From: an uncultured Candidatus Saccharibacteria bacterium
GTDB taxonomy: Bacteria > Patescibacteriota > Saccharimonadia > Saccharimonadales > CAZARM01
Direction of reading: 5' to 3'
Assembly (NCBI GenBank): GCA_964463635.1
Contig: CAYXCB010000001.1
Coordinates: forward strand, 7,526 to 71,525
Length of the DNA: 64,000 bases
Shown here: piece by piece, positions 1 through 64,000 of the stretch
Layout of the letters: each line of letters opens with the position of its first letter
Position numbering within the stretch: position 1 is the stretch's first letter
The notes under the pieces: generated by a model
Seen by the model: the letters and a program-made list of their open reading frames with translations, nothing else
What the model was told of the DNA's origin: nothing
Database searches by the model: none
Program-made: the position numbers and the translations under genes

Positions 1-147
1 ACGGGGCATCGCTGGCTGAACTGCCAGGTTTTTGATGCTCGCTAAGCCGAGAGGCCACCCAGAGGAATGCCGCGGTGCTAGCCGCCAAGCAGCCTACGAT
101 CAATCCCACCCCCCAAACGTTCATTCAGTTCCACCTTCCAGTAGCGC

Positions 148-975
148 TTATAGCTTTAGTAATAAATATACCGTACCTAGCCCAACAGCGAAAATTATTA
201 ATGAAACTATACTCACTTGTGTCATGCTTCGGCTAATCGATGTTTTAGATAAGGGATTACGGCCAATCGCCACCATACTGCCCCGTACACCACTGTAAAG
301 CAGGTTTCCAGCAACGAGCACGCTGGCAACAGCGATGAAGAACGCCAGATAGACCCTAGGGGCGCTGACTGGCTTACCTGCGATTGACGCGACGCTTTGT
401 TCCAGAAAGCCTAGCCAAGGATTAGACGATTTGAACAAAGGGTTGGCAGCAACTGTTATATCAGATAGCACCCGGCTAAGCGCTACCTCTTGATTACCCA
501 CAACTGCGCTGCCAACTACGTTGGAGTTACCATCAAAAGTCGTCATGGCTTTGCCAGTGATATAGGGTGAATGTCCGTCGGCTTTCATACCCACGCCGGC
601 AACTCTAGATATGGTTAAATAATCCCCGGCCTGAATCGCGCCGTTTTGGTCGCTGACTAACATCTCAAACCTGCCGGATGTTGCAACAAAAACTTTCTGG
701 TCCTCGCTTGAAAGGGTTACTGGAGCGTCATTTGGATCAACCACGATACCGTACATGCGTGACGCATCATTGGCTTTAACAGGTTCTACTTTGGAGTTGT
801 TTTTATCTTGTAAGCGTACGATCATACCGCGTTCTACTGAACTATCGGCACTATAACCTCGGGTAAACTGTTGTGCTTTTAAGAAGCCAGTCAGGCTCAA
901 AGCAATCAAAAAACACAGCGCCATAAAAGCCAGAATGCGTGAAAAAGTAACATATTGAAGAATTTTTGTCTTCAT
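148..975 (-). CDS. hypothetical membrane protein (N-terminal TM helix and two C-terminal TM helices)
   Basis: 275-aa ORF with hydrophobic segments at both ends; no recognisable catalytic motif. Confidence 0.45.
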   Translation of the reverse strand: MKTKILQYVTFSRILAFMALCFLIALSLTGFLKAQQFTRGYSADSSVERGMIVRLQDKNNSKVEPVKANDASRMYGIVVDPNDAPVTLSSEDQKVFVATSGRFEMLVSDQNGAIQAGDYLTISRVAGVGMKADGHSPYITGKAMTTFDGNSNVVGSAVVGNQEVALSRVLSDITVAANPLFKSSNPWLGFLEQSVASIAGKPVSAPRVYLAFFIAVASVLVAGNLLYSGVRGSMVAIGRNPLSKTSISRSMTQVSIVSLIIFAVGLGTVYLLLKL

Positions 976-1011
976 AACTTGTCTTAACTGCTAACAGTAT
1001 AGCGTAAGCAG

Positions 1012-2148
1012 TTAAACCAGGCTAGCTAATACTTTAGCTGTTTGCTCAAGGTCGGACTGGCTGGTTCCTGACCCAAATGTAAGGCGCAGTGAGGAGTAGG
1101 CCTGTTCGTCAGTTCTACCGATAGCCCGAAGTACATGAGAGGCTTCATCATTGCTGGCGCTGCAGGCTGAGCCGGCCGCGCACATGATACCTTTCTCATC
1201 TAGTTCCATGATCAGGCGTTCATTATCGCTGCCGGGAATAGTTATATGCACATTATTCGGCAGGCGAAATTTACTAGAACCATTTACCACCGCGTTCGGG
1301 ATAGCCTTGGTGAGGCCAGCTATAAACTGGCTGCTTAGAATTCTGAGCCGATCACCTTCTTGCTTGCGGCGAGTTTGAACTAAATCGAGTGCGGCCACAA
1401 ACCCGACAATACCAGCGACATTTTCTGTGCCGCTGCGTACATTACGCTCCTGGCCGCCGCCTAGGGTTTGCGGCATAAGCAATGTGCCAGCTTTAATATA
1501 CAGCGCGCCTACTTGTTTAGGCCCATAAATCTTGCCTGAGTTGATGGTCATCAAATCCACACCCAAACGGTCCACATGTAGGTCTAAGTAAGCCGCCGCT
1601 TGGCAAGCATCAGTATGCAAATATAAAGGCAGTTTATTACCCTGCTTGACCCGATCTTTACGAACCTCTGCAACCATACGGCCAATTTCCCGTATCGGCT
1701 GGATAGTGCCGATCTCATTGTTGGCGTACATAACACTCACCAGCACAGTATCTTTATTAATCAAAGATTGCAGTTTGGCGATATTCAAGCGCCCGTCGAG
1801 ATCGACAGGTATTTCCTTAGCCTTGTATTGTTTGGCTGGGGCTAATACAGAGTCGTGTTCAATCGAGCTGACCAGCAGCTGCTTGCCAGGAAACTGCTGC
1901 ATCACGCCATTTATAGCCAGGTTATTCGCTTCGGTACCGCCAGCAGTGAATACGACTTCGCCGGGGCGAGAACCAAGCCAATGGGCAATTTTAGCCCGAG
2001 CTGCCTCAATGTCTTTGCCTACGGCTTTAGATGCCAGATAAGTAGCCGACGGGTTATAGAACTTATCAGCCAAATATGACTGCATGACAGCCTGCACTTC
2101 CGGCGCCACTGGCGTAGCCGCCGCGTAATCCAGATATATCCTTTTCAT
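1012..2148 (-). CDS. cysteine desulfurase (class V aminotransferase, NifS/IscS family)
   Basis: 378 aa. PLP-lysine region INSGKIYGPKQVGALYIKAG, the HTDACQAAA motif and active-site Cys region AAGSACSAS typical of IscS/NifS. Confidence 0.85.
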   Translation of the reverse strand: MKRIYLDYAAATPVAPEVQAVMQSYLADKFYNPSATYLASKAVGKDIEAARAKIAHWLGSRPGEVVFTAGGTEANNLAINGVMQQFPGKQLLVSSIEHDSVLAPAKQYKAKEIPVDLDGRLNIAKLQSLINKDTVLVSVMYANNEIGTIQPIREIGRMVAEVRKDRVKQGNKLPLYLHTDACQAAAYLDLHVDRLGVDLMTINSGKIYGPKQVGALYIKAGTLLMPQTLGGGQERNVRSGTENVAGIVGFVAALDLVQTRRKQEGDRLRILSSQFIAGLTKAIPNAVVNGSSKFRLPNNVHITIPGSDNERLIMELDEKGIMCAAGSACSASNDEASHVLRAIGRTDEQAYSSLRLTFGSGTSQSDLEQTAKVLASLV

Positions 2149-2165
2149 GAGGGAAGGCCGCCCTT

Positions 2166-2537
2166 TTAAGCAAACCGTGCGTAGAGTTCTGTATTCACGC
2201 GCTGTTCGTATAAGTTGGCAGCTTCGACTAGCCGGTCTGCTTCTTCTTTTGGAACTGATTGGTATTGGCCGTTTTGGGCTTTAATAATTCCGTTTGGCCG
2301 GATATCGTAACGAGTGGTTTTCATCTGTCGCTGCCCATTTTTGTCGACCCATTCCTCGTGCCATACCCAAGTATGCTCGTCGAGGCAGAAAAATTCGCGC
2401 CGCCCGCCTGGCTTAACAGGTCCGAACAGTTGTCCGCCGATTTTAGCTTCGTGTCGAATAAGATTGCGATATAGTTCGGCTTTGCGCTCAGCGTGCTTTT
2501 GAGCGCTTAGGCTGTTGAGAATTTTCTTAACCAGCAC
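2166..2537 (-). CDS. hypothetical protein
   Basis: 123-aa ORF co-directional and contiguous with neighbours; no recognised motif. Confidence 0.4.
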   Translation of the reverse strand: MLVKKILNSLSAQKHAERKAELYRNLIRHEAKIGGQLFGPVKPGGRREFFCLDEHTWVWHEEWVDKNGQRQMKTTRYDIRPNGIIKAQNGQYQSVPKEEADRLVEAANLYEQRVNTELYARFA

Positions 2538-2925
2538 GTCGCAACCCCCTCAGGATTTGTTGCTGTTCTGCTGGAGTGCCCAGGTCTTGAGCAATGCGAC
2601 CAAGACGGCGTAATTCACGCAAATGCTCAAGTTCGTCAATGTTATCTTTGGCAGATTGGCTGCCCTGCAGGGCTTCCGGCGCTTCAGGTATTTCTTGGGC
2701 ATGTGTATCCGTACGATTTTTATCAACGTCAATGTCCTGGGCCAAAGCTTCTTCGTTTTTAGTTTCCCCAGGGATAACTCGTATTTCCGGTGCGCCGTGT
2801 TCGGTGTCACGGGCTTGGGTAGTAGCAGTCCTCAGTATAGAAATAGCATTGCGACGCAACACCACTTCTTCGGGGGTGTTGAGTTCGCGATCTAGTTTTT
2901 CCGGGTTATCGGACGGTTGATGCAC
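2527..2925 (-). CDS. hypothetical acidic protein
   Basis: 132-aa ORF abutting tatD (stop at 2926); acidic low-complexity composition; no recognised motif. Confidence 0.35.
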   Translation of the reverse strand: MHQPSDNPEKLDRELNTPEEVVLRRNAISILRTATTQARDTEHGAPEIRVIPGETKNEEALAQDIDVDKNRTDTHAQEIPEAPEALQGSQSAKDNIDELEHLRELRRLGRIAQDLGTPAEQQQILRGLRRAG

Positions 2926-3750
2926 TTATTTCTCCTGGAACTTAAATAGTATTTTAGCATTCGCGGTGGTTGCTTGGGCCATAGTTTCCAGAGGTTCGTT
3001 TCGCAAACCGCTTAAAAATTTGGCTGTCTCCACCACATGTTTTGGCTCGCAGATTGTACCACGATATGGGGTAGGAGTCAAGAACGGAGCATCCGTTTCC
3101 AGCAATAAAGACTCTAATGGCACAGCTTTTGCCGCGTCAAGCTGATTTTCGTCTTTTGTGAACGTCATTATGCCGTTCAGGCCCACATAAAGCCCTCTAG
3201 ACAATATTTGTTTGAGATCTGCAATATCAGCGCTAAAACTATGGACCACGCCCTGAAGGCCCTTATATTGGTCGAAGATCGGCCAGAAATCATCAAACGC
3301 ATCCCGTATATGCAAAATTATTGGCAATTTAAGATTTAAGGCAAGTTCAAGCTGGAAGTGGAGCAGGGCAATCTGATCGTCTTTGGGCGAGTGGGTGTAG
3401 TAATAATCCAGTCCGATTTCGCCAATTGCCACAACACCCTTCTCCCCCGCTAGATTGCGAATTTTTCGCAATTTGTCGGGTGAATGGATGTGGTCTTTGG
3501 CTTCATGCGGATGCACGCCTACGCTGGCCCAGCAGTTTGACTGATTTTGAGCCAATTTTACAGCCATTTCGCTGTCCCGAAGCGTACAGCCCACGCATAT
3601 CAGCGTGCTCACCCCTGCCCTCTCCGCCTCTGTTATCATCTGTTCAGGATCGGTAAAGCCAGCCTTCGCCCATTTGTCTCTGACAAACTCATCCCCGCCA
3701 GCCTGAGCAGACGCCTCATGGATATGGCAATGAGTATCTACGAGTTGCAT
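2926..3750 (-). CDS. tatD: TatD-family metal-dependent hydrolase/DNase
   Basis: N-terminal DTHCHIH metal-binding motif and 274-aa length typical of TatD; start abuts metG. Confidence 0.8.
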   Translation of the reverse strand: MQLVDTHCHIHEASAQAGGDEFVRDKWAKAGFTDPEQMITEAERAGVSTLICVGCTLRDSEMAVKLAQNQSNCWASVGVHPHEAKDHIHSPDKLRKIRNLAGEKGVVAIGEIGLDYYYTHSPKDDQIALLHFQLELALNLKLPIILHIRDAFDDFWPIFDQYKGLQGVVHSFSADIADLKQILSRGLYVGLNGIMTFTKDENQLDAAKAVPLESLLLETDAPFLTPTPYRGTICEPKHVVETAKFLSGLRNEPLETMAQATTANAKILFKFQEK

Positions 3751-5208
3751 TTACTTCTTTGGAACTTCAGCTAAAGGATCTTTACGGGGGAACAAAGTCG
3801 GCTCAATTGGGCGAATTACACCCTCTTCAAACACTTTTCGCATCTTTTGCGATGTCTCGGGCAGGAATGGCGCCAATAGATCGGCAATTTGCAGCAGAGC
3901 GCTGACCTGGTAGGCCAGCACTTCACGTAAGTGCTCGGTATCGCCGTCTTTATGGATCACCCAGGGTTTTTCCTCATCTATGTACTGGTTTAGCCCGCGG
4001 ACCTGTTCCCAGACTTCGTCTAGTGCCCGGTCAAAATGGAAGTTTTCGAGCGCCTGGTGATACTGGGCCACGTCGTGTTCGGCATCCGGACTGTCGCCGA
4101 TTATTCCGTTCTGGTATTGGGTAATCATAGCGGCTGTACGCTGCACGGCGTTACCTAGCTCATTAGCCAGCTCGTTGTTGTAGGCATCGTGCAGGCGCTG
4201 CAGGCTGAATTCGCCGTCTTCATACGATGGGATATGACGCAATATGTAATAGCGCAAAGCGTCGGCGCCATATTCTTTGATGATTTTCACCGGATCGATG
4301 ACATTTCCGAGGGTTTTGCTCATCTTGATGCCGCCCTCAGCATTGATGAAGCCATGTACATACAGGCTTTTGGGTAGTGGCAGGCCCAGGCCTAGCAGCA
4401 TGCCGGGCCAAATGGCCGCGTGAAAGCGAAGGATGTCTTTGCCGATTACTTGGACGTTGGCCGGCCAGAAGTCCTTGAAGTCTTTGTGCTCTGGATAGCC
4501 GAGAACCGTAATATAGTTCATCAGCGCCTCGAACCAGACATACATGACTTGGGTTTTATCGCCTGGCACTGGAATACCCCAGGTAATCTTGCTGGTGGGA
4601 CGGGAAATGCTGATGTCGTCTAAGCCGTCTTTAATGACGTTTAAAATTTCATGTTTGCGGCTGGCTGGCACAACCTGGAATGAGCCGTCTTCAATGGCTT
4701 TGGTGATTTGAGGGGCGTAGCGGCTAAGTTTGAAGAGGTAGTTTTCTTCTTCAAACTTCTCATATTTACGGTTGTGATTGGGACACACGCCACCATTAGC
4801 CTTGACAACGGCTTCGTTAAAAAACTCTTCTTCGCCCGTGCAATACCAGCCGCTGTACTTGCCTTTAGATATGTCTTTTTCTAGCGCTTTCCAGATCAAC
4901 CCTGCACGTTGTTCATGGCCGGAGTCAGTCGTACGGATAAAACGGTCATTGCTAATATTTAGGGTCTTAGCTAAATCCCGAAAGTTTTCACTGACTTTGT
5001 CGGCGAAGGCTTTAGGGGTTAGCTTAAGTTCGGCGGCTTTTTCGGCGATTTTGCCGCCATGTTCATCCGTTCCGGTGCTGAATATTACTTGGTGGCCTTG
5101 CTGTCGGGCATAACGGGCCAGGACATCTGTCAATACAAACTCAAAGGCATGGCCGATATGCGGCTCGCCATTCACATAGGGAATCGAGGTTGTAATGTAG
5201 TAATTCAT
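3751..5208 (-). CDS. metG: methionine--tRNA ligase
   Basis: HIGH motif (PHIGHAFE), KMSKS motif (IKMSKTLGNVIDP) and the MetRS zinc-knuckle region; 485 aa. Confidence 0.9.
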   Translation of the reverse strand: MNYYITTSIPYVNGEPHIGHAFEFVLTDVLARYARQQGHQVIFSTGTDEHGGKIAEKAAELKLTPKAFADKVSENFRDLAKTLNISNDRFIRTTDSGHEQRAGLIWKALEKDISKGKYSGWYCTGEEEFFNEAVVKANGGVCPNHNRKYEKFEEENYLFKLSRYAPQITKAIEDGSFQVVPASRKHEILNVIKDGLDDISISRPTSKITWGIPVPGDKTQVMYVWFEALMNYITVLGYPEHKDFKDFWPANVQVIGKDILRFHAAIWPGMLLGLGLPLPKSLYVHGFINAEGGIKMSKTLGNVIDPVKIIKEYGADALRYYILRHIPSYEDGEFSLQRLHDAYNNELANELGNAVQRTAAMITQYQNGIIGDSPDAEHDVAQYHQALENFHFDRALDEVWEQVRGLNQYIDEEKPWVIHKDGDTEHLREVLAYQVSALLQIADLLAPFLPETSQKMRKVFEEGVIRPIEPTLFPRKDPLAEVPKK

Positions 5209-5217
5209 AGAGGTCTA

Positions 5218-5730
5218 TTATAACAGGGATGTTTGCTCGGGCGGGAGTGAAGCGGCAATGTCCGGACGATGCTGTTTTAGAAAAGTAGCCAGCCGCTCCA
5301 GGAACACTACCCGGCTTTTGACGATTTTGACCGACGCCGTCGGTAGGTCAAACCAATTGGCTTTATCAATTTCCGGAAATTCCTGGATCTCACCTGATTT
5401 TGGTGGCCATTCCACCTTAAAGGTGTTGGAGCTGATGTTTTTGATGTCAATATCGCCCTCCATCGCCCAGATCATAACAACTTTATTAGAAGACTTCGCT
5501 GTTCCAAGGTCGTAGGCTTCGCCAGTGGGTGCCGGCTGGCCAATCTCTTCTTCGAATTCGCGGTGGGCAGCAGCCAAAGCGTCTTCGCCCTCAAACTCGC
5601 CTTTGGGTATATCCCAGGCGGCAGCGTCTTTCCGAGCAAAAAATGGCCCGCCCATATGCCCTAGCAATACTTTAACTTTGCCGTCGTCGACTTTATATAT
5701 CAGCAGCCCGGCACTGGTCTTCACGACCAC
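5218..5730 (-). CDS. Nudix hydrolase
   Basis: Nudix box GEFEGEDALAAAHREFEEEIG. Confidence 0.7.
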   Translation of the reverse strand: MVVKTSAGLLIYKVDDGKVKVLLGHMGGPFFARKDAAAWDIPKGEFEGEDALAAAHREFEEEIGQPAPTGEAYDLGTAKSSNKVVMIWAMEGDIDIKNISSNTFKVEWPPKSGEIQEFPEIDKANWFDLPTASVKIVKSRVVFLERLATFLKQHRPDIAASLPPEQTSLL

Positions 5731-6017
5731 TTCCGTTTCTGATTCTTAACGATTTTGGCTTCGATCGCTTTGCCCAGGTCTATGTCTAGCTGATTGCAGA
5801 TGTCTAGCAGATACCAGAATATGTCAGCCGCTTCCTCGGCCACGTCGTACTTTTTTGAGCCTTTATGGGTTTTGATGCCCTGAGTTTTCCGTGCAGCTTT
5901 AGCGAACTCACCGACTTCTTCAACCAGCAGCAAAAACTTATCCGAAACCGTCTCATCCCCAAACCCCAGCTCTTCAACTAATTGTTCAATACGCTCTTGG
6001 TACTCTGTTATTGTCAT
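5721..6017 (-). CDS. MazG-like nucleotide pyrophosphohydrolase
   Basis: 98-aa all-alpha protein with EEVGEF...EEAADIFWYLL, the MazG/NTP-PPase EExxE...D motif arrangement. Confidence 0.6.
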   Translation of the reverse strand: MTITEYQERIEQLVEELGFGDETVSDKFLLLVEEVGEFAKAARKTQGIKTHKGSKKYDVAEEAADIFWYLLDICNQLDIDLGKAIEAKIVKNQKRKWS

Positions 6018-6029
6018 GGCCCTATTGTA

Positions 6030-6719
6030 TCAATTCAACCCGCTAAAGGTTGATTGTATACCACTAGCTTCTAGTCCCTCGTGATATTCTTGTACCCAAT
6101 CAAATTCTTGAGTACCGATCCGACCTTCTTCACGTAGTACTGCCATGGCTTTACTAAGCCCTGTAACCGTCACTAGGCTATATCCTTCACTTCGTACGGC
6201 CTCTGAGCCTCCCTCTTCTCTATCAAACATCACCACGAAGCCTGCAACTTGGAGATCTTTTTTTTCTATTTCGTCTGCTGTCTCAAGCTTAGAGGCTGCA
6301 TTCGTGACCACATCATCAACACTTATAACAGCATCTCCAATATTTACATCACCTTCAAAAGCCTCATGAATACCATACTCCTTACTTCCCACCCTTCCCC
6401 ATAACATTGAATCACCTCTCCGGTATGCGACCATTCCGCCCAGAGCTGTAAGTGACTGTGGGATTCCGTACAAATGGTTGTAGGGGAGTTCTAATTTGTC
6501 TATGGCGTTTGAGTAGCCATCGATCGCCAGATCACGTATTCGCCTTTGAGCATCTGTTGACAAAAGGCTATTTGTATTAAATGACGGAATCGGCCGTTGA
6601 TTGTAAAAAAGAGGCGATCGACGGCCTGATTTTAGAGTCCACTGAAAATTACTAAATCTTATTGCGCCTCTATCGTAAAGACCTATAACTAGCTCTTCTA
6701 GGTGCTCAAACTCGGCCAT
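6030..6719 (-). CDS. pyrE: orotate phosphoribosyltransferase-like protein
   Basis: WTLKSGRRSPLFYN matches the OPRTase N-terminal motif FTLKSGRxSPyFfN; PRPP-binding-like VISVDDVVTNAAS; directly abuts pyrF. Confidence 0.6.
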   Translation of the reverse strand: MAEFEHLEELVIGLYDRGAIRFSNFQWTLKSGRRSPLFYNQRPIPSFNTNSLLSTDAQRRIRDLAIDGYSNAIDKLELPYNHLYGIPQSLTALGGMVAYRRGDSMLWGRVGSKEYGIHEAFEGDVNIGDAVISVDDVVTNAASKLETADEIEKKDLQVAGFVVMFDREEGGSEAVRSEGYSLVTVTGLSKAMAVLREEGRIGTQEFDWVQEYHEGLEASGIQSTFSGLN

Positions 6720-7510
6720 TATGCTTCTCCAATTTCATGACCGATTGTTTGAGCTGCTTCAAGACCGGTCATGCCATAACCTTTTGCTTGAGTCAGCGGT
6801 CGACCAATTACCAAAAAATCCGCACCAGATTGTATAGCTACGGTTGGCGTTACAGCTGTGGCTTGCTCATCAGGTGTTACTGCATATGGCGGCCGTATAG
6901 CCGGTATAACTGTTTTTAGGTTGGCTGTGTGGGGATCGCTTTTTACTGATTCACATTCCAGCGGTGAGCAAACAATTCCATCCAAGCCGGCATCGGCTGC
7001 CTTGTGTGCGAACTGCCGCACTTTAGTAGCCCGGTCTGCCCCATAGATACTTGTACAAGTTTCAACTGGATTACCGCCCTTATCCTTTTCGATATCACTA
7101 ATAGAAGTAAGGACCGTAACACCAAGTATCCAGGGTCGCATTAGGCGAGGCTCTAGTGCAAGCGCTTCTTCTACTCCTACTACCGCCTCATGCATGGCTT
7201 TGGTGGTGTTTGAGGCGTGGATAGTAATCATGGATCCACCAGCAAGGGTTGCTTCACGCGTACGGCGACGCATCGTATCATCGATATCATGAAATTTGTA
7301 ATCAATCATCGTTAACGCACCGACATGTCCGATACCAGAGACTGCTTGGTCAAGACCCATTCGATCAGCGACTGAGTTCACTTTGGCGAGACCGATTACT
7401 GTGGCGTATTCTACTAGGCTCTCGTATGCTTCGGCCCAATAGTCATAATCAAGTGCGGCAATAATTCTTTCATGCGGCTGCGTTATTTCTTCCAAAGATC
7501 TGATCGCCAT
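6719..7510 (-). CDS. pyrF: orotidine-5'-phosphate decarboxylase
   Basis: IAALDY N-terminal motif, 263-aa TIM-barrel-sized protein, adjacent to the pyrE-like gene. Confidence 0.6.
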   Translation of the reverse strand: MAIRSLEEITQPHERIIAALDYDYWAEAYESLVEYATVIGLAKVNSVADRMGLDQAVSGIGHVGALTMIDYKFHDIDDTMRRRTREATLAGGSMITIHASNTTKAMHEAVVGVEEALALEPRLMRPWILGVTVLTSISDIEKDKGGNPVETCTSIYGADRATKVRQFAHKAADAGLDGIVCSPLECESVKSDPHTANLKTVIPAIRPPYAVTPDEQATAVTPTVAIQSGADFLVIGRPLTQAKGYGMTGLEAAQTIGHEIGEA

Positions 7511-7556
7511 ACAACCCTCGCTTCGCCACCCAGTTTAGTTAATACGTTAAATTAAA

Positions 7557-8069
7557 CTACTTAGTCTGGTTTGTGACAAGTTCTTGGTTACTTTTTTCAA
7601 CCTTAACCATAAAGCTCATTACACCCATAATATCGGGGAAGAATCGCTGAAATTTAATTTGTCGCTGTAATCTCTTGCGAATGACCCGATCGAATTTACG
7701 CATCTCTTTAGATGAGTCAAGCTCATCTACTATCGCCTGTATAGATTCATCTAATTGATCATCTTCGAATGTGACAAAGTCAGGATGTAAACTCGGCGTA
7801 TACTTGATTAACATGGCCAAAGGACCTTCGTAGTGATATCTGGTCTTGCGGGGAATGATTAGCTCCTGGCCGGCCCTAGCATTGATTTCTCCATCCTGGG
7901 TTACGAACTTGCCAAGTCCTTGAATTATTTCGAATTTTACTGCTGAAAAATGATTGGTAAATTCATAGCTCTCTCCAATCGAGTCTACATACATAGTTGT
8001 ACGTGCAGGCCAATCATGTTCAAGCAGTATCACATCCTGTACTCCGGGTCTTTCAGGCAGTTCTCGCAT
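7557..8069 (-). CDS. hypothetical protein (possible cupin-like fold)
   Basis: 170-aa ORF with no motif recognised; the fold guess is weak. Confidence 0.35.
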   Translation of the reverse strand: MRELPERPGVQDVILLEHDWPARTTMYVDSIGESYEFTNHFSAVKFEIIQGLGKFVTQDGEINARAGQELIIPRKTRYHYEGPLAMLIKYTPSLHPDFVTFEDDQLDESIQAIVDELDSSKEMRKFDRVIRKRLQRQIKFQRFFPDIMGVMSFMVKVEKSNQELVTNQTK

Positions 8070-8113
8070 CTCTTATTTGTAACATACCCTGTACTCGTAT
8101 GAAACTGATTCGG

Positions 8114-8314
8114 CTAATAACTGGCAAGGTGCCACAGGTTGCAGTGGCGGCATTTATAGACTTTGAGGCCCGTTCCATAGGACCACTTTGCAAAATTAGC
8201 GGCAGCATTGGCTTCTTTCTCCGTATCAAACGCCAGCTTGTCCACACAAGGTAATTCTTGTTTATCTTCCATGGAGCTGATTTTACACGACTGACAGGCT
8301 TGAGTGCAGTACAA
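8114..8314 (-). CDS. small Cys-rich zinc-ribbon protein (TTG start as drawn; alternative ATG at M15)
   Basis: 66 aa with CQSC ... CRHC pairs, i.e. CxxC-x44-CxxC, consistent with a zinc ribbon; sits between two co-directional genes. Confidence 0.35.
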   Translation of the reverse strand: MYCTQACQSCKISSMEDKQELPCVDKLAFDTEKEANAAANFAKWSYGTGLKVYKCRHCNLWHLASY

Positions 8315-8443
8315 GGAAGAGCTGAAGCGCGGACTGAGCCGTATATTAAATACGGTGAAGGAGCACTGGAAGCACTGACGCAGTAGTGCGCCAAGAGCAG
8401 CAGCGGAGTTCTGGCTCCGCCAGAAGCAGGCTGATGCGGCCTG

Positions 8444-9715
8444 TTAGTCGTCGATGAACTCTTGGCATAAGCGTTCAAAGACAGCATTAGTCCAGCCGAA
8501 GCCGGTTTGGGACGGATAAACGCCTTTGAGCGGCGGCTTACTGGGTTCAACAACGTTATATTTTTCTAGGAAGATATGGTTTTTGTTGAACCAGTCCAGG
8601 TTGGTTTTGATCCACTTCATAGCTATTCGTTTGGCATCTTCATGATAGCTATAGCGCTGCAAACCCTTAATCACCAGATACTGCAGCGGTGCCCAGCCGT
8701 TGGGATATGCCCACTGGGTTGGTATATTGCCCGGCACAAATTGTCCTAACTGCTGGACGTCTGTTGTAGCCAGGCCGCCGCGATTTTCAAACCGGCGCAA
8801 TGCCTTGACCATCTGCATGGCCTGAGTTTCGTCAACCAGGCCGGCCCACATTGGATAAAAACCGGCTAGCGAGCTGACTGTGCCGCCTTTTTGTTTCATA
8901 AAATTGTAGTCGTAATACAAGCCGCGCGCCGGGTTCCACATCAGGTCATACATGTTAGTCTTGCGGTGCTTGGCGGCGACTTCCCACTTACCAGCCGTTC
9001 GCTTGTCGTCAATCAGCCGGTAGTAACGGGCGAAGTCCATTTCATATTTATAAAGCAGCGAGTTCAAATCAGCCGGCAAGTAATCCAAACATTTGCGGTT
9101 AAACCGTGGTGTCATATCCCAGCCGCTTTCCGTCTCGGCGATATCGTTCAGGTAATTAAAGTCATAGTAGCGGCTGAGGCCGCGGTAAACTTGGCGGGCA
9201 TTTGGTTTGCGGGTGCCCATCCAGACAATTTCGTATTCTGCCTCAGCTATTTTGATAGCCCGTTCCAGCCATTTTTGATCCATGTCGTAGGCTTCGTATA
9301 CTTCCCAAATGAAACTGGTCAGAAATGGCGGCTGCGAGCGGCTGGTCAGATACAAGCGAGAAGCATTAGGAATAATCTTGAACCGTTCAAAAAGTATAAA
9401 TAAATCCTCTAAGATGCCAACCACCAGGTCCTTATGCTCCCCATCTAGCATGCCCTGGACCATAAAGTAGCTGTCCCAGTAATAAAGCTCGTCGTAGTCA
9501 AACTCGTGGCCCTTGGCATATGAAGGCACTAGGTATGGATGGGGCAGGCCGATTAAGTTATCGTCGTCTTTTGGATGAGAACGTTCCAGTTTTTTCCAGT
9601 AATTAGCTATATATTCTCGTGCTTCTTCGACATCTTTGGCATGCAGCGAATAGTCTTTCCGAAATGGATTAAAATTCCGTAATTTTATACCGGTTTGCAT
9701 AGCTTTACCAAACAT
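8444..9715 (-). CDS. trehalase (glycoside hydrolase family 37)
   Basis: GH37 signature regions YYWDSYF and QWAYPNGWAPLQ. Confidence 0.8.
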   Translation of the reverse strand: MFGKAMQTGIKLRNFNPFRKDYSLHAKDVEEAREYIANYWKKLERSHPKDDDNLIGLPHPYLVPSYAKGHEFDYDELYYWDSYFMVQGMLDGEHKDLVVGILEDLFILFERFKIIPNASRLYLTSRSQPPFLTSFIWEVYEAYDMDQKWLERAIKIAEAEYEIVWMGTRKPNARQVYRGLSRYYDFNYLNDIAETESGWDMTPRFNRKCLDYLPADLNSLLYKYEMDFARYYRLIDDKRTAGKWEVAAKHRKTNMYDLMWNPARGLYYDYNFMKQKGGTVSSLAGFYPMWAGLVDETQAMQMVKALRRFENRGGLATTDVQQLGQFVPGNIPTQWAYPNGWAPLQYLVIKGLQRYSYHEDAKRIAMKWIKTNLDWFNKNHIFLEKYNVVEPSKPPLKGVYPSQTGFGWTNAVFERLCQEFIDD

Positions 9716-9765
9716 CTATTCCCAGACTAGGTCATCTGAGAGTAGGCGTCAATAAGCCTTAAGAA

Positions 9766-10791
9766 TTAACAACGTATATTGTGGTCTAGGGTTTGGACGT
9801 ATTGGACCATGACAATTTTGCCGCCTGTAAAAGCAGGTTCTTGGCAGTAGGCTGGCGCTTCATCAGGCATCCGCTCGCCAATTGCCCGCCATGCTGGAAA
9901 ACCATTCTGCCAACCGCCGGTAATTCTATTCCACATCCCCGGTATACTATAAAAACCCAGGGCCGGGCTTTCACTATAATAATATTGGGATTGGCTGCCT
10001 ATAGCGTCCATAAGTCCTGTCAATACAGCTTTATGTTCTTCGTAGTCGCCTCGCCATTTATTCATAGTCTCCACGTCTAACCACCAAAAGCCGCTTTTCA
10101 CCCCGCTGGCATGGGCGTAATCCACAGAGTAAATTCCATGCTGGTTACCATACGCATATGCCACACACAGATTGTCGTTGGGGTCGCAATGCTTACCCGC
10201 CTCACCCAATATAGATAATGCCTCTTGTCTGCCTGGATAATCAGAATTAACGTATAGTGACAAGTCTTGGAACTGAGCAGCTTCATCAGCCAAACATGGA
10301 TTTTGTTCAAAGCTAGAACCGCCATTAACTCCTACAATGCCGAAGGTGGCGTAGTCAGGTACTTCAACCCCGCAGTTTGGCCATGAGATGTCAATGCCCA
10401 CGTTTGGCTGTGCCACTAGAGCCGCAGCGTGAGCATGGCTTCTTTCAGCTATCATGGCCTGGGATTCGACAATGATTGTAGTTGTTGTGCTTTCTTCGGG
10501 TTGTTGCTCAGGAGAAGCTGCTGATACAGGTTCGGTTGGTAATAACTCCAGTGCTGACGGGTTTAGTACTTCAATTTGCGGAACATCCGCGGCCGCTGGG
10601 GCAGGAGCACGATCAAGCGCCAAATCCATGTCTGGCTGACCGCCAGCAATACTAACACCTATTAAAATATTCGCTGCGGCCGCTGCAGCGATAGCTTTTC
10701 TGAAAACAATAGACTCCGCAATGTAGCTGCGTATAGTTTCTAACCGGCCTGTTTGTATTTCTGGGGCCGGGGCGGTTTCACCCCTACTCAT
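9766..10791 (-). CDS. secreted glycoside-hydrolase-like protein (GH25/DUF1906-like), paralogue of 49432..50283
   Basis: Membrane anchor or signal peptide; conserved GIDISWPNCG...FGIVGVNGG...WWLDVE blocks shared with the ORF at 49432..50283. Confidence 0.5.
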   Translation of the reverse strand: MSRGETAPAPEIQTGRLETIRSYIAESIVFRKAIAAAAAANILIGVSIAGGQPDMDLALDRAPAPAAADVPQIEVLNPSALELLPTEPVSAASPEQQPEESTTTTIIVESQAMIAERSHAHAAALVAQPNVGIDISWPNCGVEVPDYATFGIVGVNGGSSFEQNPCLADEAAQFQDLSLYVNSDYPGRQEALSILGEAGKHCDPNDNLCVAYAYGNQHGIYSVDYAHASGVKSGFWWLDVETMNKWRGDYEEHKAVLTGLMDAIGSQSQYYYSESPALGFYSIPGMWNRITGGWQNGFPAWRAIGERMPDEAPAYCQEPAFTGGKIVMVQYVQTLDHNIRC

Positions 10792-10860
10792 AATTTTAGT
10801 CTAGACTAAAACAGCAGTTTAATCTACCGTTTTTGACTTGTAAGCTACTCCTGAAAATAA

Positions 10861-11517
10861 TTACGGGCAGGGTTCGGCTTGCGCCGCAGATATATCATCG
10901 CCAATAACATTAACTTCCGGCACTAGCCACCTTTCGTTTGCACCTGTAGCTGGATTCTCATAAATAATTTGCCACCACACTTTGGAGGCGCTGCCCGGTT
11001 TGATGTCACTTATTTCCTGATTTGTTTCGTGATTGCTATAACATTCAAACAATACTTGCTGACCGTTCCGGGCAATAAGTGCCGGATTACTAGACTGATT
11101 CGCCCGCTTATAAAGACCGATTCGTGCATCAGCTAAAGGTACATTGCAGCTACCATCTAAAATTCCAAGTAGATAATCTTTGTCGCCAATTCTCTCCATT
11201 CTTATGCCTCCGGTTGCGCTGACACCTTCCGTATCAGTGTTTCTGGGTGGATTTAGGCATTGGGACTCGGTTTTAGTATCAATTTGTATGGGCTCGGGGA
11301 GATCGACTTCGGGGATTGGCAAACCTTTTTCCGAAGGAACAATATATGGCAGATCGGTAGTCGCGGCTGTAGCATCAGATTTTTGAGTAGTTGTTGACGG
11401 TTCAGCATTACTATCGCCATCGCTGCAAGCGGGTAAGGATAAGACTAAAGCGGCTATGATTCTGGGTCCAGCCCTTCTTAGTTTGGGAATTATTCCAACT
11501 TCTGGATTTGCCAGCAT
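10861..11517 (-). CDS. hypothetical secreted lipoprotein
   Basis: Signal peptide with lipobox-like LPAC followed by a Ser/Thr/Asp-rich linker. Confidence 0.45.
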   Translation of the reverse strand: MLANPEVGIIPKLRRAGPRIIAALVLSLPACSDGDSNAEPSTTTQKSDATAATTDLPYIVPSEKGLPIPEVDLPEPIQIDTKTESQCLNPPRNTDTEGVSATGGIRMERIGDKDYLLGILDGSCNVPLADARIGLYKRANQSSNPALIARNGQQVLFECYSNHETNQEISDIKPGSASKVWWQIIYENPATGANERWLVPEVNVIGDDISAAQAEPCP

Positions 11518-11589
11518 TACATGCTCCTAATTATCCGGTTCAGTCTACGGAGTAGGGGGCCAAAATTGTATTAGATTTATCGCTGTGAT

Positions 11590-12885
11590 TTAAGTGAGGA
11601 TCATTTTTCCTAGCCCTAGGAATACTAAAAAGCCAAACACATCGGTGGCAGTCGTAATAAAAATAGTTGCTGAGGCGGCGGGGTCCTTGCCAAGCTTAGA
11701 CATAATCAACGGCACGAGCGTGCCGAAAAACGCCGCGACTAGTAGGTTTATGACCATGGCCATGGCAAGAATAATGGCGATTTTAGTGTCACGGTTAAAG
11801 ATGATGACTACCACCGCAACGATAATTCCATTAATCAAACCATTGACCAATCCTGCACCGACCTCGTTCTTGAGTGTCCGAAGCGCCGTACGCAGCTCAA
11901 TTTGCTTCAGGGCTATACCTCGTACTAGTACGGCTAGCGTTTGAGTCGCGGCATTGCCGCCCATGCCGGCCACGATTGGCATGTAAATTGCCAGCAGTAC
12001 GTATTTGTCCAATGTTTCTTCAAACATTCCCACCGTAAACGCCGCCAAAAAAGCCGTGCCAAGATTGATGATCAGCCAGCGGTAGCGGTGCTGGACTTTG
12101 CGACGAGCCGAGTCAGTAACAGTTTCTTCCTGGTTAATACCAGCGAAGTCATACAAGCTGGAGGCTTCTTGCTCGTGCAGCATTTTGAGCACATCGTCAG
12201 AGTAAATAATGCCGACAACATTGTCGGCGTCGTTCTTAACAACCACCTTGGCATGCGGGTGGGACTGAAAAAGATGCAGTACCTCGTCGTGAGTAGCAGC
12301 ATATGATATTGACGGGACGCGCTTGACGTATTTGCCAATTAGTTCAGTCTTACTGGCAAAGCCCAGTTCATGACCAGGCATAAAACCGGCTAGGTGCCCG
12401 TCTGTTTTCATTACTAGAATCACAGGCGGCCGGCCAGTACGGCGTTCATGTTGTTTGAATTGTTTGGCTGTTTCAGTAATCGTGTCATTAACTGCGGCCT
12501 GAATATAGTCCAAGGTCATAAGGCCAGCAGCAGTTTTTGCATCGAATTCGAGCAAAGTTGACAGCGAATCTTTGAGATCCTGGCTAAGCAGCTGGAGGGC
12601 GCGTTCGCGCTTGTGTGGTGTTAGCAGCTGCAGCAGATCGGTGGCATCATCCGGATCCACGCTTTCTAGAATAGCGACTAGTTCTTCATCACCAATCCGC
12701 TGCAAAATGTCTTGTTTGACGTGAGGGGTAAGCGTGTCGAGCAGCTCAATCTGTTTGTCCAGGGGCTGACCCAGGAAGACTTGAGTCCGCTTGTCTTTTT
12801 TAAAAAGTAAATCCCTTAGCAGCAGCGGGTTAACGACGTTCAGATTTATGCCTAGGTTATTTTTAAACTTTTTAGAGAATTTCAT
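11590..12885 (-). CDS. mgtE: magnesium transporter MgtE
   Basis: MgtE N-domain, CBS pair and C-terminal 5-TM domain with GGNAATQ; 431 aa. Confidence 0.85.
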   Translation of the reverse strand: MKFSKKFKNNLGINLNVVNPLLLRDLLFKKDKRTQVFLGQPLDKQIELLDTLTPHVKQDILQRIGDEELVAILESVDPDDATDLLQLLTPHKRERALQLLSQDLKDSLSTLLEFDAKTAAGLMTLDYIQAAVNDTITETAKQFKQHERRTGRPPVILVMKTDGHLAGFMPGHELGFASKTELIGKYVKRVPSISYAATHDEVLHLFQSHPHAKVVVKNDADNVVGIIYSDDVLKMLHEQEASSLYDFAGINQEETVTDSARRKVQHRYRWLIINLGTAFLAAFTVGMFEETLDKYVLLAIYMPIVAGMGGNAATQTLAVLVRGIALKQIELRTALRTLKNEVGAGLVNGLINGIIVAVVVIIFNRDTKIAIILAMAMVINLLVAAFFGTLVPLIMSKLGKDPAASATIFITTATDVFGFLVFLGLGKMILT

Positions 12886-12945
12886 AGTTTTTATTTGATT
12901 AGCTTGAACTTACCTTACCATAAACTTAATGGATTTGCCCACCCT

Positions 12946-13356
12946 CTATAATCTGTTTTTAGCTTCTAATTCGTGGATGCGCTGGTGGTCCAGCCCGTAG
13001 TAGTGTGCGATTTCGTGCCAGAGGGTGTGTTTGATCTTACTTTTGAAATCTTCTAGATCGGCTGAAGCATAGAAAAGAGGCAGCTTGAACAGAGTAATCT
13101 TGTCAGGCAGGACCAAATTGTAGCTGGCGTTGCGCTTAGTCAGCGGAATCCCCTCGTACAAGCCAAATAATGTCTGGCTGCAATGCAGTTTAAGCTTTTG
13201 GCGCTGGGTTTCAGTCGGTTCGTCCTCGTAGGTGACTAAAACGTTGTTGAGCCGGGTAATATACTCTTCGGGCAACTCATCCATAGCAGCCGATATATAC
13301 TTGTCGAAGTCTTCGTCTGAGATACTTAACATGTTAAGTATTGTATCACATAGCAC
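12946..13356 (-). CDS. zincin-like metallopeptidase family protein (PF06262-like); true start may be the ATG at ~13332
   Basis: C-terminal HEIAHYYGLDH (HExxH...H) in a ~130-aa protein. The start region is overlapped by a 22-bp palindromic MarR-type box. Confidence 0.55.
   Translation of the reverse strand: MLCDTILNMLSISDEDFDKYISAAMDELPEEYITRLNNVLVTYEDEPTETQRQKLKLHCSQTLFGLYEGIPLTKRNASYNLVLPDKITLFKLPLFYASADLEDFKSKIKHTLWHEIAHYYGLDHQRIHELEAKNRL
13321..13343. promoter_or_regulatory. palindromic operator (MarR-box-like) GATACTTAACATGTTAAGTATTG overlapping the start of the peptidase gene
   Basis: Perfect 14-bp palindrome CTTAACATGTTAAG plus flanks; near-identical 22-nt site at 18375..18398 directly upstream of marR. 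Confidence 0.55.
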
Positions 13357-13364
13357 AAATTATT

Positions 13365-13391
13365 TTGACATTTAGGCTTGAGCGTTATAAT
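13365..13391 (+). promoter_or_regulatory. candidate sigma70-type promoter (TTGACA ... TATAAT, 15-nt spacer) for a short plus-strand transcript
   Basis: TTGACA at 13365-13370 and TATAAT at 13386-13391; an intrinsic terminator follows ~150 nt downstream. Confidence 0.4.
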
Positions 13392-13399
13392 GAATAATA

Positions 13400-13565
13400 T
13401 GAACATTAACAAAAAGAGGGGAGGTAATCTTTTGAAACAAGTCCTAATATCTAACGGACAAGTATCTGTAGTTACGCGCGGGAGGTACGCGCTTAACTAA
13501 CCTCCCCTAGCTTGTCTAAGTAGGCAGAATATCTTGGCCGCTCCGACTCGTCGGGGCGGTTTTCT
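13400..13565 (+). ncRNA. candidate small transcript (sRNA or 22-codon leader peptide) bounded by promoter and intrinsic terminator
   Basis: Long-range pairing GGGGAGGT...ACCTCCCC, internal hairpin GCGCG-GGAGGTA-CGCGC, terminator stem CCGCTCCGAC/GTCGGGGCGG followed by TTTTCT. A TTG-initiated 22-codon ORF (MKQVLISNGQVSVVTRGRYALN) sits after a GAGGGGAGG Shine-Dalgarno. Confidence 0.35.
13538..13565 (+). terminator. intrinsic terminator
   Basis: GC-rich 8-10 bp stem (one G-U) followed by TTTTCT. Confidence 0.55.
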
Positions 13566-13710
13566 ATTGAAATTCGACAAAGATTACAAACCCAAGCCAG
13601 CTTACTTTTCAATGCGCGACGCCCTGGAACAAGACTAGTTTCTTTTTAGCCTTTTGACCAGTAAGGCTAAGGCAAAACCATTACGCTGCTTACTTCGTAA
13701 GCTTTAGCGC

Positions 13711-13740
13711 CATACTTTCTTGTGTCGACAAGAAAGTATG
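13711..13740. repeat. perfect 30-bp palindrome CATACTTTCTTGTGTCGACAAGAAAGTATG
   Basis: Exact 15+15 inverted repeat centred on GTCGAC inside a 950-bp non-coding region. Confidence 0.8.
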
Positions 13741-14254
13741 CAAAGAAACGACGGCTAGATAAAAAGCGTTACTTTGCACGGTTAAAATAAGCCGTGCCTG
13801 CGGAACGGTCCGCCCATGTCTGCGCATGGGGGACAACGGTCCAATTCTGTTTTCTTAGTAGAAGGAATTGGACTGGTCCTCAGCAATGACTCGGCTCATT
13901 TTAACCTTAGCAAAATCAGCTTTTTATAACCCGACCAAGACCATGGAATATCTGACGGCAAATAAATAATACTTTAGGCCATGGCGGCCCAGCCAGGCTC
14001 TGGAAGTTCCTGATGACTGAATGTCAAAGGCACAATTTCTGCGCAGGGGATGTTTAAGCCCATATCTCTTCTTTGAAGAATTAATGAAAGATATGGGTGA
14101 GTTCCCCGGAGCCTTGTGGTTCTTTGACATTCGAGCGATTAGCGAGAATGTATGCCGAGCCCAAGCAAACCAGTCCTTGAAAAAGAAAAAGTTTGCCTGG
14201 CGTGAAGCTATACAATGAAGTCATAAAGAACTGGAATTGCCTGGGAGTTTTTGC

Positions 14255-14280
14255 CCACCTTTTGGCGGACCAAAAGGTGG
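14255..14280. other. stable hairpin (11-bp stem CCACCTTTTGG / CCAAAAGGTGG, 4-nt loop) just 3' of the 14307..14963 gene; not a canonical terminator
   Basis: Perfect 11-bp stem with no downstream U-run on either strand. Confidence 0.5.
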
Positions 14281-14306
14281 AAAGATTGCTTCTTGGAAAG
14301 AAGAAA

Positions 14307-14963
14307 CTAGAGGCTGTCGCCGTCCATGGCCATAAATATGCCGCTTATTTTAGCTTGGGAGTCAAAAGTAAATGACACCACCATATCATCAGCTGACATA
14401 CCGACGAAAGCGCTTTCTGGGAAGTACTGCTTGTAGTCGCCAGTCCCCCATTTGGTAAGCGTAGCGGCTGGCAGAGAAAAGTCCCAGGGATCAGTAGCAC
14501 TATCCAGATATTTTAGATCGCTAATGGCTTGGGTTGGTGTCCGATCACCGATGCCTTCACTGGCCGCTAATATAACCTTTATCTTGGAGGCCATGTAGCC
14601 CTCCAGTGCCGCAGTGTTGCCGCTTTTAATGGCATCTTCGATGTTGGCCAGGGCTTCGGCAGTTGGCGCCTTGGTTTCGGCTACGGTTGCTGGTGTAGTA
14701 TCTTCCGCAGCTGCCTCTGATTCAAGCTGGCTTATTCTTAGTTGTAAAGCCATTATTTCTGATTTATGATTTTTGGCTTGGTCTTTGGCTTCCAGGTCTC
14801 GCCAATAATACGCGCCTCCGCCAGCAGCTAGCAAGAACAAAGTGAATAAAATAAACACTAGTAAAGATACGTTTCTCTTGGTGCCTTTTGCCTTCGACAC
14901 AGGTTGCGCCGCTTCGGGTTCAGTTTTCTGAGTTTGATTGTTTCGATTGAAGTCCATATCCAT
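14307..14963 (-). CDS. hypothetical membrane-anchored protein with coiled-coil segment
   Basis: N-terminal TM helix (LLVFILFTLFLLAAGGGAYYW) followed by a coiled-coil-like region; 218 aa. Confidence 0.45.
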   Translation of the reverse strand: MDMDFNRNNQTQKTEPEAAQPVSKAKGTKRNVSLLVFILFTLFLLAAGGGAYYWRDLEAKDQAKNHKSEIMALQLRISQLESEAAAEDTTPATVAETKAPTAEALANIEDAIKSGNTAALEGYMASKIKVILAASEGIGDRTPTQAISDLKYLDSATDPWDFSLPAATLTKWGTGDYKQYFPESAFVGMSADDMVVSFTFDSQAKISGIFMAMDGDSL

Positions 14964-15251
14964 AGTAATCCTTTTTAACAGTTAGGTGAATTGTAGCATA
15001 AGCACGTTGATATGCTGTAAAAACAAAGAGAAGCCTTTTGAGGGGCTTCTCTTTGTCGCAGCTTCAGCTTTTTACGGCCTGGGTGCTAATCACCTCACAG
15101 TGACTAAGGCTGACTATAGGCCTGAGCAAATAGCCTGTCAAGTACTTTAGTAATTTACCGCTGTTTGCCTGTTGTTAAACGAGCGAGCTTTCTTGCTGAC
15201 GGCCGCATGCAAGCTTGTTACGCTGAAATTGCATTAACATAGGAGGGACCA

Positions 15252-15383
15252 ATGGCAAAAGATAGAAAAGACTATAACGATATGACCCGCGAGGAACTCG
15301 TGGCGATTATTGGCATTGAAGACAATCCGAACTACACTCGAGTTGAGCTGATTGATATGGCTCGCGATCGAGACACTTCAATG
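15252..15383 (+). CDS. small hypothetical protein (43 aa), not in ORF track
   Basis: ATG preceded by AGGAGGGA Shine-Dalgarno at -7; MAKDRKDYNDMTREELVAIIGIEDNPNYTRVELIDMARDRDTSM; followed by a strong terminator. Confidence 0.4.
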
Positions 15384-15409
15384 TAAATATATTTTCCTAC
15401 CCCTAAAAA

Positions 15410-15437
15410 GACCCCGAAAGTCGGGGTCTTTTTATTT
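15410..15437. terminator. bidirectional intrinsic terminator
   Basis: GACCCCGA-AAG-TCGGGGTC stem flanked by AAAAA upstream and TTTTTATTT downstream, between convergent genes. Confidence 0.7.
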
Positions 15438-16049
15438 GCGCAGAATAATTCTGGCGTAGCCGCGGGTGGCAGTAAAGCTCAAAATTAGCGCCAAACCAAA
15501 TACAACTCCCGCTAAGGCAGTAACAGACCGCCGTTCTGTAATATAAGCTAGCGTATATAAGCTAAGGGCTGACCATTGGAGCGTGGTAGCGTATTTTCCA
15601 GTGCGCGAGGTGTGCATAATTTTGTGCTGGGCTTTGGCCATAATCGATAAAACGGCATTTGTCAGATGTATTAGCGCAATTAATACAGCTTGCCAGGGTA
15701 ATAAAATATTGGTGATTACAAGTACCGGCAAAGCGGCGGCAATTTCCAGTTTGTCAATGCTGGCGTCTACGGCTTCGCCGACTGGACTTTTGGTGCCGGT
15801 TTCTTCAGCCACCATGCCATCAACGATATCAAGCACTCGACCGGCTACGATTAGAATCAAGCCTCGCCAAGTATGGTTGTAGTACAAATCGACCAATCCA
15901 AGCAGCACCAAAACTAGGCCTGCCAAACTCACGGCGTTGCCGGGCGTGACAATTCCATTAGTACTGGCAGCCAGACGCTGCCAGTAATTGCGATGCCTGA
16001 CTCGCAGCTTTTCCCAATCCGGTTTTCGGCTGGCACGATGAAGTTTCAC
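15432..16049 (-). CDS. CDP-alcohol phosphatidyltransferase family protein
   Basis: DIVDGMVAEETGTKSPVGEAVDASIDK matches D-x2-DG-x2-AR...G-x3-D-x3-D; multi-TM. Confidence 0.7.
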   Translation of the reverse strand: MKLHRASRKPDWEKLRVRHRNYWQRLAASTNGIVTPGNAVSLAGLVLVLLGLVDLYYNHTWRGLILIVAGRVLDIVDGMVAEETGTKSPVGEAVDASIDKLEIAAALPVLVITNILLPWQAVLIALIHLTNAVLSIMAKAQHKIMHTSRTGKYATTLQWSALSLYTLAYITERRSVTALAGVVFGLALILSFTATRGYARIILRK

Positions 16050-16075
16050 TCCTTCATCATAGCAAATAGCTGTTT

Positions 16076-17260
16076 TTAGACTACAAAGGTCAGGGCGTGG
16101 CCAACTCGTCCAGCTCGGCCGGCTCGGCCGACACGGTGGATATAATCCTGATAGGTTTGCGGCTGAGAAAAGTTAATGACATGAGTAATGTCGACAATGT
16201 CGATGCCGCGGGCAGCCACATCGGTAGCAACCAGCACGCTGACTTCACTGTCCTTGAAGCGTTTCAGGGCTCGCTGACGCTGGCTTTGATTCTTGCCGCC
16301 GTGGATCGAATCGGCTTTGAAACCTCGGCTAATCAATTCGTTGCTTAGTTTTTCAACACCGCGCTGAGTTTCGTCAAAAACGATGGCTTTTTCGACTTCG
16401 CCCTTTAGCAATAGATCATGCAGTTTGTCCATCTTATCGAGAGGTGATAGGCAACGCACGATGTCTTGGTTGACCATATCGGTAGTTTCACCAGTTTTGA
16501 TCGACACAGTGACTGGGTCAGATGTAAAGTTTTGTATCAAATTGTTGATTTTGTGGTCGAGCGTGGCCGAGAAAAAGAACGATTGGCGCTTGGCAATTAG
16601 ATTGCTAAGTATTTTGGTCACGCTATCGACAAAGCCCATGTCAAGCATGCGGTCTACTTCGTCCAATACAACCGTATCAAATGTAGATAGGTTTAGCGTT
16701 CGGCGCTCCAGGTGATCTTGAATCCGGCCAGGCGTACCGATTACAATTCTAGGTCGTGATTTCAGGTCGGCCAGCTGGCGTCCCATCGAAGTACCGCCAA
16801 TGAGCAGGGCTCCGAATAGGCCGCTGCCTTTAGCCATCCAGCGGCATTCCTGCTCGATTTGCTGAGCTAGCTCGCGGGTTGGCGCGATAATCAAGGCCTT
16901 AGAGTGCGGGTTATTAATTAACTTGTTAAGTATGGGTATAGCAAAGGCAGCTGTCTTGCCGGTGCCGGTGTTAGCAATGCCAATTACATCCCGGCCTTCT
17001 AGGCCGAGTGGAATTGTCTGGTCCTGGACTGGCGTTGGGACTTCGTAGCCCTTGTGTATGATGTTGGTCTTCAGTAACTGATGGACATTGAAGTCTGCAA
17101 AAGTGTGCTTGGCAACGTAAACGTCCTCTGTCACGCCTGTGGCACGACGGACGAAACGGGTCGGGTCGATATACTCGCCCCGACGTTTAGGACCGGAGAC
17201 ATTGCGTCGCCGGTTATGATTGGACGACTTGTAAATCGTCCGGCTTTTATAATTCGGCAT
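16076..17260 (-). CDS. DEAD-box ATP-dependent RNA helicase
   Basis: Q-motif, Walker A AxTGTGKT, DEVD, SAT and HRVGRAGRAGR motifs. Confidence 0.9.
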   Translation of the reverse strand: MPNYKSRTIYKSSNHNRRRNVSGPKRRGEYIDPTRFVRRATGVTEDVYVAKHTFADFNVHQLLKTNIIHKGYEVPTPVQDQTIPLGLEGRDVIGIANTGTGKTAAFAIPILNKLINNPHSKALIIAPTRELAQQIEQECRWMAKGSGLFGALLIGGTSMGRQLADLKSRPRIVIGTPGRIQDHLERRTLNLSTFDTVVLDEVDRMLDMGFVDSVTKILSNLIAKRQSFFFSATLDHKINNLIQNFTSDPVTVSIKTGETTDMVNQDIVRCLSPLDKMDKLHDLLLKGEVEKAIVFDETQRGVEKLSNELISRGFKADSIHGGKNQSQRQRALKRFKDSEVSVLVATDVAARGIDIVDITHVINFSQPQTYQDYIHRVGRAGRAGRVGHALTFVV

Positions 17261-17886
17261 AAAAAAGAATCCTCTATATTTTTAACTTGTTACTTTGGTG
17301 CTTGATTGCTCAGATGAAGCCAAAGTGATAGTCAAAAACTCGGATTCATGGAAAGACAATACCTATACATTAGCATGATATCTGTCCTGAGTCAACGTTA
17401 TAACAAAAAAGCACCAGAAAATCTGATGCGTTTTTGGTGGAGCTGGTGGGTACTGCCCCCACGTCCGCTAGTTTAACTGGTTAGTCTATCCTACAGGTGT
17501 AGGTCATTTGAATACATCATGGGATAAAAATGACCAAAAAACCATGATGGTCGATCCTGATCTTAGTCCGACTACGGATCAATTGCCGAAAGCAATCAGA
17601 AAATATGTCACGCTGTATCGCTATCTGATGTCACAATAGGCGCGGCTTTAGAAATTAAGCTAAAGCTGGTGCGAACTGGCGACCGAAGAGAAGTGTTTTA
17701 CCACTCTCAAAGGCGCTAGCTACGCGATCAAGTAGTTTTGCAACTATTTGGGTTCGTCTATACGCTGACAAGCGACCTGCTGATCTAACCGTTAAAGTCC
17801 AACGTCGAGCTTAAAATTCAGCCCCGTATATGATTTATCACTTCTTACAGTGATCTGTACATTATACCACTTATGTCAATAAATTG

Positions 17887-18342
17887 CTAGTTATGGAAAT
17901 GCTGGCCGCCACTGCCGGGATGGCAGGCATGGTCATGCATGATTGACATGATGTCCAGCAATTGCTGCTTCTGCTTATCGGTCAATTTATCAAACATTGA
18001 TTGGTGATAACTGTTCAAGATTTTTAGCGCCTCTTCGTTCAGCCGCAAGCCTTTGGACGTGGGAGTAGTAATGTGCCGGCGACGGTTGTCTGGACTGACT
18101 TTGCTCACTAGTAATCCGTCTTCTACCATTAACTTGATCTGCCGGCTAACGCTGGCCTCGGTCTGGCCTAAGGCACCAGCAATATCCCGCTGCTGCACGT
18201 AAGGGTTGCGCTCTAGCACCATTAGAATCTTGAACTGAGAAAAGCCTATCCCGAGTCGTTCCTGCAAAACCTGGTCATTCTGACGGGCCAGGGTAAAGGC
18301 CAGGTGCTGGAGTAGGTAGCCAATATTGTTAGTCGGACCCAT
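17887..18342 (-). CDS. MarR-family transcriptional regulator with His/Cys-rich C-terminal tail
   Basis: Winged-helix MarR core (FSQFKILMVLERNPYVQQRDIAGALGQTEASVSRQI); tail HDHACHPGSGGQHFHN. Confidence 0.8.
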   Translation of the reverse strand: MGPTNNIGYLLQHLAFTLARQNDQVLQERLGIGFSQFKILMVLERNPYVQQRDIAGALGQTEASVSRQIKLMVEDGLLVSKVSPDNRRRHITTPTSKGLRLNEEALKILNSYHQSMFDKLTDKQKQQLLDIMSIMHDHACHPGSGGQHFHN

Positions 18343-18374
18343 GTACTAATGCTAGCATGAAGTACTTTACTTGT

Positions 18375-18398
18375 TAATACTTAACGTGTTAAGTATTA
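18375..18398. promoter_or_regulatory. palindromic MarR-box-like operator TAATACTTAACGTGTTAAGTATTA upstream of marR
   Basis: 12-bp inverted-repeat arms; 33 nt upstream of the marR start; near-identical to the 13321..13343 site. Confidence 0.6.
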
Positions 18399-18411
18399 AG
18401 CAGGGAAGTGC

Positions 18412-19227
18412 TTAGACCGAATTGCCCAGTTGCTTATATAAGGCGTACCAGCTTTCTAGTGATAATTCCTGAGGACGCGAGCCAGGTTTGAGGCCAGCTC
18501 GAGTAATAGCGGCTGAAACGTCCATTTTACTCTGTTGCAGCCCGCCGCTCAAGGAGTTCAACAGCGTCTTTCGCCGGTTGCTGAATCCTGCTTTAACCAG
18601 TCTAAAAAACTGTTTGGTGTCAACATCCGTAAATAATGGACTAGTCCGATGCTTTAGGATGATCACCTGAGAATCGACTTTGGGCGGGGGAGAGAAGAGT
18701 CGTCTAGGCACTTCTCTGCCTAGAATAGTTTCAAAGTAGTACTGGGCGCTAACGGATAACAATGACATCTTGCCAGGGACTGCAGCTACGCGTTCGGCGA
18801 CTTCCTTTTGGACAAGCAATACAGCGATCACGGGCGGATTAACAGATTCGCTGAACGTACGGATCAGTTTGCTAGTCAAATAATACGGTATGTTCGCGAC
18901 GACTTTGTAGCCGGCCGGCAGGTCGCCAAGGTCAAAGTCCAGTATACTTCCCTTCACAAATTGCAAATTATTCGCAATCTTCTGAGAGATTAGATTATCG
19001 ATCAAGCCTTCGTCTAATTCCACCGCCACGACCTGCCCTGCCCGATCCGCCAGAACTCGGGTCAATGTTCCAGTACCCGGCCCAACCTCAAGCACCGTGT
19101 CTTCCCTGCTAATCTCGGCCGCATCGGCAATATCATTCAGGGCTTCGCTATCATGCAGCCAATGCTGCCCCAACGACTTCCGGCCTTTCTGCAGCCCATC
19201 AATAGCTGATTCATGAATATCAGCCAC
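18412..19227 (-). CDS. rsmA: 16S rRNA (adenine1518/1519-N6)-dimethyltransferase RsmA/KsgA
   Basis: LGQHWL N-terminus and SAM motif LEVGPGTGTLT. Confidence 0.85.
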   Translation of the reverse strand: MADIHESAIDGLQKGRKSLGQHWLHDSEALNDIADAAEISREDTVLEVGPGTGTLTRVLADRAGQVVAVELDEGLIDNLISQKIANNLQFVKGSILDFDLGDLPAGYKVVANIPYYLTSKLIRTFSESVNPPVIAVLLVQKEVAERVAAVPGKMSLLSVSAQYYFETILGREVPRRLFSPPPKVDSQVIILKHRTSPLFTDVDTKQFFRLVKAGFSNRRKTLLNSLSGGLQQSKMDVSAAITRAGLKPGSRPQELSLESWYALYKQLGNSV

Positions 19228-20012
19228 TAGATTCCAGCCGCATAGGTCACTATGTTTTCAAAAAGAATTTCCGCAGCATATCTAGCAGCCTCGGTTCGAT
19301 CCCGCTGAGGATGAAAAGCCTCGATGGATCGCTCGGGGTGTGGCATCATACCTAGAACTACACCACGTGGATCGCATATACCGGCTATGTCGAGCATTGC
19401 CCCATTGGGATTATCAGGGAAATTACCATCTGGAAGTGTCGCATGCCTAGTACTGTACTGAAATACCACCTGGCCATTCTTTTCTAAATCCAAAATTTCC
19501 ATCTCGGGTCCAAAGAACCTGCCTTCACCGTGCGCAATCTGCATAGGTATAGGTAGCTCGCTGAATTCTTCCGGCTGAGCAAAGCGACAGGCCGATTCAC
19601 CGACTGCTAGTTCAATCCAGCGACACTCAAAGCGCCCAATTTCGTTTTCGGCCAGCGTGACTTGTTGTTCGCCAATCGTTCCATAAGGTAATAGGCCAGT
19701 GCGAACAAGCACCTGGAATCCGTTGCAGACACCCAAGATAGGCTTTTCTTGATCTACAAATTCTTGCAGCTGATCTGAAAGGTAAGATGTAAGCTCATTA
19801 GCCAACACTTTACCGGAAGCAATGTCGTCACCATAAGAAAAACCCCCAGGAATTGCCAAAATACCGTAATCCGCGAGTCGACGCTCGCCACTTCTTAGCT
19901 GATTAATGTGGACAGTTTCTGGAAGGCCACCAGCCACCTCAAAGGCATGGCTCATTTCCATGTCACAATTGATACCGTCGGTCTTGAGTATACAAACTTC
20001 GGGACTAATCAT
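19227..20012 (-). CDS. purQ: phosphoribosylformylglycinamidine synthase glutaminase subunit PurQ
   Basis: Class-I glutamine amidotransferase with catalytic GVCNGFQVL. Confidence 0.85.
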   Translation of the reverse strand: MISPEVCILKTDGINCDMEMSHAFEVAGGLPETVHINQLRSGERRLADYGILAIPGGFSYGDDIASGKVLANELTSYLSDQLQEFVDQEKPILGVCNGFQVLVRTGLLPYGTIGEQQVTLAENEIGRFECRWIELAVGESACRFAQPEEFSELPIPMQIAHGEGRFFGPEMEILDLEKNGQVVFQYSTRHATLPDGNFPDNPNGAMLDIAGICDPRGVVLGMMPHPERSIEAFHPQRDRTEAARYAAEILFENIVTYAAGI

Positions 20013-22849
20013 GAATGAAATATTCCTTTCATAGGTGCCTGCCAGGCAGATTTCAGATCGTCAAGTTCAGTTTTGCACAGTTTATTCCAGGCACCTTTGC
20101 GAATTTCAAAACTAGTAGTACTGCTGGTACTGCCAATCTGTCGGTAAGGTACTCCCTCGAAAGCCAGATAGGCATCATTATGTCCATTGACTTCGACCAC
20201 AAAACATCCGGCAGTTTCATTAAACAGGAAAGTCTCCGAATCGGCGTGCTCAGGAATATGTATTGTTGCCCCGCTGTCACTGCCAAAGCACATTTCGGCT
20301 ACAGTTGTAGCAATTCCGCCTTCACTTACGTCGTGACAAGCTAGAATATCGCCTTTTTGAATCGCTTTGTAGATACGCCTTAATACCTCTGGCAGCACAA
20401 GCGTATTAATTTCTGGTACCTCACCACTTTGACCACCTGCTATATCGTAATACGTGCTGCCGCCCATATTGTCACTAGTACCGCCTACTAAATACAACAG
20501 TGTATCACCAGGCTTCTTGAGCTCTGTTGTCATTGTTTTTTCAACGTCCGGGATTCGGCCAAAAATTGACATAGTGTAAACCGGTGGGATTTTAATAATC
20601 TCGCCGTCTTTGCCGCGATAGGTGGAAGATAGGCTGTCTTTACCGGAAATGACGGGCAACTTCAGGAGGTGCATCATATCGACTGCAGCATCAACTGAAC
20701 GATCAAGCGATCCCATCGCCTCTTCATCGGGAAATGGCCAAATATAGTTACCGACAGCGGCAGCTTCATCAATATTGCCACCGGCAGAAACATAGTTTGC
20801 AGCCGCTTCTGCGATTGCCCAGACGGTGCCTTCGTAAGGATCTAATCGGTTCAAGATCGGGTTCATACCATGTGATTGCACCACGCCATAAGGCTTGCCT
20901 AGCATTGGCCGTATTACCAGAGCATCGTTGGGTCCTTCCTGATTAACGCCACCAAACGGGGAAACAACATTGCCGCCCTGCACTCCGTGATCATACTGGC
21001 GGACAATTGGCTCTTTGGAACACACATTTCCATGTGCTAGTACGGCCTTAAGCCGTTCTATCCATTCTCCCTCGCTCGTTGGCGCTTCAGGACGAACTTC
21101 CGAGATTTCCTCATGATCCCAGTGGGCGTACATGATTCTTTGCGGAAGTCCGCCGTCTAAAAACTCATAGTCCAGTTCAGCTACGTTTTGCTCGCCAAAA
21201 TTAACAGTTAGCGTATGACTGCCATCAAATTCTCCAAGTACGGTAGCTTCCACATTATATTTGCTGCAAACTATCATAAATTCTTCAATATTGTCTGGAG
21301 AGATCGCCGCAACCATGCGCTCTTGTGATTCGCTTAGCCAGATTTCCCAGGGTGCCAGGCCAGGATATTTTAGCGGCGCCTTGCTGATGTCTACTGTGAC
21401 GCCTATACTCTCACCAATTTCGCCTATGGCAGATGAAAAGCCAGCAGCACCACAGTCCGTCATAGCCCGAATGAAACCATGATCACGAGCCTCAAGCAAT
21501 GCATCAAACATGCGTTTTTCCTCGATCGCGTTGCCAATTTGGACCGCGCTGGAGTTCACGCTTGCTGTACGGTCGGTCATCTCACCTGACGAGAATGTTG
21601 CGCCGTGAATACCATCGCGTCCAGTGCGACCGCCAATAATCACAACTAAATCACCGACTAGGGGTTCGCCCTTTTGTGCCAGGACTTCCGGCATAATTCC
21701 GTAAGCGCCCACCTCGACAGTAGGCTTTGCCCGAAAATCCTCGTGATAATGCACTGAGCCATTCGGTGTGGGGATGCCCATACGATTACTATAATCGCGT
21801 ACGCCTTGGACTACGCGGCGCTGCAAGTAATCAGGATGCAAGGTTCCAAGCGGTAATAGTGATTCATCTAAGTCGGGCGGTGCGAAACAAAACATATCTG
21901 TCGAAATAATCGTTTTAGCACCTTGGCCAGTACCCATAACATCCCGGAAGACACCACCACTACCCGTCATAGCACCACCGTAAGGTTCAATGGCTGAAGG
22001 ACTATTATGGGTCTCGACCTTGCCACAGATGGCTTGGCCATCGTAAAAACGTATTACGCCGGAATTATCACCGAATGCTGAAATAACTAGGTCTTTAAAA
22101 TGTACTTTGGCGGCATTTTTAATGCGGTCAAATAAGGGTTCTTTTTCTACGCCATCAACCACAACTCTTGCATTGAAAGTTTTATGTCCACAATGTTCAC
22201 TCCATCTAGCAGCAATTATTTCCAGCTCGGCGTCAGTCGGATCACGGTCAAGTTTTCGGAAGTGCTTTTGGACTACGCTCATTTCTTCGCCGTTTAGAAA
22301 CAATTTATCTTTGGATAATTCCGTTAACTCCTTTTCGGAAGCTTCACGAATCGGCACAATATTGACTGGTCCGACCGACCCTTCAAAGATAAGAGAGCTG
22401 GGTTTCATGGTAATAATTTGTTCAACTGTCTCGTTAACTAATAACCGCCCGACTGCCGTATCAACTTGATCTGTTTCTACTTCGCCAAAAAACGCATATT
22501 CCCGGGATGCATCAACCGCAACGGGGTTTATCTCTAAATCTTGCGCAGCTTTCATAATAGACGCAGAAGCTGGGTTCATAACACCCGGCTTGTATGCAAC
22601 TTCAACTACGTGAGGCGTATCAAAACCGACGAGCTGATTTAAACTGTGTTGTTCGTTTACCGGATCCGTCAACAAGCTTTCGGCAAGCGTCTGGGCCTCT
22701 TCTTCGCTTATGCCCTCTATCCGATAAATTTTGGCTGTTTTTACTTCCTCGATATTATCCAAGCCTAGTGTGCGTTCGGCTTCTTGCCTAACATCTTGCC
22801 CTAAAGGATCCGCATCTCTTGGAATTACCCTTATTTCATGAATCGTCAC
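20009..22849 (-). CDS. purL: phosphoribosylformylglycinamidine synthase PurL with two N-terminal PurS-like domains fused
   Basis: 946 aa; PurM-like FGAM synthetase core; N-terminal ~160 aa contain two segments ending in PurS-like LLTDPVNE and LLVNETVEQI motifs. Confidence 0.8.
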   Translation of the reverse strand: MTIHEIRVIPRDADPLGQDVRQEAERTLGLDNIEEVKTAKIYRIEGISEEEAQTLAESLLTDPVNEQHSLNQLVGFDTPHVVEVAYKPGVMNPASASIMKAAQDLEINPVAVDASREYAFFGEVETDQVDTAVGRLLVNETVEQIITMKPSSLIFEGSVGPVNIVPIREASEKELTELSKDKLFLNGEEMSVVQKHFRKLDRDPTDAELEIIAARWSEHCGHKTFNARVVVDGVEKEPLFDRIKNAAKVHFKDLVISAFGDNSGVIRFYDGQAICGKVETHNSPSAIEPYGGAMTGSGGVFRDVMGTGQGAKTIISTDMFCFAPPDLDESLLPLGTLHPDYLQRRVVQGVRDYSNRMGIPTPNGSVHYHEDFRAKPTVEVGAYGIMPEVLAQKGEPLVGDLVVIIGGRTGRDGIHGATFSSGEMTDRTASVNSSAVQIGNAIEEKRMFDALLEARDHGFIRAMTDCGAAGFSSAIGEIGESIGVTVDISKAPLKYPGLAPWEIWLSESQERMVAAISPDNIEEFMIVCSKYNVEATVLGEFDGSHTLTVNFGEQNVAELDYEFLDGGLPQRIMYAHWDHEEISEVRPEAPTSEGEWIERLKAVLAHGNVCSKEPIVRQYDHGVQGGNVVSPFGGVNQEGPNDALVIRPMLGKPYGVVQSHGMNPILNRLDPYEGTVWAIAEAAANYVSAGGNIDEAAAVGNYIWPFPDEEAMGSLDRSVDAAVDMMHLLKLPVISGKDSLSSTYRGKDGEIIKIPPVYTMSIFGRIPDVEKTMTTELKKPGDTLLYLVGGTSDNMGGSTYYDIAGGQSGEVPEINTLVLPEVLRRIYKAIQKGDILACHDVSEGGIATTVAEMCFGSDSGATIHIPEHADSETFLFNETAGCFVVEVNGHNDAYLAFEGVPYRQIGSTSSTTSFEIRKGAWNKLCKTELDDLKSAWQAPMKGIFHS

Positions 22850-23525
22850 GATAAGCCTCTTGTTCTTTTAAAAACCTGTCTAGAACATAGGGCAGTGCGA
22901 TTTTCTCGACTATTTGAATGCGGTCAAATAGGTCTTGCGGTGTATCATCTGGAAAAACTTCAACAGGGTGCTCAGCTATCTTAGGCCCCCTGTCTACACC
23001 GGATGCCACTACATGCACGGTGTGCCTGGAAATGGCAAGCCCTAGTTCCAATACTCGCTCCGAGGTATGTAGGCCGTAGGTATCTTCGGTTTCTGGCAGT
23101 GGCCCAGGGTGTGTGTTGCTCATTCTAGCTAAATAGATAGAGCTAAAATGCGGCAGCCAGCCATACTCTTCAATAAGCTCGCCACGAACCATTTTCATAT
23201 AACCCATGAGGGCAACATGGGCAAATCCTTGGTTCGCAACCCTCTCACAAATTGCTGCTGACTCAGCAAGCGTCTGGCCACGTCCTATGTTACCGTCAGG
23301 ATGCGTACGACCACTAATTTCTGCTGTTTCAATATCTAGTTCATACTGCTTATTTAATCTTTGGACCCTGCCATATATACCGGCTCTTTCAGGAGGATTG
23401 TTGCATATCACCAACCCTACCTCTGCGCTTATTCGCCCGTCCTGAGTCGCATGAATGAATGCTTCAGCTGTTGAGCCGCTTCCTGAAGCTAAAATAGCAA
23501 TGCTAGGGGTGTGCTTCTTTATCAT
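22836..23525 (-). CDS. purN: phosphoribosylglycinamide formyltransferase PurN
   Basis: N-terminal AILASGSGS and formyltransferase core; adjacent to purL/purQ. Confidence 0.7.
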   Translation of the reverse strand: MIKKHTPSIAILASGSGSTAEAFIHATQDGRISAEVGLVICNNPPERAGIYGRVQRLNKQYELDIETAEISGRTHPDGNIGRGQTLAESAAICERVANQGFAHVALMGYMKMVRGELIEEYGWLPHFSSIYLARMSNTHPGPLPETEDTYGLHTSERVLELGLAISRHTVHVVASGVDRGPKIAEHPVEVFPDDTPQDLFDRIQIVEKIALPYVLDRFLKEQEAYRDDS

Positions 23526-23587
23526 ATTCCAAGATTATAGACATCTGTAAGCTAATCCCCAAGCACAAGCAAAATGGCTTAAGGGAA

Positions 23588-23635
23588 AAGAGCAGCCGGA
23601 GACCCCGATTCATTCGGGGCGCGGCTTTGGCGGGG
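23588..23635. repeat. partial copy (E3) of structured intergenic element: hairpin CCCCG-ATTCATT-CGGGG plus AGAGCAGCC motif
   Basis: Shares loop GATTCATTCG and flanking GAGCAGCCGGA with elements at 29216..29300 and 30684..30775; stem sequence different but complementary. Confidence 0.5.
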
Positions 23636-23663
23636 AAAACCGTAGATTTGTCTCAGTTACTAT

Positions 23664-24902
23664 CTAATACCAGTGGTTGACGTTCCAGAAGGCTTGGGCT
23701 TTGCAGGGGCTACCGTAGCGGTTAACCATATAGCCTATTCCCCAGCGGATCTGGACAGCTGGGTCTGATTCCCAACCGGGGCCCATTTTGCTGCCAGGCA
23801 AAGCCTGCGGGATGCCATAAGCGCCTGACGAACGGTTTCGGGCTAGGTGGTTCCATTTGGATTCGCGGTCAAAAATAGAATAAATACAGCTGAATTCTTT
23901 GGTCCAGCCCATGTCGGAGGCAATCTGTTTACCTAGCTCTACATTGGCTGATGGATTGCTATAAATCACCTTAGTGCCTTTTATAACGATTCTTTTAACA
24001 GGTTCGGCGGCAATAACTTCTTGGATTACCCGTCGGCTGGCTTCAACACCGTTGCGCAGTTCTAGTTCATAAGTTACGATTTTGCGGCCGTCGCTGCCAG
24101 CCTGCTGGACGCGCTGGGTCCCAGCTGGCAGCGCGGGGTCTTCCCGGGTTTCAACCGGTGCCGGGATTTTCTGGTCGTCAGTGGCAATCTGGGTACCAAC
24201 TCGAGTAACAAACACTTGGGTGTTTGGTGTCAGCACCGTGCTGGGCTCAGGCTGCAATGTGTCGCCTTCGTTCAGTTTGACATTCTTTTCAGCCAGTAAT
24301 TCGCCGACCGTTTCGGCATGGGTACGAACTTCAATAGGGGTGCCGTACAAGTTAAGGTTAGCTAGGGTCGCCCGGTCAATAACCACTTTTTCTGCCACTA
24401 TGCCATCGCGCAGCAGGTCTCGAGCGTCCATGCTCGTGGCGCCAGCGGTTTTCAGCCGGTCTTCTGGAAAGACTTGAACGCCTGCGGCCTCAACAATCGC
24501 TTCAGGCGTCGGCTGAGCTGTATATGTCACTGTTTTCTTGCTGCCGTCTTCTACTAGAACTGGCCGGGCGCGGTAAATAATTACCTGGAAATTGTCGGCT
24601 TCAATCGTCGTATCCAGCGCGGGATTAACGATGTCTTTTTCTCCTAAGCTAATATTGAGCCGCTGAAGCAAGTCGGCTACATTTTGAGCCCGAGTCGGGA
24701 CAATCTGCTGCTCACCATCAATACTGACTGAGACAACCATGGTATCGCTGGCGCCAATCGTCTGGCCATTAAAGCTAACGTAGCCAACCATGGACACAAA
24801 AAACAGTACCAGGAAAGTTAACACCGGTACGACAAACGGGTGGTTATGAAGCCTATGGAAACGACTTTTCCGGGTTTTGCCGGAAGGTTGTTTTTGACGC
24901 AT
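23664..24902 (-). CDS. G5/DUF348-domain cell-wall-associated protein with C-terminal transglycosylase-like domain (YabE/Rpf-like)
   Basis: N-terminal TM anchor, DUF348-like repeats, G5-like segment, C-terminal WNHLARNRSSGAYGIPQALPGSKM block resembling a lytic transglycosylase-like domain. Confidence 0.55.
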   Translation of the reverse strand: MRQKQPSGKTRKSRFHRLHNHPFVVPVLTFLVLFFVSMVGYVSFNGQTIGASDTMVVSVSIDGEQQIVPTRAQNVADLLQRLNISLGEKDIVNPALDTTIEADNFQVIIYRARPVLVEDGSKKTVTYTAQPTPEAIVEAAGVQVFPEDRLKTAGATSMDARDLLRDGIVAEKVVIDRATLANLNLYGTPIEVRTHAETVGELLAEKNVKLNEGDTLQPEPSTVLTPNTQVFVTRVGTQIATDDQKIPAPVETREDPALPAGTQRVQQAGSDGRKIVTYELELRNGVEASRRVIQEVIAAEPVKRIVIKGTKVIYSNPSANVELGKQIASDMGWTKEFSCIYSIFDRESKWNHLARNRSSGAYGIPQALPGSKMGPGWESDPAVQIRWGIGYMVNRYGSPCKAQAFWNVNHWY

Positions 24903-24982
24903 AATTCAAAATGGCTAATCCGGAGACCCTCTTAGTATTCATCGGTACTTCCCGTGATAGCCAACATATATTCTACCAATAA

Positions 24983-25504
24983 TCAGGTCTTGAACCAAAC
25001 TGCTATGATACTGCGAACATTAGGGCTGACAGCCTTATTGGTAAGTAAATCTTGCCACTTGAACCATTTAAGATCAGCCAGCTCGTACTTTTGGCGCAGA
25101 ACAGTAGGCTTACTCAGCAGCTCGAGAGCAAAAGCCGTGTAGCTAAAGGTGAGCCCGGCCTCTGGAATCGAGCGCTGCTCATGAATAAGTTTCAGTTGCT
25201 CGGGTTTAATTTTCATGCCAGTTTCTTCGTAAAGTTCGCGCAGCGCGCCTTGAATAGCCGTTTCGCGCCGGTGCCTGCCCCCGCCAGGCAGTTCCCAGCG
25301 GCCTAAGCCCAGCCAGCCTTTGCTAACTAGCACTTCCCCGCCGCAAATAATCAAAATCCTGGTCCGCTGGCTTCTGTAAAGGTAAACAAACAACGCCGGA
25401 TAGCTCAACCAGAATGCTAACCTGCCTAAGAGTGACCAAAGCCGTTTCATCCCATTAGACTCCAAAAGACCTTTTTTAATCTGATTATCGACTGAAGCAA
25501 GCAT
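24983..25504 (-). CDS. Nudix hydrolase with N-terminal membrane anchor
   Basis: Nudix box GGGRHRRETAIQGALRELYEETGM; hydrophobic N-terminal segment. Confidence 0.6.
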   Translation of the reverse strand: MLASVDNQIKKGLLESNGMKRLWSLLGRLAFWLSYPALFVYLYRSQRTRILIICGGEVLVSKGWLGLGRWELPGGGRHRRETAIQGALRELYEETGMKIKPEQLKLIHEQRSIPEAGLTFSYTAFALELLSKPTVLRQKYELADLKWFKWQDLLTNKAVSPNVRSIIAVWFKT

Positions 25505-25556
25505 GGGCGTTCAGTCGTGAACCAATCGCTGGAAGTTAAGTGGAGTCTAACGGGAT

Positions 25557-27707
25557 TCATTCTACTTTCTCCAGCGGCGCAAAGGCGGCGTTAAGCTTCT
25601 TAGTGCCTTTGCCTTTGAAATAAATTGTGACGTTTTCGCCCTCTATTTCTAGGATAGTCCCGACCCCGAACAGTTTATGACGGACTTGGTCGCCTTCTTC
25701 GATTTCCGGCATGTAATGGACTTCCTGGCTGGTTTCGTCGCGGCTAAACTCCGGCTTAGGCCACATGCTGCCGAAGCCTTGGTTGTCAGTCTGGACCTGG
25801 CCGTCAATTTCACTTAAAAACCTTGACGGCGGATTGTGCTGGACGCCGCCATAAAGCATTCGGGAACTGGCATGAATCATGTAGAGTTCGGATTTAGCCC
25901 TGGTCATACCGACGTAACAAAGTCGGCGCTCCTCTTCCATCTGGTTTTGGTCATAGAGCGCCCGTGAATGAGGGAAAATAGTTTCTTCTAGGCCCGTCAT
26001 AAAGACGACTGGAAATTCCAAGCCTTTAGCGGCATGCAGTGTCATCAGTGTCACGGCATTGCCGTTCATATCAGCCTGGTCGATGTCGCTGATTAGCGCC
26101 ACTTCCTCTAAAAAGCCAGCTAGTCCCAGTTCTTGGTATTCCTGCGCTACGCTTATCAGTTCCTTGACGTTTTCTTGCCTTGACTCGCCTTGCAGGCCGC
26201 CGTCATCCAGATAATTCAAGTAATCCAACCGGCGGATCAGCGAATCAATTAGGCCGGTCAAGGCCGCGTCTTGCAGCACGTTTCGCATAGCTGCCAGCAA
26301 TTCTCCTAGTTCAAATAAGCCTTTTTTGGCTTTGGGCGTCAGGCCTGGATGTTCGTTCACTGATCCTAGGGCTTGCTCAAGGTTTAGGTTGTTGTTTCGC
26401 TGCCAAGTATAAAAAGCCTCCATGGATCTAGGTCCGATGCCTCTAGTCGGCACATTGACGATCCGCTCGAAGCTGACACGGTCTTGTGGCTGATAAATTA
26501 GCCTGAGATAGGCCATGATGTCCTTGATTTCCTTGCGGTCATAAAAGCGCACACCGCCGACAACCCGATACGGGATACCGTAGCGGATAAAGCCTTCTTC
26601 GATTGCCCGGCTCTGGGCATTAGTCCGATACAACACCGCGAAATCAGAAAAATTACGGAACTTTATGTCTACAGCATTGCGAATCCGACGAATAATCGCC
26701 TCGGATTCACTCCGTTCGCTATTAACCGGCAGAATCTGGATCGGCTGGCCGCCGGTGTCCTCAGTCCAGAGTTTTTTGTCGGAACGCTGTTCGTTCTTGG
26801 TAATGACGGCATGGGCAGCGTCTAAAATCGCCTTGGTGCTGCGGTAGTTTTGTTCGAGTTTGATGATGGTGGTTTTGGGATAGTCGCGTTCGAAGTTCAA
26901 AATATTCCTAAAATCAGCACCTCTCCAACTGTAAATTGATTGCCAGTCGTCGCCAACTACTGCAACATTATATTTACTACTTGTCAATAGTTTGATCAGT
27001 TTATATTGGGCGGCATTGGTGTCCTGATACTCGTCTATCATAATATAGCCAAACTGCTTAACCCATTTTTTACGAATCTCAGGCTGCGTCTCAAATAGCT
27101 GCACCGTTCGGCCAATCAAATCGTCAAAGTCGAGCCCGCCAGCTTCTTTCAGCAGCCGCTCATAGATAGGGAAAACTTGAGCGGCCGCGTTATGAACCGG
27201 CCCGCTGCCCATACCGACGTAATCAGCCGGTGTTACTAGTTCATTTTTTGCGCTGCTAATCAGCGAAGCGATCGAGCGCGGCGGAAAGCTCTTTTCGTCC
27301 AGGCTTAATTGCTTGCTAGCTTGTTTGACGGCCGTGAGTCGGTCGCTTTCGTCAAATATAACGAAGTTAGGCGGAATACCGACATATTCTCCGTCCTGCC
27401 GCAGCAGCCGGACGCAGATCGAGTGGAACGTACCCATAAACGGCATAAAACTGCGGTTGTCAGCTTTCTCGCCTAACAACTTGGCCACGCGTTCGCGCAT
27501 CTCGCGGGCGGCTTTGTTGGTAAAGGTTACGGCGAGAATGTTGTATGGCGTAGCCCGTTTGGTGGCTATCAAGTAAGCGATTCGGTGAGTTAAGGTTTTG
27601 GTCTTGCCAGAACCGGCGCCGGCTAGAATCAACAGCGGTCCTTCGGTAGTTTCTACCGCTCGGCGTTGCTCATCATTTAACCCAGTCAAAAGCTCTGAAG
27701 ACATCAA
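25557..27707 (-). CDS. pcrA: ATP-dependent DNA helicase PcrA/UvrD
   Basis: Walker A AGAGSGKT, UvrD-family motifs, 716 aa. Confidence 0.85.
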   Translation of the reverse strand: MMSSELLTGLNDEQRRAVETTEGPLLILAGAGSGKTKTLTHRIAYLIATKRATPYNILAVTFTNKAAREMRERVAKLLGEKADNRSFMPFMGTFHSICVRLLRQDGEYVGIPPNFVIFDESDRLTAVKQASKQLSLDEKSFPPRSIASLISSAKNELVTPADYVGMGSGPVHNAAAQVFPIYERLLKEAGGLDFDDLIGRTVQLFETQPEIRKKWVKQFGYIMIDEYQDTNAAQYKLIKLLTSSKYNVAVVGDDWQSIYSWRGADFRNILNFERDYPKTTIIKLEQNYRSTKAILDAAHAVITKNEQRSDKKLWTEDTGGQPIQILPVNSERSESEAIIRRIRNAVDIKFRNFSDFAVLYRTNAQSRAIEEGFIRYGIPYRVVGGVRFYDRKEIKDIMAYLRLIYQPQDRVSFERIVNVPTRGIGPRSMEAFYTWQRNNNLNLEQALGSVNEHPGLTPKAKKGLFELGELLAAMRNVLQDAALTGLIDSLIRRLDYLNYLDDGGLQGESRQENVKELISVAQEYQELGLAGFLEEVALISDIDQADMNGNAVTLMTLHAAKGLEFPVVFMTGLEETIFPHSRALYDQNQMEEERRLCYVGMTRAKSELYMIHASSRMLYGGVQHNPPSRFLSEIDGQVQTDNQGFGSMWPKPEFSRDETSQEVHYMPEIEEGDQVRHKLFGVGTILEIEGENVTIYFKGKGTKKLNAAFAPLEKVE

Positions 27708-27729
27708 GCTATTTTAGCACCTTGAGGTG

Positions 27730-28356
27730 TCAAAGTAGGTCGTCTAGCAAACCGGCGTCGTAAGCAAATGCCGCGGCACCCACAGCGGCTGCTAGCAAAA
27801 TGAGAACTATAATCAGGGCGGTTCGGTGATGACGTTTGTGACTAGCAACACCAAGCGGCACGTAATATTTGCGCTCAGCAACTAATTGGTCAACCTTAGC
27901 GCGCATGGCTTCGATTTCTTTTTGGTCGTCATCGGTTTTTTTCTTGTCCTTGGCGGCATCGGCTACAGCTTCAACGGCAGCGCCCGAGTCGCCATCAAGC
28001 GGCACCGAGTCATCATCTGGCTTGGGTTCGCTGGGAGTTGCTGACACTGGTTCTGTAACCTCAAGTTCAGGCTTTTCAGCCGGTTTCGGTTCTTCTGCCC
28101 TGGCAACTTCAATTGGGACTGAATCAGCACCATCCTTAACTTCTACTTTTGTGCTGGTTGGTTCATTGATAACTTTTTCATGAGCTACGGTAGATAGTTT
28201 AACTTCTTCAGGTTTAGCTTCTTTTTGAACCATCGGATCCTGCATCATGGGGCCATGGGTAACAATAATCGGCCGCGATGTCGCGCTTGGCGCTGATTTG
28301 CCGGGCTGGGTCACGTCGTCCATCGGTTTCTTGCTGTTTTTTTCCGACTCAGCCAT
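27730..28356 (-). CDS. hypothetical acidic low-complexity protein with C-terminal TM anchor
   Basis: Pro/Glu/Lys-rich repeats and C-terminal hydrophobic segment LIIVLILLAAAVGAAAFA. Confidence 0.4.
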   Translation of the reverse strand: MAESEKNSKKPMDDVTQPGKSAPSATSRPIIVTHGPMMQDPMVQKEAKPEEVKLSTVAHEKVINEPTSTKVEVKDGADSVPIEVARAEEPKPAEKPELEVTEPVSATPSEPKPDDDSVPLDGDSGAAVEAVADAAKDKKKTDDDQKEIEAMRAKVDQLVAERKYYVPLGVASHKRHHRTALIIVLILLAAAVGAAAFAYDAGLLDDLL

Positions 28357-29152
28357 TGTCTTTACCTATTTCTGATAAATAACGGTCGGCGCTGGCTACC
28401 ATTCCAGAAAATTCGTGATAATTCAAGCTAGCGCCGCCGACGAGCAGGCCGTCGACGCCATCAATTTCCAGTAATCCTCTGGTTGAGGAAGCATTGGCAC
28501 TGCCGCCATACAAAATCCGCAGGGCCGCGCCGGCTTTTTTACCATATAAATGAGTGACGTTGTTGCGGATGGCGGCTACGGCTTTAGCGATCTCGGTAGC
28601 TTTGGGTGCTTCGTGATGCAGGTAGTCACTACCACTGCTCAGAGCCCAAACCGGTTCATAAGCTATAACGATATGCTGGATTTCTTTTGACGTGACATTA
28701 GATAGGGCTGATGTAACTTGGTCGTGCAGCACCTGCATGGTTTCGCCCTGAAGTTTTTCGTGTTTGGTCTCGCCGACACAGAGAATCGGGCTGATTTCGT
28801 TACGAATGGCGGCCGCTACTTTGTCCCGAACGGTGTCTAAATCTTCACCAAATTTATAGCGGCGATCAGAGTGACCAACTATAACGTAGTGGACTAGATC
28901 GCGCAGCATGGTAAAGCTGACCTCGCCGGTGTACGGCCCGTCGTCTTTATGATATGCGTTTTGAGCCGCTAGTCGGAACTTGCGCCGGTCTAGCTGGACG
29001 CTCAATGGCTGTAAAACCAGCATGCTTGGGGCTAGGACTACTTCTATGTCGCGGTGGATTTTGATACGCTCATGCAAACGGTGCAGCAAGATACTAGACT
29101 GAGAAGTATTCAGGTGCATTTTCCAATTGCCGACGATTAATGTTCTGCGCAT
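28349..29152 (-). CDS. tpiA: triosephosphate isomerase
   Basis: IVGNWKMH N-terminal motif, catalytic AYEPVWA, GGS(A)N. Confidence 0.9.
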   Translation of the reverse strand: MRRTLIVGNWKMHLNTSQSSILLHRLHERIKIHRDIEVVLAPSMLVLQPLSVQLDRRKFRLAAQNAYHKDDGPYTGEVSFTMLRDLVHYVIVGHSDRRYKFGEDLDTVRDKVAAAIRNEISPILCVGETKHEKLQGETMQVLHDQVTSALSNVTSKEIQHIVIAYEPVWALSSGSDYLHHEAPKATEIAKAVAAIRNNVTHLYGKKAGAALRILYGGSANASSTRGLLEIDGVDGLLVGGASLNYHEFSGMVASADRYLSEIGKDNG

Positions 29153-29215
29153 ATTTTTCTATTTCAACTAGCTTAATAATACTTATGCTTACACTGTTTG
29201 TAAATCTTGGATTCA

Positions 29216-29300
29216 GGGGAGAGCAGCCCGATGAAGCGATTCATTCGCTTCCCGGCGCGATGAGAGGGGATATTCCCCTCTCATGAGGCGAAGCCGTTGC
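29216..29300. repeat. structured intergenic element copy E1 (hairpin GAAGCG-ATTCATT-CGCTTC plus perfect palindrome ATGAGAGGGGA-TAT-TCCCCTCTCAT)
   Basis: Begins 10 nt after the pgk stop in mRNA sense; homologous to 30684..30775 with compensatory changes. Confidence 0.7.
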
Positions 29301-29309
29301 TTACTTGTA

Positions 29310-30599
29310 TCATTTTTTATCTAATAGACTCTCGACTCCTGGCAGGGTTTTGCCGCTCATCAGCTCTAAGCTCGCGCCGCCGCCAGTCGACACATGGTTA
29401 AAATGTCCCAGCAGTTTGCGTTCTTCTATATAACCGACCGTGTCGCCGCCGCCAACCACGGTAAATGGCCGATGGCCAAACTCACCTAGCATAGCGTCGA
29501 CAATCAGGTCTGTACCATGGGCAAACGGCCCGATCGGGCCCTGCAGGCCGTCGACTTCAGTCACGCCCATGGCGCCGTTCCAGATAACGGTGCCGGCCAT
29601 CTGCATACCGCCAGCAATAAACGAGCCGGAAAACGGCCCGATGTCCAGGATCATTTCGTCGTCACTTAGTTTTCCCGTCTCGCGCGGCGGCCGTTTAGGA
29701 TAATTTTCAATGTCGGCGATGATGTGGGCGTCCCAATCGACAATCCGGGTTTTAGCAGTCTTGTCCATCCGGTTCGCCACTACCCCGTCCTGAGGCAAGT
29801 AGAATATAAAATGCTGTTTTTTGACTTTGGCCCTGGCCCGATCGATTATGTCCTTAGCCAGCGGCACATCATCGGGATCAGTCAGGCTTTTGCCGACATC
29901 AAGCCCCTCAGCTAGCAAAAAAGTATTGGCCATGGCGCCGCCGACGACTACAAAATCGGCGATATCTATAAATCGGTTCAAAATGTCGATTTTATCAGCG
30001 ATTTTCGCGCCGCCGATAATGGCCATCAGCGGCCTGATGGGCTTTTCCATGACGCTCGTAATAGTGTCGACTTCTCGCTCTAGCAGCAATCCAGCCACGC
30101 TGGGTAAGAAGTGCGTCACGCCTTCGGTTGAGGCATGAGCCCGGTGGACTACGCCAAAGCCGTCTTGGACAAAAACCTCGCCTAAACTGGCCAGCTTTTC
30201 GGCGAATGCCCTGTCATTCGCCTCTTCCTCGTCGTGATAGCGCAAATTTTCGAGTAGTAATACTTGGCCAGGTTTCAGGGTTTTGGCGGCAGCCTGGGCG
30301 GATTCGCCAACACAATCAGTCGCGAACTTAACATCTAGGTCAAGCAGTTCGCCTAGCCTTTTGGCAATCGGTTTGAGACTCACTTTGGTATCTTTTGGCC
30401 CGTCGGGTCGACCTAGATGCGAGCACACTACAACCGCGCAGCCTTGCTCGAGTAAGTATTTAACTGTTGGCAAAGACTGCTGGATACGATAATCATCGGC
30501 AATCTTACCGTCTTCCAGCGGAACATTATAATCGGCCCGCAGTAAAACCCGTTTACCCTTCAGGTCGTAGTCGCGAATTGTTTGTTTGGTAAACGCCAA
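29310..30599 (-). CDS. pgk: phosphoglycerate kinase
   Basis: N-terminal RADYNVP motif and the PGK two-domain architecture. Confidence 0.9.
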   Translation of the reverse strand: MAFTKQTIRDYDLKGKRVLLRADYNVPLEDGKIADDYRIQQSLPTVKYLLEQGCAVVVCSHLGRPDGPKDTKVSLKPIAKRLGELLDLDVKFATDCVGESAQAAAKTLKPGQVLLLENLRYHDEEEANDRAFAEKLASLGEVFVQDGFGVVHRAHASTEGVTHFLPSVAGLLLEREVDTITSVMEKPIRPLMAIIGGAKIADKIDILNRFIDIADFVVVGGAMANTFLLAEGLDVGKSLTDPDDVPLAKDIIDRARAKVKKQHFIFYLPQDGVVANRMDKTAKTRIVDWDAHIIADIENYPKRPPRETGKLSDDEMILDIGPFSGSFIAGGMQMAGTVIWNGAMGVTEVDGLQGPIGPFAHGTDLIVDAMLGEFGHRPFTVVGGGDTVGYIEERKLLGHFNHVSTGGGASLELMSGKTLPGVESLLDKK

Positions 30600-30683
30600 A
30601 TTGCCACCCTATAGTTTTCAGATATTACTAACTACATTTTAGATTGTGCTAACGCTTTTAGCAAAGTTTGGATTAATGTCTTA

Positions 30684-30775
30684 GGGGAGAGTAGCCGGAC
30701 CAAGTGATTCATTCGCTTGTCCGCGCGGCCTGAGAGGGGATGCTCCCCTCTCAGCAGGCGAAGCCGCTGCTACTC
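30684..30775. repeat. structured intergenic element copy E2 (hairpin CAAGTG-ATTCATT-CGCTTG, palindrome CTGAGAGGGGA-TGC-TCCCCTCTCAG, outer stem GAGTAGC/GCTACTC)
   Basis: Immediately follows (overlaps) the pyk stop codon in mRNA sense; covariation relative to E1 preserves all stems. Confidence 0.7.
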
Positions 30776-32215
30776 TAACACTCGGACTTTAATTGTGTCA
30801 GTTGTGCCAACGACGCCTGGATATTTGCCAGTGGCCGTGACAATCATGTCGCCCGTCTTTAGTACCTTATTCTTTTGCAGCCAATTAGTCAGTTTAGTGG
30901 CAGCGAGTTTGCTGTCCGGGCGAACATAGCTTTTAGTTCCATAAACTACCGCCAACTGTTGGGCCACACGAGCTTCTGATGTAACAGCGATAATCGGTCG
31001 TTTAGGCCTGAGAGCGGCAATCTGCAATGCTGTCGCGCCAGATTTAGTTTCGGCGACGATAGCTTTGGCCTGAACATCATCGGCAAGACTAATGATGGCT
31101 TCGCAAATTGCCACCTGGCGGGTAGGCAGGGGCTGCTCAGGATAAATAACATTCAGAGGCGTATTATTTTGGGTGTACAGAATTACCCGCTTCATAGTTT
31201 CAACGGCTTCAATCGGATATTTGCCATTGGCGGTTTCATCGCTCAACATAACGCAATCGGCGCCAATCAAAACAGCCGTAGCGACGTCAGAAATTTCAGC
31301 TCTGGTTGGTTCGGGCACCTCTGTCATGCTGAATAACATCTGGGTAGCAATAATAGTCGGCTTGGCATACTTGATTCCAAGTCCAACCAGCTGGCGTTGG
31401 ACTATGGGAACAGATTCAGCTGGCGCTTCAACAGCTAGGTCGCCGCGAGCCACCATGATAACATCTGACTCCTGAACAATGGCTTCAATATTATCGACGG
31501 CCGCTTTAGTCTCGAACTTAACGATTATCTTGGCTTTAACCCCCAGATTCATCATCTGTTTGCGCATGTTTCGGATATCGGCCGCTGTCTGCACGAAACT
31601 CTGGGCCACATAGTCAATATCTTGGGTTGAACCAAAAGCCAGGTCTTTCTTGTCTTTTTTAGTGATAGTATCGCCAGCAAAGTCCGTATCCGGCAAATTT
31701 ATGCCTTTGCGCTTGATTAAGATACCTTCGTTTTCGGCTCTAGCATGTACTACGCCATCGGCGACACTAGTGATTATTGTTTTAACTTTCCCGTCGTATA
31801 AATACAGCCGATCCCCGCGTTTTACTTTGTTGCTGACGTCAAACTGGGTCGGCAGGTTGCCAGAACGCTCATAATCAGCTTTATACTGAAAAGTCAGATT
31901 CTGACCGGGCTGCACAGGTATAACCCCTTCGAAATCACCTAAGCGAAGTTTTGGGCCCTGCAAATCTTGAATAATAGCAACTGGTTTGCCGCAGTCTTTA
32001 GCAGCCTGGCGAATCCATTTGATGCGCTGGCCATGTTCTTCGTGGTCGCCATGGCTAAAATTAAGCCTCAGTCCATTGGCTCCGGCTTTAATGAGCGCGA
32101 GTACTTTTTCATAACTATCAGTGGCCGGCCCCACCGTGGCGATGATTTTAGTCCTTTTAAATTTATCAACAGGTACATTTGGCACCTTGTTAGTAGTATC
32201 CATAAAATTACGCAC
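30770..32215 (-). CDS. pyk: pyruvate kinase
   Basis: KIIATVGP, NFSHG motifs, 481 aa. Confidence 0.9.
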   Translation of the reverse strand: MRNFMDTTNKVPNVPVDKFKRTKIIATVGPATDSYEKVLALIKAGANGLRLNFSHGDHEEHGQRIKWIRQAAKDCGKPVAIIQDLQGPKLRLGDFEGVIPVQPGQNLTFQYKADYERSGNLPTQFDVSNKVKRGDRLYLYDGKVKTIITSVADGVVHARAENEGILIKRKGINLPDTDFAGDTITKKDKKDLAFGSTQDIDYVAQSFVQTAADIRNMRKQMMNLGVKAKIIVKFETKAAVDNIEAIVQESDVIMVARGDLAVEAPAESVPIVQRQLVGLGIKYAKPTIIATQMLFSMTEVPEPTRAEISDVATAVLIGADCVMLSDETANGKYPIEAVETMKRVILYTQNNTPLNVIYPEQPLPTRQVAICEAIISLADDVQAKAIVAETKSGATALQIAALRPKRPIIAVTSEARVAQQLAVVYGTKSYVRPDSKLAATKLTNWLQKNKVLKTGDMIVTATGKYPGVVGTTDTIKVRVLE

Positions 32216-32555
32216 CTCTCCTGCAACTCACCCCACAAAACAGGTTTTGCGGGGACCCCGTTTGCGCCCAGCGAAGCTGGTCGCACCGCAGGAGCTCTTG
32301 GCCCAGAACTGCATTTTCTACTGCAATACTCACGTCACCGTACCGAATGTACGGCTCGCTACGTTTCTCATAGAGAAATACACTTCTGCATCCAACTGCG
32401 TAAATTTTTATCATAATCTATTAACAGTGTACTTGCTTATGCTTATATCTAGCAAGGTTAAAAGATGTTTTGACTAGATATTTCAGATCTGTTATGGTAC
32501 TATTTTTTGGTCATTCAAGCAAGCATTTTAGCCATGTTTGATAATCATTCTTAAT

Positions 32556-32630
32556 GGTCTCATCGTCTAACGGTTAGGACACCAGGTTTTCATCCTGGCA
32601 ATCCGGGTTCGATTCCCGGTGAGATCACCA
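32556..32630 (+). tRNA. tRNA-Glu (anticodon UUC)
   Basis: Cloverleaf: acceptor GGTCTCA/TGAGATC, anticodon stem CCAGG/CCTGG with loop TTTTCAT, T-arm CCGGG-TTCGATT-CCCGG, encoded CCA. Confidence 0.8.
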
Positions 32631-32725
32631 TGCAATGTATTGACATTATAGTCAAGTATGCTACACTTGACTTACAGCACCTCGTTTGGACGCAAGTTCT
32701 CGCGAGGTCTTTTTATTGCTAGAAT

Positions 32726-33325
32726 ATGATCATGAGACGAGTTGTACTGATTGATGGCGAAAACTTAGTATATGGATTGAGGCATTTGCTTGGCAAAAAG
32801 GGCAATAAGGCTCCCCGTTCTAGAGTAGAACGCTTTAATTTTAGAGGACTGATTGAGGAGCTTTTAGCAGACAATGTGCCCTCTGAAATTCTATGGTTTG
32901 GAGCAAGATTAAGGCTTTATGATCAATCAAGCGAGCTCAAGCGTAAATCGAGTGAAGCCATCAAAGCACAAGCTAAGTTCATGAATCAAATACAGCAGCA
33001 AAAGATTACTTTTATTAAGGTGGGTTATTTACGAGCTCGAGAGTCAGACCCTTGTGAAAAATGCTCTCATCAAACATGGAAACTTGCCGAAAAGGGAGTA
33101 GATGTTGATTTAGCCGTACGTATGGTGTCAGAGGCCAGTAAAACCACAGAAATTATTGTCATAAGTGCTGATACAGATCTGCTTCCGGCCTTTTTGGTTT
33201 CAGCAAAACTAGGTTCAAAAATTATGCATATAGGCTACGAGACCCGCCCAATCTATGCACTTATCAAAGCGTCTGATAAAACCAGAACGATAACATTGCC
33301 GCTTGCTTTGAAATATAAGGCTTAG
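32726..33325 (+). CDS. NYN-domain (LabA/PIN-like) putative ribonuclease with embedded zinc ribbon
   Basis: LIDGENL, VDVDLAV and ISADTDLLPA acidic motifs of NYN domains; CEKCSH insert. Confidence 0.65.
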   Translation: MIMRRVVLIDGENLVYGLRHLLGKKGNKAPRSRVERFNFRGLIEELLADNVPSEILWFGARLRLYDQSSELKRKSSEAIKAQAKFMNQIQQQKITFIKVGYLRARESDPCEKCSHQTWKLAEKGVDVDLAVRMVSEASKTTEIIVISADTDLLPAFLVSAKLGSKIMHIGYETRPIYALIKASDKTRTITLPLALKYKA

Positions 33326-33603
33326 GATAAGCTGTTCGCGTCCCAATAACTGATTCATTGATTCACAACAGAGGCCAAAATGAAATCCCCCGCATTGCTG
33401 CTTGGGCTCCTGGGGTCCCCAAGCTGAGAGGATTCAGCTTGGGGTAGAGCAAGAACCAACCATAAAATCAAAGAATCCGAACGGTTTGTTCGGATTCTTG
33501 ATGCAAGAGGTTGAGTTCTTGCGAGAGCGGTCAGTCAATGCTCGTTTAGCTTAATGCTACTGTAGCACAAATTAGACAAACACGCTACTGCTTTTCCACA
33601 GCT

Positions 33604-35196
33604 TTAAACTGTGTACTTGCGACCGTATATGTAACGGTGTGCTAGCGCGCCAGCAATTGTAGTAGCCGCGAATATACCGACAACATCACTCACACCTGTT
33701 TTAGGTAGAGTTGTTGGAGGTACATCAATGTTGATTGGCTGTGCGCAAGAATCAGCAGTGTGAGACTTAACTTGGCCATCAACATTGAAGTCAACCGTTA
33801 CTTTAGCTGTAAAGTTACCAGCTGCTGGGAAAGTATGTTCAACTTCGCCGTTAGCCTTGTTAGTAACTGCTTCCTGCTTGTAGCCAGTACCAGTGAACTC
33901 GTAGCGGTACTGTTTGACAGTTGCTCCGCCCTGAGCTGTAGCTTTGGTGGTGAACTTGTAAGTTCGACCGCTTACCAGCACAGGCTTGTCCATCAGGTCA
34001 CAGCGGTAAATTGGTTGATCTGGCTTACAATCCTCGATTACAACTTTAGCGTTGTCTTTTCGCTCTGGGATGTTCTTAGCACGTCCGAAGGCTTCGTTCT
34101 TCAGTTCGCAAACATCATCTTTAGTGTTGACCTTGGTTCGGAAACGAATAACACCATTCCCGTTAGGGGAGTAGTCGCCTACGTTAACACCCCCAGATCC
34201 TAAGGCTGTATCAGAAAGAGTCTCAGTACCAGCTGCTGTTGACAGTTTGATTGAGCCAGGTACAAGTTCTAGGCCAGCTGGAAGTTCGTCACGAATAGTA
34301 ACGTCATCAGCAAAAGAGCTGCCATTATTCTTGTAGTCGATGCGCCAGCTAATAGTTTCACCGCGCTTTACACTTACAGTTTCAGAGCTGTCGGTCAGTT
34401 TTGGCATATCTACTTTAGATACGGTCTTATTGACTTCCAGGTTGGGGGCGTTGATGCGAACACGGATAACTACGAATGAAGCGAAGTCGAAACAACCAGG
34501 ATATATGCCATCCATAGCTTCATGTCCAATCAATGTGCCATTAGTGCTCATGATTGAGTCTGGAAGTGCCATACCGCCCTGATGAGCTGAATTGTAGATA
34601 CGAGCAGAACCAGGAACAAATTCAACGTCAAAGGCTTGGTTTTCGTTCCTTAGATCAACCGTGTCATATACCGTCTGCGGGATAGCGTTATCGGCGCTAA
34701 TTCGAGCCTGGGCAGTAAAACCATTGGCTACGCCTTCAGGAAGTTCAAATCGTATCTTGGTGTTCTTGGCTACGCCAATACCATCAAGTACGCCTGGACC
34801 CTTGTTGGGGTTATCGTTGATACTTGGGTGAGCTATGTTATGCACATATGCCCGCACAATGTATTCTTTGCCAACTTGAACTGGTTGTTGGTCTTTGTAT
34901 GTGCCGGGGCTTTGGTTGTAGCAAGCCTCGCCAGCCACAGTGCATTCCTTAGCATCTACAAAAGCTCGTTCATCACCATAAACATCAGTGTTGATATAGC
35001 TGTTGAAACGAGGACCGTCAAAGGCACCGTTGTGTTCGGCTGGATTATTCCAATCGAAGATCTTGCGGTCAGGACCATTCGGGCCATAACCGGCCATTAC
35101 GGCCATAGGTACTGCAACGGCGGCAAGTACTGCAACGGCGGCAACAGCAACTTTTGTTCGTTTGCTGAGTCGGTCTAAAATTTTTCGGATACTCAT
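33604..35196 (-). CDS. LPXTG-anchored cell-surface protein
   Basis: N-terminal signal peptide; C-terminal LPKTG followed by a hydrophobic stretch and RKYTV basic tail. Confidence 0.65.
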   Translation of the reverse strand: MSIRKILDRLSKRTKVAVAAVAVLAAVAVPMAVMAGYGPNGPDRKIFDWNNPAEHNGAFDGPRFNSYINTDVYGDERAFVDAKECTVAGEACYNQSPGTYKDQQPVQVGKEYIVRAYVHNIAHPSINDNPNKGPGVLDGIGVAKNTKIRFELPEGVANGFTAQARISADNAIPQTVYDTVDLRNENQAFDVEFVPGSARIYNSAHQGGMALPDSIMSTNGTLIGHEAMDGIYPGCFDFASFVVIRVRINAPNLEVNKTVSKVDMPKLTDSSETVSVKRGETISWRIDYKNNGSSFADDVTIRDELPAGLELVPGSIKLSTAAGTETLSDTALGSGGVNVGDYSPNGNGVIRFRTKVNTKDDVCELKNEAFGRAKNIPERKDNAKVVIEDCKPDQPIYRCDLMDKPVLVSGRTYKFTTKATAQGGATVKQYRYEFTGTGYKQEAVTNKANGEVEHTFPAAGNFTAKVTVDFNVDGQVKSHTADSCAQPINIDVPPTTLPKTGVSDVVGIFAATTIAGALAHRYIYGRKYTV

Positions 35197-35220
35197 TATA
35201 TTATCTCCTTATTACCTTTC

Positions 35221-36411
35221 TTATTCGCACGCTTCGCCACACTCGCCTAGAGTAGTGCTTGTTACAGATTGGGCGCTAGTCGTAGAAGTACTGGAGTTTG
35301 GAGCAGGTTCTGCGGTTGTACTGGTTGTAACGTTATTATTAGGATTGTTGTCATTGTCTGGAGTACCGCCTGCACCTGGTTGTTCAATAGTAGTATTGTC
35401 AGTAACGGTGTTGGATGTTCGTGGGGCAGTAGTACTAGTAGTCTTAGGCACAGTTGTAGGTACTGTAAAGGTCGTAGTAGGACGTCCCGGAGGAGTGGAT
35501 GTAACAGTAGTTACTGGTGTAGGTCGCTCACCTTTCAGCACGGGGTTTTCGCAGATTGCGCTGCTTGTCGCAACGAATTCGAAAACCTCATCAGTTGTAA
35601 TCACTTTGTCGCCGTTTTCATCAACTCGAATGGTGTAATGAATGAGCTGTTCAGGATCTTTACCCGCATCACGCATTTTTTGCACGAAAACTTTAAAGTC
35701 TTCATGGCTTAGCACTAAACCAGCTAAAGTTGTTCGTTTAGTTCCTTCAACACTGTGATTACCATGACGGGCTTCTCGCAGGTCTAAGAACTTAATGGTG
35801 TCTGCTTTGCCGTCGCCATCGGTGTCCACGCAGTTATGATTGCGTTCTATAGTACCTTCTGGGACATCAATACTGGCAATATGCTTTTGAGTAAAGGTTG
35901 TAAGGTCGGCGTTGCCGCTCACCTTTAATGATGTATCTGCTAATGATGTATCTGCATCTTTGTTGGCAACCGCTTTTTCAGTAATGAAGCCAAGTGCGTC
36001 AGCGCCCATTACATTAGTCCAGAACTTTTGAGTCGATTCAACCATATCTGGGTTTTGTTCATAAAAACCAAAAAGATGGTTTGGAGTGTAGGGTTTGTCG
36101 GTCCATAGTTCTTTGCCGCCTAAGCCGCCACAGTTCGTAAGACCGCTCTCTACGGCAGCAGCGATAGCCGCGTCGCTACCATCAAGGACGGTGCCAGGAA
36201 GACCTTCTGCTCCGGCAGAACCTTCAGAGGCTGCAGCTTCTTCGATTTCACCTAGATAGCTAAGGTCGCGTCCTGAATCACCCCCACAAGCAACAAGAGA
36301 TGTAGAAGCTAAACAAACTAAAGCTCCAGCACCAAATGCTTTTCGTGCTTTAAGTTCAAACGGGCTGATTTGGGCGACGGTGTTTGGATTAGTAATAGTT
36401 TGTTCGCTCAT
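35221..36411 (-). CDS. secreted hypothetical protein with Thr/Pro-rich C-terminal region
   Basis: Signal/lipoprotein-like N-terminus (LASTSLVACGG), long Thr/Ser/Pro-rich tail. Confidence 0.45.
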   Translation of the reverse strand: MSEQTITNPNTVAQISPFELKARKAFGAGALVCLASTSLVACGGDSGRDLSYLGEIEEAAASEGSAGAEGLPGTVLDGSDAAIAAAVESGLTNCGGLGGKELWTDKPYTPNHLFGFYEQNPDMVESTQKFWTNVMGADALGFITEKAVANKDADTSLADTSLKVSGNADLTTFTQKHIASIDVPEGTIERNHNCVDTDGDGKADTIKFLDLREARHGNHSVEGTKRTTLAGLVLSHEDFKVFVQKMRDAGKDPEQLIHYTIRVDENGDKVITTDEVFEFVATSSAICENPVLKGERPTPVTTVTSTPPGRPTTTFTVPTTVPKTTSTTAPRTSNTVTDNTTIEQPGAGGTPDNDNNPNNNVTTSTTAEPAPNSSTSTTSAQSVTSTTLGECGEACE

Positions 36412-36429
36412 ATTATTAGTTCTCCTTAA

Positions 36430-36792
36430 TTATTCTGAGACTTTAAGGTCTAGGCCAACGCTAGGAGCTTCCATCTCAGATTTAACGTCTTGAACTGGTT
36501 TGCCCACATTCTCGTCAAAGCAAGCTTCGGTAGCAATCTTGAGCTTATCGTTAATGCTCTTGATACCTTCGCCAACTGGCATATCTGTAGGTAGTTCGAG
36601 TTCCTTTGCTTTTCTAGCATCGCTTAGGGCTGTTTCACCGCAGTCACGGGCAATAAGTTTTGCCTGTCCGCTAATTATTTCGACTGGAGTGCCTTTAGGG
36701 CCTTCCTCTACGCCTGCTTCGCGTGTTTGATAACCACCAGCAAATAATGCTGCGCTAGCAAGTCCTATACCTAATACTTTCTTGTATCCCAT
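36430..36792 (-). CDS. small secreted hypothetical protein
   Basis: 120 aa with N-terminal signal-like hydrophobic segment. Confidence 0.4.
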   Translation of the reverse strand: MGYKKVLGIGLASAALFAGGYQTREAGVEEGPKGTPVEIISGQAKLIARDCGETALSDARKAKELELPTDMPVGEGIKSINDKLKIATEACFDENVGKPVQDVKSEMEAPSVGLDLKVSE

Positions 36793-37018
36793 GATCTAAT
36801 TCTCCCCTTGAGTTATTTACACTGTCTCCGCGCCCACCACTGTTGAAACAGCGTGATTTCACGTATAGTCACTACTCTACCACAAGCATTACTATATGTC
36901 AATACTTTTTACAATATTCCTCGTATTAACACAAGCGCAATCAAACCCCTTAAGCACGCGGTTCGTGCTCAGCATAGACGGGTGAGATACATAAGGCTGT
37001 GAAGTTTTTAACTTTTAT

Positions 37019-38449
37019 TTAAGTTTTTGAAGTTTCTTTGGTTGGTGGGAGGGATTTAAGCTTGGATTTGGCAAAACTAAAGCCAAAGGTACTGCCCTTG
37101 CCCTCTTCGCTCTTAAAGATCAGGCTGCCGCCTTGGGCGACTATAACTTTCTTAGCCATGAACAGGCCTAGGCCAGTACCGTCCGGCCGGGCTTGTTTGG
37201 CGTTGCCAGCCCGGAAAAACTTGGTAAACAAATGGTGCTGCTCGTGTTTTGGAACGCCCAAGCCATCATCCATGACGGTAAACTCTACGCTAGTTGGCAA
37301 GTCTTTGACCTCGATGTTGATGTGACCGCCGGCCGGCGTGTAGTAAATGGCGTTATCGACAAAGTTCATAATCACCTGGCGTATTTTGGTTTCATCCAGC
37401 ATCAGCATGGGGAAATCTTTTGGCTTCTCGTACTTGAGTTCAAGTTTACGGCCGGCCGCGGTTTCTTCTAACTGTTCCACTTCGCCTTGGACGGCTTCGG
37501 CCAGATTGGTTGGTACGGCTTCGATGATAAATTTACCGGTTCGCAAGCGCGACACGTTCAGTAGGTCGGCTATCAGGTAAACCATGCGCTGCGAGCTGAT
37601 AAAGGCCTGGTCCAGCAGTTTGTGCTGGCTAGCGGTTATTTTGCCCGAGTCACCCTCTATAACCATGCTGAGGTAGCCTTTGACTGATGTCAGCGGCGTC
37701 CGGAGCTGGTGTGAGGCCATACTGATGAACTCGTCCTTGGTCTCATCCAGCGCTTTCAGCTTTTCATTCGTCCGTTGCAGCTGTTTGAGCACCCGCTGGT
37801 TTTCCTCGAACAGTAAGCGGTTATCAATAGCAATCCCCACCGCCTCGCTGAGACGCTCCAGCAAAGTGTTTTCTTTTTCATTGATGTCATGCTTTTCCTG
37901 CGTCAGCCCGACAACCATCAACCCAACTAAGCGGTGCCTGGCCATAAGTTTAATAATAACCACACTTTGGACTGGTAATTCATGGCGCAAAGCCGTTATT
38001 TCGTTAGAGGATAAGCCAGTTAGATCGCTTAGGTCGTCAGTGGTAATGGATCTTGCGCTAATAGTCATCATCCGCGTCTGGCTAGACAGCCACTGATTGT
38101 GCTTGTCCAGGTCGATGTGCAAACGTTTAGTTTCCGGCGGTTTTCCAGATGAGGTTGCAAGACCCACTAGCTCCAAGGAATTATGATGAGAGGAATTTGT
38201 CAGAAAGGCGACTAGAGCGTAATTGGACTTATCCGTAATAGCACTGGCCATCTGTTGGCATAGAACATCAAGTGTTTCATGCGACTCTAACACCAGGCTG
38301 TCAATTTTGCGCAGAAGCGATAGCATTTGGTTGGTTTGGGCCAGCTCAAGGTTGCGTTTGTACATCTCCTGAGAGACATGGGCCAAGTCTTGCTCAAGCT
38401 GCTTTTTTTTGGTCATTGGCCTTTTCAGGCGTAATTTTTCTTTTTCCAC
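37019..38449 (-). CDS. sensor histidine kinase (soluble, coiled-coil/GAF-like N-terminus)
   Basis: H-box ISMASHQLRTPLTSVKGY, HATPase_c N, G1, G2 boxes. Confidence 0.8.
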   Translation of the reverse strand: MEKEKLRLKRPMTKKKQLEQDLAHVSQEMYKRNLELAQTNQMLSLLRKIDSLVLESHETLDVLCQQMASAITDKSNYALVAFLTNSSHHNSLELVGLATSSGKPPETKRLHIDLDKHNQWLSSQTRMMTISARSITTDDLSDLTGLSSNEITALRHELPVQSVVIIKLMARHRLVGLMVVGLTQEKHDINEKENTLLERLSEAVGIAIDNRLLFEENQRVLKQLQRTNEKLKALDETKDEFISMASHQLRTPLTSVKGYLSMVIEGDSGKITASQHKLLDQAFISSQRMVYLIADLLNVSRLRTGKFIIEAVPTNLAEAVQGEVEQLEETAAGRKLELKYEKPKDFPMLMLDETKIRQVIMNFVDNAIYYTPAGGHINIEVKDLPTSVEFTVMDDGLGVPKHEQHHLFTKFFRAGNAKQARPDGTGLGLFMAKKVIVAQGGSLIFKSEEGKGSTFGFSFAKSKLKSLPPTKETSKT

Positions 38450-38478
38450 CCTGAACGCGTCCTAATGAACATTAAATT

Positions 38479-38760
38479 TTATTGGAGAGACTTTGGTTGG
38501 TTCTCAGGAGCCAGCTGCGATAAATATTTAGAAACGGCTTCTTTGCAGGTTTCAACAGCAATCTGTCCAAAGAGTTCTTTGTACTGCCTTACAAGATCGT
38601 CAATTGCCTGGGTGGCGCTACCAGTTATGGACACGCTGTGCTTAGGCCAATCTACGGTTAGTGCCGTTACGCCTTTGGCTTGCTCGACAGCCACCGGTCC
38701 AATAATGGTTTCTTGCTGTTCGATGATTTTCGTGGCAATGTTGGTGTATATATCATCCAT
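38479..38760 (-). CDS. hypothetical protein
   Basis: 93-aa ORF between the HK and a membrane protein, same strand, 6-bp gaps. Confidence 0.4.
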   Translation of the reverse strand: MDDIYTNIATKIIEQQETIIGPVAVEQAKGVTALTVDWPKHSVSITGSATQAIDDLVRQYKELFGQIAVETCKEAVSKYLSQLAPENQPKSLQ

Positions 38761-38766
38761 AGCAGG

Positions 38767-39618
38767 TTAGCCTTCGTTCTCTTGAACTTTCAGCCTGGGG
38801 ACGCTTTCGTTGTAAGCCAGCAAGGAAAGGGCTAGTAGGTTTGCGCCAGCAAATAGGACCAGGTCGCCCCAGTTAGCATTATAGAAAGTGCCGACTGTGG
38901 TCGTATAGGAGAAAATAATGTCGCCAAAGTACATAACCAGCATGCCAAGAAAAGTCAGTATTAACGGCAGGCGTAGTTTGCCACCTAAATATTTGCCGGC
39001 GATAGCCGCAATGATCGCCACCAGTGTAAAGGAAACAAAGTCGGCCACAGGATAGAACACATCTAGGAACGTTTTAAGTTTATCAGTGGTGTCAGAAAAG
39101 AACTCTCCTTGTTTAGCAACTACCACCGCTAAGTAATAAGTTAGCGCCACACTTAGGCCGCAAAGTATAATAATGCCCCACCACAGCAGCGGTTTCTTTT
39201 TTAACACCAAATTAACACCGGCCAGCCGAGTTAAGAGCACAGTGCTAGCCGCATATAAGGTAACACCTGACGCAAAACCTACGTCAGCCACGGACGGATA
39301 CGGCGCTTCTACTTCTAAAACTAAATTGTAATAAGACCATATGAGTTCGCCAGCCGACCATAGAAATAGGCCCAGCGACAGCAGGCCGATCGAGCGCCCA
39401 AGCACGCTGGACATACCGCCCCATCTTTTGGCCGCCATAAAACCCTTCAAGCTAGCCAGAAAAGGCACCACGCCAAGCATTAGTGAGAAGTAGTAGTTAA
39501 GGTTAGCGTCAACTGTGTGCTGCATTTGAACAACCACCCACATACCTAAGGTTAGAACCATTAGAAAAACAATAAACAAATTGTATTTACTCTTCCAGAA
39601 AGTTTTTGTAGATAACAT
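38767..39618 (-). CDS. hypothetical polytopic membrane protein (~8 TM)
   Basis: Multiple hydrophobic helices; likely co-operonic with the histidine kinase. Confidence 0.5.
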   Translation of the reverse strand: MLSTKTFWKSKYNLFIVFLMVLTLGMWVVVQMQHTVDANLNYYFSLMLGVVPFLASLKGFMAAKRWGGMSSVLGRSIGLLSLGLFLWSAGELIWSYYNLVLEVEAPYPSVADVGFASGVTLYAASTVLLTRLAGVNLVLKKKPLLWWGIIILCGLSVALTYYLAVVVAKQGEFFSDTTDKLKTFLDVFYPVADFVSFTLVAIIAAIAGKYLGGKLRLPLILTFLGMLVMYFGDIIFSYTTTVGTFYNANWGDLVLFAGANLLALSLLAYNESVPRLKVQENEG

Positions 39619-39696
39619 GGTTATTACTCATCTAAATATTAATGATATAATATCACACAGGTAATGCTTTAAAGCGAAAATAAAAAGTTAATCGTT

Positions 39697-40929
39697 ATGC
39701 CCCTCATCAAAACAAAAAAATCATTTGAGTCCTTTACTGCTGATTGCAATCATTTGGCAAGTAAAATCTTACAGCGCCGCTATGACCTCGTGGGCTTGCT
39801 ATCGCAATATGAGACATATGAAACCGCTAATGACGAAATTGAGCGATCAGTAGAGGCTTTAAGGGGTATGAGCAAAGAGCTATCCGCAATTAAACACCCG
39901 TTGAGCAACCTCACTATCTCTACCTTTTTTCCCTTAAACCTCCCCCTTTATTCACTGGTCTTGTTTGGTATTGCTCCAAGTGTTTTCGCTCGACAAGTTT
40001 ACATTCGACCGCCTGAAATAATGCATAAAATGCTCCAGGAAGTATTTGAGTTCCTGGAAATTAGCAAACTTTTTGCCAACATTTCCGTCCATGTGGTGCC
40101 GCGATATATTTTTATGGATTTATATGCATCGGAGTCTGACGTGATTGTTTTCACCGGTAAATATGAAAATGCTCTGTCAATTCATAAGCAATGTCCTCAG
40201 GCTCTGCTGGTGTATAACGGCAGCGGCATAAATCCTTTCTTGCTATTTGACGACGCCAATATTGACCTAGCTGTCGCCAAGGCCGTCGAAATGCGCTGTT
40301 TTAACAGCGGCCAGGACTGTGCAGGGCCAGACGCTTTCTTTATCCCGACTACCTTAGCCGACGCTTTTGTCGGCAAGCTGCAAAGAGCCTTAGAGCAGGT
40401 AAAAGTAGGCGACTCAACTGATCCGGAAGTTAGAGTTAGCCGCACCATGAAAGAAACTTATATCCAACAGCTTCAGCCCGTCCTGGAAAGAGAGCGCCAA
40501 AATCTAGTTTACGGGGGTGAGATCGACCTGGAAAAGCATCTAGTTCATCCTACTATAGTCGTTAAACCCATTGCGGAACATGCTGGCAACTTCCATGAGT
40601 TCTTCGCGCCAGTTTTTTATGTACTCGAATATAACGATATTGCTGAATTGGAAAAAGCCCTGTTTAGCCAAGAACTTATAGATCGTTCTATGTATATCTC
40701 TGTGTTTGGCAATAATGAAGAAATTGAGAATAAATTGACCTTTGCCCGTCTACTGAAAGATAAGATAGTAAACGACGTTGAGCGCGGCAACTATGAATAT
40801 GGCGGCTACGGGCCAAACGCTAACTTCCTGCTCTACGGTGACCAAAAAGTGATCCAGCCAGTATTAATCAGCCGCGATATGCACAGCCAGCTGGCCCGAG
40901 CTTCTAGTCACGCAGCTGCTCAGCAGTAG
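39697..40929 (+). CDS. aldehyde dehydrogenase family protein (short form)
   Basis: FFPLNLPL (PWNFP-like), catalytic Cys motif CFNSGQDCAGPDAF, EFFAPV Glu motif. Confidence 0.6.
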   Translation: MPLIKTKKSFESFTADCNHLASKILQRRYDLVGLLSQYETYETANDEIERSVEALRGMSKELSAIKHPLSNLTISTFFPLNLPLYSLVLFGIAPSVFARQVYIRPPEIMHKMLQEVFEFLEISKLFANISVHVVPRYIFMDLYASESDVIVFTGKYENALSIHKQCPQALLVYNGSGINPFLLFDDANIDLAVAKAVEMRCFNSGQDCAGPDAFFIPTTLADAFVGKLQRALEQVKVGDSTDPEVRVSRTMKETYIQQLQPVLERERQNLVYGGEIDLEKHLVHPTIVVKPIAEHAGNFHEFFAPVFYVLEYNDIAELEKALFSQELIDRSMYISVFGNNEEIENKLTFARLLKDKIVNDVERGNYEYGGYGPNANFLLYGDQKVIQPVLISRDMHSQLARASSHAAAQQ

Positions 40930-42331
40930 CCACTGAATTACTTAGCAACGTAACAAGTTCTAGGGGTCGGCTCTTTGTAACTAATTCCCTAAACTCAACT
41001 GGCACATCGATAAGGCTCAGTATTTTTTGCCTGTCCTCAGTATTGTAAGCTTTTCTGCTAATGGCGTAGGCCAGAGTATGTGAGACTTGGGTTAAAGCTG
41101 TACTAAGTGATTCTGGTAACTTTTCCTGATGCATCAATGCCTTTTGGGCTACGGCCGGATCAATGCATACAAAACTATTGAATGCGCTTTCGATTATAAC
41201 TCTGTTGGCGTGGTTATAAAGCAGCTGATGAAACCGCTGCGGAGCTATGACAATGATGGGACTTGCCGTCTTGTCTTGCTTTACTTTTTTAAGCAGTTTA
41301 TTGGTCGCGTATAGCAAATAGGCAGCTTTTAATGGTACGCCAGTAGCAGTGCGAAGCGAGGCCATAGGACCAGATTCTATATGGTAGTAGGCGGCTTTGC
41401 TCTCGGGATCCCTGATTAGGCCAAGCCCTTCAGAATTTAGGCTATATTCGTCAATCCACCGATTCGTTTTAGCGATGATTTCACTTTCTTGCTGGGCGTT
41501 CGGTTTTGTACTGTCTTCAAAATTGCTCAGATTTACAGCCTGAATATAGTGCTTTAGCAAATCTTGAAGTTTTTTTACGTTGGCTCTTGTGAGATCGGTT
41601 TCCAATGATGCTAACCAAGCACTAATTTTTTTTTCGCGTTGGGCCAGTGGCGCACTAATACTAAGCTCCTGGCGGTAGTCGGCAACGGATTGAGCCTGGT
41701 CATTATTGTCATTGATCCACATTTGGAGATTCAGTAATTCTGCAATCTCCTCTGAACTATCTGGTATTAGGTACTCGCTTTTTAGGTTATAGCCAGCTAC
41801 ATGATAAATATCGCTGATAAACCTATAGACAGTCTCGGCATGCTGGTCGTCAGCTGCCTGACCCAGAGTAGATCCGGCAACCAGTAAAAACACATATTTA
41901 TTACGGTCTTTGCGCGATTGGGGTTTTTGCAGCCAATGAGCTACATAATAGGCTGTCTCAGACAAGTAATTTTCTGAGAGTTCAAAGTTAATGTACCCGC
42001 TGACAGCCTCTGTCTGGACATTATCTAACATCGTAGGGTGGGATTTGTGAAGCCATCGTTTGACATGTTCGGCTAGGGTCTCAGCAACTTCTCCTGGGTT
42101 ACTCTTTAAAAGATTGGCTAGCTCAAAACAGGGGAAAACGTAATCAATATGCTTCCCATTGCCGGCTTCGATCGCCTTGGCCTGTTTGTTAACCTCTGGC
42201 ATGAAATCAACACCATAGGTCTGATATACTGCCACCTTCAAGACCTGGCCCAAAAATTCCCGAGGGTGCTTAGTAAGACCGGTAATTGTTTCCAGAGAAT
42301 CTTGTCTTTTGAGTTTTCTACCTAGTTTCAT
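40904..42331 (-). CDS. arginyl-tRNA synthetase-like protein with degenerate HIGH motif (possible ArgRS paralogue)
   Basis: N-terminus matches the Arg_tRNA_synt_N domain (DYVFPCFELANLLKSNPGEVAETLAE ... SGYINFEL), but the expected HIGH region reads LGQAADDQHAE and the protein is only 475 aa. Confidence 0.4.
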   Translation of the reverse strand: MKLGRKLKRQDSLETITGLTKHPREFLGQVLKVAVYQTYGVDFMPEVNKQAKAIEAGNGKHIDYVFPCFELANLLKSNPGEVAETLAEHVKRWLHKSHPTMLDNVQTEAVSGYINFELSENYLSETAYYVAHWLQKPQSRKDRNKYVFLLVAGSTLGQAADDQHAETVYRFISDIYHVAGYNLKSEYLIPDSSEEIAELLNLQMWINDNNDQAQSVADYRQELSISAPLAQREKKISAWLASLETDLTRANVKKLQDLLKHYIQAVNLSNFEDSTKPNAQQESEIIAKTNRWIDEYSLNSEGLGLIRDPESKAAYYHIESGPMASLRTATGVPLKAAYLLYATNKLLKKVKQDKTASPIIVIAPQRFHQLLYNHANRVIIESAFNSFVCIDPAVAQKALMHQEKLPESLSTALTQVSHTLAYAISRKAYNTEDRQKILSLIDVPVEFRELVTKSRPLELVTLLSNSVATAEQLRD

Positions 42332-42369
42332 AATGCCTGTACTTGATCTATCCCACTACCTTACACGGT

Positions 42370-43260
42370 TTAATGATATATGAAAAACAGGCCGACAATC
42401 ATAACAATCATGCACAGGATTTTCTTGGGCAAGCGCTTGTCCTTTATTTCACGAAAATATTTTGGGAAAAACGGGCTCAAGGCAATACCGAACACTAGCA
42501 CGAACAGTGGCTGCAGCCCTTCAATGCCCTTAACCACAGATAACGCCCCTGCGCTGATAGCGTAGCCTTGGGTCATTTCAGCCAATATATTTACGACTTC
42601 AGCCACTACAAGAAAAAGTAAAATTATAACTTTGGATGATTTTACTACTTTCTTAAATTCTGTTTTTTTCTGGCTAAAAGCTAGGAATGTCAGGCCGCCG
42701 ACACCGAAACCGAACGATACCCACATGTAAATTTCTGCAAAGGTGCCTCCGCGGTAGGCGTATTTGCTCAAAATGGCCGCAAAGGCGTAGATCACTGCAC
42801 CAATGGTGGCGTAAAAAATAGCAGACGATAGTTTAAACTTGCGTATTTCCAGCAATGAAAGCACAAATGACGCCAGGATGATTATAGCTAGTCCTATGTA
42901 CTGCGAGGTATGCAAAACTTCGCTGAGCAACATAAAGGCCAGAAACGGTACTAGTGCTGCCGACAAGTTGTTGAGGGCGACGGCTACAGATGGCTCATCG
43001 GCGTCGAGCGTACGGAAGTAAAAATAGTAGAAAAAAACCGTCAGCACGCCAGCTCCAATGGCACTAGCCACATAACGAGGCTCGCTTGCAATTCGCTCAT
43101 TGGTCACGAACAGGTAGAAAGATGGCAGGAAACCGAATAAACCGGAAATAACCGCGCCAAAAGCGGCACTGCGATAGACGTTTTTGAGCAAATTGTCGTC
43201 TATGAGGTTAACAACTGCCCACAGAATCGTCGCTGTTATCGCCGCAATAAACCAAGTCAT
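42370..43260 (-). CDS. EamA/DMT-family transporter
   Basis: ~10 TM helices in two 5-TM halves; 296 aa. Confidence 0.55.
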   Translation of the reverse strand: MTWFIAAITATILWAVVNLIDDNLLKNVYRSAAFGAVISGLFGFLPSFYLFVTNERIASEPRYVASAIGAGVLTVFFYYFYFRTLDADEPSVAVALNNLSAALVPFLAFMLLSEVLHTSQYIGLAIIILASFVLSLLEIRKFKLSSAIFYATIGAVIYAFAAILSKYAYRGGTFAEIYMWVSFGFGVGGLTFLAFSQKKTEFKKVVKSSKVIILLFLVVAEVVNILAEMTQGYAISAGALSVVKGIEGLQPLFVLVFGIALSPFFPKYFREIKDKRLPKKILCMIVMIVGLFFIYH

Positions 43261-43349
43261 ACTTTAGATATTTTTACCTTGATAGGTTCTTATTTTAATG
43301 CTTTTGCTATTATATACCTATCACTACTAACTGAGTTTACTATTCGCTT

Positions 43350-43718
43350 ATGCCAAAAGTAGCAATCGTAGAAGATGACCAGGCGATCAGCCAGATGTAC
43401 CGCATCAAGTTTGAGGCGGAAGGATTCGAAGTCGAAACCGCCGAAAACGGCAAACTTGGGCTAGAGCTAGTCGAGAAAATGATGCCTGACATCATATTGC
43501 TTGATCTGATGATGCCCGAAATGACCGGCGACGCTATGCTTCAGAAACTGCGTGCGACCGACTGGGGCAAGAATATCAGAGTTATCATCCTGACCAACAT
43601 GGGCGAGCAAGAAGCCCCGCCAATTGTGAAAACCCTCGATGTAAGGCGCTTTATAGTCAAAGCCGAGATGACGCCTCGCCAAGTAGCCGAGATGGTCAAA
43701 AAAGAACTTGCCCAGTAG
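43350..43718 (+). CDS. stand-alone response-regulator receiver domain (CheY-like)
   Basis: VEDD acidic pocket, phospho-acceptor Asp in ILLDLMMP, conserved K in RFIVKAEM region; 122 aa. Confidence 0.75.
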   Translation: MPKVAIVEDDQAISQMYRIKFEAEGFEVETAENGKLGLELVEKMMPDIILLDLMMPEMTGDAMLQKLRATDWGKNIRVIILTNMGEQEAPPIVKTLDVRRFIVKAEMTPRQVAEMVKKELAQ

Positions 43719-44292
43719 GGTCAGGCAAGTGTTGTTTTTCTACTAAAAAATCAATGATTGCCGTACCCAGGGCTGCAACGGCTTTGTCAATGCCCTCTGT
43801 GTTTTGAAAAACTAAATCAGCTGCTTCATCTGCCTCCTTGCGATCTGAATGGAATCTCCGCAACCGTGAGTGCATGTCGCCCGGATCAACATTAGGATCC
43901 CTCGCTGTAAACGCATTTTCTGGGTTTTGATCAAGCGGTGAAACAGCACAAAAAGCTACTGGCGGTGCAATTAGTCCACGAAGTTTAACCGCGAATACTG
44001 GCATGAGTATTCGCATCCTGATTTCCCTTTCGGCCAAAGGTCGGGGTACTTCGATGCCGTATTCATAGGTTGGATAGGTCTGAAAGGTAAATAAAAAGTC
44101 CGAGCGTTTTTCATCAAACTCTTCCTGGTCCACAAAAACATTTTCTTTGTCACATTCGTCAGGTCTTCTTGACCGGGTTGTCCACGTTTTATCAACACTG
44201 AAACTATATTCAGCAGATGTTTCAGCCAAACTTAGCATAAGTGATGTTTTGCCAGCTGTAGAAGGGCCAAAAAATACAATGTGAGCACCCAT
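43696..44292 (-). CDS. guanylate kinase-like P-loop protein (divergent)
   Basis: P-loop GPSTAGKTS and TTRSRRPDE (guanylate kinase TTRxxRxGE-like). Confidence 0.5.
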   Translation of the reverse strand: MGAHIVFFGPSTAGKTSLMLSLAETSAEYSFSVDKTWTTRSRRPDECDKENVFVDQEEFDEKRSDFLFTFQTYPTYEYGIEVPRPLAEREIRMRILMPVFAVKLRGLIAPPVAFCAVSPLDQNPENAFTARDPNVDPGDMHSRLRRFHSDRKEADEAADLVFQNTEGIDKAVAALGTAIIDFLVEKQHLPDPTGQVLF

Positions 44293-44294
44293 AA

Positions 44295-45506
44295 TCAGCC
44301 AGCTTTTTGCATCAAACGGTTCCCCAGGAGGCTTGTTGCTGGTTCTTGTTTACCAATAACTGATTCGTACAATTTAATTAGTGTTGGCAGCTGGACTTCC
44401 CAGGATAGGTAGCCAATATCTTTGACAGCTTGGTCGGCCAGGCGCTTTTGAAGTTCAATGTTTTTCGATAAAAATAAAATAGCTTCTGCTAATTTGGCTA
44501 CGGATTGTTGCGGAACAAGTAGACCATTTTGATTATTACGAATAAAGCTGTTTATTCCTTGGGAGTCAGCTCCTATGAATGGCTTTCCAGAGGCCATGGC
44601 TTCAACGGTGGCAACTGGGGCACCCTCATAGTATGAGGGCATTGCGATTATATCGCTGGCCGCATACAGTTTGGGCATATCTTCATATAAAAATTTGCGG
44701 CTAGGAATAATGATTCGATTCTTAATGCTGGGATAGCTGGCTTGGGATTTTAAGGATTCCCAAAAAACCGTGTCTAGTGGTTCAACAGCAGCTGGCAGAC
44801 AAAGATAATAATTACTAGGAAGATGCACGAGTGCACGGACTATTTCTTTAATTCCTTTGCGAGGGATAACCCTAGAAGGAGTCATAATCAGAATATCGTT
44901 ATCACTGAGGCCAAATTCCTGACGCAGCTGAGGGTTTTCTTTGGCAGTAAATAAAGTAATATCAACAGGGTACGGTACAGCCTCGACAGGAAGTTTACCC
45001 CTTACAATTTTGTTGGCGGCTTCAGCGTAAACTTGGTTGGCAGCAGTCAACAGCTTTGGCCGCGCTAAATCTATTACGCCCCTGGCAAAGCTCAGCTCCG
45101 CTTCAAAACTATCCATTCCGCCGATTATTCTCTCGCCCCACACCGGAGTACTGTGGATAGATGCTATCACTGGTATATTGCGATGGTTACACAGGCCAAC
45201 AACCAGAAGCCCGAAGTAACCATGAACATGTATGATATCGGGGTTTAAGCGTTCAATTAACTTATGGAGGCCGGCGGTTGCAGCAATAATATCGAGTTTG
45301 GAGTCGCTCAAACCATTTATTTCATAGACGCCGTATGGGTAATTATCGACGTTACGTTCGGCCAGCGGTTCGACAGCGATTGAAATATTGATACCCGCAC
45401 TGTGGAGGCGATTTATGGAATTCAACACAAATGTTTCGCCACCACCGATAATTGGATGAAATTTTGGAGAGATAATAAGGATTTTCATAGGCCTACCTTG
45501 CTCCAC
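44295..45506 (-). CDS. GT4-family glycosyltransferase
   Basis: C-terminal E-x7-E region EGAPVATVEAMASGKP typical of GT-B GT4 enzymes. Confidence 0.75.
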   Translation of the reverse strand: MEQGRPMKILIISPKFHPIIGGGETFVLNSINRLHSAGINISIAVEPLAERNVDNYPYGVYEINGLSDSKLDIIAATAGLHKLIERLNPDIIHVHGYFGLLVVGLCNHRNIPVIASIHSTPVWGERIIGGMDSFEAELSFARGVIDLARPKLLTAANQVYAEAANKIVRGKLPVEAVPYPVDITLFTAKENPQLRQEFGLSDNDILIMTPSRVIPRKGIKEIVRALVHLPSNYYLCLPAAVEPLDTVFWESLKSQASYPSIKNRIIIPSRKFLYEDMPKLYAASDIIAMPSYYEGAPVATVEAMASGKPFIGADSQGINSFIRNNQNGLLVPQQSVAKLAEAILFLSKNIELQKRLADQAVKDIGYLSWEVQLPTLIKLYESVIGKQEPATSLLGNRLMQKAG

Positions 45507-46047
45507 ACTTTATAAACCAAATATTTAATGCCGCCAGCAAGTTAATATTGTCGAATTGGTCGCTAGTAATCATGTTTTTGAGCTTCTTTACTGTCATCCA
45601 GTTATTCTCAATAAACTCGTCCTCATCATGAACAAGTTTTTGCTCAAACAGTTGTTCGCACAAAACAACGAACTGCTTTTGGTTAGACAACCTGTTATGC
45701 ACAAAAAAAGATCCTATGGTCGTAGTTTGCTCGGAACTATACCCCGACTCTTCTGCCAGCTCACGCATCGCAGCTCTTTCAGGGGTTTCATTAGGCTTCA
45801 TACTGCCGCCAGGCAGCTGCCACATGACTTTATCAGGCGGATAGCTGTATTCCTTTTGAATCAGGACTTGATTATCTTTATTTACGGCAATGATTGCTAC
45901 CGAATGGTGGCGAGCAGAAGCATGATGTACATATGTTGATTTTTTTCCGTTAGGCAGTTCTACCCTATCTTCGCGTACTTTCAAGCGTTTATGATCAAGA
46001 ATAAGCCGAGAGGATAACTTCTTCCAAGGCTTGGGTTTACTCTTCAT
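45493..46047 (-). CDS. Nudix hydrolase
   Basis: Nudix box GGSMKPNETPERAAMRELAEESGY. Confidence 0.7.
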   Translation of the reverse strand: MKSKPKPWKKLSSRLILDHKRLKVREDRVELPNGKKSTYVHHASARHHSVAIIAVNKDNQVLIQKEYSYPPDKVMWQLPGGSMKPNETPERAAMRELAEESGYSSEQTTTIGSFFVHNRLSNQKQFVVLCEQLFEQKLVHDEDEFIENNWMTVKKLKNMITSDQFDNINLLAALNIWFIKCGAR

Positions 46048-46118
46048 AGGTCTCCTATAAGTGCGAATACTACCTCTATATAGAGCATAATTTTAGAACT
46101 TTTTATAATATTGTCAAC

Positions 46119-47687
46119 TTGTTGCACTTCTTACACTTTCGGTTCAGTATTCTTCAAACTGATACAATATACTCTATGAAAATTGCTATTTTGGGTTTTG
46201 CCGGACAGGGCCAAGCTGCCTACGATTATTGGAATAAGCCTGAAAATGAGATTACGATCCGTGATAAGGATAAATCTATCAGCGCACCTGCTGGTGTTAT
46301 AACCCAGCTTGGACCGGACTATCTTAAGAATCTAGATCAATACGACTTGTTGGTGCGTACACCTGCCCTGCACCCGCGTGATATCGTGAACGCCAATCCT
46401 AAGTCACCGGATATTTTGGACAAAGTCACGACTGTCACTAATGAATTTTTCAAGGTTTGCCCGACCAAAAACATCATTGGAGTAACCGGAACTAAGGGTA
46501 AAGGCACGACTTCAACTCTGATTGCTAAAATCCTGGAAGCTGCTGGCAAAAAGGTACATTTGGGCGGCAATATCGGCATTCCACCGCCCGAGATGCTTAA
46601 AAATGGTATCCAGCCAGATGATTGGGTAGTGCTTGAACTAGCCAATTATCAGTTGATTGACCTGAAGCATTCGCCTCATATTGCAGTTTGTCTGATGGTA
46701 GAGCCCGAGCACATGGACTGGCATATAGCCCCCATGCCCGCCCAACCTCATAGGTCTAAAAAACAATCGACCGCACCAGGCGATCCCATCCGCAACCTCG
46801 ACGTACCTTCAGGTACGCCTCAGCCGACGTCTGAGACACCTGGCACGACCGCTGGTTCCTCATCTAGCTATAAGGATGAGCAGGCATGGGAGCTGGGACT
46901 GGAAGAGTACATTGCTGCCAAGCAGCAGCTTTTCATCCACCAATCAGAAGACGACATAGCTATTTATTACGCCAAAAATGAGAACTCTCTAAGCGTCGCC
47001 GATGCGTCAGAAAGCAAGCAAATCCCCTACTTTGCCCCGCCGGGAGCTTTCGTCGAAAACGACGATATCGTCATAGACGGTCAAAGCATCTGTGCAACCT
47101 CTGAACTTAAACTTCTTGGCCAGCATAATTGGCAGAACGTCTGCGCCGCCGTAACGACCGCTTGGCAAATTACTCAGGATGTTGAAGCTATACGCTCAGT
47201 CCTAACAACGTTTACTGGTCTTGAGCACCGTTTAGAGCTAGTTCGTGAACTGGACGGCGTCAAATATTATGATGACTCATTTGGCACCACGCCCGAAACA
47301 GCTATCGTGGCAACTGAAGCTTTAGATCAGCCAAAAGTTATTATCCTCGGCGGATCGGATAAAGGAGCAAAATTTGACGCTTTGGCCCAAACAATCGCTG
47401 GAGCCAATATCCGACAAGTTATTCTTATCGGCAATACAACTCATTCTCACTACAAAACGATCACGCCGGATATCGAATCGGCTTTAAAAGCAGCCGGAGT
47501 GACTACCCTCACTTCCACTGTGAAACCAGGCGGAATAACCATGGAAAAAGTGGTGCAATTAGCAAGAGAACATGCTCAGACTGGTGATGTCGTGCTGCTC
47601 TCGACTGCATGTGCTAGTTTCGATATGTTCAAGAACTACAAAGACCGCGGCGAACAGTTCAAGCAAGCTGTTCAAGCACTCTCTTAA
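46119..47687 (+). CDS. murD: UDP-N-acetylmuramoyl-L-alanine--D-glutamate ligase MurD with low-complexity insertion (start possibly at 46176)
   Basis: Mur ligase P-loop GVTGTKGKGTTS and MurD central/C-terminal domains; ~60-aa Pro/Ser/Thr-rich insert. Confidence 0.75.
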   Translation: MLHFLHFRFSILQTDTIYSMKIAILGFAGQGQAAYDYWNKPENEITIRDKDKSISAPAGVITQLGPDYLKNLDQYDLLVRTPALHPRDIVNANPKSPDILDKVTTVTNEFFKVCPTKNIIGVTGTKGKGTTSTLIAKILEAAGKKVHLGGNIGIPPPEMLKNGIQPDDWVVLELANYQLIDLKHSPHIAVCLMVEPEHMDWHIAPMPAQPHRSKKQSTAPGDPIRNLDVPSGTPQPTSETPGTTAGSSSSYKDEQAWELGLEEYIAAKQQLFIHQSEDDIAIYYAKNENSLSVADASESKQIPYFAPPGAFVENDDIVIDGQSICATSELKLLGQHNWQNVCAAVTTAWQITQDVEAIRSVLTTFTGLEHRLELVRELDGVKYYDDSFGTTPETAIVATEALDQPKVIILGGSDKGAKFDALAQTIAGANIRQVILIGNTTHSHYKTITPDIESALKAAGVTTLTSTVKPGGITMEKVVQLAREHAQTGDVVLLSTACASFDMFKNYKDRGEQFKQAVQALS

Positions 47688-48303
47688 GCTGTGCGATTAC
47701 TGGTTGCTCGGGCTGTATTATTACCGCTCTGCTTTTAGTTTCTTTTTTGATAATTTCTTCAATCCAGTGGTAGTGGGTGCAACCCAGCACGATAACATCA
47801 GCTCCAGCCTTGCATACTGAGTCAATTTGTTTATGAACGTGTGACTGGTCAATTTCTTTGTTCTCGATTAACTCAGTCCAGTTGCCGCAGTCAGGCTCCA
47901 GGACTTTAATGTCTTTTGCATAGGTGTCTTTAAGCCACCCGTACCTGGGGCTAGCTAGCGTCGTCGGTGTCGCGCAAACTGCGATGATGTGTGATTTGGT
48001 TTGCTCAGCGGCTGGTTTGACCATCGGTTCAATACCAATTAATGGCAGTGTGAATCGCTTTCGCAATTCTTCAATTATGGTTGTGGTAACAGTGTTGCAA
48101 GCGACAACTATCACGTCTGTACGAGTGGCCAGGTCATCAAAAATTGGCGTCACTAGCTTAAGTAATTGATCTGGCGACTTTGTGCCATAGGGTATGTTTT
48201 TGCGGTCATTTACATAGATAATTTCATGTTCAGGTAAAGCCTGCCTAATGGCGTTCGTGACTGACTCGCCACCGACACCCGAGTCAAAAACACCTATGCG
48301 CAT
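47659..48303 (-). CDS. murI: glutamate racemase
   Basis: VFDSGVGG N-terminus and the two catalytic Cys regions VVACNTVTT and LGCTHY. Confidence 0.8.
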   Translation of the reverse strand: MRIGVFDSGVGGESVTNAIRQALPEHEIIYVNDRKNIPYGTKSPDQLLKLVTPIFDDLATRTDVIVVACNTVTTTIIEELRKRFTLPLIGIEPMVKPAAEQTKSHIIAVCATPTTLASPRYGWLKDTYAKDIKVLEPDCGNWTELIENKEIDQSHVHKQIDSVCKAGADVIVLGCTHYHWIEEIIKKETKSRAVIIQPEQPVIAQLKRVLEQLA

Positions 48304-48304
48304 A

Positions 48305-49135
48305 TTATTTACCTTCGGCTTTGTTGCGGGCTGAACGGATTACGTTATCGAATAAGGCGCAGACGGTCAACGGCCCTACCCCGCCCTTTTCAGGGGTAAT
48401 GGTAATGTCCGGCAATTCTCGGACGCCAGGATCAACGTCACCAATCAAGCCGTTTTTGTCTGTGGCAACGCCCGCATCGACAATAACCGCATCAGGTTTG
48501 ACCATGTCTTTTTTGACCAGCCCGGGAACACCAGTAGCGCAGACTAAGACGTCTGCTTCTTTGATGATTGACGCAATGTTTTCAGTGTGGCGGTCGGCTA
48601 TGGACACTTTATGGCCGGAGTCTTTCCAAATTCTAGCTAATGGCCGGCCAACTAAACGGCCGTGGCCTATAATTGCTAAGTTTTTACCCTGCAGATCGAC
48701 ATTGTAACCAGCCAGCAGCCAATTAATAGCCAATGGTGTAGCAGGGTCAAAATTCGTATGCTCAGCTAGTCCGTCGACGTCCTTGCTGGGGCTGACAGCA
48801 TTCAGGATTTCATTAGTTTGGGTTGGGTCTGGCAAGGGTATCTGGACGATAATGCCGTGTACGCCGGCGTCTACGTTGAGTTCGTTGATTCTTTTCAGCG
48901 CTTCGGCCTGGCTAACTGTGTGAACGTCGACTTCTATATCAATATCCGACCCGTAGCCTTGTTTGAGCTTCATATAGCTATCCACGACCGGATCGGGATT
49001 GGTCCGAATTATGGCTAGTCTCGGGGTAATGGCATGCGCCTGACGCAAACTGCGCACTTCATGAGCTTGCCGCTGCTTTATAAACTCCGCTAGTTCTTTA
49101 CCGTTTAGTAATTTCATACCGAGATAGTGTATCAA
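48305..49135 (-). CDS. folD: bifunctional methylenetetrahydrofolate dehydrogenase/cyclohydrolase FolD
   Basis: Characteristic N-terminus MKLLNGKELAEFIK, NAD(P) Rossmann GHGRLVGRPLA, 276 aa. Confidence 0.85.
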   Translation of the reverse strand: MIHYLGMKLLNGKELAEFIKQRQAHEVRSLRQAHAITPRLAIIRTNPDPVVDSYMKLKQGYGSDIDIEVDVHTVSQAEALKRINELNVDAGVHGIIVQIPLPDPTQTNEILNAVSPSKDVDGLAEHTNFDPATPLAINWLLAGYNVDLQGKNLAIIGHGRLVGRPLARIWKDSGHKVSIADRHTENIASIIKEADVLVCATGVPGLVKKDMVKPDAVIVDAGVATDKNGLIGDVDPGVRELPDITITPEKGGVGPLTVCALFDNVIRSARNKAEGK

Positions 49136-49200
49136 TAAATTGTGGCTAGACTAAGACAAGAGCCTGGGGTGGGCTCTTGTCTTTTGCGAAAACTAATTTA

Positions 49201-49326
49201 CTAGCTTCGGTCTTTTGGGCGTCGTCCGCCGCCGCGGCTGGCTTCGCCGCCCATGCGGTGGATCTTATCCTTCATCTCCTTAGTCATATTCTTAGAACCA
49301 AGTCCACGCTTGTTTCGTTCGGCCAT
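49201..49326 (-). CDS. small basic hypothetical protein (41 aa), not in ORF track
   Basis: ATG with AAGGAG Shine-Dalgarno 7 nt upstream; MAERNKRGLGSKNMTKEMKDKIHRMGGEASRGGGRRPKDRS. Confidence 0.35.
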   Translation of the reverse strand: MAERNKRGLGSKNMTKEMKDKIHRMGGEASRGGGRRPKDRS

Positions 49327-49431
49327 GCACCACTCCTTTTTTAAATTAGCTTCTTAAGTTTATGTTTATTCAGCTGATTCCTCTGCGGTATTTCTCATAG
49401 CAATTACTTTTATTGTGAAAGTCACGCGGGT

Positions 49432-50283
49432 CTAGACGCAGGAATAGTTGTAGTCTAGGCCTTTAGACACAAATTGTGTCAGGACAACTTTGCCATTTGC
49501 AGTCAGAGGAGCTGCTTTACATGCTTGCTGAGCGGTTTTTTGGCTGGCTCCACCAGGACGCCAGTTATTTAAACCGTTCAAGTTACTGCCAGGAGTAACC
49601 GAACTGCCGACAATCTGACTCCATTGCGCGCCTGTAGAATATAGGCCGACTCGCCCGCCGAGTGACTTAAAGTACTCGGTCATGCCTTCCAGTACTGCTA
49701 CGTTGCTCTGATGATCAAATGTGCTGCCGGATAGTTTCCAAGTGTTTTCAGTCTCGACATCAAGCCACCATATATAGGCGTCTGGCGAAGTACTTACAGC
49801 AGCTTGGACGGCTGCCGGTTGGAAGCGGTCGCGCACATCTTCCAGCGAGCGGTTCCAGCCATATTGCCAGGCGCAGGCTAGCGAATCGCTGCCGTCGCAT
49901 GGGCCATGAGGATTTGCTGTTACATTGCCAGCCGGGTCGATATTACTTGTTGGCCATGAAGCTGTGCCTAAACCGCCAGGGTTGGCAGTATTTACATATA
50001 GCTGCAGTTTTTCTTGAGGCGTCCCGCCAACAGACTGCTTAGCCCAGATAAGCTGATCTTTTAGGCATGGGTTAGTAGTGGTGGCTAACCCGCCATTGAC
50101 GCCAACAATGCCGAATGCCTGCGTCTTAGGCAGTGTTTTGCCGCATTGCGGCCAAGACACGTCAATCCCTAGCGGTGTAGCAGAGCCTCCGCCGCTGACA
50201 GGTTTAGCCGCCATAGCGCTGGGGGCTATTAAAATAACAGATATAAAACTTAAAAACAAACCAAGTAAAAGGTTTTTCTTCAT
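49432..50283 (-). CDS. secreted glycoside-hydrolase-like protein (GH25/DUF1906-like), paralogue of 9766..10791
   Basis: Signal peptide MKKNLLLGLFLSFISVILIAPSAMA; GIDVSWPQCG...FGIVGVNGG...WWLDVE blocks shared with the paralogue. Confidence 0.5.
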   Translation of the reverse strand: MKKNLLLGLFLSFISVILIAPSAMAAKPVSGGGSATPLGIDVSWPQCGKTLPKTQAFGIVGVNGGLATTTNPCLKDQLIWAKQSVGGTPQEKLQLYVNTANPGGLGTASWPTSNIDPAGNVTANPHGPCDGSDSLACAWQYGWNRSLEDVRDRFQPAAVQAAVSTSPDAYIWWLDVETENTWKLSGSTFDHQSNVAVLEGMTEYFKSLGGRVGLYSTGAQWSQIVGSSVTPGSNLNGLNNWRPGGASQKTAQQACKAAPLTANGKVVLTQFVSKGLDYNYSCV

Positions 50284-50513
50284 CAGGACAGTATATCAAA
50301 CCAGGCTTTCCGACCAAGTGATTAGTCACCATATGCAATTCTAGCTAGTTAAGTTTCTGGTTGCTTCGTTGCTGTTTCTATGTACGGATTCATCACGGGA
50401 TCAAACGTGCAAGTATTGCATATATGTAGATCGTCAGATATTATTTAAGATAAGCGAAATGTGATCACTAGATCTCCTACTAAAACTAAAAAGAAAGGTA
50501 GGTTACCCTACTA

Positions 50514-51386
50514 ATGCAATATATGAAAAAACTTGGTGTCAAAACTTTATTGGCAGTATTTGCCGTGGCCTTTGCCATAGCTCTAAATGGGTCAGTTGTT
50601 GTACGTGCGGGCACTTCGCCCACCCTAAACAACCTACTAAGTTATTCCGTTCTAGGTGGCGCAGAAGTGACTTGTACCGGCTCGACCACCATAACCGGGG
50701 ATGTGGGAGTTAGCCCTGGCACTTCAATTTCTGGCTTTCCTAGTCCGTGTGTTGTTGGCCCTCCGGGCACAACGCATTCCAATGACGCCAGCGCCATAGC
50801 GGCTCAAGCCGAAAACCTCGTTGTCTTTGGCGCTCTTGACCAAACCTGTGATCAGACTTTTGGCGCGGTAGATCTGACTGCAACCTTTCCATCAGGTGTC
50901 GGACCTGGTGTCTATTGTTCCACCAGCAGCTTCTCGCTGAGCGGGAATCTAACCCTTACCGGGGCTGGTGTATGGATTTTTAAAACAGTATCTACATTAA
51001 TTACCTCACCAGGTTCATCTGTTACCGGTGGCGACCCGTGTAATGTATGGTGGAGAATCGGCAGCTCAACGACTCTCGATACGACTACTTCATTCGTAGG
51101 AAATGTTTTATCGCAAAACGGCGCTAACGCTATGAATACCGGCGCGACCTTGAACGGTCGATTCCTGGGACTAGCTGCTGCTACGGTGACGCTGGATGAT
51201 AATACGATCTCGGGACCAACATGCGTGCCTTCGTTTGGTCCAGGTGGTAGTACTACGCCAGGACTGCCCAATACGGGGATCAGTCCTGAGGACACAAGCA
51301 GCGCCTCGTGGAACATTCTCATACCCGCTGGGGTTGTCATTGCTCTAGTATCGCTCTACCTAGTTCGAAAGAAACGCGCACTATAA
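50514..51386 (+). CDS. LPXTG-anchored surface protein
   Basis: Signal peptide; C-terminal LPNTG, hydrophobic helix, RKKRAL tail; immediately upstream of a sortase gene. Confidence 0.65.
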   Translation: MQYMKKLGVKTLLAVFAVAFAIALNGSVVVRAGTSPTLNNLLSYSVLGGAEVTCTGSTTITGDVGVSPGTSISGFPSPCVVGPPGTTHSNDASAIAAQAENLVVFGALDQTCDQTFGAVDLTATFPSGVGPGVYCSTSSFSLSGNLTLTGAGVWIFKTVSTLITSPGSSVTGGDPCNVWWRIGSSTTLDTTTSFVGNVLSQNGANAMNTGATLNGRFLGLAAATVTLDDNTISGPTCVPSFGPGGSTTPGLPNTGISPEDTSSASWNILIPAGVVIALVSLYLVRKKRAL

Positions 51387-51410
51387 GCCAAGCATCGGTA
51401 AGGCTTATGC

Positions 51411-52025
51411 ATGAATTTATCGAAAACATCGTTTAAACGAACAGTATTCCTGCTAATCATTGTAGGATTTGCGTTCTCTCCAGCGTTTATTCGCTATTTC
51501 AGCTTAAGACCGACTCAGAACGACTCCGCGCTACTTGTAGTAGACCCGCCTACTATTGATAAAGAAAAGGTAAACCCGGGTTTGCCGACCCGTCTTAAGA
51601 TTCCAAAAATCAACGTTGATGCAGCTATTGAGCATGTGGGGCTTACTTCCGGGGGAGATATGGATATACCAAAAGGCCCAACTACTGCAGGCTGGTTCAG
51701 CCAGGGACCACGCCCTGGGGCAAATGGCAGTGCCGTGATTGACGGACATTTTGGATATAGAAATGACATACCGGCCATATTCGATAATCTTCATACCTTG
51801 CAGAAGGGGGACAATATTTATGTCGAAGATGATAAAGGAGCAATTATTATTTTCGTGGTTCGGGAGTCACGGCAATACAGTCCAAATGAAAATACCTCAA
51901 GTATATTTACTTCAAACGACGGCAAAACCCATCTAAACCTCATAACCTGCCAGGGAATTTGGAGTAATAGCCAAAGAAGCTACTCTAAGCGCTTAGTAGT
52001 ATTTGCTGATAAAGAAATAGAATAA
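51411..52025 (+). CDS. sortase (transpeptidase)
   Basis: N-terminal membrane anchor, catalytic His region and LITCQG (TLxTC) catalytic Cys motif. Confidence 0.7.
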   Translation: MNLSKTSFKRTVFLLIIVGFAFSPAFIRYFSLRPTQNDSALLVVDPPTIDKEKVNPGLPTRLKIPKINVDAAIEHVGLTSGGDMDIPKGPTTAGWFSQGPRPGANGSAVIDGHFGYRNDIPAIFDNLHTLQKGDNIYVEDDKGAIIIFVVRESRQYSPNENTSSIFTSNDGKTHLNLITCQGIWSNSQRSYSKRLVVFADKEIE

Positions 52026-52036
52026 GTTCTTAGCTC

Positions 52037-52378
52037 TCAGCTTTTAGAAATTTCAGCTAACCGACTACGCACAAGTTCTTTAATAATAGACTCGGGAAGG
52101 GGTTTATCTTCAGTAAACTGGATTGTGCCTTTGCCCAATTTATAGCCTTCGAGTTTATCTTTTATAGCTTCGGTTCGAGGCCCCGGAAATACACTCATAT
52201 GGTTTTTAAACGCCGCAAAGTGAATTAAATACTTACCCTTGTATTTCAATGTAGGGATGCCGTAGCTTATTACTTCCTCAGCGTCAGGCACCATTTGCTT
52301 AACGAGCTGGCGGATCTTTTCTAGTTCCGCTCTCTGTGAGGGCGTTGTGCTTTCTAGATACTCATCAATAACTATCAT
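52037..52378 (-). CDS. DUF1801 (YdhG-like) domain protein
   Basis: 113 aa; overall similarity to the DUF1801 family pattern (recalled, not computed). Confidence 0.5.
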   Translation of the reverse strand: MIVIDEYLESTTPSQRAELEKIRQLVKQMVPDAEEVISYGIPTLKYKGKYLIHFAAFKNHMSVFPGPRTEAIKDKLEGYKLGKGTIQFTEDKPLPESIIKELVRSRLAEISKS

Positions 52379-52399
52379 TACAATATATTATCAAATTAT

Positions 52400-52418
52400 T
52401 GGAGGGCCGGGAGGGACT
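52400..52418. repeat. putative att repeat (imperfect copy of tRNA-Lys 3' end: TGGAGGGCC..GGGACT)
   Basis: Matches the 3' ~20 nt of tRNA-Lys at 61996..62018 (TGGAGGGCCCAGTGGGACT) with 3 mismatches; lies exactly where chromosomal-type genes give way to XRE/ImmA. Confidence 0.45.
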
Positions 52419-52592
52419 TACTGCTTTAGATGAATTTTGGAGGTCTACCAAGGGAGTAGTTTATATATTTATATTGAGGAACTAATGCGATGGAGACAGC
52501 TATTGGATAACAGATACCGGCAAAATCAGCTTAACAAGCGTCGCAGTAGCGTTGTTTATTCCTAGTAGTGGTTACATACGCAGATTAAGAGG

Positions 52593-52820
52593 TCAGTGGT
52601 TACTGCCTTTTTCCTTGTCTTGATATATGTCATACACAAGATTAGCGAGGTCTTTAGCGTCCCTCTTCATTCTCAGCCTAGTTCTGGCTTGCTCTAAAGC
52701 GTCCTTTGCCAGCAAATCTAACGTAGTTATTACTTCCAGAATCTCGTCATCACTCATTCCGGTAGCGTTAGCACCGAGTATTTCCCGTGCTTCTTTAATA
52801 GAAACTATTGGATTCATCAT
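52593..52820 (-). CDS. hypothetical small protein
   Basis: 75-aa ORF downstream of ImmA on the same strand. Confidence 0.4.
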   Translation of the reverse strand: MMNPIVSIKEAREILGANATGMSDDEILEVITTLDLLAKDALEQARTRLRMKRDAKDLANLVYDIYQDKEKGSNH

Positions 52821-52828
52821 TCAAACGC

Positions 52829-53350
52829 CTAGAGTAATTTTATTAGTCCACTGTTTGTAATTTGAATCCACAGTGCGTCTTTACTTACCCCATACCGCTT
52901 CGCAAGTTCCTCAATATCTTTGATTCCAGCCTTTATATCAGCTCGTAGAAACTTAGTCGGCATTAACAGATATGCCGCAAAGTGGTCGGCTTCTTGCTCA
53001 TCAAAACTCTTGTAGCCGTGATGAAGGCTAGAGTTACCCATAACGTGTCCGAAGTAGAGATGGCCTATTTCGTGTGCAACCGAGAATCGTTGCCGTACAA
53101 CAGCCCTATTCTTATTATAAAGAATTACTAGTTGACCATTCCGATTAACAAGCATTGCGTCACGCTCCTTACCAGTGATACTTTCATCGGCTGGAACGAT
53201 TACGGCACCAAACTCATCTTTAATCAGCTTGTATATCTCATTGAGCCTGACAGGAGCTTGAGTAATTTTAGCGGATTTTAATAGTGCAAGGGTCTTATGC
53301 CTTGCTTCTGTGAACTTGGCTTCGTTAGTTGTCTGATTGCTTTCGTCCAT
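52829..53350 (-). CDS. ImmA/IrrE-family metallo-endopeptidase
   Basis: HEIGHLYFGH (HExxH) in a ~170-aa protein overlapping an upstream XRE repressor gene. Confidence 0.75.
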   Translation of the reverse strand: MDESNQTTNEAKFTEARHKTLALLKSAKITQAPVRLNEIYKLIKDEFGAVIVPADESITGKERDAMLVNRNGQLVILYNKNRAVVRQRFSVAHEIGHLYFGHVMGNSSLHHGYKSFDEQEADHFAAYLLMPTKFLRADIKAGIKDIEELAKRYGVSKDALWIQITNSGLIKLL

Positions 53351-53696
53351 CTTGGTTCTTTGACAGTTTCAACGCGTCAATAAACGATTCAACTCTTTTG
53401 ACGTCGTCTTGGTCTAGGTGTTCATCTGCTCTTAGAGCAATTTGTACGCTTGGCTGTGGGCTTGTTGTCGTGTCGCCTTTTATAAAGTAATTTACGTCAC
53501 GGTGAAGAAGCCTAGCTATCTCCTCCAAGTCGCTTATTTGAACTCTACGTTCACCAGCTTCAATGAGGGATATGGCAGTAGGCGACTTGTAGTCCAGCTT
53601 TTGAGCTAGTTCAGTCTGTGTTAGGCCCTCGGCTTCACGAGCTTTCTTGATTCTTGACCCAATCTGAGCGTACTTCTTTACTTCGTTGTTTTCCAT
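53325..53696 (-). CDS. XRE-family helix-turn-helix transcriptional regulator
   Basis: LTQTELAQKLDYKSPTAISLIEAGER HTH_3 motif. Confidence 0.8.
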   Translation of the reverse strand: MENNEVKKYAQIGSRIKKAREAEGLTQTELAQKLDYKSPTAISLIEAGERRVQISDLEEIARLLHRDVNYFIKGDTTTSPQPSVQIALRADEHLDQDDVKRVESFIDALKLSKNQDGRKQSDN

Positions 53697-53729
53697 ATTG
53701 ATATATTACATTTATCAGAAAGTATTGAC

Positions 53730-53765
53730 AAGCATTTATCGTTTTGATAAATTGATAATTACAAA
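53730..53765 (+). promoter_or_regulatory. candidate promoter (TTGACA-N17-TAAATT) with TTGATAA direct repeats in divergent XRE / DUF2188-TIR region
   Basis: Consensus -35 and near-consensus -10 with 17-nt spacer ahead of the DUF2188-TIR-membrane operon; operator-like repeats overlap. Confidence 0.4.
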
Positions 53766-53805
53766 CTAAACTCTTGAGGGTAAAACAAGGGGGAAAGGAC
53801 ACAAA

Positions 53806-54027
53806 ATGGCACGAAAAGTTTTTCACGTAGTACCTTACGGCACAAACTGGCAGGTCAAGCACAATGGTCAGGTACTTAGTAACCACACCTATAAGGCAAA
53901 CGCTATCAGCTCAGGGCAACTAGTAGCTAAAGCGAACCAGCCAAGCCAACTCGTAGTACATCGGGCTGATGGAACTATTGAGTTTGAGTACACATACGGT
54001 AACGACCCCTACCCACCAGTTGGGTAG
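53806..54027 (+). CDS. DUF2188-domain protein
   Basis: 73 aa; HVVPYGTNWQVKHNG...YGNDPYPP matches the DUF2188 pattern; GGGGAAAGG Shine-Dalgarno. Confidence 0.6.
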   Translation: MARKVFHVVPYGTNWQVKHNGQVLSNHTYKANAISSGQLVAKANQPSQLVVHRADGTIEFEYTYGNDPYPPVG

Positions 54028-54063
54028 GTCGTTCTTGCATTTAAGGGTAAAATATGGAGAGTT

Positions 54064-54642
54064 ATGAGTTTAGCGGACGAATTATATAGAGCTATGTACG
54101 GCCAGGAGCCAACTGTACCTAAGCCAATTAAGTGGAGCGGTTTCCTGCCGCCAGCGAAAGCTCAGCCTAAGCCAGGTTTTGTGCGAATAGCAAAACCGCA
54201 GCCACGCCCTTTCGTCAGAATTGCCAAGCCGAAGGTGTTTGTTAGCTTTGATTACGAGAATGACCGTCTTTATAAACAGGCATTGGATATGTGGGACGCC
54301 AATAAGCGTTTTGATTTTAGCTTTAAGAGTAATACACCCCAAGAAATCCAGTCCGAAAGCGTAGAAAGGGTAAAAGCAGTTCTGACAACAAAAGTAAAAG
54401 CGTCCAGTCACGTTGTAGTATTGGTTGGTAAATACGCCAACGAGCTGCACAGCGATAGTCAAAAAATTGGTTTTCGTAATTGGATAAACTTTGAAGTTTA
54501 CCAAGCACGTTATTATAAGAAGAAGGTTGTTGTTGTAATGCTAAGCCCGTACAACACACTACCTGAATGGTTGCGTGGTTCAGGTGCAACCCTAGTTAAC
54601 AGCTTCAACGAAAAAGAAATAATACAGGCCCTAAGTAAGTAG
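54064..54642 (+). CDS. TIR-like domain protein (ThsB / MTH538 DUF1863-like) with N-terminal Pro/Lys-rich tandem repeat
   Basis: KVFVSFDYEND beta-A motif (compare ThsB RVFFSFHYQD), central VVVLVG strand, and NWINFEV W-x3-E motif (putative catalytic Glu); N-terminal FVRIAKPQPRP / FVRIAKPK repeat. Confidence 0.6.
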   Translation: MSLADELYRAMYGQEPTVPKPIKWSGFLPPAKAQPKPGFVRIAKPQPRPFVRIAKPKVFVSFDYENDRLYKQALDMWDANKRFDFSFKSNTPQEIQSESVERVKAVLTTKVKASSHVVVLVGKYANELHSDSQKIGFRNWINFEVYQARYYKKKVVVVMLSPYNTLPEWLRGSGATLVNSFNEKEIIQALSK

Positions 54643-54647
54643 GCAAT

Positions 54648-55277
54648 ATGGCAAAACTAAGCGAAGATACAAAACTTGAAGTTCTGAGTGACCATTATAA
54701 GGAAACCGTTAACGATTTTAAGAAAACAGGCAAAAGTCGTGACCTAAACTTTTTTGCGGTACTTATATTCCTAGGTGTGATGACGTTCCAGTTCGTTTCT
54801 CCACACCAGTCACAAAGCATACTTACACAAGTAATTAACTCCCGCTTGGATATAGATGCAGCTCTTAGCATTAACCTGCTTGGTTCACTGATTTGGCTTG
54901 CATTGCTTTTCGCTGCGATTCGCTATTTTCAAGCCGTCATTAACCTTGAAAAACAGTACAACTACAGCCACGACCTTGAAGACTTATTAGCTAAAAGCTA
55001 TGACAATAAAGCGTTTACCCGTGAAGGCAAATCTTACCTGAAAGATTATCCTGTATTTTCAAAATGGGTACATTTTGTCTATCGTAAGCTGTTCCCGCTA
55101 CTCTTGGTTATTGCATTAACTGTAAAAATACTTGGAGAGTGGTTAGCCAATAAAACAAATGCGTTACCTCTAGCACTAGACTCTGTCATTTACGGAGCAC
55201 TGTTAGTGTCAATAGTCCTCTATGTCTACTCGTTGCAAAAGACTGAAAAGCACACAGAAAAAGACGTTAAAAAATAG
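54648..55277 (+). CDS. 4-TM membrane protein, candidate effector partner of the TIR protein
   Basis: Starts 5 nt after the TIR stop; four predicted TM helices with a ~60-aa cytoplasmic loop; no Macro/SIR2/SLOG motif recognisable. Confidence 0.5.
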   Translation: MAKLSEDTKLEVLSDHYKETVNDFKKTGKSRDLNFFAVLIFLGVMTFQFVSPHQSQSILTQVINSRLDIDAALSINLLGSLIWLALLFAAIRYFQAVINLEKQYNYSHDLEDLLAKSYDNKAFTREGKSYLKDYPVFSKWVHFVYRKLFPLLLVIALTVKILGEWLANKTNALPLALDSVIYGALLVSIVLYVYSLQKTEKHTEKDVKK

Positions 55278-55288
55278 CCCGACTTTAT

Positions 55289-55834
55289 TTATAGATTTGT
55301 TTCGTTGGAGAGCTTTATTCTGACTTTTTCAGTCATTGTATTGGTGCTGACATAGCCAAGTGCGTCTACATCTGGGTCGTAGAGTTCAATCATATCTAGG
55401 TCATTGCGTGGAAATACCCTCGCACCTTTTATTACTTTGCCGTCAATTAGCGACTGTTTTAATTCGCCGTATTGCTCTGGTTCAAGGTAGAAATCAACAT
55501 CTCCAACGTGGTTGCGATAAGGGTCTGGCTTACGAATATATAAATGAGTGTAGGTAGTTTCTGGGACATCGTCTTGAGCGGGAATAACAATAGGTTCGTG
55601 TAGAGTAAAGTATTTTTGATTTGGGTCATCAGATGGTTCGGTAAGTTCTTTACGAATTGCTAAAAGCCTTTCGTATTCGTCGTCGTAATGACAAAACACG
55701 CCCATATTGCCAGCATTAGGCAAGTATTTATCAAACGACTGTTTGCAGAGCTTATAACAAGCAAAGTGAATGTACTTTGTGGCTTCAACTAACTGGTCAT
55801 TGTTTTCTATGGGGCTAAATCTATAAAGTTTCAT
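55289..55834 (-). CDS. hypothetical protein
   Basis: 181-aa ORF, last gene of the minus-strand redox operon; no motif recognised. Confidence 0.4.
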   Translation of the reverse strand: MKLYRFSPIENNDQLVEATKYIHFACYKLCKQSFDKYLPNAGNMGVFCHYDDEYERLLAIRKELTEPSDDPNQKYFTLHEPIVIPAQDDVPETTYTHLYIRKPDPYRNHVGDVDFYLEPEQYGELKQSLIDGKVIKGARVFPRNDLDMIELYDPDVDALGYVSTNTMTEKVRIKLSNETNL

Positions 55835-55836
55835 TG

Positions 55837-56415
55837 CTAAAATCCTGGGTCGTTGAAGTAATCAATACTAAATATGTCAGAAGCCTCCGCAAAGTTATTA
55901 CGCTCCCACTGCATAAAGGGCTTGGGATTGCCTTTGGGTGATATTTCTTCGTTATAGAACTTGGGATTAACTTTAGCTTTGGCGTATCCACCAATTACCA
56001 TTAAGTGGTTGCCGCCTACATCTTTCGGTAAACCTATAATCTTGTATTCCACCCAACCCAAAGCGTCTTTTAGGACTGGTCCGTGTTCTGAAAAGTCCAA
56101 GTCTAAGCTATCGTTAAACTCCTCAATTTTATCTTTGCCGGAGTTGTAACCCGAATACTTTTGGCCGAGTTTCCATACTAGCTCAAGTTGCTCTCGGTGA
56201 GGAACAGATACAGTAAAGGCTTTAGCTGTTTTCAGGCTTTCGGCAGTAATCCAAGGTTTATAGACAGCAATCATCACCATACTAGGTTCGGTACTTATTG
56301 AGGTGATGTTATTGATTGGAATAATGTTTTGGCGACCATCTTCTGAAACAGTGCCAATTAGCACCACCAATCTAGGAGCAAGAATCCTGTGTATTTTGTC
56401 TGTTACTTCAATCAT
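55837..56415 (-). CDS. flavin reductase-like (FMN-binding split-barrel) protein
   Basis: Flavin_Reduct-like pattern (LVVLIGTVSEDGRQNIIPI...S.EPSMV..V). Confidence 0.55.
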   Translation of the reverse strand: MIEVTDKIHRILAPRLVVLIGTVSEDGRQNIIPINNITSISTEPSMVMIAVYKPWITAESLKTAKAFTVSVPHREQLELVWKLGQKYSGYNSGKDKIEEFNDSLDLDFSEHGPVLKDALGWVEYKIIGLPKDVGGNHLMVIGGYAKAKVNPKFYNEEISPKGNPKPFMQWERNNFAEASDIFSIDYFNDPGF

Positions 56416-56426
56416 AACTACTCTTC

Positions 56427-57167
56427 TTACCCTAGAACTTTTAAGCTCATACCGCCATCAATTACCAAAACTTCACCACATACGGCGTCATTCTTTGCAA
56501 GGAAAACTATACCGTCTGCAATTTCACTTGGCTCAATCCAACGGTTAATGAGATGTCCTGCGGCTTGTTTGGCTTTATATTCATCGTCCATATTGCCCCA
56601 CATTGGCGTCAGTGTTCTACCGGGTGCAACTGAATTTATGAGTATCTCTGGTGCAAGTGCTTTAGCTAGATTTTTCATATATGAATCAAGTGCCGCTTTC
56701 ATAGATGAGTAGGCAATGGCGTCTGGTCGTCCGTGGCCCAACTTTCCGTGGATTGATGAGACGAACACAATCTTGCCATTTTTCATCAACTTACGGGCTT
56801 CATTTGTGATACGGACTTGTGCAAGGAAATTAGTCTCAAAGACATTCTGAAAAGCATCAAGGCTTTCGGGTCTATCGTCTTCGTCAAATAAACCCGCACT
56901 GTTTACCAAAATATCAATTGCAGAAAACTTTTCCTTTATCTTTGTGAACATAATCTCAACTTCTTCCGGCTTTGAAATGTTCGCCTGTACAGTCAACGTT
57001 TCTACCGAGTTTTTAGCAGCTAGATTGGCCACTTCCTCTGCGGCCTTAACATCGTGGGAGTAGTTAATAATAACATTGGCACCTTCCTTAGCCATTGCCT
57101 CTACTGTGGCTCGGCCTATACCTTTAGAACCACCTGTTACTAATACTGTTTTGCCTTGCAATTTCAT
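56427..57167 (-). CDS. SDR-family oxidoreductase
   Basis: TGGSKGIG Rossmann motif and catalytic YSSMK (YxxxK). Confidence 0.8.
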   Translation of the reverse strand: MKLQGKTVLVTGGSKGIGRATVEAMAKEGANVIINYSHDVKAAEEVANLAAKNSVETLTVQANISKPEEVEIMFTKIKEKFSAIDILVNSAGLFDEDDRPESLDAFQNVFETNFLAQVRITNEARKLMKNGKIVFVSSIHGKLGHGRPDAIAYSSMKAALDSYMKNLAKALAPEILINSVAPGRTLTPMWGNMDDEYKAKQAAGHLINRWIEPSEIADGIVFLAKNDAVCGEVLVIDGGMSLKVLG

Positions 57168-57170
57168 AGA

Positions 57171-57644
57171 CTATCCTTTCGCTCCACCATTCCACTCAAG
57201 TTTATACTTCTGACCTGACGTGCCGCCAAAGCGACCAAACACATACCAGTTAGTTACGCTAATCTTGTAGAACTGATGACCCTCATCATTTGAGGCTTCT
57301 TCAACAATATCATCTGTTATTTTCAGGCGAGCCTTTAGACATTCTGCTGCCGTATTTTGCTCATCACCTACTTCAAGCAATTCTGCCTTGCCCTCAAAGT
57401 AAACACCAACAACAGGGTCGCCTAGCTCATATTTATCAATGATATTTCCAGCTACGTTTGAATTGTTAGCAATTTCTTGGCTATGTCGTCTTGATTTTAA
57501 TGAACGGAAATACAGACTGAGGCTATCGTCATACGCAAAGTGGACTTCACAAACCCAAGGAGCATTATCGCTAACCGTTGCTAACGACATATGTATCGTC
57601 TTCTCAATAAACTCACGCACAACTTGTTCTATATCAACACTCAT
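57171..57644 (-). CDS. pyridoxamine 5'-phosphate oxidase-like FMN-binding protein
   Basis: 157-aa PNPOx-like split barrel (MSLATVSDNAPWVCEVHFAYD pattern). Confidence 0.55.
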   Translation of the reverse strand: MSVDIEQVVREFIEKTIHMSLATVSDNAPWVCEVHFAYDDSLSLYFRSLKSRRHSQEIANNSNVAGNIIDKYELGDPVVGVYFEGKAELLEVGDEQNTAAECLKARLKITDDIVEEASNDEGHQFYKISVTNWYVFGRFGGTSGQKYKLEWNGGAKG

Positions 57645-58600
57645 TTATTCACTCTCGTTGGAAATTCGTTTTTTGTTGCGCTAACCATATTATCTGTCCA
57701 TAGGACTACCGAGTTGTGCATAGATTCATAGGTAGTCCACGCATAAGCAGGAGCAGCCCAGACATTACCATTAAACTTCGTAAACTCGTTGGGTTTTCCC
57801 TCAAAGCCGTAGCCAAATAAATCTTCCTTAGCCACCATACCAAGCACCTGTTCTTGGTTAAACAAACCGTGTGCAATATCTACTAAGATAGCCGACTTCT
57901 TCATTGATTTAATGTGTTCTTCTGTAATCAACGCCAGCGTTTCAGGATTTTTAGCTGCTGTCGGAAAGATGACATCTGCCGTTTCTAGTAATTGCTCAAG
58001 TGATACTTCTTCGTAAGCGTCATTCGTTGAAGACCTTGACCAGTAAACTACATTCATATCAAGCCCCTTACAGGCTTCGGCAATCGCACTACCGATATGC
58101 CCTAAACCGATAATTCCAGCCGTCTTGCCCTTGAGCTGTACGCCACGATACTTCATAAAATCTTTGTCAAAATCCAGCGGGTAGTTATCTTTAATTAGTC
58201 TAGGAGTTTGCCGAGCTAAGTTAAACATCATCATAACCGCCCACTCTGCAACGGCTTGCGTAGAGAAGTTTACGATTTGGCAGATTGGTATATTACGCTC
58301 GTTAGCAACATCTTGCTCAACCCATTCAAAGCCGGTAGAAGCTATTAGAATGCCTTTGAGATTTGGAATATCTTTGTAGTCTGCGCTGCTTAGTTTCCAG
58401 CTAACATAATCGGGATTCAAGCACAGCAACCGTTCTTCGTCACCTTCAAATAATGCTTTGCAGTCGCTAATCGGTTCAATCTCTTTTGTAATTACCAATT
58501 CAAGTCCACTGTCTTTCAACTTACTTAAAAGCTCGTCGGTGATTAGTTCGTCCCAAAGCGGGTCAAATATAAATGCTTTCATACCGTAACTATACAACAT
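57641..58600 (-). CDS. D-isomer-specific 2-hydroxyacid dehydrogenase family protein
   Basis: NAD-binding GKTAGIIGLGHIGSAIA, catalytic-domain fold length 319 aa. Confidence 0.8.
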   Translation of the reverse strand: MLYSYGMKAFIFDPLWDELITDELLSKLKDSGLELVITKEIEPISDCKALFEGDEERLLCLNPDYVSWKLSSADYKDIPNLKGILIASTGFEWVEQDVANERNIPICQIVNFSTQAVAEWAVMMMFNLARQTPRLIKDNYPLDFDKDFMKYRGVQLKGKTAGIIGLGHIGSAIAEACKGLDMNVVYWSRSSTNDAYEEVSLEQLLETADVIFPTAAKNPETLALITEEHIKSMKKSAILVDIAHGLFNQEQVLGMVAKEDLFGYGFEGKPNEFTKFNGNVWAAPAYAWTTYESMHNSVVLWTDNMVSATKNEFPTRVNK

Positions 58601-58768
58601 TTACCTCTTAAAATCTGTCTTTTTAGTGGACACTTTTCTTAAAATTACTTTGCGAACACCAGTATTTACTAAGGGGTCGCACAAACACCGCTCAGAGAGG
58701 CTGAGAATGGCTTAAAACCTGTATTCAGGCTCGCATTGACTACTGTTTCTTATTAGACTGCCGACAAT

Positions 58769-58987
58769 ATGTCAAACAACCTAGAACAAGCAGTCAAAAA
58801 CCGAAAAGAAATGGCAGAAATCAAACGTAAATTGCTGACTGGCGAGATTAGCCGAGACGAAGCAAAACGACTAGCACAACCAATAATTAATTTAGCAAAT
58901 AAGCATTGTGTGGAAATAGCAAAGAAACACGGCAAGAAACCATATAAGTTAAACTTCACTAGTTTAATGAGAGATAGTTACGGATGA
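58769..58987 (+). CDS. small hypothetical protein
   Basis: 72-aa ORF on the integrated element, stop overlaps the next small ORF start (ATGA). Confidence 0.35.
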   Translation: MSNNLEQAVKNRKEMAEIKRKLLTGEISRDEAKRLAQPIINLANKHCVEIAKKHGKKPYKLNFTSLMRDSYG

Positions 58988-59130
58988 AGAAACAAAAAAC
59001 TGAATCGTGGCGAAGATTTGTATTGAATTATGACGACGCAAAAATTACCTTTCCTGACGGTACAGTCAAGCTACCGAAAGGACTAACAGAAAAGTCCAAA
59101 AGGCTCGCAATAAAGCGAAAAAAGCACTAG
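58984..59130 (+). CDS. small hypothetical basic protein (48 aa), not in ORF track
   Basis: Translationally coupled (ATGA overlap) to the upstream ORF. Confidence 0.3.
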   Translation: MKKQKTESWRRFVLNYDDAKITFPDGTVKLPKGLTEKSKRLAIKRKKH

Positions 59131-59187
59131 TTTTTATTATCAATAAAAATTAAAAGAACAGCGACGAACAGTGGGCTTTTTAGCTTT

Positions 59188-60042
59188 TTGCGTATAATTA
59201 CGTTTATGACTGGCCGAGAAAAAATACTTATTACAATAAACCTGATTGACCACTATTATCAGCAATCGTTATCAGGCAATACAGTTAAGTTTGATTCCAA
59301 TGATTTAGACAATGCCGGTATCCGACTTGAAGAGCAAAACAACATTTTAGACGCCCTCAAAGAAGACTACGAATGCATTGAGTACTCATACACAAAGCCT
59401 TATTCAGATTTAACAGATGATGACAATCTTCCTAGTACTCTCGTTCAGCACTTACATATGAAATCAGGTGCAGTAGACGTAAAATATTACTATCTAGATT
59501 ATAAAATAAGGTCGCAGAAAGATTTCATCATTACTATTCTTGATAAGTTTGATGAGGTTAAGAATAAAGCAAAAGCAGACGACTTAGAAAAATATCAGTA
59601 TCATACAACTGCGCTGTCAGATAAACCACTTGGTACACCTATAGTGGATAAAAATTCCTCAGAAATTATATATGTGGCCTTTAGGAATAATGTTCTCATT
59701 ATTGGTCTTAGGCCTGGTATGTCCGTTCCCTTAGGTAAGCCACTTAGATACGACAGTCCACCTTACAACTTTATGCAATATATCCTCAAGAACCCGAACA
59801 GACCCATAAGCGTACACGAGATACAAGAAAAGGTTGAAGGCTGCAAAACAAAAACCGACCTGAGTGAACTTGTTAGAAATTGCCATTTTAACAAAGAGTT
59901 AAAGAGAATATTCTTTGAAAGAACAACACAAAAGACTATACGCTTTACTCCTTGGAGAGAGTTAAATGGCGAGCAACTGGAATGGTTCATTAACTGGATA
60001 GAAACCACCCGTGAGCAAATCGCAACAAACCGTGAAGAATAA
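59188..60042 (+). CDS. hypothetical protein
   Basis: 284-aa ORF; followed by an intrinsic terminator. Confidence 0.45.
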   Translation: MRIITFMTGREKILITINLIDHYYQQSLSGNTVKFDSNDLDNAGIRLEEQNNILDALKEDYECIEYSYTKPYSDLTDDDNLPSTLVQHLHMKSGAVDVKYYYLDYKIRSQKDFIITILDKFDEVKNKAKADDLEKYQYHTTALSDKPLGTPIVDKNSSEIIYVAFRNNVLIIGLRPGMSVPLGKPLRYDSPPYNFMQYILKNPNRPISVHEIQEKVEGCKTKTDLSELVRNCHFNKELKRIFFERTTQKTIRFTPWRELNGEQLEWFINWIETTREQIATNREE

Positions 60043-60082
60043 CCATTCATAGAAGTTAGAATCAGTAATAATCGTGTAATTA

Positions 60083-60109
60083 AGGAGCTTTATAACAGCT
60101 CCTTTTTTC
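60083..60109 (+). terminator. intrinsic terminator
   Basis: AGGAGCT-TTATAAC-AGCTCCT stem followed by TTTTTT. Confidence 0.65.
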
Positions 60110-60322
60110 TTATCTATAGTCTCTCGTATGTCAAACGAGAACAAAGCCAAATCAATAAAGAAAGGAGACGTAGAAGAAGCGTTTGAAACGCTGGCACAGT
60201 TCCTGTTTGAGCAATACAAGAAAAAGAAGCAAGCAGAAGAATACGAAGACGAGCAAGATATATAAACTTGCAGGTCTTAATTAAACATTACTTAATATAG
60301 AATGCTCAAGGAGGGCAAAACT

Positions 60323-60469
60323 ATGAAAAAGAAGACAGATTGGCGTCCGTACTATTTATTCAAATACACGGCGGAAAAAAGAGTTTGTTATCTGTATTAC
60401 AGAAACATACGAACAAAAGAAGTTAAGAAAATTGGAAAGATAGAGGTACAAAAAGATGTTAAGAACTAA
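60323..60469 (+). CDS. small basic hypothetical protein (48 aa) overlapping the recombinase start; possible excisionase/directionality factor
   Basis: AAGGAGG Shine-Dalgarno 7 nt upstream of ATG; stop overlaps the recombinase ATG. Confidence 0.3.
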   Translation: MKKKTDWRPYYLFKYTAEKRVCYLYYRNIRTKEVKKIGKIEVQKDVKN

Positions 60470-62093
60470 AGCAATCGCACTATGTCGTGTATCAACTAAG
60501 GGTCAAATGCTAGACGGCAACCTTGAACCACAAAAGGAGAATGTAGAGAAAGCAGCTAATATTTTAGATACAGACCTAGTAAAAGTCTGGGCATTAGCCG
60601 TATCTAGTCGTAAGGGTAAAAACGTAAAGCGTAAAGATTTGCACGAAATGCGTGACTACTGCAAAAGATTCAAATCAGTTAAGTACCTAATAATAGACGA
60701 GCCAGACAGATTTATGCGCTCAATAAAAGAGTATTACTGGTGGAAAGTGGAATTTGAGCTTGTTGGTGTACAGATACGCTTTTCAAACAATCCAACTGCT
60801 GACCCCGAAGATGATAGGGTTGTATTTGATGAGCTGATAGATGTCTATCGTGCTGAGCAAAGTAACAATGAACGAATTAAGAAAACTCCAGGTAAAATGA
60901 TGGCAAAGATTCGGGCTGGCTACTATCCAAGTAATCCGCACACTGGCTATAAGAAGTCTGATATACCAGGTTTGCACGAACCAGATGAGCCAAACTGGTC
61001 AGCTATGCGAAGTACGTTCAAGGAAATGGTATCTGGTGAACTAACAGTTAGCGAGGGTCTTAAAGAAGTCACCAAACGTGGACTACGCACTAAGAACTAT
61101 GGACCGAAAGCTGTAGGTGGCAAAACAATTGATATGTTCCGCTGGAAAGCCCTTATGTGCGACCCGTACTATTACGGATTCCTTAAACTTGGCGATTGGT
61201 CAGAGGAAAATGCGAACGGTTTACATAAGACAATGATTACAAAGGAGGAACACGAAATACTTGTAGCGTTGGCAAAGAATAAGGGTAAACGATTTATAGT
61301 GAACCGAAACAATCCTGAATTCCCGTTCTCAAATGAGGCGGAATGTACGAGGTGTGTATTTTCTGATAATCCTTACCCTAGGTTAGTTGGCTACTGGCAA
61401 AATAATGGAGCAAAGAAAAACAGACTTAGGTATAGGCGTTACAGATGCAGAGACTGCAATCTTGGAGTGAGGCAAGAGGCACTCCACGAAGGCATAACGG
61501 AGGAGCTATCACAGCTCCTCTTGTCTTTAGAACAGAAAGAAAAGCTAAAGGAACACGCCCGAAAGATATGGCGGTCATACGAAAAAGTAAGGATTGAACA
61601 GGCTAGAATAGCCTTAGGACGACTTACAATACTGAAAGAAAAGAAGAACAAGTTCATTGAGAGCTTAGTAGCCAACCCAAACCTTGCAGAAGACATTCAA
61701 GAATCAATTGAACAGATTAAAAGTGATATTGTTGTAGCCGAACAGGAAGCGTCAGAAGCTCAAGACTTTGAAAAGGACTTCATAGAGTTTATAGGCTTTG
61801 CTTTTGACTTTATGGACAACTTAAAGGGTAAATGGTGGGAGTTAGACAAGGACACTATGAAAATATGTAAACAAGTGTTATTTCCGTGCGGAATCCAGCT
61901 ACTCCCAAATAAAAAAGTTTATATACCTAAAATTAGCCTAGTTTACGGGGGTGATGATAACAAAAAAGCCCCCGAAGGGGCTGATTTTACTAGACTGGAG
62001 GGCCCAGTGGGACTCGAACCCACGACACTCTGCTTAAGAGGCAGATGCTCTAACCAACTGAGCTATGGGCCCATATTCCAATTGTACATGTAG
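60456..62093 (+). CDS. large serine recombinase (resolvase domain + recombinase domain + zinc ribbon + coiled coil)
   Basis: N-terminal IALCRVSTKGQ (catalytic Ser), DEPDRFMRS, recombinase-domain block, CTRC...CRDC zinc ribbon, C-terminal coiled coil; last ~30 codons overlap tRNA-Lys on the opposite strand. Confidence 0.8.
   Translation: MLRTKAIALCRVSTKGQMLDGNLEPQKENVEKAANILDTDLVKVWALAVSSRKGKNVKRKDLHEMRDYCKRFKSVKYLIIDEPDRFMRSIKEYYWWKVEFELVGVQIRFSNNPTADPEDDRVVFDELIDVYRAEQSNNERIKKTPGKMMAKIRAGYYPSNPHTGYKKSDIPGLHEPDEPNWSAMRSTFKEMVSGELTVSEGLKEVTKRGLRTKNYGPKAVGGKTIDMFRWKALMCDPYYYGFLKLGDWSEENANGLHKTMITKEEHEILVALAKNKGKRFIVNRNNPEFPFSNEAECTRCVFSDNPYPRLVGYWQNNGAKKNRLRYRRYRCRDCNLGVRQEALHEGITEELSQLLLSLEQKEKLKEHARKIWRSYEKVRIEQARIALGRLTILKEKKNKFIESLVANPNLAEDIQESIEQIKSDIVVAEQEASEAQDFEKDFIEFIGFAFDFMDNLKGKWWELDKDTMKICKQVLFPCGIQLLPNKKVYIPKISLVYGGDDNKKAPEGADFTRLEGPVGLEPTTLCLRGRCSNQLSYGPIFQLYM
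61996..62072 (-). tRNA. tRNA-Lys (anticodon CUU)
   Basis: GGGCCCATAGCTCAGTTGGTTAGAGCATCTGCCTCTTAAGCAGAGTGTCGTGGGTTCGAGTCCCACTGGGCCCTCCA: full cloverleaf, anticodon loop CTCTTAA, encoded CCA. Confidence 0.8.
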
Positions 62094-62202
62094 GGTTCAA
62101 ATCCTGGGAACCCCGACCCAAAGATAATTTTCTGCTGAAAATTTCTTTCGGCATGCCTCACGCCGTCGCGTTCCGGCCTTGCAAAAGTCCACAGGACTTT
62201 CT

Positions 62203-62249
62203 CACCCTGCTTAAGAGGCAGGTGCTCTAACCAGCTGAGCTACTGGCCC
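62203..62249 (-). pseudogene. truncated tRNA-Lys(CUU)-like 5' half (acceptor 5' strand, D-arm, anticodon arm only)
   Basis: GGGCCAGTAGCTCAGCTGGTTAGAGCACCTGCCTCTTAAGCAGGGTG: ~85% identical to the intact tRNA-Lys 5' half; no T-arm or 3' acceptor follows. Confidence 0.5.
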
Positions 62250-62326
62250 TCGTCGGAACCGACGGTCGGCTTCCAGAAAACAAATGTATTTGTTTTCCTT
62301 CCATCCTCTAGTCGCTTCCTCTTCTC

Positions 62327-62361
62327 AATTTTGTAAACAGCTTCGCTTGGTTTACAAAATT
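62327..62361. repeat. inverted repeat AATTTTGTAAAC-N11-GTTTACAAAATT
   Basis: Perfect 12-bp arms; followed by two direct copies of GTAAATGCAAC at 62384 and 62411. Confidence 0.6.
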
Positions 62362-62461
62362 GGTGAGCTGCGGGTAAATGCAACGGGGGGAACTTTAGCA
62401 GATTACCCCTGTAAATGCAACCTAGGTTAGTGTATCCTAGTAATAGTAACGAGGACTCATT

Positions 62462-62581
62462 ATGAACCCCGATCAGCCCGATCCAGATATGCCGCCAGTA
62501 CCGCCGCCGGCTTCACCCGACCCAGCTCCGGATCAAGATCCGGTTGCGCCCGTTCCGCCTCCTGTTACCAATAAGTTATAG
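62462..62581 (+). CDS. small proline-rich hypothetical peptide (39 aa), not in ORF track
   Basis: GAGGA Shine-Dalgarno 6 nt upstream of ATG; precedes the DUF5684 gene. Confidence 0.25.
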   Translation: MNPDQPDPDMPPVPPPASPDPAPDQDPVAPVPPPVTNKL

Positions 62582-62636
62582 ATTTATTAATTAAAGTCGT
62601 ATAATTCCTACATAATCAACAATTAAGGAGTTCTAT

Positions 62637-63101
62637 ATGCTCAATCTTTTAGCGCAAGTCAATAATGTTACAGTCGATGGCGACAGCGGTGCTTTAGCAG
62701 CTGTCTTCGGCGGAACCTTCATGCTGGTGTGGCTGGCAGTAGTCGTAGTTAGCATCATTGGTATGTGGAAGGTGTTTGAAAAAGCCGGTAAACCGGGCTG
62801 GGTATCAATTATACCTGTTTACAACTACTGGGTTTTGGCGGAAATTGCTGGCAAACCAGGCTGGTGGGCACTAGTTTTTCTGCTTGCCTGGATTCCGGTG
62901 CTTGGACCGATTGCCGCCCTGGTAGTTGCTGTCCTGATCTCAATTGAGCTGGCTAAAGCCTTTGGTAAAGACCCTGCATATGCGGCACTTTTGGTACTAG
63001 TGCCATTTGTGGGCTTCCCAATGCTCGGTTTTGGCGACGCAAAGTACACTGCCCCGACAGCAACGGCTGCGCCCACACCACCAGCAACCCCTGCGGCCTA
63101 A
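62637..63101 (+). CDS. DUF5684-family small membrane protein
   Basis: MWKVFEKAGKPGW...IIPVYNYWVLAEIAGKPGWW internal repeat characteristic of DUF5684; Ala/Pro/Thr-rich tail. Confidence 0.55.
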   Translation: MLNLLAQVNNVTVDGDSGALAAVFGGTFMLVWLAVVVVSIIGMWKVFEKAGKPGWVSIIPVYNYWVLAEIAGKPGWWALVFLLAWIPVLGPIAALVVAVLISIELAKAFGKDPAYAALLVLVPFVGFPMLGFGDAKYTAPTATAAPTPPATPAA

Positions 63102-63135
63102 AAAGCTACTTAGTAGTTACAGAAAAAAGCGGACT

Positions 63136-63609
63136 CTACCGCTTTTTTCTTTTGTAGACCGCAAAACGAAACGTAATGCCGTTTTCCGTCATGGGTTCAG
63201 AAATCTCTACTTGTTCAAAGTCAGTTTCAAAATCCGGAAAAAACTTGGTGCACTGAAAATCACCCTCAACATGCGTTAAGTACAATTCATCAGCCAGGTC
63301 TAATGTGCTGGCGAATAGCCCGGCTCCGCCACCAACCCAGATGTCTTCTTTAAGGTTTTTTAAAAACTCTCTTGCGTCACCTGTTTTTTCAAATCCTGGC
63401 CTTAGCGGCTCAGTGCTACTAGTTGCTACTATGTTGCGTCGATTTGGCAATGGCAGCTGCTGTTCTTTGTACCAGCCAGCACCCATCATGACAATGCCGC
63501 CGGTTGTCATGTCGCGAAAGTAATGTTTGTCAGTCGGTAGGTCCCAGGGAATGCCGTGGTCGTCGGCTATACCCTTTTTGCTATCTATCGCGGCTATAAA
63601 TTTGATCAT
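63136..63609 (-). CDS. folA: dihydrofolate reductase
   Basis: IAAIDSKKGIADDHGIPW N-terminal motif, 157 aa. Confidence 0.8.
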   Translation of the reverse strand: MIKFIAAIDSKKGIADDHGIPWDLPTDKHYFRDMTTGGIVMMGAGWYKEQQLPLPNRRNIVATSSTEPLRPGFEKTGDAREFLKNLKEDIWVGGGAGLFASTLDLADELYLTHVEGDFQCTKFFPDFETDFEQVEISEPMTENGITFRFAVYKRKKR

Positions 63610-63612
63610 GTT

Positions 63613-64000
63613 TTATCTTTTTATACTTGGTCGGATGTGGTTTAGCAAGAAAAAAGACCCAGCCACTACTAAAAGTTTCTCCGGGCGCTTGAGCAGTACC
63701 CGAAAAGCGGCTTCCGGCTCAGCAATTACTTCCCAATCATCAAAACCTGTCATATGAATTTTCTCAGCAACTTGCTTAGGGTTAACCGAAAATTTTGGCG
63801 TGTCTTGTTCGCCGTAGAAAGACGTAATGACTATGTGGTCAGCGAACTTTACTACTGTTTCAACGGTTGATTGTGTCCGGCGTCCGCCAGTCTTAACGAT
63901 ACTGAACAGCAGGGCGATTTTGTCATCTGGATAGCGCTGTTTGATGCTCTTAAACAAGGCTTGGAGTTTCTGGGCGTTATGGGCACCGTCCATGATTAGG
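63613..64000 (-). CDS. folC: folylpolyglutamate synthase/dihydrofolate synthase, C-terminal part (gene continues beyond window)
   Basis: Mur-ligase C-terminal domain with DGAHN motif; adjacent to folA; 5' end outside window. Confidence 0.55.
   Translation of the reverse strand, partial: LIMDGAHNAQKLQALFKSIKQRYPDDKIALLFSIVKTGGRRTQSTVETVVKFADHIVITSFYGEQDTPKFSVNPKQVAEKIHMTGFDDWEVIAEPEAAFRVLLKRPEKLLVVAGSFFLLNHIRPSIKR

What the first reader, a model, noticed from the sequence alone, without database searches (positions are those of the whole stretch)
40904..42331. ArgRS-like protein lacking a functional HIGH motif: pseudo-synthetase paralogue?
- The N-terminal 120 aa match the ArgRS additional N-domain (DYVFPCFELANLLKSNPGEVAETLAE...SGYINFEL).
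- Where class-I HIGH should sit, the sequence is LVAGSTLGQAADDQHAE.
- At 475 aa the protein is ~80-100 aa shorter than functional ArgRS.
- It may be a tRNA-binding paralogue with a non-canonical role, or a very divergent essential argS.
Basis: partly seen in the sequence, partly recalled or inferred. Interest (0 to 1): 0.55.

Follow-up and report, generated by a model that had tools for sequence, protein, structure and literature searches.

The report
Dead arginyl-tRNA synthetase paired with ALDH
This gene encodes a shortened copy of arginyl-tRNA synthetase that keeps the enzyme's fold and tRNA-recognition pocket but has lost the catalytic and arginine-binding residues examined, and it belongs to an undescribed family in Saccharibacteria and related bacteria that nearly always sits tail-to-tail with one unusual aldehyde-dehydrogenase-like gene.

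Summary
The ORF at 40904..42331(-) encodes a 475-aa protein whose only Pfam match is the ArgRS N-terminal (Add1) domain. The AlphaFold model (pLDDT 86) matches only ArgRS structures over its whole length. In a column-by-column alignment, HIGH is AADD, and the arginine-binding Asp/Asn/Tyr/Asp and the MSTR-loop Arg are replaced; only the Q341 equivalent is kept. The anticodon-binding domain is cut to about 85 aa. The Tyr/Asn pair that recognises tRNA-Arg A20 is kept in 49 of 49 family members.

This is a family, not a one-off: 55 clusters of 400-480 aa, mostly Saccharimonadia.

An unexpected finding is the neighbour. In 14 of 14 loci the gene abuts a ~400-aa ALDH-like gene that keeps its catalytic Cys but has Asn in place of the general-base Glu. 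This holds in a Daviesbacteria MAG and in a 70%-GC genome with unrelated flanks. In two other Patescibacteria the same ALDH-like gene lies beside, or one gene away from, a full-length, apparently functional ArgRS.

Best reading: a catalytically dead ArgRS paralogue that works as a non-catalytic, probably tRNA-binding, partner of the ALDH-like enzyme. I could not check for a canonical argS in the same genome. No prior description was found in the searched literature.

The parts
40904..42331 (-). ArgRS-like pseudo-synthetase gene (475 aa plus stop)
   Evidence: ORF. PF03485 is the only Pfam hit. AF2 model has pLDDT 86.3 and pTM 0.85. Foldseek top 20 hits are all ArgRS. It belongs to a family of 55 clusters at 50% identity.
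41927..42199 (-). Add1 (ArgRS N-terminal, tRNA D-loop-binding) domain, aa 45-135; the best-conserved part of the family
   Evidence: PF03485 covers aa 45-118. The family profile hits the T. thermophilus ArgRS 1iq0 N domain. Mean pairwise identity is 0.35 here, against 0.13-0.28 in the other regions.
41987..41995 (-). Y113-I114-N115, equivalent to the ArgRS Tyr/Phe-x-Asn A20-recognition motif (E. coli F82/N84; T. thermophilus Y77/N79)
   Evidence: Family counts are Y45/F4 and N49 of 49. The motif is also kept in the distant members L044, L045 and L046. The role of these residues is taken from PMC3956977 and PMC8975779.
41846..41857 (-). A159-A160-D161-D162, the position where the class I HIGH motif should be
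   Evidence: Aligned to E. coli H129-H132. The family columns are variable here.
41156..41896 (-). Degenerate Rossmann-type catalytic core with helical insertion, aa 146-392; Arg-binding and MSTR-loop residues replaced
   Evidence: hhalign without the N domain gives aa 171-347 colinear with the ArgRS core, probability 73%, E=3e-5. Residue substitutions: D118 to A152, N123 to G157, Y313 to L334, D317 to Y338, R383 to A383.
40907..41155 (-). C-terminal helical bundle of about 85 aa, aa 393-475; a truncated remnant of the anticodon-binding (DALR) domain
   Evidence: No PF05746 hit in 49 of 49 members. The canonical QYxxxR...K columns are replaced by variable residues, and several other conserved DALR columns and the C-terminal LLGI...M columns are deleted. 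The model has five helices here, spanning 392-474.
39697..40929 (+). Short ALDH-like partner gene (410 aa), convergent, with its 3' end overlapping the ArgRS-like gene by 26 nt
   Evidence: PF00171 E=7e-27. AF2 pLDDT 94.5. Generic ALDH fold, TM 0.74-0.79. Adjacent to the ArgRS-like gene in 14 of 14 loci.
40318..40320 (+). Catalytic Cys208 codon of the ALDH-like protein (FNSGQDCAGPD)
   Evidence: Invariant in 116 of 116 family members. Aligned to the GQTC Cys of E. coli GabD.
40216..40218 (+). Asn174 codon, at the position of the ALDH general-base Glu (Glu268 in human ALDH2 numbering)
   Evidence: Asn in 112 of 116 and Glu in 4 of 116. 'YNGSG' aligns with GabD 'LELGG'. The role of Glu268 is taken from PMC6127216.
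38767..39618 (-). 283-aa membrane protein next to the ALDH-like gene; a possible third module component
   Evidence: 34-39% identical to two genes that flank the pair in the Daviesbacteria locus L045, and 56% identical to the L001 neighbour. No Pfam or NCBIfam hit.
42370..43260 (-). EamA-family transporter gene immediately upstream on the same strand (38-nt gap); possibly co-transcribed
   Evidence: PF00892. No promoter-like site in the gap. An EamA-family gene also lies upstream of the pair in L044, but shows no BLAST similarity to this one.
43350..43718 (+). Stand-alone response-regulator receiver (122 aa), part of the conserved Saccharimonadia neighbourhood
   Evidence: PF00072. 71-79% identical copies lie beside the pair in L001, L002, L003, L004, L037 and L038; Response_reg genes are also present in L041-L043.
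37019..38449 (-). GAF-HisKA-HATPase sensor kinase, part of the conserved Saccharimonadia neighbourhood
   Evidence: Orthologues in the other loci are about 730-aa 7TM-GAF kinases.

Best explanation
The gene encodes a catalytically dead descendant of arginyl-tRNA synthetase (a pseudo-synthetase). It keeps the ArgRS architecture: the Add1 domain, a Rossmann-type core and a stump of the anticodon-binding domain. It also keeps the Add1 residues that in real ArgRS hold A20 of the tRNA-Arg D-loop. It has lost the ATP-binding HIGH motif, the MSTR/KMSKS-equivalent loop, most of the arginine pocket and most of the anticodon-binding domain, so it cannot charge tRNA. I infer that it acts as a non-catalytic subunit of the ALDH-like enzyme encoded tail-to-tail with it, probably binding tRNA and possibly tRNA-Arg. 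That partner keeps the thiol nucleophile, the oxyanion-hole Asn and the cofactor-binding Glu, but lacks the Glu that hydrolyses the thioacyl intermediate. The partner is therefore expected to take an acyl group from, or pass it to, something other than water. What is shown: the fold, the motif losses, the conserved pocket residues, the family, and the gene pairing. What is inferred: tRNA binding, physical association with the ALDH-like protein, and the chemistry.
For: Fold: AF2 pLDDT 86.3; Foldseek top 20 hits are all ArgRS, E=2e-13 to 8e-7, TMq 0.42-0.61, followed by MshC and CysRS. Sequence homology beyond the N domain: hhalign probability 73%, E=3e-5, colinear. Loss of function: no PF00750 or PF05746 hit in 49 of 49 members. 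With 27 canonical sequences as reference, the canonical-to-family changes are: D/E118 27/27 to hydrophobic; N123 27/27 to variable; G131 26/27 and H132 25/27 of HIGH to variable; D317 26/27 to Y/F in 46/49; R383 27/27 to variable. The same losses occur in the distant members L044-L046. The mutations D118A and D317A abolish arginine binding in E. coli ArgRS (PMC3956977). Retained function: the F82 equivalent is Y/F in 49/49 and the N84 equivalent is N in 49/49; Add1 is the most conserved region. Selection: 55 clusters with intact ORFs of 400-480 aa. Partner: an ALDH-like gene is adjacent in 14 of 14 loci, including L045 (Daviesbacteria), L046 and L044 (70% GC, co-directional, 4-bp overlap), where the flanks are unrelated. 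The same ALDH-like gene lies next to a full-length ArgRS in L048 and one methyltransferase gene away from one in L047; both keep the Arg-binding residues examined and the MSTRKG/LSTRKG loop, with HIGH reading GVGH/GINH. ALDH-like residues: Cys208, Asn81 and Glu301 invariant; the general-base position is Asn in 112/116.
Against: No experiment or complex prediction links the two proteins; the co-fold attempt failed for technical reasons. In most loci the genes are convergent, so they are not co-transcribed. Within Saccharimonadia the pairing could simply be inherited synteny. One ALDH-MBL fusion locus (L049) has no detectable ArgRS or ArgRS-like gene within the 2.5 kb downstream. The ArgRS-like gene evolves about twice as fast as its neighbours (22-35% against 52-66% identity), which could mean weak constraint. 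The conserved pocket might bind something other than A20. I could not verify a canonical argS in the same genome.
Confidence: 0.6

Rival explanations
1. A free-standing tRNA-Arg (or other RNA) binding factor, for example a tRNA chaperone, a sequestering protein or a specificity subunit for a tRNA-modifying enzyme. On this reading the adjacency to the ALDH-like gene reflects inherited gene order rather than joint function.
For: The A20-pocket residues are conserved and Add1 is the best-conserved domain. The convergent orientation argues against co-transcription. A SAM-dependent methyltransferase lies next to the pair, or between the ALDH-like gene and the ArgRS, in L001, L044 and L047. From my own knowledge, DALRD3 is a precedent for an ArgRS-derived domain guiding a tRNA methyltransferase.
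Against: The adjacency survives complete turnover of flanking genes in L044, L045 and L046, and changes to a co-directional overlapping arrangement in L044. The same ALDH-like gene is adjacent or nearly adjacent to a full-length ArgRS in L047 and L048. The methyltransferase is not a constant neighbour.
Confidence: 0.2
2. An accessory or sensor component of the neighbouring two-component system (7TM-GAF histidine kinase plus stand-alone receivers). It would report a ligand or uncharged tRNA to the kinase.
For: Response regulators and a sensor kinase flank the pair in every Saccharimonadia locus examined that extends far enough. The receiver is 71-79% identical across these loci.
Against: L044 and L046 have the pair but no kinase or receiver in the region fetched. 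The arginine pocket is destroyed, so arginine sensing through the ancestral site is unlikely. Nothing ties the protein to a kinase domain directly.
Confidence: 0.1
3. A decaying relic of a displaced argS with no function of its own. It would persist because its 3' end overlaps the conserved ALDH-like gene.
For: It diverges fast relative to neighbours. All catalytic motifs examined are lost. The length varies from 331 to 483 aa among members.
Against: ORFs are intact in 55 clusters at 50% identity. The fold is confidently predicted. Specific residues (D63, Y64, G112, N115, R327, G331, D391) are invariant across 49 sequences that share only 18-35% identity with this protein. The overlap with the ALDH-like gene is only 4-26 nt, or absent, and cannot protect a 1.4-kb ORF.
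Confidence: 0.05
4. It is the organism's only, extremely divergent, functional arginyl-tRNA synthetase.
For: No canonical argS is present in the 64-kb window or in any Saccharimonadia locus fetched. The rest of the genome was not available.
Against: HIGH, the MSTR-loop Arg, four of the five arginine-binding residues examined and most of the anticodon-binding domain are absent. The replacing residues are not even conserved within the family. Mutating single residues among these abolishes arginine binding in E. coli ArgRS (PMC3956977). The window covers only a small fraction of a roughly 1-Mb genome (size from my own knowledge), so finding no argS in it is expected.
Confidence: 0.02

Closest known systems
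Canonical arginyl-tRNA synthetase (class Ia; e.g. T. thermophilus 1IQ0, E. coli 4OBY/5B63; the 'GDYAFPCFELA' type of DPANN archaea and CPR bacteria)
   Same: Same overall fold along the whole chain. Same Add1 domain with the DY...PCF.LA and GY.NF signatures and the A20-pocket Tyr/Asn. Colinear remnants of core motifs: ArgRS RSDGT.LY corresponds to LRSAxGxLY, and VVG.EQ..HF corresponds to VIAPQ..H. The family HMM scores best on the GDYAFPCFELA type, up to 75 bits.
   Different: No HIGH, no MSTR/KMSKS-equivalent Arg, and no Asp/Asn/Asp arginine pocket. The anticodon-binding domain is reduced from about 190 aa to about 85 aa, and its QYxxxR and C-terminal signatures are lost. The protein is 75-135 aa shorter.
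HisZ, the catalytically inactive HisRS paralogue that is the regulatory subunit of short-form ATP phosphoribosyltransferase HisG(S)
   Same: An aaRS-derived protein that has lost aminoacylation and serves a metabolic enzyme encoded nearby. In both cases the partner is a 'short form' of its family. The role of HisZ is described in PMC10795190 and PMC9734150.
   Different: HisZ derives from class II HisRS and still binds the cognate amino acid as an allosteric effector. Here the ancestor is class I ArgRS, the arginine pocket is destroyed and the tRNA D-loop pocket is what is kept. No complex has been shown here.
Glutamyl-tRNA reductase (HemA/GluTR)
   Same: It is the precedent for the chemistry proposed in the novel reading. 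A catalytic Cys attacks the aminoacyl-tRNA ester, and the resulting thioester is reduced by NADPH to an amino aldehyde (PMC6399207). The ALDH-like partner has the Cys, oxyanion hole and nicotinamide-cofactor site, but no hydrolytic base.
   Different: GluTR is a single protein with its own fold and its own tRNA recognition. Here the Cys enzyme has an ALDH fold and tRNA recognition would be supplied by a separate ArgRS-derived subunit. This is entirely untested.
DALRD3 (human DALR-domain protein that directs METTL2 to tRNA-Arg) - from my own knowledge, not checked here
   Same: An ArgRS-derived, non-catalytic module reused to give another enzyme specificity for tRNA-Arg.
   Different: DALRD3 keeps the anticodon-binding (DALR) domain. 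This family keeps the opposite end, the Add1 D-loop-binding domain, and has truncated the DALR domain. The partner here is an ALDH-like enzyme, not a methyltransferase.
LuxC/LuxE fatty-acid reductase - from my own knowledge, not checked here
   Same: An ALDH-superfamily reductase that receives an acyl group on its Cys from a separate activating protein and reduces it to an aldehyde.
   Different: LuxE is an active adenylating enzyme of a different fold. The ArgRS-like protein has lost its adenylation motifs.

Membership tests
Arginyl-tRNA synthetase (functional enzyme, EC 6.1.1.19) | N-terminal Add1 domain (PF03485) with the A20-recognition Tyr/Phe-x-Asn motif | tested here: met
   PF03485 at 31.2 bits against a 21.5-bit cut-off. 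Y113 and N115 are present; family counts are Y/F 49/49 and N 49/49.
Arginyl-tRNA synthetase (functional enzyme, EC 6.1.1.19) | Class I Rossmann catalytic core recognisable as tRNA-synt_1d (PF00750) | tested here: inconclusive
   There is no Pfam or NCBIfam match to the core. The predicted fold nevertheless superposes on ArgRS structures, and hhalign gives 73% probability for the core alone. The fold is present but the sequence signature is absent.
Arginyl-tRNA synthetase (functional enzyme, EC 6.1.1.19) | HIGH motif (ATP binding) | tested here: not met
   AADD lies at the aligned position, and the family columns are variable.
Arginyl-tRNA synthetase (functional enzyme, EC 6.1.1.19) | KMSKS-equivalent loop (MSTR; the Arg is invariant in 27/27 canonical sequences) | tested here: not met
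   A383 in this protein; the family has S/D/A/K at this position.
Arginyl-tRNA synthetase (functional enzyme, EC 6.1.1.19) | Arginine pocket (E. coli D118, N123, Y313, D317, Q341) | tested here: not met
   The equivalents are A152, G157, L334, Y338 and Q365. Only Gln is kept here, and in the family that position is Q22/H11/A6. D118A and D317A abolish arginine binding in E. coli ArgRS (PMC3956977).
Arginyl-tRNA synthetase (functional enzyme, EC 6.1.1.19) | DALR anticodon-binding domain (PF05746) | tested here: not met
   No hit in 49 of 49 members. The QYxxxR...K columns are replaced by variable residues and the terminal LLGI...M columns are deleted. About 85 aa remain, against about 190 aa in canonical ArgRS.
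Arginyl-tRNA synthetase (functional enzyme, EC 6.1.1.19) | tRNA-Arg aminoacylation activity | not testable with these tools
   This needs a biochemical assay.
Non-catalytic aaRS paralogues that serve another enzyme (HisZ-like pseudo-synthetases) | Derived from an aaRS fold with catalytic motifs lost | tested here: met
Non-catalytic aaRS paralogues that serve another enzyme (HisZ-like pseudo-synthetases) | Conserved genomic association with a specific partner enzyme | tested here: met
   An ALDH-like gene is adjacent in 14 of 14 loci, three of which have unrelated flanks.
Non-catalytic aaRS paralogues that serve another enzyme (HisZ-like pseudo-synthetases) | Coexists with a canonical synthetase of the same specificity in the same genome | not tested
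   The rest of the genome is not retrievable. No argS is present in the DNA held.
Non-catalytic aaRS paralogues that serve another enzyme (HisZ-like pseudo-synthetases) | Physical complex with, and effect on, the partner enzyme | not testable with these tools
This needs biochemistry or a multimer prediction.
Hydrolytic NAD(P)+ aldehyde dehydrogenases (for the partner gene 39697..40929) | ALDH fold with catalytic Cys302, oxyanion-hole Asn169 and cofactor-binding Glu399 equivalents | tested here: met
   PF00171. Foldseek TM 0.74-0.79. C208, N81 and E301 are invariant in 116/116. The ALDH2 numbering for Asn169 and Glu399 is from my own knowledge.
Hydrolytic NAD(P)+ aldehyde dehydrogenases (for the partner gene 39697..40929) | General-base Glu268 that activates water for thioester hydrolysis | tested here: not met
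   Asn174 in 112/116 members. The role of this Glu is taken from PMC6127216.

The most novel reading that the evidence does not exclude
The ArgRS-like protein and the ALDH-like protein together form a two-subunit, tRNA-dependent reductase or acyl-transferase. The dead synthetase would dock Arg-tRNA(Arg) through its A20 pocket. The ALDH-like Cys would attack the aminoacyl ester, and the thioester would then be reduced by NAD(P)H to an amino aldehyde such as argininal, or passed to another acceptor. This would be GluTR-type chemistry re-invented on an ALDH scaffold, feeding a small-molecule pathway whose accessory genes vary by lineage: arginase-family, MBL-fold and amidohydrolase genes, a minimal nucleotidyltransferase, an N-methyltransferase and an EamA exporter. 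In lineages where the ALDH-like gene lies beside a full-length ArgRS, the working synthetase itself would play the docking role.
Probability: 0.12. Interest if true: 0.9.

Novelty: new variant of a known kind. Interest (0 to 1): 0.68.

Why it matters
Catalytically dead synthetase paralogues such as HisZ show how translation enzymes get recruited into metabolism and regulation. I found no description of an ArgRS-derived one in the searchable literature. This family keeps exactly the part of ArgRS that reads the tRNA-Arg D-loop and discards the chemistry. It is locked next to an ALDH-fold enzyme that can form a thioester but not hydrolyse it, and in related lineages the same enzyme lies beside a working ArgRS.

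This gives a concrete, testable link between tRNA-Arg (or ArgRS) and an unknown ALDH-type reaction in Patescibacteria. These organisms have very small genomes, in which a conserved 1.4-kb gene is unlikely to be idle.

At a practical level, the family should not be annotated as argS, and it should not be counted as the ArgRS marker in genome-completeness or metabolic reconstructions.

Tried and rejected
1. **Direct sequence searches of the full protein.** PDB phmmer found nothing, and NCBIfam matched the N domain only.
2. **Word-indexed homologue searches.** With the protein and with the 49-sequence profile they returned only 2-3 proteins because of candidate saturation. The exhaustive HMMER search was needed to find the family.
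3. **Same-genome argS test.** The window protein is not on record in the contig index. No canonical argS is present in the window or in any Saccharimonadia locus.
4. **Co-folding the ALDH-like and ArgRS-like proteins as one chain.** In the unpaired version MAFFT stacked the ArgRS-like rows onto the ALDH half, so I abandoned the attempt.
5. **Foldseek of the ALDH-like model.** It returned only generic ALDHs and did not separate subclasses.
6. **PADLOC scan of ten module genes.** No known defence system matched, apart from marginal nucleotidyltransferase hits.
7. **Promoter and terminator scan around the gene.** Nothing informative.
8. **tRNA scan of 13 loci for a tRNA-Arg, to inspect position 20.** None was present; only tRNA-Glu, Lys, Ser and Met were found.
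9. **L003's 'Woesebacteria' label as evidence of wide taxonomic range.** I discounted it because its receiver and ALDH fragments are as similar to the window as those of Saccharimonadales loci.
10. **Deriving the short family from the ArgRS type that neighbours ALDH in L047 and L048.** Not supported: the family scores higher on the GDYAFPCFELA type. That comparison set is biased, so the origin stays open.


Full report
**The observation.** The window carries an ATG-started ORF at 40904..42331 on the minus strand that encodes 475 aa. Its only Pfam match is the ArgRS N-terminal domain, PF03485 (aa 45-118, E=3.5e-7, 31.2 bits against a 21.5-bit cut-off). No match to the ArgRS catalytic core (PF00750) or to the DALR anticodon-binding domain (PF05746) appears, even at E=10. 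NCBIfam's argS equivalog matches only aa 48-140, at 27.6 bits against a 460-bit cut-off. A direct sequence search of PDB chains finds nothing.

**It is a family.** An exhaustive HMMER search of 1.84 billion representatives found 55 proteins at E<=1e-10, nearly all 400-480 aa and matching end to end. A canonical-length ArgRS appears only at E=4.6e-4, and only through the N domain. In a 49-member alignment, D63, Y64, G112, N115, R327, G331 and D391 are invariant, although members share only 18-35% identity with this protein. Of the 49 members, 44 hit PF03485 and none hits PF00750 or PF05746. The named sources are Candidatus Saccharibacteria or Saccharimonadales MAGs and soil metagenomes. The synteny and identity levels of the other loci agree with that assignment.

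**It has the ArgRS fold throughout.** The AlphaFold2 model built on the family alignment is confident (mean pLDDT 86.3, pTM 0.85). Foldseek against the PDB returns only ArgRS structures in the top 20 (1iq0 at E=2e-13; TMq 0.42-0.61; 445-638 aligned columns). MshC and CysRS follow at E around 1e-4, and then MetRS. At the sequence level, a profile-profile comparison with 26 canonical ArgRS recovered from public genomes gives 99.8% probability overall. With the N domain removed, residues 171-347 still align colinearly with the core (probability 73%, E=3e-5). The last ~130 residues give no significant sequence signal.

**It cannot be a working synthetase.** I merged the family alignment with 27 canonical ArgRS, including E. 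coli ArgS fetched for numbering. At positions that are invariant or nearly so in canonical enzymes, the family has unrelated and often variable residues.
- D118 (D/E in 27/27 canonical) becomes hydrophobic; it is A152 here.
- N123 (27/27) is variable in the family; it is G157 here.
- H129-V-G131-H132 is variable; it is AADD here.
- R134 becomes L/V/T/I; it is H164 here.
- D317 (26 D, 1 E) becomes Y/F in 46/49; it is Y338 here.
- R383 of the MSTR loop (27/27) is variable; it is A383 here.
- Y313 is kept as Y/F in 42/49 but is L334 in this protein.
- Q341 is partly kept (Q22/H11/A6); it is Q365 here.

In the C-terminal domain the canonical QYxxxR...K columns are replaced by variable residues. 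Several other conserved columns and the terminal LLGI...M columns are deleted. In E. coli ArgRS, D118A or D317A alone abolishes arginine binding (PMC3956977). Three more distant short members (L044, L045, L046) show the same losses.

**What is kept.** The Add1 signature residues D63, Y64, P67, C68, F69 and L71 are as conserved in the short family as in real ArgRS. The Tyr/Phe-x-Asn motif is also kept. In ArgRS this motif stacks on and hydrogen-bonds A20 of tRNA-Arg (E. coli F82/N84; T. thermophilus N79; PMC3956977 and PMC8975779). In the family it is Y/F in 49/49 and N in 49/49, and it is present in L044-L046 as well. Add1 is the best-conserved region, at 0.35 mean pairwise identity. The half of the Rossmann fold that should carry HIGH is at 0.19, and the helical insertion is at 0.13. 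Selection therefore acts mainly on the tRNA D-loop-binding module. That it still binds tRNA is an inference.

**The constant neighbour.** In the window, the 3' end of the gene overlaps by 26 nt a convergent 410-aa gene of the ALDH family (39697..40929; PF00171, E=7e-27). The same tail-to-tail pair is present in every locus that encodes a short family member and has downstream sequence:
- L001, L002 and L004
- L037, L038 and L039
- L003, where only the ALDH 3' end is on the contig
- L041, L042 and L043

Within these Saccharimonadia loci the outer flanks differ, with FolD/Mur ligase in some and HisRS/HisG in others. The core block of receiver, ArgRS-like, ALDH-like and sensor kinase recurs (in most loci with two unknown genes before a 7TM kinase; the window and L001 differ in detail).

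Searching from the ALDH-like side and looking up distant hits gave the decisive cases. In a Daviesbacteria MAG (L045, ALDH 45% identical) and in L046 (47%), all flanking genes are different. The ALDH-like gene is still tail-to-tail with a 409- or 440-aa Add1-containing protein. Those proteins match the family HMM at E=6.5e-13 and 4.6e-20. In L044, a 944-kb contig at 70% GC with a local dip to 65%, the ALDH-like gene is followed co-directionally, with a 4-bp overlap, by a 331-aa family member (E=8.5e-25). That makes 14 of 14 loci.

The ALDH-like gene is far better conserved than its partner: 52-66% identity against 22-35%.

**Link to real ArgRS.** In a Jorgensenbacteria MAG (L047) and in L048, the ALDH-like gene (40-41% identical) lies beside a full-length ArgRS of 616 or 628 aa. 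In L048 the two are tail-to-tail and 15 nt apart. In L047 one methyltransferase gene separates them. Both ArgRS keep D118, N123, Y313, D317, Q341 and the MSTRKG/LSTRKG loop. Their HIGH motifs read GVGH and GINH; a non-His first position also occurs in 8 of the 27 canonical sequences, whereas the Asn of GINH replaces a Gly that is conserved in 26/27. So across Patescibacteria this ALDH-like gene is coupled either to a seemingly working ArgRS or to the dead short form.

The short family scores highest against the GDYAFPCFELA type of ArgRS (DPANN archaea and CPR; up to 75 bits, covering the N domain plus the first half of the core). It scores only 29 bits on the L047 enzyme, whose core is E. coli-like. 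Its origin therefore remains open, and the comparison set is biased.

There is one exception to the pairing. L049 carries an ALDH-MBL fusion with arginase-family and nucleotidyltransferase genes upstream, but no detectable ArgRS or ArgRS-like gene in the 2.5 kb downstream.

**The partner's chemistry.** Across 116 ALDH-like sequences, the catalytic Cys (C208, FNSGQDCAGPD), the oxyanion-hole Asn (N81, PLNLP) and the cofactor-binding Glu (E301, EFFAP) are invariant. The position of the general-base Glu (Glu268 in ALDH2 numbering) is Asn in 112 of 116. That Glu activates the water that hydrolyses the thioacyl-enzyme (PMC6127216). The model is very confident (pLDDT 94.5) and has a standard ALDH fold (TM 0.74-0.79), with no subclass signal. 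The inference is that the enzyme forms a thioester which is not resolved by water. This is compatible with a reductase or acyl-transfer role. Glutamyl-tRNA reductase provides the precedent for a Cys enzyme that takes its acyl group from an aminoacyl-tRNA and reduces it (PMC6399207).

**Accessory genes differ by lineage.**
- Saccharimonadia: receivers, a sensor kinase and, in most loci, two unknown genes.
- Window: an EamA transporter 38 nt upstream, and a 283-aa membrane protein whose homologues flank the pair in Daviesbacteria.
- L001 and L044: an NNMT/GntF-like N-methyltransferase.
- L046, L048 and L049: a ~190-aa minimal nucleotidyltransferase that overlaps the ALDH start codon (also present in L047, but not overlapping there), MBL-fold and Amidohydro_2 genes, and an arginase-family gene.

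No module gene matches a known defence system.

**Verdict.** With confidence of about 0.9, this is a catalytically dead ArgRS-derived protein and not the housekeeping argS. With moderate confidence (0.6 for the combined statement), it is a non-catalytic, probably tRNA-binding partner of the adjacent ALDH-like enzyme. HisZ is the closest conceptual analogue (PMC10795190), though it comes from a different synthetase class and keeps a different part of the ancestral enzyme.

The literature searches turned up no description of such an ArgRS paralogue.

The main gap is that a canonical argS in the same genome could not be checked. Physical interaction and tRNA binding are also untested.

Noticed in passing
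window 52000-62100, with tRNA-Lys(CUU) at 61996..62072(-) and ORF 60456..62093(+): G+C drops to 0.38-0.42 here, against 0.45-0.51 elsewhere. The stretch ends at a 545-aa large serine recombinase (Resolvase N-domain) whose 3' end overlaps a tRNA-Lys gene on the other strand. It looks like an integrated mobile element. A recombinase also lies next to tRNA-Glu in L001.
   Followed up: no
window 17435..17825(-): A tmRNA gene: Rfam RF00023 at 50.9 bits, just above the 47-bit gathering score. ARAGORN did not report it.
   Followed up: no
L001 9238-9996(+); L044 10511-11269(-): A 252-aa NNMT/PNMT-family methyltransferase lies right beside the ArgRS-like gene. It passes NCBIfam's cut-off for GntF, the guanitoxin N-methyltransferase (93.8 bits against 60). 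The two copies are 34% identical even though L044 is a 70%-GC genome. Guanitoxin derives from arginine (my own knowledge), so the hit is suggestive, but it may reflect only family-level similarity.
   Followed up: partly
L046 7442-8008, L047 3960-4490, L048 5432-6004, L049 1727-2299: A ~190-aa minimal nucleotidyltransferase (GS...DxD; weak PF18765/PF01909 hits) sits immediately upstream of the ALDH-like gene in the four non-Saccharimonadia loci, overlapping its start in L046, L048 and L049. It is absent from the window and from the Saccharimonadia loci.
   Followed up: partly
L049 2283-4334 (protein P0165); L046 10727-12555; L048 9215-11120: The ALDH-like domain occurs fused to an MBL-fold (Lactamase_B_2) domain in a cluster of 42 sequences. 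Separate MBL and Amidohydro_2 genes (46-48% identical between loci) follow the ArgRS or ArgRS-like gene in L046 and L048. Arginase-family genes recur in L046 and L049 (59% identical).
   Followed up: partly
L044 8001-12000: The ALDH-like, ArgRS-like and methyltransferase segment has 65% G+C in a contig that is otherwise 70%. This suggests the pair was acquired as a unit by an organism outside typical Patescibacteria.
   Followed up: no
window 50514..51386(+): A 290-aa protein with an Ice_binding-like domain (PF11999, E=2e-33). A homologous domain is also called in L041.
   Followed up: no
window 32556..32630(+), and L001, L002, L004, L039, L041: A tRNA-Glu(UUC) gene recurs 7-9 kb from the ArgRS-like/ALDH pair in six loci. 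This is probably plain synteny.
   Followed up: no
L003 (contig DALYDJ010000078.1): This 4-kb contig is labelled Candidatus Woesebacteria. Its receiver and ALDH fragments are 79% and 62% identical to the window's, the same range as Saccharimonadales loci. The bin assignment is doubtful.
   Followed up: partly

Follow-up and report, generated by a model that had tools for sequence, protein, structure and literature searches.

Insertion into a tRNA or tmRNA gene that is repaired in the process is regarded as a hallmark of tyrosine integrases. The locus analyzed here, in which a large serine recombinase gene overlaps a tRNA-Lys(CTT) gene on a chromosome of Candidatus Saccharibacteria (TM7), raises the question of whether a serine recombinase element has been inserted at this tRNA gene and what has become of the host tRNA. 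The window denotes the whole stretch of 64,000 nucleotides that was analyzed, and numbers with the prefix L (e.g., L003 and L090) denote loci of related genomes that were compared with it.

Borders of the island and occupancy of the site

The presence of an integrative island at the tRNA-Lys locus, as proposed in a preliminary description of this DNA, was supported by tRNA remnants at both borders, a drop in GC content, and variable occupancy of the site in relatives. The low-GC island extends over 52419..62202 (about 9.8 kb), and its GC content of 0.36-0.43, compared with 0.47-0.49 in both flanks, agrees with the AT-richer interior described earlier. Its two ends are halves of a native tRNA gene, the last 19-20 nt being located at the left border and the first 47 nt at the right border (Table 1).

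Table 1. Features at the tRNA-Lys(CTT) locus (window positions)
Feature	Position	Strand	Remarks
Native tRNA-Lys(CTT) 3' remnant, T-loop 3' half to CCA	52400..52419	-	Left border
Conserved '...GGTAGACCTCCA' box, island left end	52438..52449	-	Resembles degenerate tRNA 3' end
ImmA-type metallopeptidase	52829..53350	-	Pfam Peptidase_M78; PADLOC capP E=7e-27
XRE HTH protein	53325..53696	-	Pfam HTH_3; PADLOC capH E=2e-12
DUF2188 protein	53806..54027	+	Pfam DUF2188; PADLOC PDC-S16 E=4e-17
ThsB-like TIR protein	54064..54642	+	Pfam ThsB_TIR; PADLOC ThsB E=4e-12
209-aa membrane protein	54648..55277	+	
Operon: unknown 181-aa protein, flavin reductase, short-chain dehydrogenase, PNPOx-like, D-2-hydroxyacid dehydrogenase	55289..58600	-	Pfam
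o72, upstream of recombinase	58769..58987	+	phrog_10302, function unknown
o284	59188..60042	+	Not conserved; one weak match (L020, 34% over 62 aa)
o55	60302..60469	+	Not conserved; no matches in related elements
Large serine recombinase, 545-aa ORF	60456..62093	+	Pfam Resolvase; phrog_95 integrase
Intrinsic terminator of resident tRNA	61967..61982	-	Hairpin AGCCCCTTCGGGGGCT, then T run
Resident intact tRNA-Lys(CTT)	61996..62072	-	ARAGORN; Rfam tRNA 74.3 bits
Spacer, shortened module to resident tRNA	62073..62164	-	
Shortened three-hairpin att-arm module	62165..62204	-	First hairpin, GCAAGG linker, last-hairpin remnant; fused to native tRNA remnant
Native tRNA-Lys(CTT) 5' remnant, first 47 nt	62203..62249	-	Right border
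Native leader and promoter region of chromosomal tRNA-Lys gene	62250..62412	-	Outside island

At the left border, the repeat at 52400..52418, which had been proposed as a tRNA 3' end recurring beside the DUF1801 gene, proved to be a real tRNA remnant. It matches the 3' end of the resident tRNA at 16/19 positions, with about 0.01 such matches expected by chance in the window, and a better match, at 18/19 positions, is obtained with the native-type tRNA-Lys(CTT) of relatives (at most about 0.01 by chance); the 20-nt remnant matches the native tRNA of L088/L094 at 18/20. It lies 21 nt from the start codon of the DUF1801 gene, which is chromosomal, and its geometry is the same as that of the repeats in other elements of the recombinase family described below. 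At the right border, the 5' remnant is identical to the native tRNA of L088/L094 (47/47), with 89% identity to the resident tRNA, and Rfam recognizes 62174..62249 as a degenerate tRNA with 26.9 bits. It is preceded by the native leader 'CCGACGA', common to L018, L082, and L086-L098, and the motif ACAGGGGTAATCTGCTAAAGT with the leader is kept in L018, L082, and L085. This second tRNA copy had been overlooked in the preliminary description.

Related genomes differ from the window at this site, which is vacant in some and holds other content in others, as is typical of Islander-type islands. It is empty in L098, where the tRNA is followed directly by folD, and holds different content in L018, L082, and L085, with a different 7-kb recombinase element residing in the same FolD ... 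tRNA-Lys ... DHFR-FolC context in L018. The earlier expectation of relatives carrying a single tRNA-Lys next to the DUF1801 gene held in two related genomes: in L090 and L096, the tRNA-Lys, with the same leader and body as at the window locus and a TTT anticodon, is separated from DUF1801 first by a 160-nt cassette lacking a recombinase and then by a perfect 20-nt repeat. No same-species genome was found, so that neither a strict empty site nor an excised circle is available for the window element. The Islander-type layout, consisting of an intact tRNA, a directly oriented tRNA fragment at the opposite end, and a recombinase gene inside the island beside the tRNA, is present in the window and in at least 10 related loci. 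A search of the 16 ORFs by Pfam and PHROGs, five of them being of unassigned function, detected none of the structural, lysis, relaxase, oriT, or T4SS genes of prophages or integrative conjugative/mobilisable elements.

A serine recombinase family at tRNA and tmRNA genes

The assignment of the 545-aa product as a large serine recombinase, made earlier from its motifs, was upheld by several lines of evidence. It matches Pfam Resolvase (E=3.6e-11) and the phrog_95 integrase (E=4e-22), and the residues R11-V12-S13-T14 of the RVST catalytic motif and C297, C300, C331, and C334 of a four-Cys zinc ribbon are invariant among 34 homologues. The Pfam Recombinase and Zn-ribbon models, which are found in more distant homologues, gave no match to the window protein, for which only Resolvase was detected. 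The catalytic domain matches those of Sin, gamma-delta resolvase, and TP901-1. An AlphaFold model (pLDDT 81, with a tail below 50) contains a beta-ribbon at residues 295-340 and long helices at 358-436, and Foldseek aligned it over its full length (490-540 columns; E 1e-15 to 1e-8) with serine integrase-att complexes, Bxb1, and PhiC31; the sequence identity to solved integrases is only about 14-15%. The predicted structure thus indicates that the protein is a genuine large serine recombinase with a full-length large-serine-integrase fold.

The ORF overlaps the entire resident tRNA in antisense over 98 nt (about 32 codons). The overlap noted in the preliminary description is therefore real, but it represents read-through and not a functional domain, because the tail is predicted to be disordered and its sequence depends on the junction, being different in the attP-like locus L011. 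The functional recombinase probably ends near residue 500, and residues 502-545 arise from read-through into the terminator and the antisense strand of the tRNA. The terminator is embedded in the codons of 'KKAPEGA', and the matching peptide segment is conserved across the clade.

In 60 of 73 informative related loci, the recombinase gene adjoins with its 3' end that of a complete tRNA or tmRNA gene in antisense orientation, and the genes concerned are those for Lys, Gly, Arg, Glu, Val, and Ala tRNAs and also tmRNA. A 17-22-nt repeat of this tRNA 3' end often occurs several kb away; in at least 10 loci, such repeats, which extend from the T-loop as far as CCA, are located at a distance of 2.4-9.9 kb. 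Although, as a point against it, the closest relatives of the window recombinase are all at Lys(TTT) genes and none is at a CTT gene, these findings together make it likely that the region 52419..62202 is an island in tRNA-Lys(CTT) that belongs to a tRNA/tmRNA-targeting family of divergent large serine recombinases, and this large family of elements has apparently not been described before.

Serine integrases recombine attP with attB by a crossover of 2 bp, and excision requires a directionality factor. By comparing many loci, we derived a probable mechanism for the family. The recombinase gene would end at the attachment site, for which the T-arm and 3' end of tRNA or tmRNA genes would serve; the right arm would copy the last ~20 nt of the target tRNA and add a terminator within the last codons of the recombinase; and a crossover in the T-loop would rebuild the tRNA, with the displaced native 3' end becoming the direct repeat at the far end of the element. 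The left arm would be provided by a structured module of about 87 nt in several elements and by other hairpin-rich arms elsewhere. Such attP x attB recombination is predicted from the repeats at the element ends, the junction in L011, and miniature elements. The L011 junction is attP-like, consisting of the module, tRNA positions 57-77, and the recombinase gene, although it could be a tandem-array junction instead of a free attP. A short inverted GGGAC...GTCCC core is present at the predicted attP, and attP and attB share about 20 identical nt to one side of the crossover. This raises the question of how a serine integrase can have direction control with such arm identity.

The module, which comprises three hairpins and is conserved and strongly co-varying, was found as the left arm in several elements of different clades, and elements lacking it have other hairpin-rich left arms. 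On one side, it adjoins a block that matches the variable loop and T-stem of the target tRNA, and on the other side, the last ~20 nt of the tRNA. No Rfam family matched it, and as an unannotated structured module, it is a candidate new RNA or DNA motif. A shortened form is present in the window, where nhmmer gave a weak match at 62176..62204 and compensatory changes relative to L011 and L019 are seen in the first hairpin. We tentatively consider, as a rather doubtful possibility, that the module is a functional nucleic-acid part, either a structured attP arm or an element-encoded RNA with a part in synapsis, directionality, or the selection of the site. The family would then be one of serine integrases whose tRNA/tmRNA specificity is aided by a structured, retargetable cassette and whose recombinase-less miniature elements are mobilised in trans. 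Miniature elements of this kind were found in L031, L090/L096, L093, and L095 as cassettes of 160-200 nt containing a terminator, a tRNA-like block, and the module, each with an intact tRNA on one side and, on the other, a repeat that matches its 3' end at 18-20/20 positions. They may be either mobilised in trans or deletion scars.

The resident tRNA and the history of the window copy

The intact tRNA-Lys(CUU) that had been described on the minus strand was detected by both ARAGORN and Rfam. It combines acceptor, D, and T arms of the Lys(TTT) type with a CTT-type anticodon arm; except for the anticodon arm, it is identical to the Lys(TTT) tRNAs of L003/L012. It differs from the native-type tRNA at nine positions, of which eight make up four compensated stem pairs, and its 5' part (GGGCCCA, D-loop AGTTGG) differs from that of the native allele. 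The native 5' part, with the native leader, is located 130 nt upstream. Judging from the sequence, the resident tRNA is, along its whole length, a foreign, internally co-varying allele that travels with the island. Therefore, the host tRNA has been replaced and not rebuilt, contrary to the earlier reading of a host gene repaired by the element. Since only two separate remnants of the native gene are left and the resident tRNA is foreign, the right border is to be placed at 62202/62203, at the native 5' remnant, instead of at the tRNA (62072/62093) as originally proposed. The resident tRNA looks functional, with a score of 74 bits, compensated stems, an encoded CCA, and a terminator, and it presumably supplies the lost tRNA-Lys(CTT) function. 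The spacer upstream of it contains a weak promoter-like site, TTCCCA-N18-TACAAT, whose end is 9 nt from the tRNA, as well as a fragment on the plus strand that resembles a T-arm; the spacer had no match in the fetched loci, viral contigs, or JGI metagenomes.

The window copy departs from the family mechanism in several respects. Regeneration of a tRNA from the host 5' part and the element 3' part, as observed in relatives, e.g., in L018, whose native leader is directly continued by the tRNA, is not observed in the window. The native tRNA persists only as the two remnants, with about 10 nt of the 5' side of the T-arm missing, and the window junctions together do not make a complete tRNA. Boxes homologous to that at the left end of the island (Table 1) are present in L003, L011, L018, and L019, the box and its upstream context being closely similar to those of L003 when compared by eye. 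In other elements, the box is followed by a terminator, a tRNA-like block (block C), and the module, whereas the gap between the box and the remnant in the window is only 19 nt. The left junction has neither the module nor an inverted copy of the GTCCC motif, and the element-side breakpoints both adjoin the tRNA-like block that normally precedes the module. The missing ~10 nt and the composition of the left junction exclude a single conservative serine recombinase crossover, and the window copy must consequently have been rearranged. The truncated and misplaced module likewise indicates rearrangement, so that the copy may no longer be mobile and may now be unable to excise. We infer that the window recombinase had a role in the insertion and that the copy arrived, or was later rearranged, by a non-canonical event.

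It is also conceivable, with a small but appreciable probability, that the island, together with the tRNA and spacer, came in on a donor chromosome fragment by homologous or microhomology-mediated recombination, as could follow DNA uptake, or that its present form results from reshuffling subsequent to a normal integration, in which case the present junctions were not made by the recombinase and the island is a fixed relic. The position of both element-side breakpoints at the tRNA-like block beside the module, the absence of the module from the left junction, the loss of ~10 nt of native tRNA, and the uniqueness of the spacer are consistent with such an event, and a GGGTG microhomology explains the right junction. 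However, the start of the left remnant agrees with the T-loop crossover position that is canonical in the family, which would be a coincidence after an illegitimate event, and, in addition, the element has an intact recombinase ORF and conserved core genes.

Classical reconstitution, in which the resident tRNA is the host gene with its native 5' part and an element-supplied 3' end, the island ends at this tRNA, and 62203..62249 is an unrelated older scar, is improbable for this copy. It is the rule in the family, as exemplified by L018 and L019, where the repeats of 21 nt are perfect and the tRNA directly follows the native leader, and the left repeat of the window starts at the same T-loop position as theirs. 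The resident tRNA, however, does not have the 5' part of the native allele, which remains with its leader 130 nt upstream; its acceptor and T stems co-vary internally; and the left remnant is of the same type as the upstream remnant and not of the resident type. The latter finding also speaks against an arrangement of two tandem native tRNA-Lys genes, with canonical integration into the second and decay of the first, since the left-border 3' remnant should not then be of the first (native CTT) type. Tandem tRNAs are common in these genomes (e.g., L050 and L061), and the closest relatives of the recombinase target tRNAs with the body of the resident tRNA; nevertheless, neither a tandem pair nor a CTT tRNA with the GGGCCCA body was found in about 20 related tRNA-Lys(CTT) loci, and the supposed first gene is fused to the element-derived module, which makes this arrangement very improbable. 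An ordinary chromosome with a chance repeat and no mobile element, in favor of which only the lack of a same-species comparison can be cited, has a negligible probability in view of the repeat statistics, GC drop, variable site occupancy, and family-wide pattern.

Comparison with known systems and cargo genes

The serine recombinase elements, with the island read as a rearranged member of their family, share with the Islander/TIGER-class tRNA/tmRNA islands (Williams 2002 sublocation classes) the target from the T-loop to the 3' end, an integrase beside the tRNA, an element-supplied 3' end, a displaced fragment at the far border, and tandem accretion. Those islands use tyrosine integrases almost exclusively, whereas a whole serine recombinase family is involved here, with a recombinase 3' end that overlaps the attachment site and contains the tRNA terminator. 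PhiC31, Bxb1, TP901-1, A118/LI, and SPbeta SprA have the same fold (catalytic domain, long helix, recombinase domain, zinc ribbon, and coiled coil), and attP lies beside the integrase gene in both cases; unlike these integrases, which use protein-coding or intergenic sites, the family targets RNA genes, has attP/attB identity of about 20 nt on one side, and in several elements has the ~87-nt module as the other attP arm. The miniature elements resemble non-autonomous derivatives of mobile elements, such as MITE-like elements and satellite islands, but are defined by serine recombinase attachment arms and not by transposase ends.

The rarity of serine integrases at tRNA genes, as pointed out previously, agrees with the literature: a serine integrase acting at a t(m)RNA gene was described as 'not reported previously', and the one survey that saw serine integrases at t(m)RNA genes, in 14/297 predicted cases, asked for proof (PMC7192596). 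The existence of a large and coherent serine recombinase family in Saccharibacteria and other Patescibacteria indicates that the tRNA-gene strategy evolved independently. Ultra-small genomes have few other types of mobile elements, and the family may therefore be a main route by which they gain defence and metabolic genes. Because the predicted attP/attB pairs are both short and conserved and occur in many uncultured bacteria, they would be suitable for genetic tools in Saccharibacteria.

The destruction of the host tRNA without reconstruction on integration, as seen in the window, is a feature of tRNA-dependent lysogeny, and the arrangement resembles that described in mycobacteriophages (Guerrero-Bustamante and Hatfull 2024), in which the tRNA of Fionnbharth is a tRNA-Lys (PMC10865867). 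That system involves phages with tyrosine integrases and was shown experimentally (PMC10865867), whereas a non-phage island with a serine recombinase and a putative tRNA dependence is concerned here. The window arrangement looks like a departure from the usual reconstitution in the family and not like its standard mode. An island-borne replacement tRNA could make the island hard to lose.

The ImmA/XRE, TIR, and redox genes reported for the interior were all found by Pfam (DUF2188, ThsB-like TIR, flavin reductase, SDR, PNPOx, and 2-hydroxyacid dehydrogenase). The small proteins encoded within 58769..60469 may include a candidate directionality factor, and o72 is conserved, with homologues 1.0-1.5 kb upstream of the recombinase gene in L002, L011, L012, and L024. 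The cargo is read as a small redox operon and a TIR defence module under CapH/CapP regulation, with the plus-strand genes at 53806..55277 as candidate defence cargo. The XRE-ImmA pair is present as stated earlier, but it may not be the switch of the element, because in PADLOC it scores best as CapH/CapP-type regulators of the adjacent TIR genes. Single genes of the 55289..58600 operon have homologues of 61-83% identity in the unrelated recombinase loci L053, L011, and L075, and this scattering indicates a mosaic cargo.

Borders, recombinase and cargo of the island

The minus-strand tRNA-Lys(CTT) described beneath the end of the recombinase gene was called by ARAGORN and scored 74.3 bits in Rfam, and the 545-aa open reading frame, said to overlap it, was found to run antisense through the entire gene. 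The reported repeat of the tRNA 3' end was also present, with 16/19 positions identical at 52400..52418, and dinucleotide-preserving shuffles gave only ~0.01 expected matches of this grade per window. The GC content was 0.36-0.43 over ~52.0-62.0 kb compared with 0.47-0.49 on either side, in agreement with the AT-richer interior noted before, and the gene content was likewise borne out by Pfam, which identified sortase and DUF1801 in the left flank, ImmA/XRE, DUF2188, a ThsB-type TIR protein, flavin reductase, SDR, PNPOx, 2-hydroxyacid dehydrogenase and a Resolvase-domain protein in the interior, and DUF5684, DHFR and FolC in the right flank. The right border required correction: a second, partial tRNA copy, 89% identical to the tRNA over its first 47 nt, had been missed in the preliminary description, and a degenerate tRNA was scored there by Rfam at 26.9 bits. 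With the borders so corrected, the proposal of an integrative island driven by a large serine recombinase was upheld. A proline-rich short open reading frame (MNPDQPDPDMPPVPPPASPDPAPDQDPVAPVPPPVTNKL) was also observed between the tRNA leader and the DUF5684 gene.

The recombinase had Resolvase as its sole Pfam match and the TP901-1 catalytic domain as its only PDB sequence match (E=5e-4), and is by its sequence a divergent serine recombinase. An alignment of 34 homologues indicated that the RVST motif (S13) and four cysteines are invariant, and the AlphaFold model (mean pLDDT 81) was composed of a catalytic domain, a long helix, a mixed domain, a beta-ribbon and a long coiled coil, for which the best Foldseek matches over the full length were serine integrase-att complexes, Bxb1 and PhiC31 (E 1e-15 to 1e-8, 490-540 columns). 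Together these results support its earlier assignment as a large serine recombinase, and its PHROGs label is integrase. Residues 502-545, which are disordered in the prediction, are encoded by the tRNA terminator hairpin and the antisense tRNA, and the tail peptide '...EGPVGLEPTTPCLKGRCSNQLSYGP' is kept across the clade only because the tRNA is conserved. In L011, a related locus in which the gene abuts an attP-like junction and not a tRNA, the tail is wholly different past 'EGPVGL'. The overlap of recombinase and tRNA is a junction-dependent read-through and not a domain.

The ImmA/XRE pair, previously taken to be the switch of the element, is present; its best scores in PADLOC were as CapP/CapH (E=7e-27 and 2e-12), and it adjoins DUF2188 (PADLOC PDC-S16), the ThsB-like TIR protein and a 209-aa membrane protein, an arrangement more suggestive of a regulated defence module than of an element switch. 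Together they form a compact candidate anti-phage module inside the island, and a ThsA-like partner was not seen. The redox genes have homologues that occur singly, scattered across other recombinase loci, and the island cargo is mosaic. Four related elements retain a small open reading frame (o72) upstream of the recombinase. Pfam and PHROGs detected neither phage structural genes nor conjugation genes, and the prophage and conjugative-element classes were rejected because these defining genes are lacking.

Host and resident tRNA-Lys genes

The native tRNA-Lys(CTT) of genus-level relatives (comparison loci L018, L082 and L085) has the acceptor GGGCCAG/CTGGCCC, the T-stem GAGGG/CCCTC and a 'CCGACGA' leader, and a metagenome scan with the leader and tRNA start retrieved 13 further loci. 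The 5' remnant in the window was identical to the tRNA of two loci, L088 and L094, at 47/47 positions, and the left (3') remnant matched it at 18/20, with one mismatch to the native type and three to the resident tRNA. The resident tRNA differs from the native one at nine positions, eight of which make up four compensated stem pairs (6-68, 7-67, 28-44 and 51-65; 77-nt numbering), and is the same as the Lys(TTT) tRNAs of L003 and L012, which adjoin the closest relatives of the window recombinase, everywhere except the anticodon arm. Its CTT anticodon arm is TCTGC/GCAGA, compared with CCTGC/GCAGG in this host's allele. From the match of the remnants to the native type and of the resident tRNA to the Lys(TTT) body, it was concluded that the complete resident tRNA is foreign and arrived with the island, which sits between two halves of the host tRNA gene. 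The initial reading of the resident tRNA as the target gene thus did not hold, in that the native gene was replaced, not repaired, and is left as two remnants. In tRNA-dependent lysogeny, a host tRNA is disrupted by a tyrosine integrase and its loss is complemented by a tRNA that the phage encodes, which in phage Fionnbharth is Lys(TTT) (Guerrero-Bustamante and Hatfull 2024, PMC10865867).

The anticodon was TTT in L090, L095 and L096 and CTT in L088, L094 and the window remnant, with leader and tRNA body alike; therefore, the tRNA-Lys with the CCGACGA-type leader seems to switch isoacceptor identity during evolution.

Occupancy of the site was compared among related genomes. L018, with the same FolD ... 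tRNA-Lys(CTT) ... DHFR-FolC context as the window, carries a 7-kb element with a recombinase 44% identical; in L082 and L085 the tRNA and DUF1801 are separated by 3-4 kb of unrelated genes; and L098 has folD directly after the tRNA. In L090 and L096, the tRNA-Lys (TTT anticodon, same leader and body) is followed by a 160-nt cassette and a perfect 20-nt repeat, with DUF1801 ~35 nt further on, a layout equal to that of the window minus 9.7 kb. The insertion site is variable among related genomes, and the same 9.7 kb is not shared by all of them. The arrangement put forward as a test in the preliminary description was found at the level of related genomes. The collections searched hold no same-species genome: exact-sequence look-ups of the DUF1801 protein and the recombinase returned no other contig, that of the DUF5684 protein returned only one 1.4-kb contig ending just outside the tRNA remnant, and the best DUF1801 homologues were at most 73% identical. 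A right flank identical to that of the window is present in the read set SRR6868923.

A recombinase family at tRNA and tmRNA genes and its attachment-arm module

A scan of one genome per species yielded 80 loci with relatives of the recombinase (30-76% identity), nearly all in Candidatus Saccharibacteria/Saccharimonadales, with a few in other Patescibacteria. Among the 73 informative loci, which have a full-length recombinase gene and sequence past its end, the recombinase 3' end coincides with a complete tRNA or tmRNA in antisense orientation in 60 (Lys 21, Gly 17, Arg 9, Glu 5, tmRNA 4, Val 3, Ala 1), and most of the other 13 have tmRNA 3' ends, partial tRNA 3' ends or a contig ending inside the tRNA. 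In several loci, the tRNA 3' end (17-22 nt, T-loop to CCA) is repeated on the same strand at a distance of 2.4-9.9 kb upstream of the recombinase, perfectly or nearly so in L003, L018, L019, L044, L050 and L081, and in degenerate but in-register form in L004, L005, L016 and L020. The window repeat, 9.6 kb from the tRNA, has the geometry of the family, and tandem accretion was seen in L066 and L070, where a partial 3' end lies at the recombinase and an intact tRNA 1.5-2.6 kb beyond. The window island belongs to a large serine-recombinase family targeting tRNA and tmRNA genes. Such targeting had been called uncommon, in line with a survey in which serine integrases used t(m)RNA genes in 14/297 cases compared with 44.5% for tyrosine integrases, and which called for experimental proof of this use (Mageeney et al., PMC7192596). 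In the literature searched, the coverage of which was incomplete, we found neither an account of a serine-recombinase family devoted to t(m)RNA genes nor one of such elements in Saccharibacteria.

In more distant clades (31-37% identity), the recombinase gene is ended by a tmRNA (ssrA) 3' end. Further loci have 9-20 nt tRNA 5' stubs, 70-150 nt upstream of a complete tRNA, with spacers lacking the module described below; L024 and L031 add an inverted D-arm copy, and in L064 tRNA positions 56-77 are present as an inverted copy. These stubs and copies, including that of L012, may be scars of earlier rearrangements.

In L011, only tRNA positions 57-77 follow the recombinase 3' end; before them come a hairpin-rich module of ~87 nt and a block matching tRNA positions 43-54, an arrangement that is either an attP or a tandem-array junction. 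In L019 and L053, the module adjoins the left repeat; in L022, L047 and L078, it comes after a 5' tRNA stub lying upstream of a complete tRNA; and it is also found in 160-200 nt cassettes without a recombinase, which have an intact tRNA on one side and an 18-20/20 repeat of the tRNA 3' end on the other and are ordered terminator, tRNA-like block, module. These miniature cassettes could be non-autonomous elements or deletion scars. The module is always beside tRNA fragments, following tRNA position ~54 at element left ends or 5' stubs ending near 21-24 or 46. An alignment of twelve instances indicated three hairpins with 31 predicted pairs, 25 of which are compensated by changes on both sides; 96% of cells were paired compared with 30-42% when the partners were slid, and the observed values were reached by 0/500 shuffles. 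A G-U pair is conserved in 11/12 sequences and therefore points to folding on the tRNA-sense strand. The module 3' end joined to the tRNA makes an inverted GGGAC-N8/9-GTCCC, a plausible serine-recombinase core. An Rfam search returned no family for the module or the window spacer, and the module appears to be an undescribed structured attachment-arm with miniature derivatives. Motif resemblance had suggested a known ribozyme, the end of a group II intron or a miniature element of the IS200/IS605 type, but no test supported any of these identifications and they were set aside.

L011 is on a 149-kb contig (DATHJH010000018.1) labelled as a Candidatus Limnocylindria (Chloroflexota) MAG, and its recombinase and flavin reductase are 67% and 83% identical to those of the window. 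The label could reflect misbinning or cross-phylum occurrence. A LOOT RNA (Rfam RF03000, 66 bits) was also detected in this locus.

Coordinates of features in the window and in fetched related loci (L numbers)
Locus	Coordinates	Strand	Feature
Window	52400..52419		left (3') tRNA remnant
Window	52419..62202		island
Window	52438..52449		'...GACCTCCA' box
Window	52438-52480	-	AT-rich promoter-like stretch
Window	52829-55277		candidate anti-phage module
Window	58769..58987	+	o72
Window	60456..62093	+	recombinase
Window	61967..61982		tRNA terminator hairpin
Window	61996..62072	-	resident tRNA-Lys(CTT)
Window	62093-62125	+	GGGTTCAAATCCTGGGAACCCCGACCCA in spacer
Window	62165..62204		shortened module
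Window	62174..62249		degenerate tRNA
Window	62203..62249		partial tRNA copy (5' remnant)
Window	62463-62582	+	proline-rich short ORF
L011	11562-11647		module
L019	369-454		module
L053	398-483		module
L078	7980-8066		module
L047	4184-4270		module
L022	8903-8988		module
L031	7121-7207		module
L050	12702-12786		module
L093	1259-1344		module
L090	1926-2007		module
L094	360-443		module
L031	6959-7260		cassette, tRNA-Ser
L090, L096			cassette, 160 nt downstream of tRNA-Lys
L093			cassette
L095			cassette, variant insert
L042	11505-11890		tmRNA-ended
L045	11484-11870		tmRNA-ended
L054	11493-11870		tmRNA-ended
L059	11505-11895		tmRNA-ended
L046, L048, L051, L058			tmRNA-ended
L012	10897-10976		stub or inverted copy
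L024	11618-11735		stub or inverted copy
L031	1910-2021		stub or inverted copy
L064	7898-7919		stub or inverted copy
L011	12928-13036		LOOT RNA

Atypical junctions of the window copy

In other elements, the left end has the order '...GACCTCCA' box, terminator, tRNA-like block, module and repeat. The left end of the window island retains the box, in a context closely like that of L003, with only 19 nt to the remnant and no module. Its right end has a shortened module that joins the native 5' remnant via a GGGTG microhomology. Between the shortened module and the resident tRNA is a unique spacer of ~90 nt with a weak promoter-like site, for which no match was found in IMG/VR, JGI metagenomes or the fetched loci, and ~10 nt of the 5' side of the native T-arm are missing. 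The most economical reading is that an element from the clade that targets Lys(TTT), with a complete tRNA aboard, entered the paralogous CTT gene, and that it inserted, or was rearranged later, at its own internal tRNA-like block. Tandem integration followed by excision, aberrant excision capturing upstream host DNA, integration into the junction of a resident miniature element, and '5'-replacing' miniature elements each fit part of the features and need an extra deletion to account for all of them. A complete native tRNA did not result from one conservative crossover when this was placed at tRNA 46/47, at 57/58 or within the shared AAGTCC, and the window junctions did not arise from any single conservative crossover.

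Inside the left ends of the window island and of the elements in L003, L011 and L019, homologous sites have a conserved AT-rich promoter-like stretch and then '...CTTGGTNGACCTCCA', followed by a terminator in the other elements. This site could represent a tiny transcript with a CCUCC motif or, alternatively, a fossil tRNA 3' end left by an earlier accretion. The spacer upstream of the resident tRNA contains GGGTTCAAATCCTGGGAACCCCGACCCA, which resembles, in the opposite orientation, the T-arm and acceptor 3' strand of another tRNA, and the spacer of L012 has a similar GTTCCC(G)AGGATTTG motif, inverted relative to the tRNA.

Follow-up and report, generated by a model that had tools for sequence, protein, structure and literature searches.

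A ThsB-type TIR protein encoded with a four-transmembrane protein: a probable Thoeris-type defence module in a Saccharimonadia-type bacterium

A gene for a TIR protein, followed at once by a gene for a small protein with four transmembrane helices (here the 4TM protein), forms what we read as a Thoeris-type TIR signalling defence module in the window, the 64,000-nucleotide stretch of Candidatus Saccharibacteria DNA that was analyzed. We put the probability at about 0.6 that the locus belongs to the catalogued '4TM' class, is carried as cargo on a mobile stretch, and works by the four-step mechanism proposed below. Judged from its genes, it would probably serve a tiny symbiotic bacterium of the Saccharibacteria type as an alarm system against phages. 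The TIR-4TM pairing is already known as a putative Thoeris class in the table of a recent preprint, and the locus is a candidate system and not a new kind. What is new is a conserved cytoplasmic module in the 4TM protein, a five-gene cassette, a low-GC setting with a serine recombinase, and the pairing of a remote 4TM relative with a TIR-STAND protein in Vibrio. The features of the locus are as follows.

52829-53350, minus strand: M78 zinc metallopeptidase, CapP/ImmA-like, 173 aa
53325-53696, minus strand: XRE-family HTH repressor, CapH/ImmR-like, 123 aa
53697-53805, no strand: divergent control region, 109 bp
53806-54027, plus strand: DUF2188 gene, 73 aa, first in the operon
54008-54028, plus strand: GC-rich hairpin spanning the stop codon of DUF2188, T tail weak (terminator-like scan)
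54064-54642, plus strand: ThsB-type TIR gene, 192 aa, predicted signal synthase
54648-55277, plus strand: 4TM gene, 209 aa, predicted signal-gated membrane effector
60456-62093, plus strand: large serine recombinase, 545 aa (Pfam Resolvase, E 4e-11)
61996-62072, minus strand: tRNA-Lys, overlapped by the 3' end of the serine recombinase

From the ORF coordinates, 36 nt separate the DUF2188 and TIR genes and 5 nt the TIR stop codon from the 4TM start, while the HTH and M78 genes overlap by 26 nt. The coordinates, gaps, motifs and promoter on which the original prediction was built all proved correct on re-reading.

The TIR protein is of the ThsB type. It matches PF08937 (ThsB_TIR) with E 3e-10 and the ThsB1 profile of PADLOC with E 4e-12, and it contains the motifs KVFVSFDYEND and NWINFEV. 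The AF2 model has a pLDDT of 81, exceeding 90 across residues 101-190, and the predicted fold is that of a TIR; the best Foldseek matches are the ThsB structures 9b7d, 8wcf, 8v6t and 6lhy. E144 (of NWINFE) aligns with the glutamate of WVRYE in Bacillus cereus ThsB, and the W-x3-E motif occurs in 120/120 TIR homologues and in all 75 of the 75 paired TIRs. In the homologue alignment F62, D63, E94, G122, H129, I135, G136, W140 and E144 are invariant. The prediction of a ThsB-like TIR with a glutamate at the catalytic position is thus upheld by Pfam, PADLOC, fold, alignment and the invariance of W-x3-E.

The domain itself comprises residues 56-192, and is preceded by a lineage-specific N-terminal extension of 55 residues. 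This is not an error in the start call, since homologues from Saccharimonadia have kept both the extension and its N-terminal helix motif. A clade-specific insert of 10 residues precedes the catalytic helix, in the H-x-D-x3-IG region. Identity between the window TIR and the type VII TIRs that have been characterised is only 25-26%, and because of this and the insert the product of the window TIR may differ from cADPR. By enzyme family it is assigned to the ThsB type, and its product would be derived from ADP-ribose. The position of the insert beside the catalytic helix is one from which it could change the product.

The 4TM protein has hydrophobic segments at residues 33-51, 73-91, 148-166 and 175-193, and from hydropathy and positive-inside counts its topology is predicted to be N-in/C-in. 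The AF2 model is all-helical (pLDDT 84, pTM 0.80). No match was found in Pfam (E ≤ 1), NCBIfam, PADLOC or PHROGs, and none to Macro, SIR2 or SLOG in Pfam, so that the description of four helices free of these three signatures stands on hydropathy and on the Pfam, NCBIfam and PADLOC searches. When its 134 homologues (61 + 73) were compared with Pfam one by one there was only scattered, sub-threshold membrane-protein noise, with no SLATT, DUF2270, DUF6650, Macro or SLOG among the matches listed. A profile of the family found nothing below E 0.36 among PDB sequences, and the model found nothing at E ≤ 0.001 in a Foldseek search of viral structures. The sole structural match to DUF2270 is non-significant (E 1.4, TM 0.37).

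At E ≤ 0.001 the profile search gathers 827 clusters, formed at 50% identity, and among the best 150 of these nearly all members are about 200 aa in length. The family has a conserved cytoplasmic module of some 85 residues, helical, and made up of the N-terminal helix together with the insert between TM2 and TM3 (residues 92-150). In a set of 128 representatives with a median identity of 32%, residues H16, Y17, R31, Y93, Q95, K/R102, Y104, Y106, E111, R125, E126, G127, Y130, Y145 and P150 are each kept in at least 85%; each of them falls either in a region predicted to face the cytoplasm or at the edge of the membrane. This pattern of conservation suggests that the module is likely to be the signal sensor. 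The earlier statement that the protein has no recognisable ligand-binding domain is therefore right in that there is no known domain, but was too strong in overlooking the strongly conserved cytoplasmic module.

How general is the pair? A TIR gene lies directly upstream of a 4TM homologue in 21 of 23 genome loci, at 4TM identities down to 31%, and a 4TM gene directly downstream of a TIR gene in all 77 evaluable metagenome loci. The adjacency thus recurs in about 100 independent loci, more than expected by chance. The gap between the genes has a median of about 0 nt and is no more than 25 nt in 86 of 90 pairs, and the trees of the two proteins are correlated (mirror-tree r = 0.56, Mantel p ≤ 0.001). 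The genome loci span many phyla, including Saccharimonadia, Paceibacterota, Omnitrophota, Gammaproteobacteria, Poribacteria and Anaerolinea. A single locus (L020) has a 4TM gene that is not accompanied by a TIR. Co-occurrence elsewhere had been proposed as a check on the prediction, and these counts, with the 5-nt gap in the window, support a tightly coupled and conserved module of two genes whose logic resembles that of Thoeris. The proposal that the module is minimal holds for this TIR-4TM core, but not for the lineage of the window, where it lies within a five-gene cassette with DUF2188 and two regulators.

The family extends further. On a Vibrio plasmid, a TIR-STAND NTPase is the partner of a remote relative of the 4TM protein (hhalign probability 99.2%). 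This was the only locus matched when two family members were compared with plasmids by tblastn, and the same two gave zero matches in 50,697 phage records. As the TIR-STAND partner brings its own sensor domain, the pairing supports the 4TM protein as effector rather than sensor, although close relatives of the Vibrio branch number only two and the arrangement is thus not one from which to generalise.

The original prediction held that the architecture had not been described. This fails, because the same configuration appears in Table S1 and Fig. 1C of Yirmiya et al. (December 2025, bioRxiv 10.64898/2025.12.03.692087) as a putative Thoeris effector class named '4TM'. That entry, as it stands in the table and figure, comes without sequence analysis, signal or mechanism; the class is outside the set of 30 operons that those authors tested, and Patescibacteria do not appear in their main text. 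In their table the TIRs of the class fall in cluster 2727267812, which also holds the cADPR-producing type VII TIR of B. licheniformis. The listed TIRs are 38-51% identical to that of the window, and both have the motifs SFDYEND, H-x-D-x3-IG and NWINFE. Where the TIR is 59-97% identical to the reference TIR tabulated for the class, the gene that follows encodes a member of the window 4TM family, and this is so in each of the 77 evaluable loci. The closest, in L030, shares 97% identity with ga0080702_100003420; the metagenome scan did not return the very contigs that the preprint names. The window therefore has the TIR of cluster 2727267812 and the four-TM protein of about 200 aa that characterise the class as tabulated, with the link between the window family and the class running through these TIRs and not through effector sequences. 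The window copy differs in the 55-residue extension of its TIR, in its DUF2188 gene and divergent HTH/M78 pair, and in coming from a Saccharimonadia-type genome.

Two hallmarks of Thoeris are found here, a ThsB-type TIR with the catalytic glutamate and a conserved gene for a putative cognate effector adjoining it in one operon, and types II, V, VII and X have validated effectors that are transmembrane proteins. Those of types V (a 3-TM DUF2270 protein), VII (SLATT) and X (an ion channel) have no classical ligand-binding domain. Type VII, in which ThsB is paired with the SLATT protein ThsH and the signal is canonical cADPR, has TIRs in the common cluster 2727267812 of the preprint's table, and ThsH is likewise small and membrane-bound, and is believed to form oligomers once the signal binds. 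However, there is no SLATT match on the window 4TM or among the matches listed for its 134 relatives, so that any kinship would be very remote, and the 10 residues inserted ahead of W-x3-E are missing from the type VII TIRs. Type V (ThsB with ThsF; 3'cADPR) likewise has a small multi-TM effector, whose predicted signal pockets lie in cytoplasmic parts of an oligomer, but it has three TM helices against four here, the window 4TM has no match to PF10028, and the TIR clusters differ. Type II (ThsB with a TM-Macro protein; His-ADPR) also combines a ThsB-type TIR with a membrane effector, and two of the best fold matches noted above, the ThsB structures 8v6t and 8wcf, come from E. coli type II systems. 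Yet a Macro domain is found neither on the 4TM protein of the window nor in the family matches listed for the 134 homologues, and the sensing module must therefore differ from that of type II. For the SLOG sensor of types I, III and IX, with or without SIR2, the window 4TM gave no hit.

The regulatory genes resemble the CapH/CapP pair, which sits upstream of and opposite to a defence operon (Lau et al., bioRxiv 10.1101/2022.04.27.489752). An XRE/ImmA-type switch had been predicted next to the unit, and Pfam and PADLOC agree. The repressor matches HTH_3 (Pfam, E 6e-13), capH (PADLOC, E 2e-12, profile 6-100 of 103) and a phage RstR-like family (NCBIfam, E 4e-11). The peptidase matches Peptidase_M78 (Pfam, E 1.3e-18) and capP (PADLOC, E 7e-27), with a HEIGH motif in its translation. 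Of the 242 positions in the capP profile its match takes in only 5-152, the N-terminal two-thirds, and since the protein is just 173 aa in length it lacks the C-terminal GAF domain of CapP (Lau et al.) and in this resembles the shorter ImmA type. The peptidase is predicted to cleave the adjoining repressor; alternatively, it may regulate excision of the element in the manner of ImmA. As in the published systems, both regulators lie upstream of and opposite to the operon, with a control region common to the two transcription units, in which the following elements were found.

TTGACA at 53725-53730, N17, TGaTAAATT ending at 53753, plus strand: promoter
TTGTCA at 53731-53726, N17, TAATAT ending at 53703, minus strand: promoter
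53735-53751: palindrome TTTATC-GTTTT-GATAAA, covering the plus-strand spacer and -10 box (inverted repeat scan)
53710-53720: related half-site, direct repeat D1

The TTGACA-N17-TAAATT promoter reported upstream of DUF2188 is indeed there, with 10/12 consensus matches and a TG extension in the promoter scan; promoter-like sites number 9 in the region against 6.9 expected, and a consensus match is by itself weak. The palindrome is the candidate operator. The hairpin over the DUF2188 stop codon is possibly a partial terminator or attenuator between the DUF2188 and TIR genes, and as the scan gave 3 hairpin-like terminators against 2.9 expected by chance it counts for little.

The module lies within a stretch of low GC (0.36-0.43 across about 51.5-62 kb, compared with 0.47-0.49 outside), with the serine recombinase at its right end. 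A 47-nt partial copy of tRNA-Lys at 62203-62249, 177 nt from the intact gene, was the sole find in a search for att-like direct repeats, and no element ends were located. The location on an integrative element that had been proposed is accordingly plausible: the recombinase, its overlap with tRNA-Lys and the low GC speak for it. A serine recombinase also adjoins the pair in L001, L110, L111 and L112, and is nearby in L023. The recombinase of the window is likely to be the mobility gene of the element that carries the module, which is probably cargo on a small stretch mobilised by it in a Saccharimonadia-type genome.

We propose the following mechanism. At rest the CapH-like XRE repressor would occupy the promoter palindrome and hold expression of DUF2188, thsB and 4TM low. 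By analogy, DNA damage or infection would activate the M78 peptidase, leading to cleavage of the repressor and raised expression. On sensing phage, the ThsB-type TIR would use Glu144 to turn NAD+ into a signal derived from ADP-ribose; the nearest characterised TIRs make canonical cADPR. The signal would then bind the Tyr/Arg-rich cytoplasmic module of the 4TM protein, which would oligomerise or open, breaching the membrane and aborting the infection. A bolder version is tentative and, we consider, rather doubtful: that the 4TM family represents a novel class of membrane effectors gated by a nucleotide, with the module of about 85 residues, in place of any known sensor domain, as receptor for an undescribed ADPR-derived signal made by a TIR of altered product. 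Were it true, the cassette in Saccharimonadia would amount to a form inducible by damage, its threshold tuned by DUF2188, and the Vibrio pairing would imply that a separate membrane effector can receive signals from NLR-like TIR proteins as well.

Could the roles be reversed? The TIR would then be the killer, depleting NAD+, and the 4TM protein a membrane sensor or anchor that switches it on in response to injection or envelope stress. Yirmiya et al. caution that in any of the unverified types NAD+ depletion may be the TIR's own effector function, and TIR NADase effectors are known in CBASS, Pycsar and pAgo systems. The conserved cytoplasmic module could equally be a protein-protein interface, and the tight translational coupling of the two genes fits a stoichiometric complex. 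Against this, the window TIR is a short single-domain ThsB, as in validated Thoeris systems, and the preprint's table groups its cluster with signalling ThsBs, including the cADPR producer. Small multi-TM partners are the effectors in the four types named above, and the 4TM family also pairs with the TIR-STAND protein that has its own sensor. We therefore regard a reversal of roles as unlikely.

Less probable still is a function for the element itself in place of general immunity to phages, with an XRE/ImmA induction switch controlling addiction or superinfection-exclusion cargo, perhaps activated by protein contact and not by a nucleotide signal. The short, GAF-less peptidase is closer to ImmA-type regulators than to CapP, and both the low-GC stretch and the recombinases of the window, L001, L110, L111, L112 and L023 would suit such a role. 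The TIR-4TM pair is, however, found without the HTH/M78 regulators in many loci (including L001, L003, L005 and L111), and its invariant catalytic glutamate argues for enzymatic signalling. Moreover, this alternative largely overlaps with the defence module that we prefer, since it is usual for defence genes to be carried as cargo by mobile elements.

If validated, the defence module would be a further type of Thoeris, one having an effector family to itself, and the identity of the signal passing from TIR to 4TM bears on the number of TIR-derived immune signals. None of the 827 4TM clusters is covered by Pfam, NCBIfam or PADLOC, and an HMM for the family would enable defence-finding tools to call the system. 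The conserved cytoplasmic module is a handle for mutagenesis of the 4TM protein. The window provides an example from Saccharimonadia-type bacteria of the candidate phyla radiation, and its cassette links CapH/CapP-type control and DUF2188 to Thoeris.

The first gene of the operon had been identified as encoding a DUF2188 protein, on the same strand as the TIR, and this is confirmed by PF09954 (E 5e-14). The 73-aa protein also matches the PADLOC candidate system PDC-S16 (PDLC04942) over its full length (E 4e-17), thereby having the DUF2188 domain that defines this candidate, and phrog_3220 (E 7e-12). That DUF2188 is the true signal-responsive effector, leaving the 4TM protein an unrelated or auxiliary membrane role, is very improbable: a putative listing as Thoeris effector in the table of Yirmiya et al., the PDC-S16 match and a place upstream of the TIR in the window, L110 and the distant L023 count for it, but it occurs in just 1/23 genome-scan loci and otherwise in the window and L110, so rarely adjoining the window TIR clade, beside which 4TM is near-universal, and the DUF2188-associated TIRs of the preprint's table belong to a different cluster, 2507529800. 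DUF2188 together with HTH/peptidase regulators recurs ahead of unrelated systems, and operons combining it with CapH/CapP have been described (Lau et al.); the window operon likewise starts with DUF2188. It is better explained as part of this known CapH/CapP-associated front end, a putative accessory protein tied to regulation, with another protein as the main effector. The closest relative, L110, carries the same cassette of five genes, the peptidase and repressor genes divergent from DUF2188-TIR-4TM, with the M78 gene present and DUF2188 in the same position, which it also keeps in L023. In L023 a LexA-like S24 repressor takes the place of the regulator pair.

The TIR-4TM pair of the window is a genuine, well-formed member of the predicted Thoeris class '4TM', and is not a new architecture. 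Re-reading of the ORFs, Pfam, PADLOC and a promoter scan uphold all the coordinates and features of the original prediction. The genes concerned, with two neighboring ORFs, are:

52829-53350, minus strand (divergent): M78 peptidase (Pfam; PADLOC capP, 7e-27)
53325-53696, minus strand (divergent): XRE-type HTH protein (Pfam; PADLOC capH, 2e-12)
53806-54027, plus strand: DUF2188 protein, 73 aa (Pfam DUF2188, E 5e-14; PADLOC candidate system PDC-S16, E 4e-17)
54064-54642, plus strand: TIR, 192 aa (Pfam ThsB_TIR PF08937, E 3e-10; PADLOC ThsB1, E 4e-12)
54648-55277, plus strand: 4TM, 209 aa, four hydrophobic segments
55289-55834, minus strand: 181-aa ORF, convergent with the 4TM gene and 11 nt from it
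59188-60042, plus strand: 284-aa ORF

The gap between the DUF2188 and TIR genes is 36 nt, and that between the TIR and 4TM genes is 5 nt.

The description of the TIR protein as ThsB-like is borne out by the profile matches and by its fold. An AlphaFold2 model built from 54 homologues (pLDDT >90 across residues 101-190) has ThsB structures as its best PDB matches in Foldseek (9b7d, 8wcf, 8v6t and 6lhy), followed by the SARM1 TIR and nucleoside deoxyribosyltransferases. The W-x3-E motif lies where it had been placed: aligning the protein to published TIR domains of Thoeris puts E144 (in NWINFE) at the position that the Glu of WVRYE holds in the ThsB of B. cereus MSX-D12, and we take this Glu to be the catalytic residue. 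The motif is kept in all 120 TIR homologues, and in all 75 distinct TIRs that adjoin a 4TM gene. The clade of the window TIR carries a 10-residue insert just before the catalytic helix (x-H-x-D-x3-I-G, with H129, I135 and G136 invariant) that is absent from the aligned TIRs of types I, VII and X. Residues 1-55 (54064-54228) form an N-terminal extension, comprising a short conserved helix (LADELYRAMYG) and a Pro/Lys-rich linker in which FVRIAKP occurs twice. The extension is limited to homologues of the Saccharimonadia clade, TIRs of other clades being 139-150 aa long, and may be a sensing or docking element. The TIR also has a full-length match to phrog_6988, a family of phage proteins (E 1e-20), while tblastn of 4TM against 50,697 phage records gave no match; thus phages may carry this TIR clade without its membrane partner.

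How constant is the pairing? Scanning from the 4TM side, with one genome per species, gave 23 loci spanning Saccharimonadia, Paceibacterota, Omnitrophota, Gammaproteobacteria, Poribacteria, Anaerolinea, Desulfobacteraceae and others. A same-strand TIR of the window clade lies directly upstream of 4TM in 21 of them. The exceptions are a gene fragment (L028) and the sole intact one, L020 (4918-6600), an orphan 4TM gene with no TIR gene nearby that is preceded by a 313-aa ORF with a 145-nt gap. From the TIR side 80 metagenome loci were retrieved, and 4TM is directly downstream in 77; in the remaining three, the sequence runs out no more than 300 nt from the TIR. Across 90 full-length pairs, the 4TM start lies a median of about 0 nt from the TIR stop, and in 86 of them the distance is ≤25 nt. 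Within-family distances of the two proteins correlate (r 0.56, Mantel p ≤ 0.001). The flanking genes vary from locus to locus, and the TIR and 4TM genes are thus the conserved core. Another locus, L003 (3292-5636), is a three-gene version with two different TIRs: the ThsB TIR overlaps at its start with a TIR_2 protein of 402 aa, and itself overlaps the 4TM gene; a HipA-like kinase gene adjoins.

The 4TM protein has no match in Pfam, NCBIfam, PADLOC or PHROGs. Word-indexed searching gave 136 homologues, most of them in Saccharimonadia and other bacteria of candidate phyla. With a full profile search the family grows to 827 clusters (50% identity) at E ≤ 0.001, 298 of them at E ≤ 1e-30; nearly all of the best 150 of the 827 are stand-alone proteins of about 200 aa. 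The hydrophobic segments are at 33-51, 73-91, 148-166 and 175-193. Family-wide mean Lys+Arg counts (N-terminus 4.9, loop 1 1.8, TM2-TM3 loop 5.8, loop 3 0.5, C-terminus 2.3) point to an N-in/C-in topology. The model is all-helical (pLDDT 84, pTM 0.80), with helices at 6-50, 52-67, 75-117, 125-132, 139-166 and 172-198. Structure searches returned generic helical bundles only, and no match among viral structures. In a set of 128 representatives, whose identity to the window 4TM has a median of 32%, the residues kept in at least 85% are H16, Y17, R31, W83, Y93, Q95, K/R102, Y104, Y106, E111, R125, E126, G127, Y130, Y145, P150 and Y192, almost all in the N-terminal helix or in the insert between TM2 and TM3. 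This clustering argues that 4TM does bear a compact cytoplasmic module, which is conserved, has many Tyr, Arg and Glu residues and is no known domain. The expectation of no recognizable ligand-binding domain thus holds for known domains, but needs amending for this predicted module, which we infer to be a signal-binding or gating site. The model is least confident at residues 120-135, where the conserved AFTREGKSYL motif lies.

In a Thoeris-type reading of the window module, to which we give a probability of about 0.6, phage would lead the TIR to make an ADPR-derived signal, for which the nearest precedent is cADPR. The signal would bind the cytoplasmic module of 4TM, which would then breach the membrane. 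In the main rival reading the roles are reversed, and the TIR would be an NADase effector and 4TM the sensor; Yirmiya et al. (bioRxiv 10.64898/2025.12.03.692087, December 2025) note that in unverified types the TIR itself may deplete NAD+. We consider this unlikely. On Vibrio parahaemolyticus plasmids, the gene of an 873-aa TIR_2 + STAND NTPase protein follows, after 1 nt, that of a protein of 196 aa (L113, 3252-6465, which is NZ_CP034287.1 40429-43642; a recombinase gene adjoins). Profile comparison with hhalign (probability 99.2%, E 1.7e-19, 181 aligned columns) shows the 196-aa protein to be a remote member of the 4TM family, so that a second, unrelated TIR architecture pairs with it. Because this TIR protein has its own sensor domain, the arrangement, seen in one Vibrio locus type with only two close relatives, favors 4TM as the downstream effector. 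DUF2188 as core effector is disfavored by its presence in just one of the 23 genome-scan loci.

The original prediction held the architecture to be undescribed, and this does not stand. Yirmiya et al. surveyed about 600 million proteins and list 29 putative Thoeris types; they validated types V to XI. Their Table S1 includes an effector class '4TM', with no entry marked as selected for testing. Its TIR domains (cluster 2727267812) are plainly of the window clade, at 38-51% identity to the window TIR, and the TIR of another 4TM-bearing locus, L030, is 97% identical to entry ga0080702_100003420 and is followed by a 4TM-family member. Thus the architecture is already described, as a figure and table entry only, without analysis, signal or test. 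The cluster also holds the type VII (SLATT) TIR of B. licheniformis SCCB 37. All three defence-verified type VII systems, this one included, are SLATT-associated, and the authors report canonical cADPR as the product of three TIRs associated with SLATT.

Lau et al. (bioRxiv 10.1101/2022.04.27.489752) report that CapH/CapP-like pairs always lie upstream of the operon under their control and face the other way, and their examples include DUF2188-containing operons. The window HTH and M78 genes have exactly this layout. The peptidase differs from CapP in being short; it covers only positions 5-152 of 242 in the capP profile and therefore lacks the GAF domain, and is nearer the ImmA type. The HTH-DUF2188 control region has back-to-back promoters, and the predicted TTGACA-N17-TAAATT promoter is present at 53725-53753, with a TG extension. 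A perfect palindrome (TTTATC-N5-GATAAA, 53735-53751) covers its spacer and -10 box. The HTH repressor would bind here, and DNA damage would lead to its cleavage. All five genes recur, in this order, in the closest relative, L110, whose 4TM is 84% identical. In a distant locus from a Paceibacterota MAG (L023, JALHQL010000001.1, 4549-7155) a LexA-like Peptidase_S24 repressor precedes DUF2188, ThsB TIR and 4TM, after which comes another TIR of ThsB type; a serine recombinase lies upstream. Thus a different damage-responsive repressor fronts the same operon. Given its rarity, DUF2188 acts like one component of a damage-responsive front end that can be swapped. A GC-rich hairpin (54008-54028, 8 pairs, weak T tail) over the DUF2188 stop codon could attenuate read-through into the TIR gene; terminator-like hairpins in the region are no more numerous than expected by chance.

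The module lies in a stretch (about 51.5 to 62 kb) whose GC is 0.36-0.43, compared with 0.47-0.49 on both sides, flanked by housekeeping genes (to the left FolD, a racemase and a Mur ligase, to the right DHFR). At the right end of the stretch, a 545-aa serine recombinase gene (60456-62093) overlaps tRNA-Lys (61996-62072, minus strand) at its 3′ end, and a partial tRNA-Lys copy (47 nt, 89% identical, 62203-62249) lies 177 nt from the intact gene. A matching repeat was sought at the left end of the stretch (about 51500-62250) and not found. The XRE/ImmA-type neighbors of the original prediction are confirmed, and its integrative element is plausible. Serine recombinases adjoin the pair at four other loci also (L001, L110, L111 and L112). 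The 181-aa ORF has no match in Pfam, PHROGs, PADLOC or NCBIfam, nor the 284-aa ORF in the first three. Within the low-GC stretch, between the module and the recombinase, is a four-ORF run (55837-58600, minus strand), beginning with a flavin reductase-like protein and ending with a D-2-hydroxyacid dehydrogenase; metabolic-looking genes of this kind are an unusual cargo beside a defence module. Just left of the low-GC stretch, translations of 49432-52025 give what looks like a sortase-substrate pair: a secreted protein of 283 aa, a surface protein of 290 aa that ends in LPNTG plus a TM anchor, and a third of 204 aa in which a sortase-like motif, LITCQG, is present.
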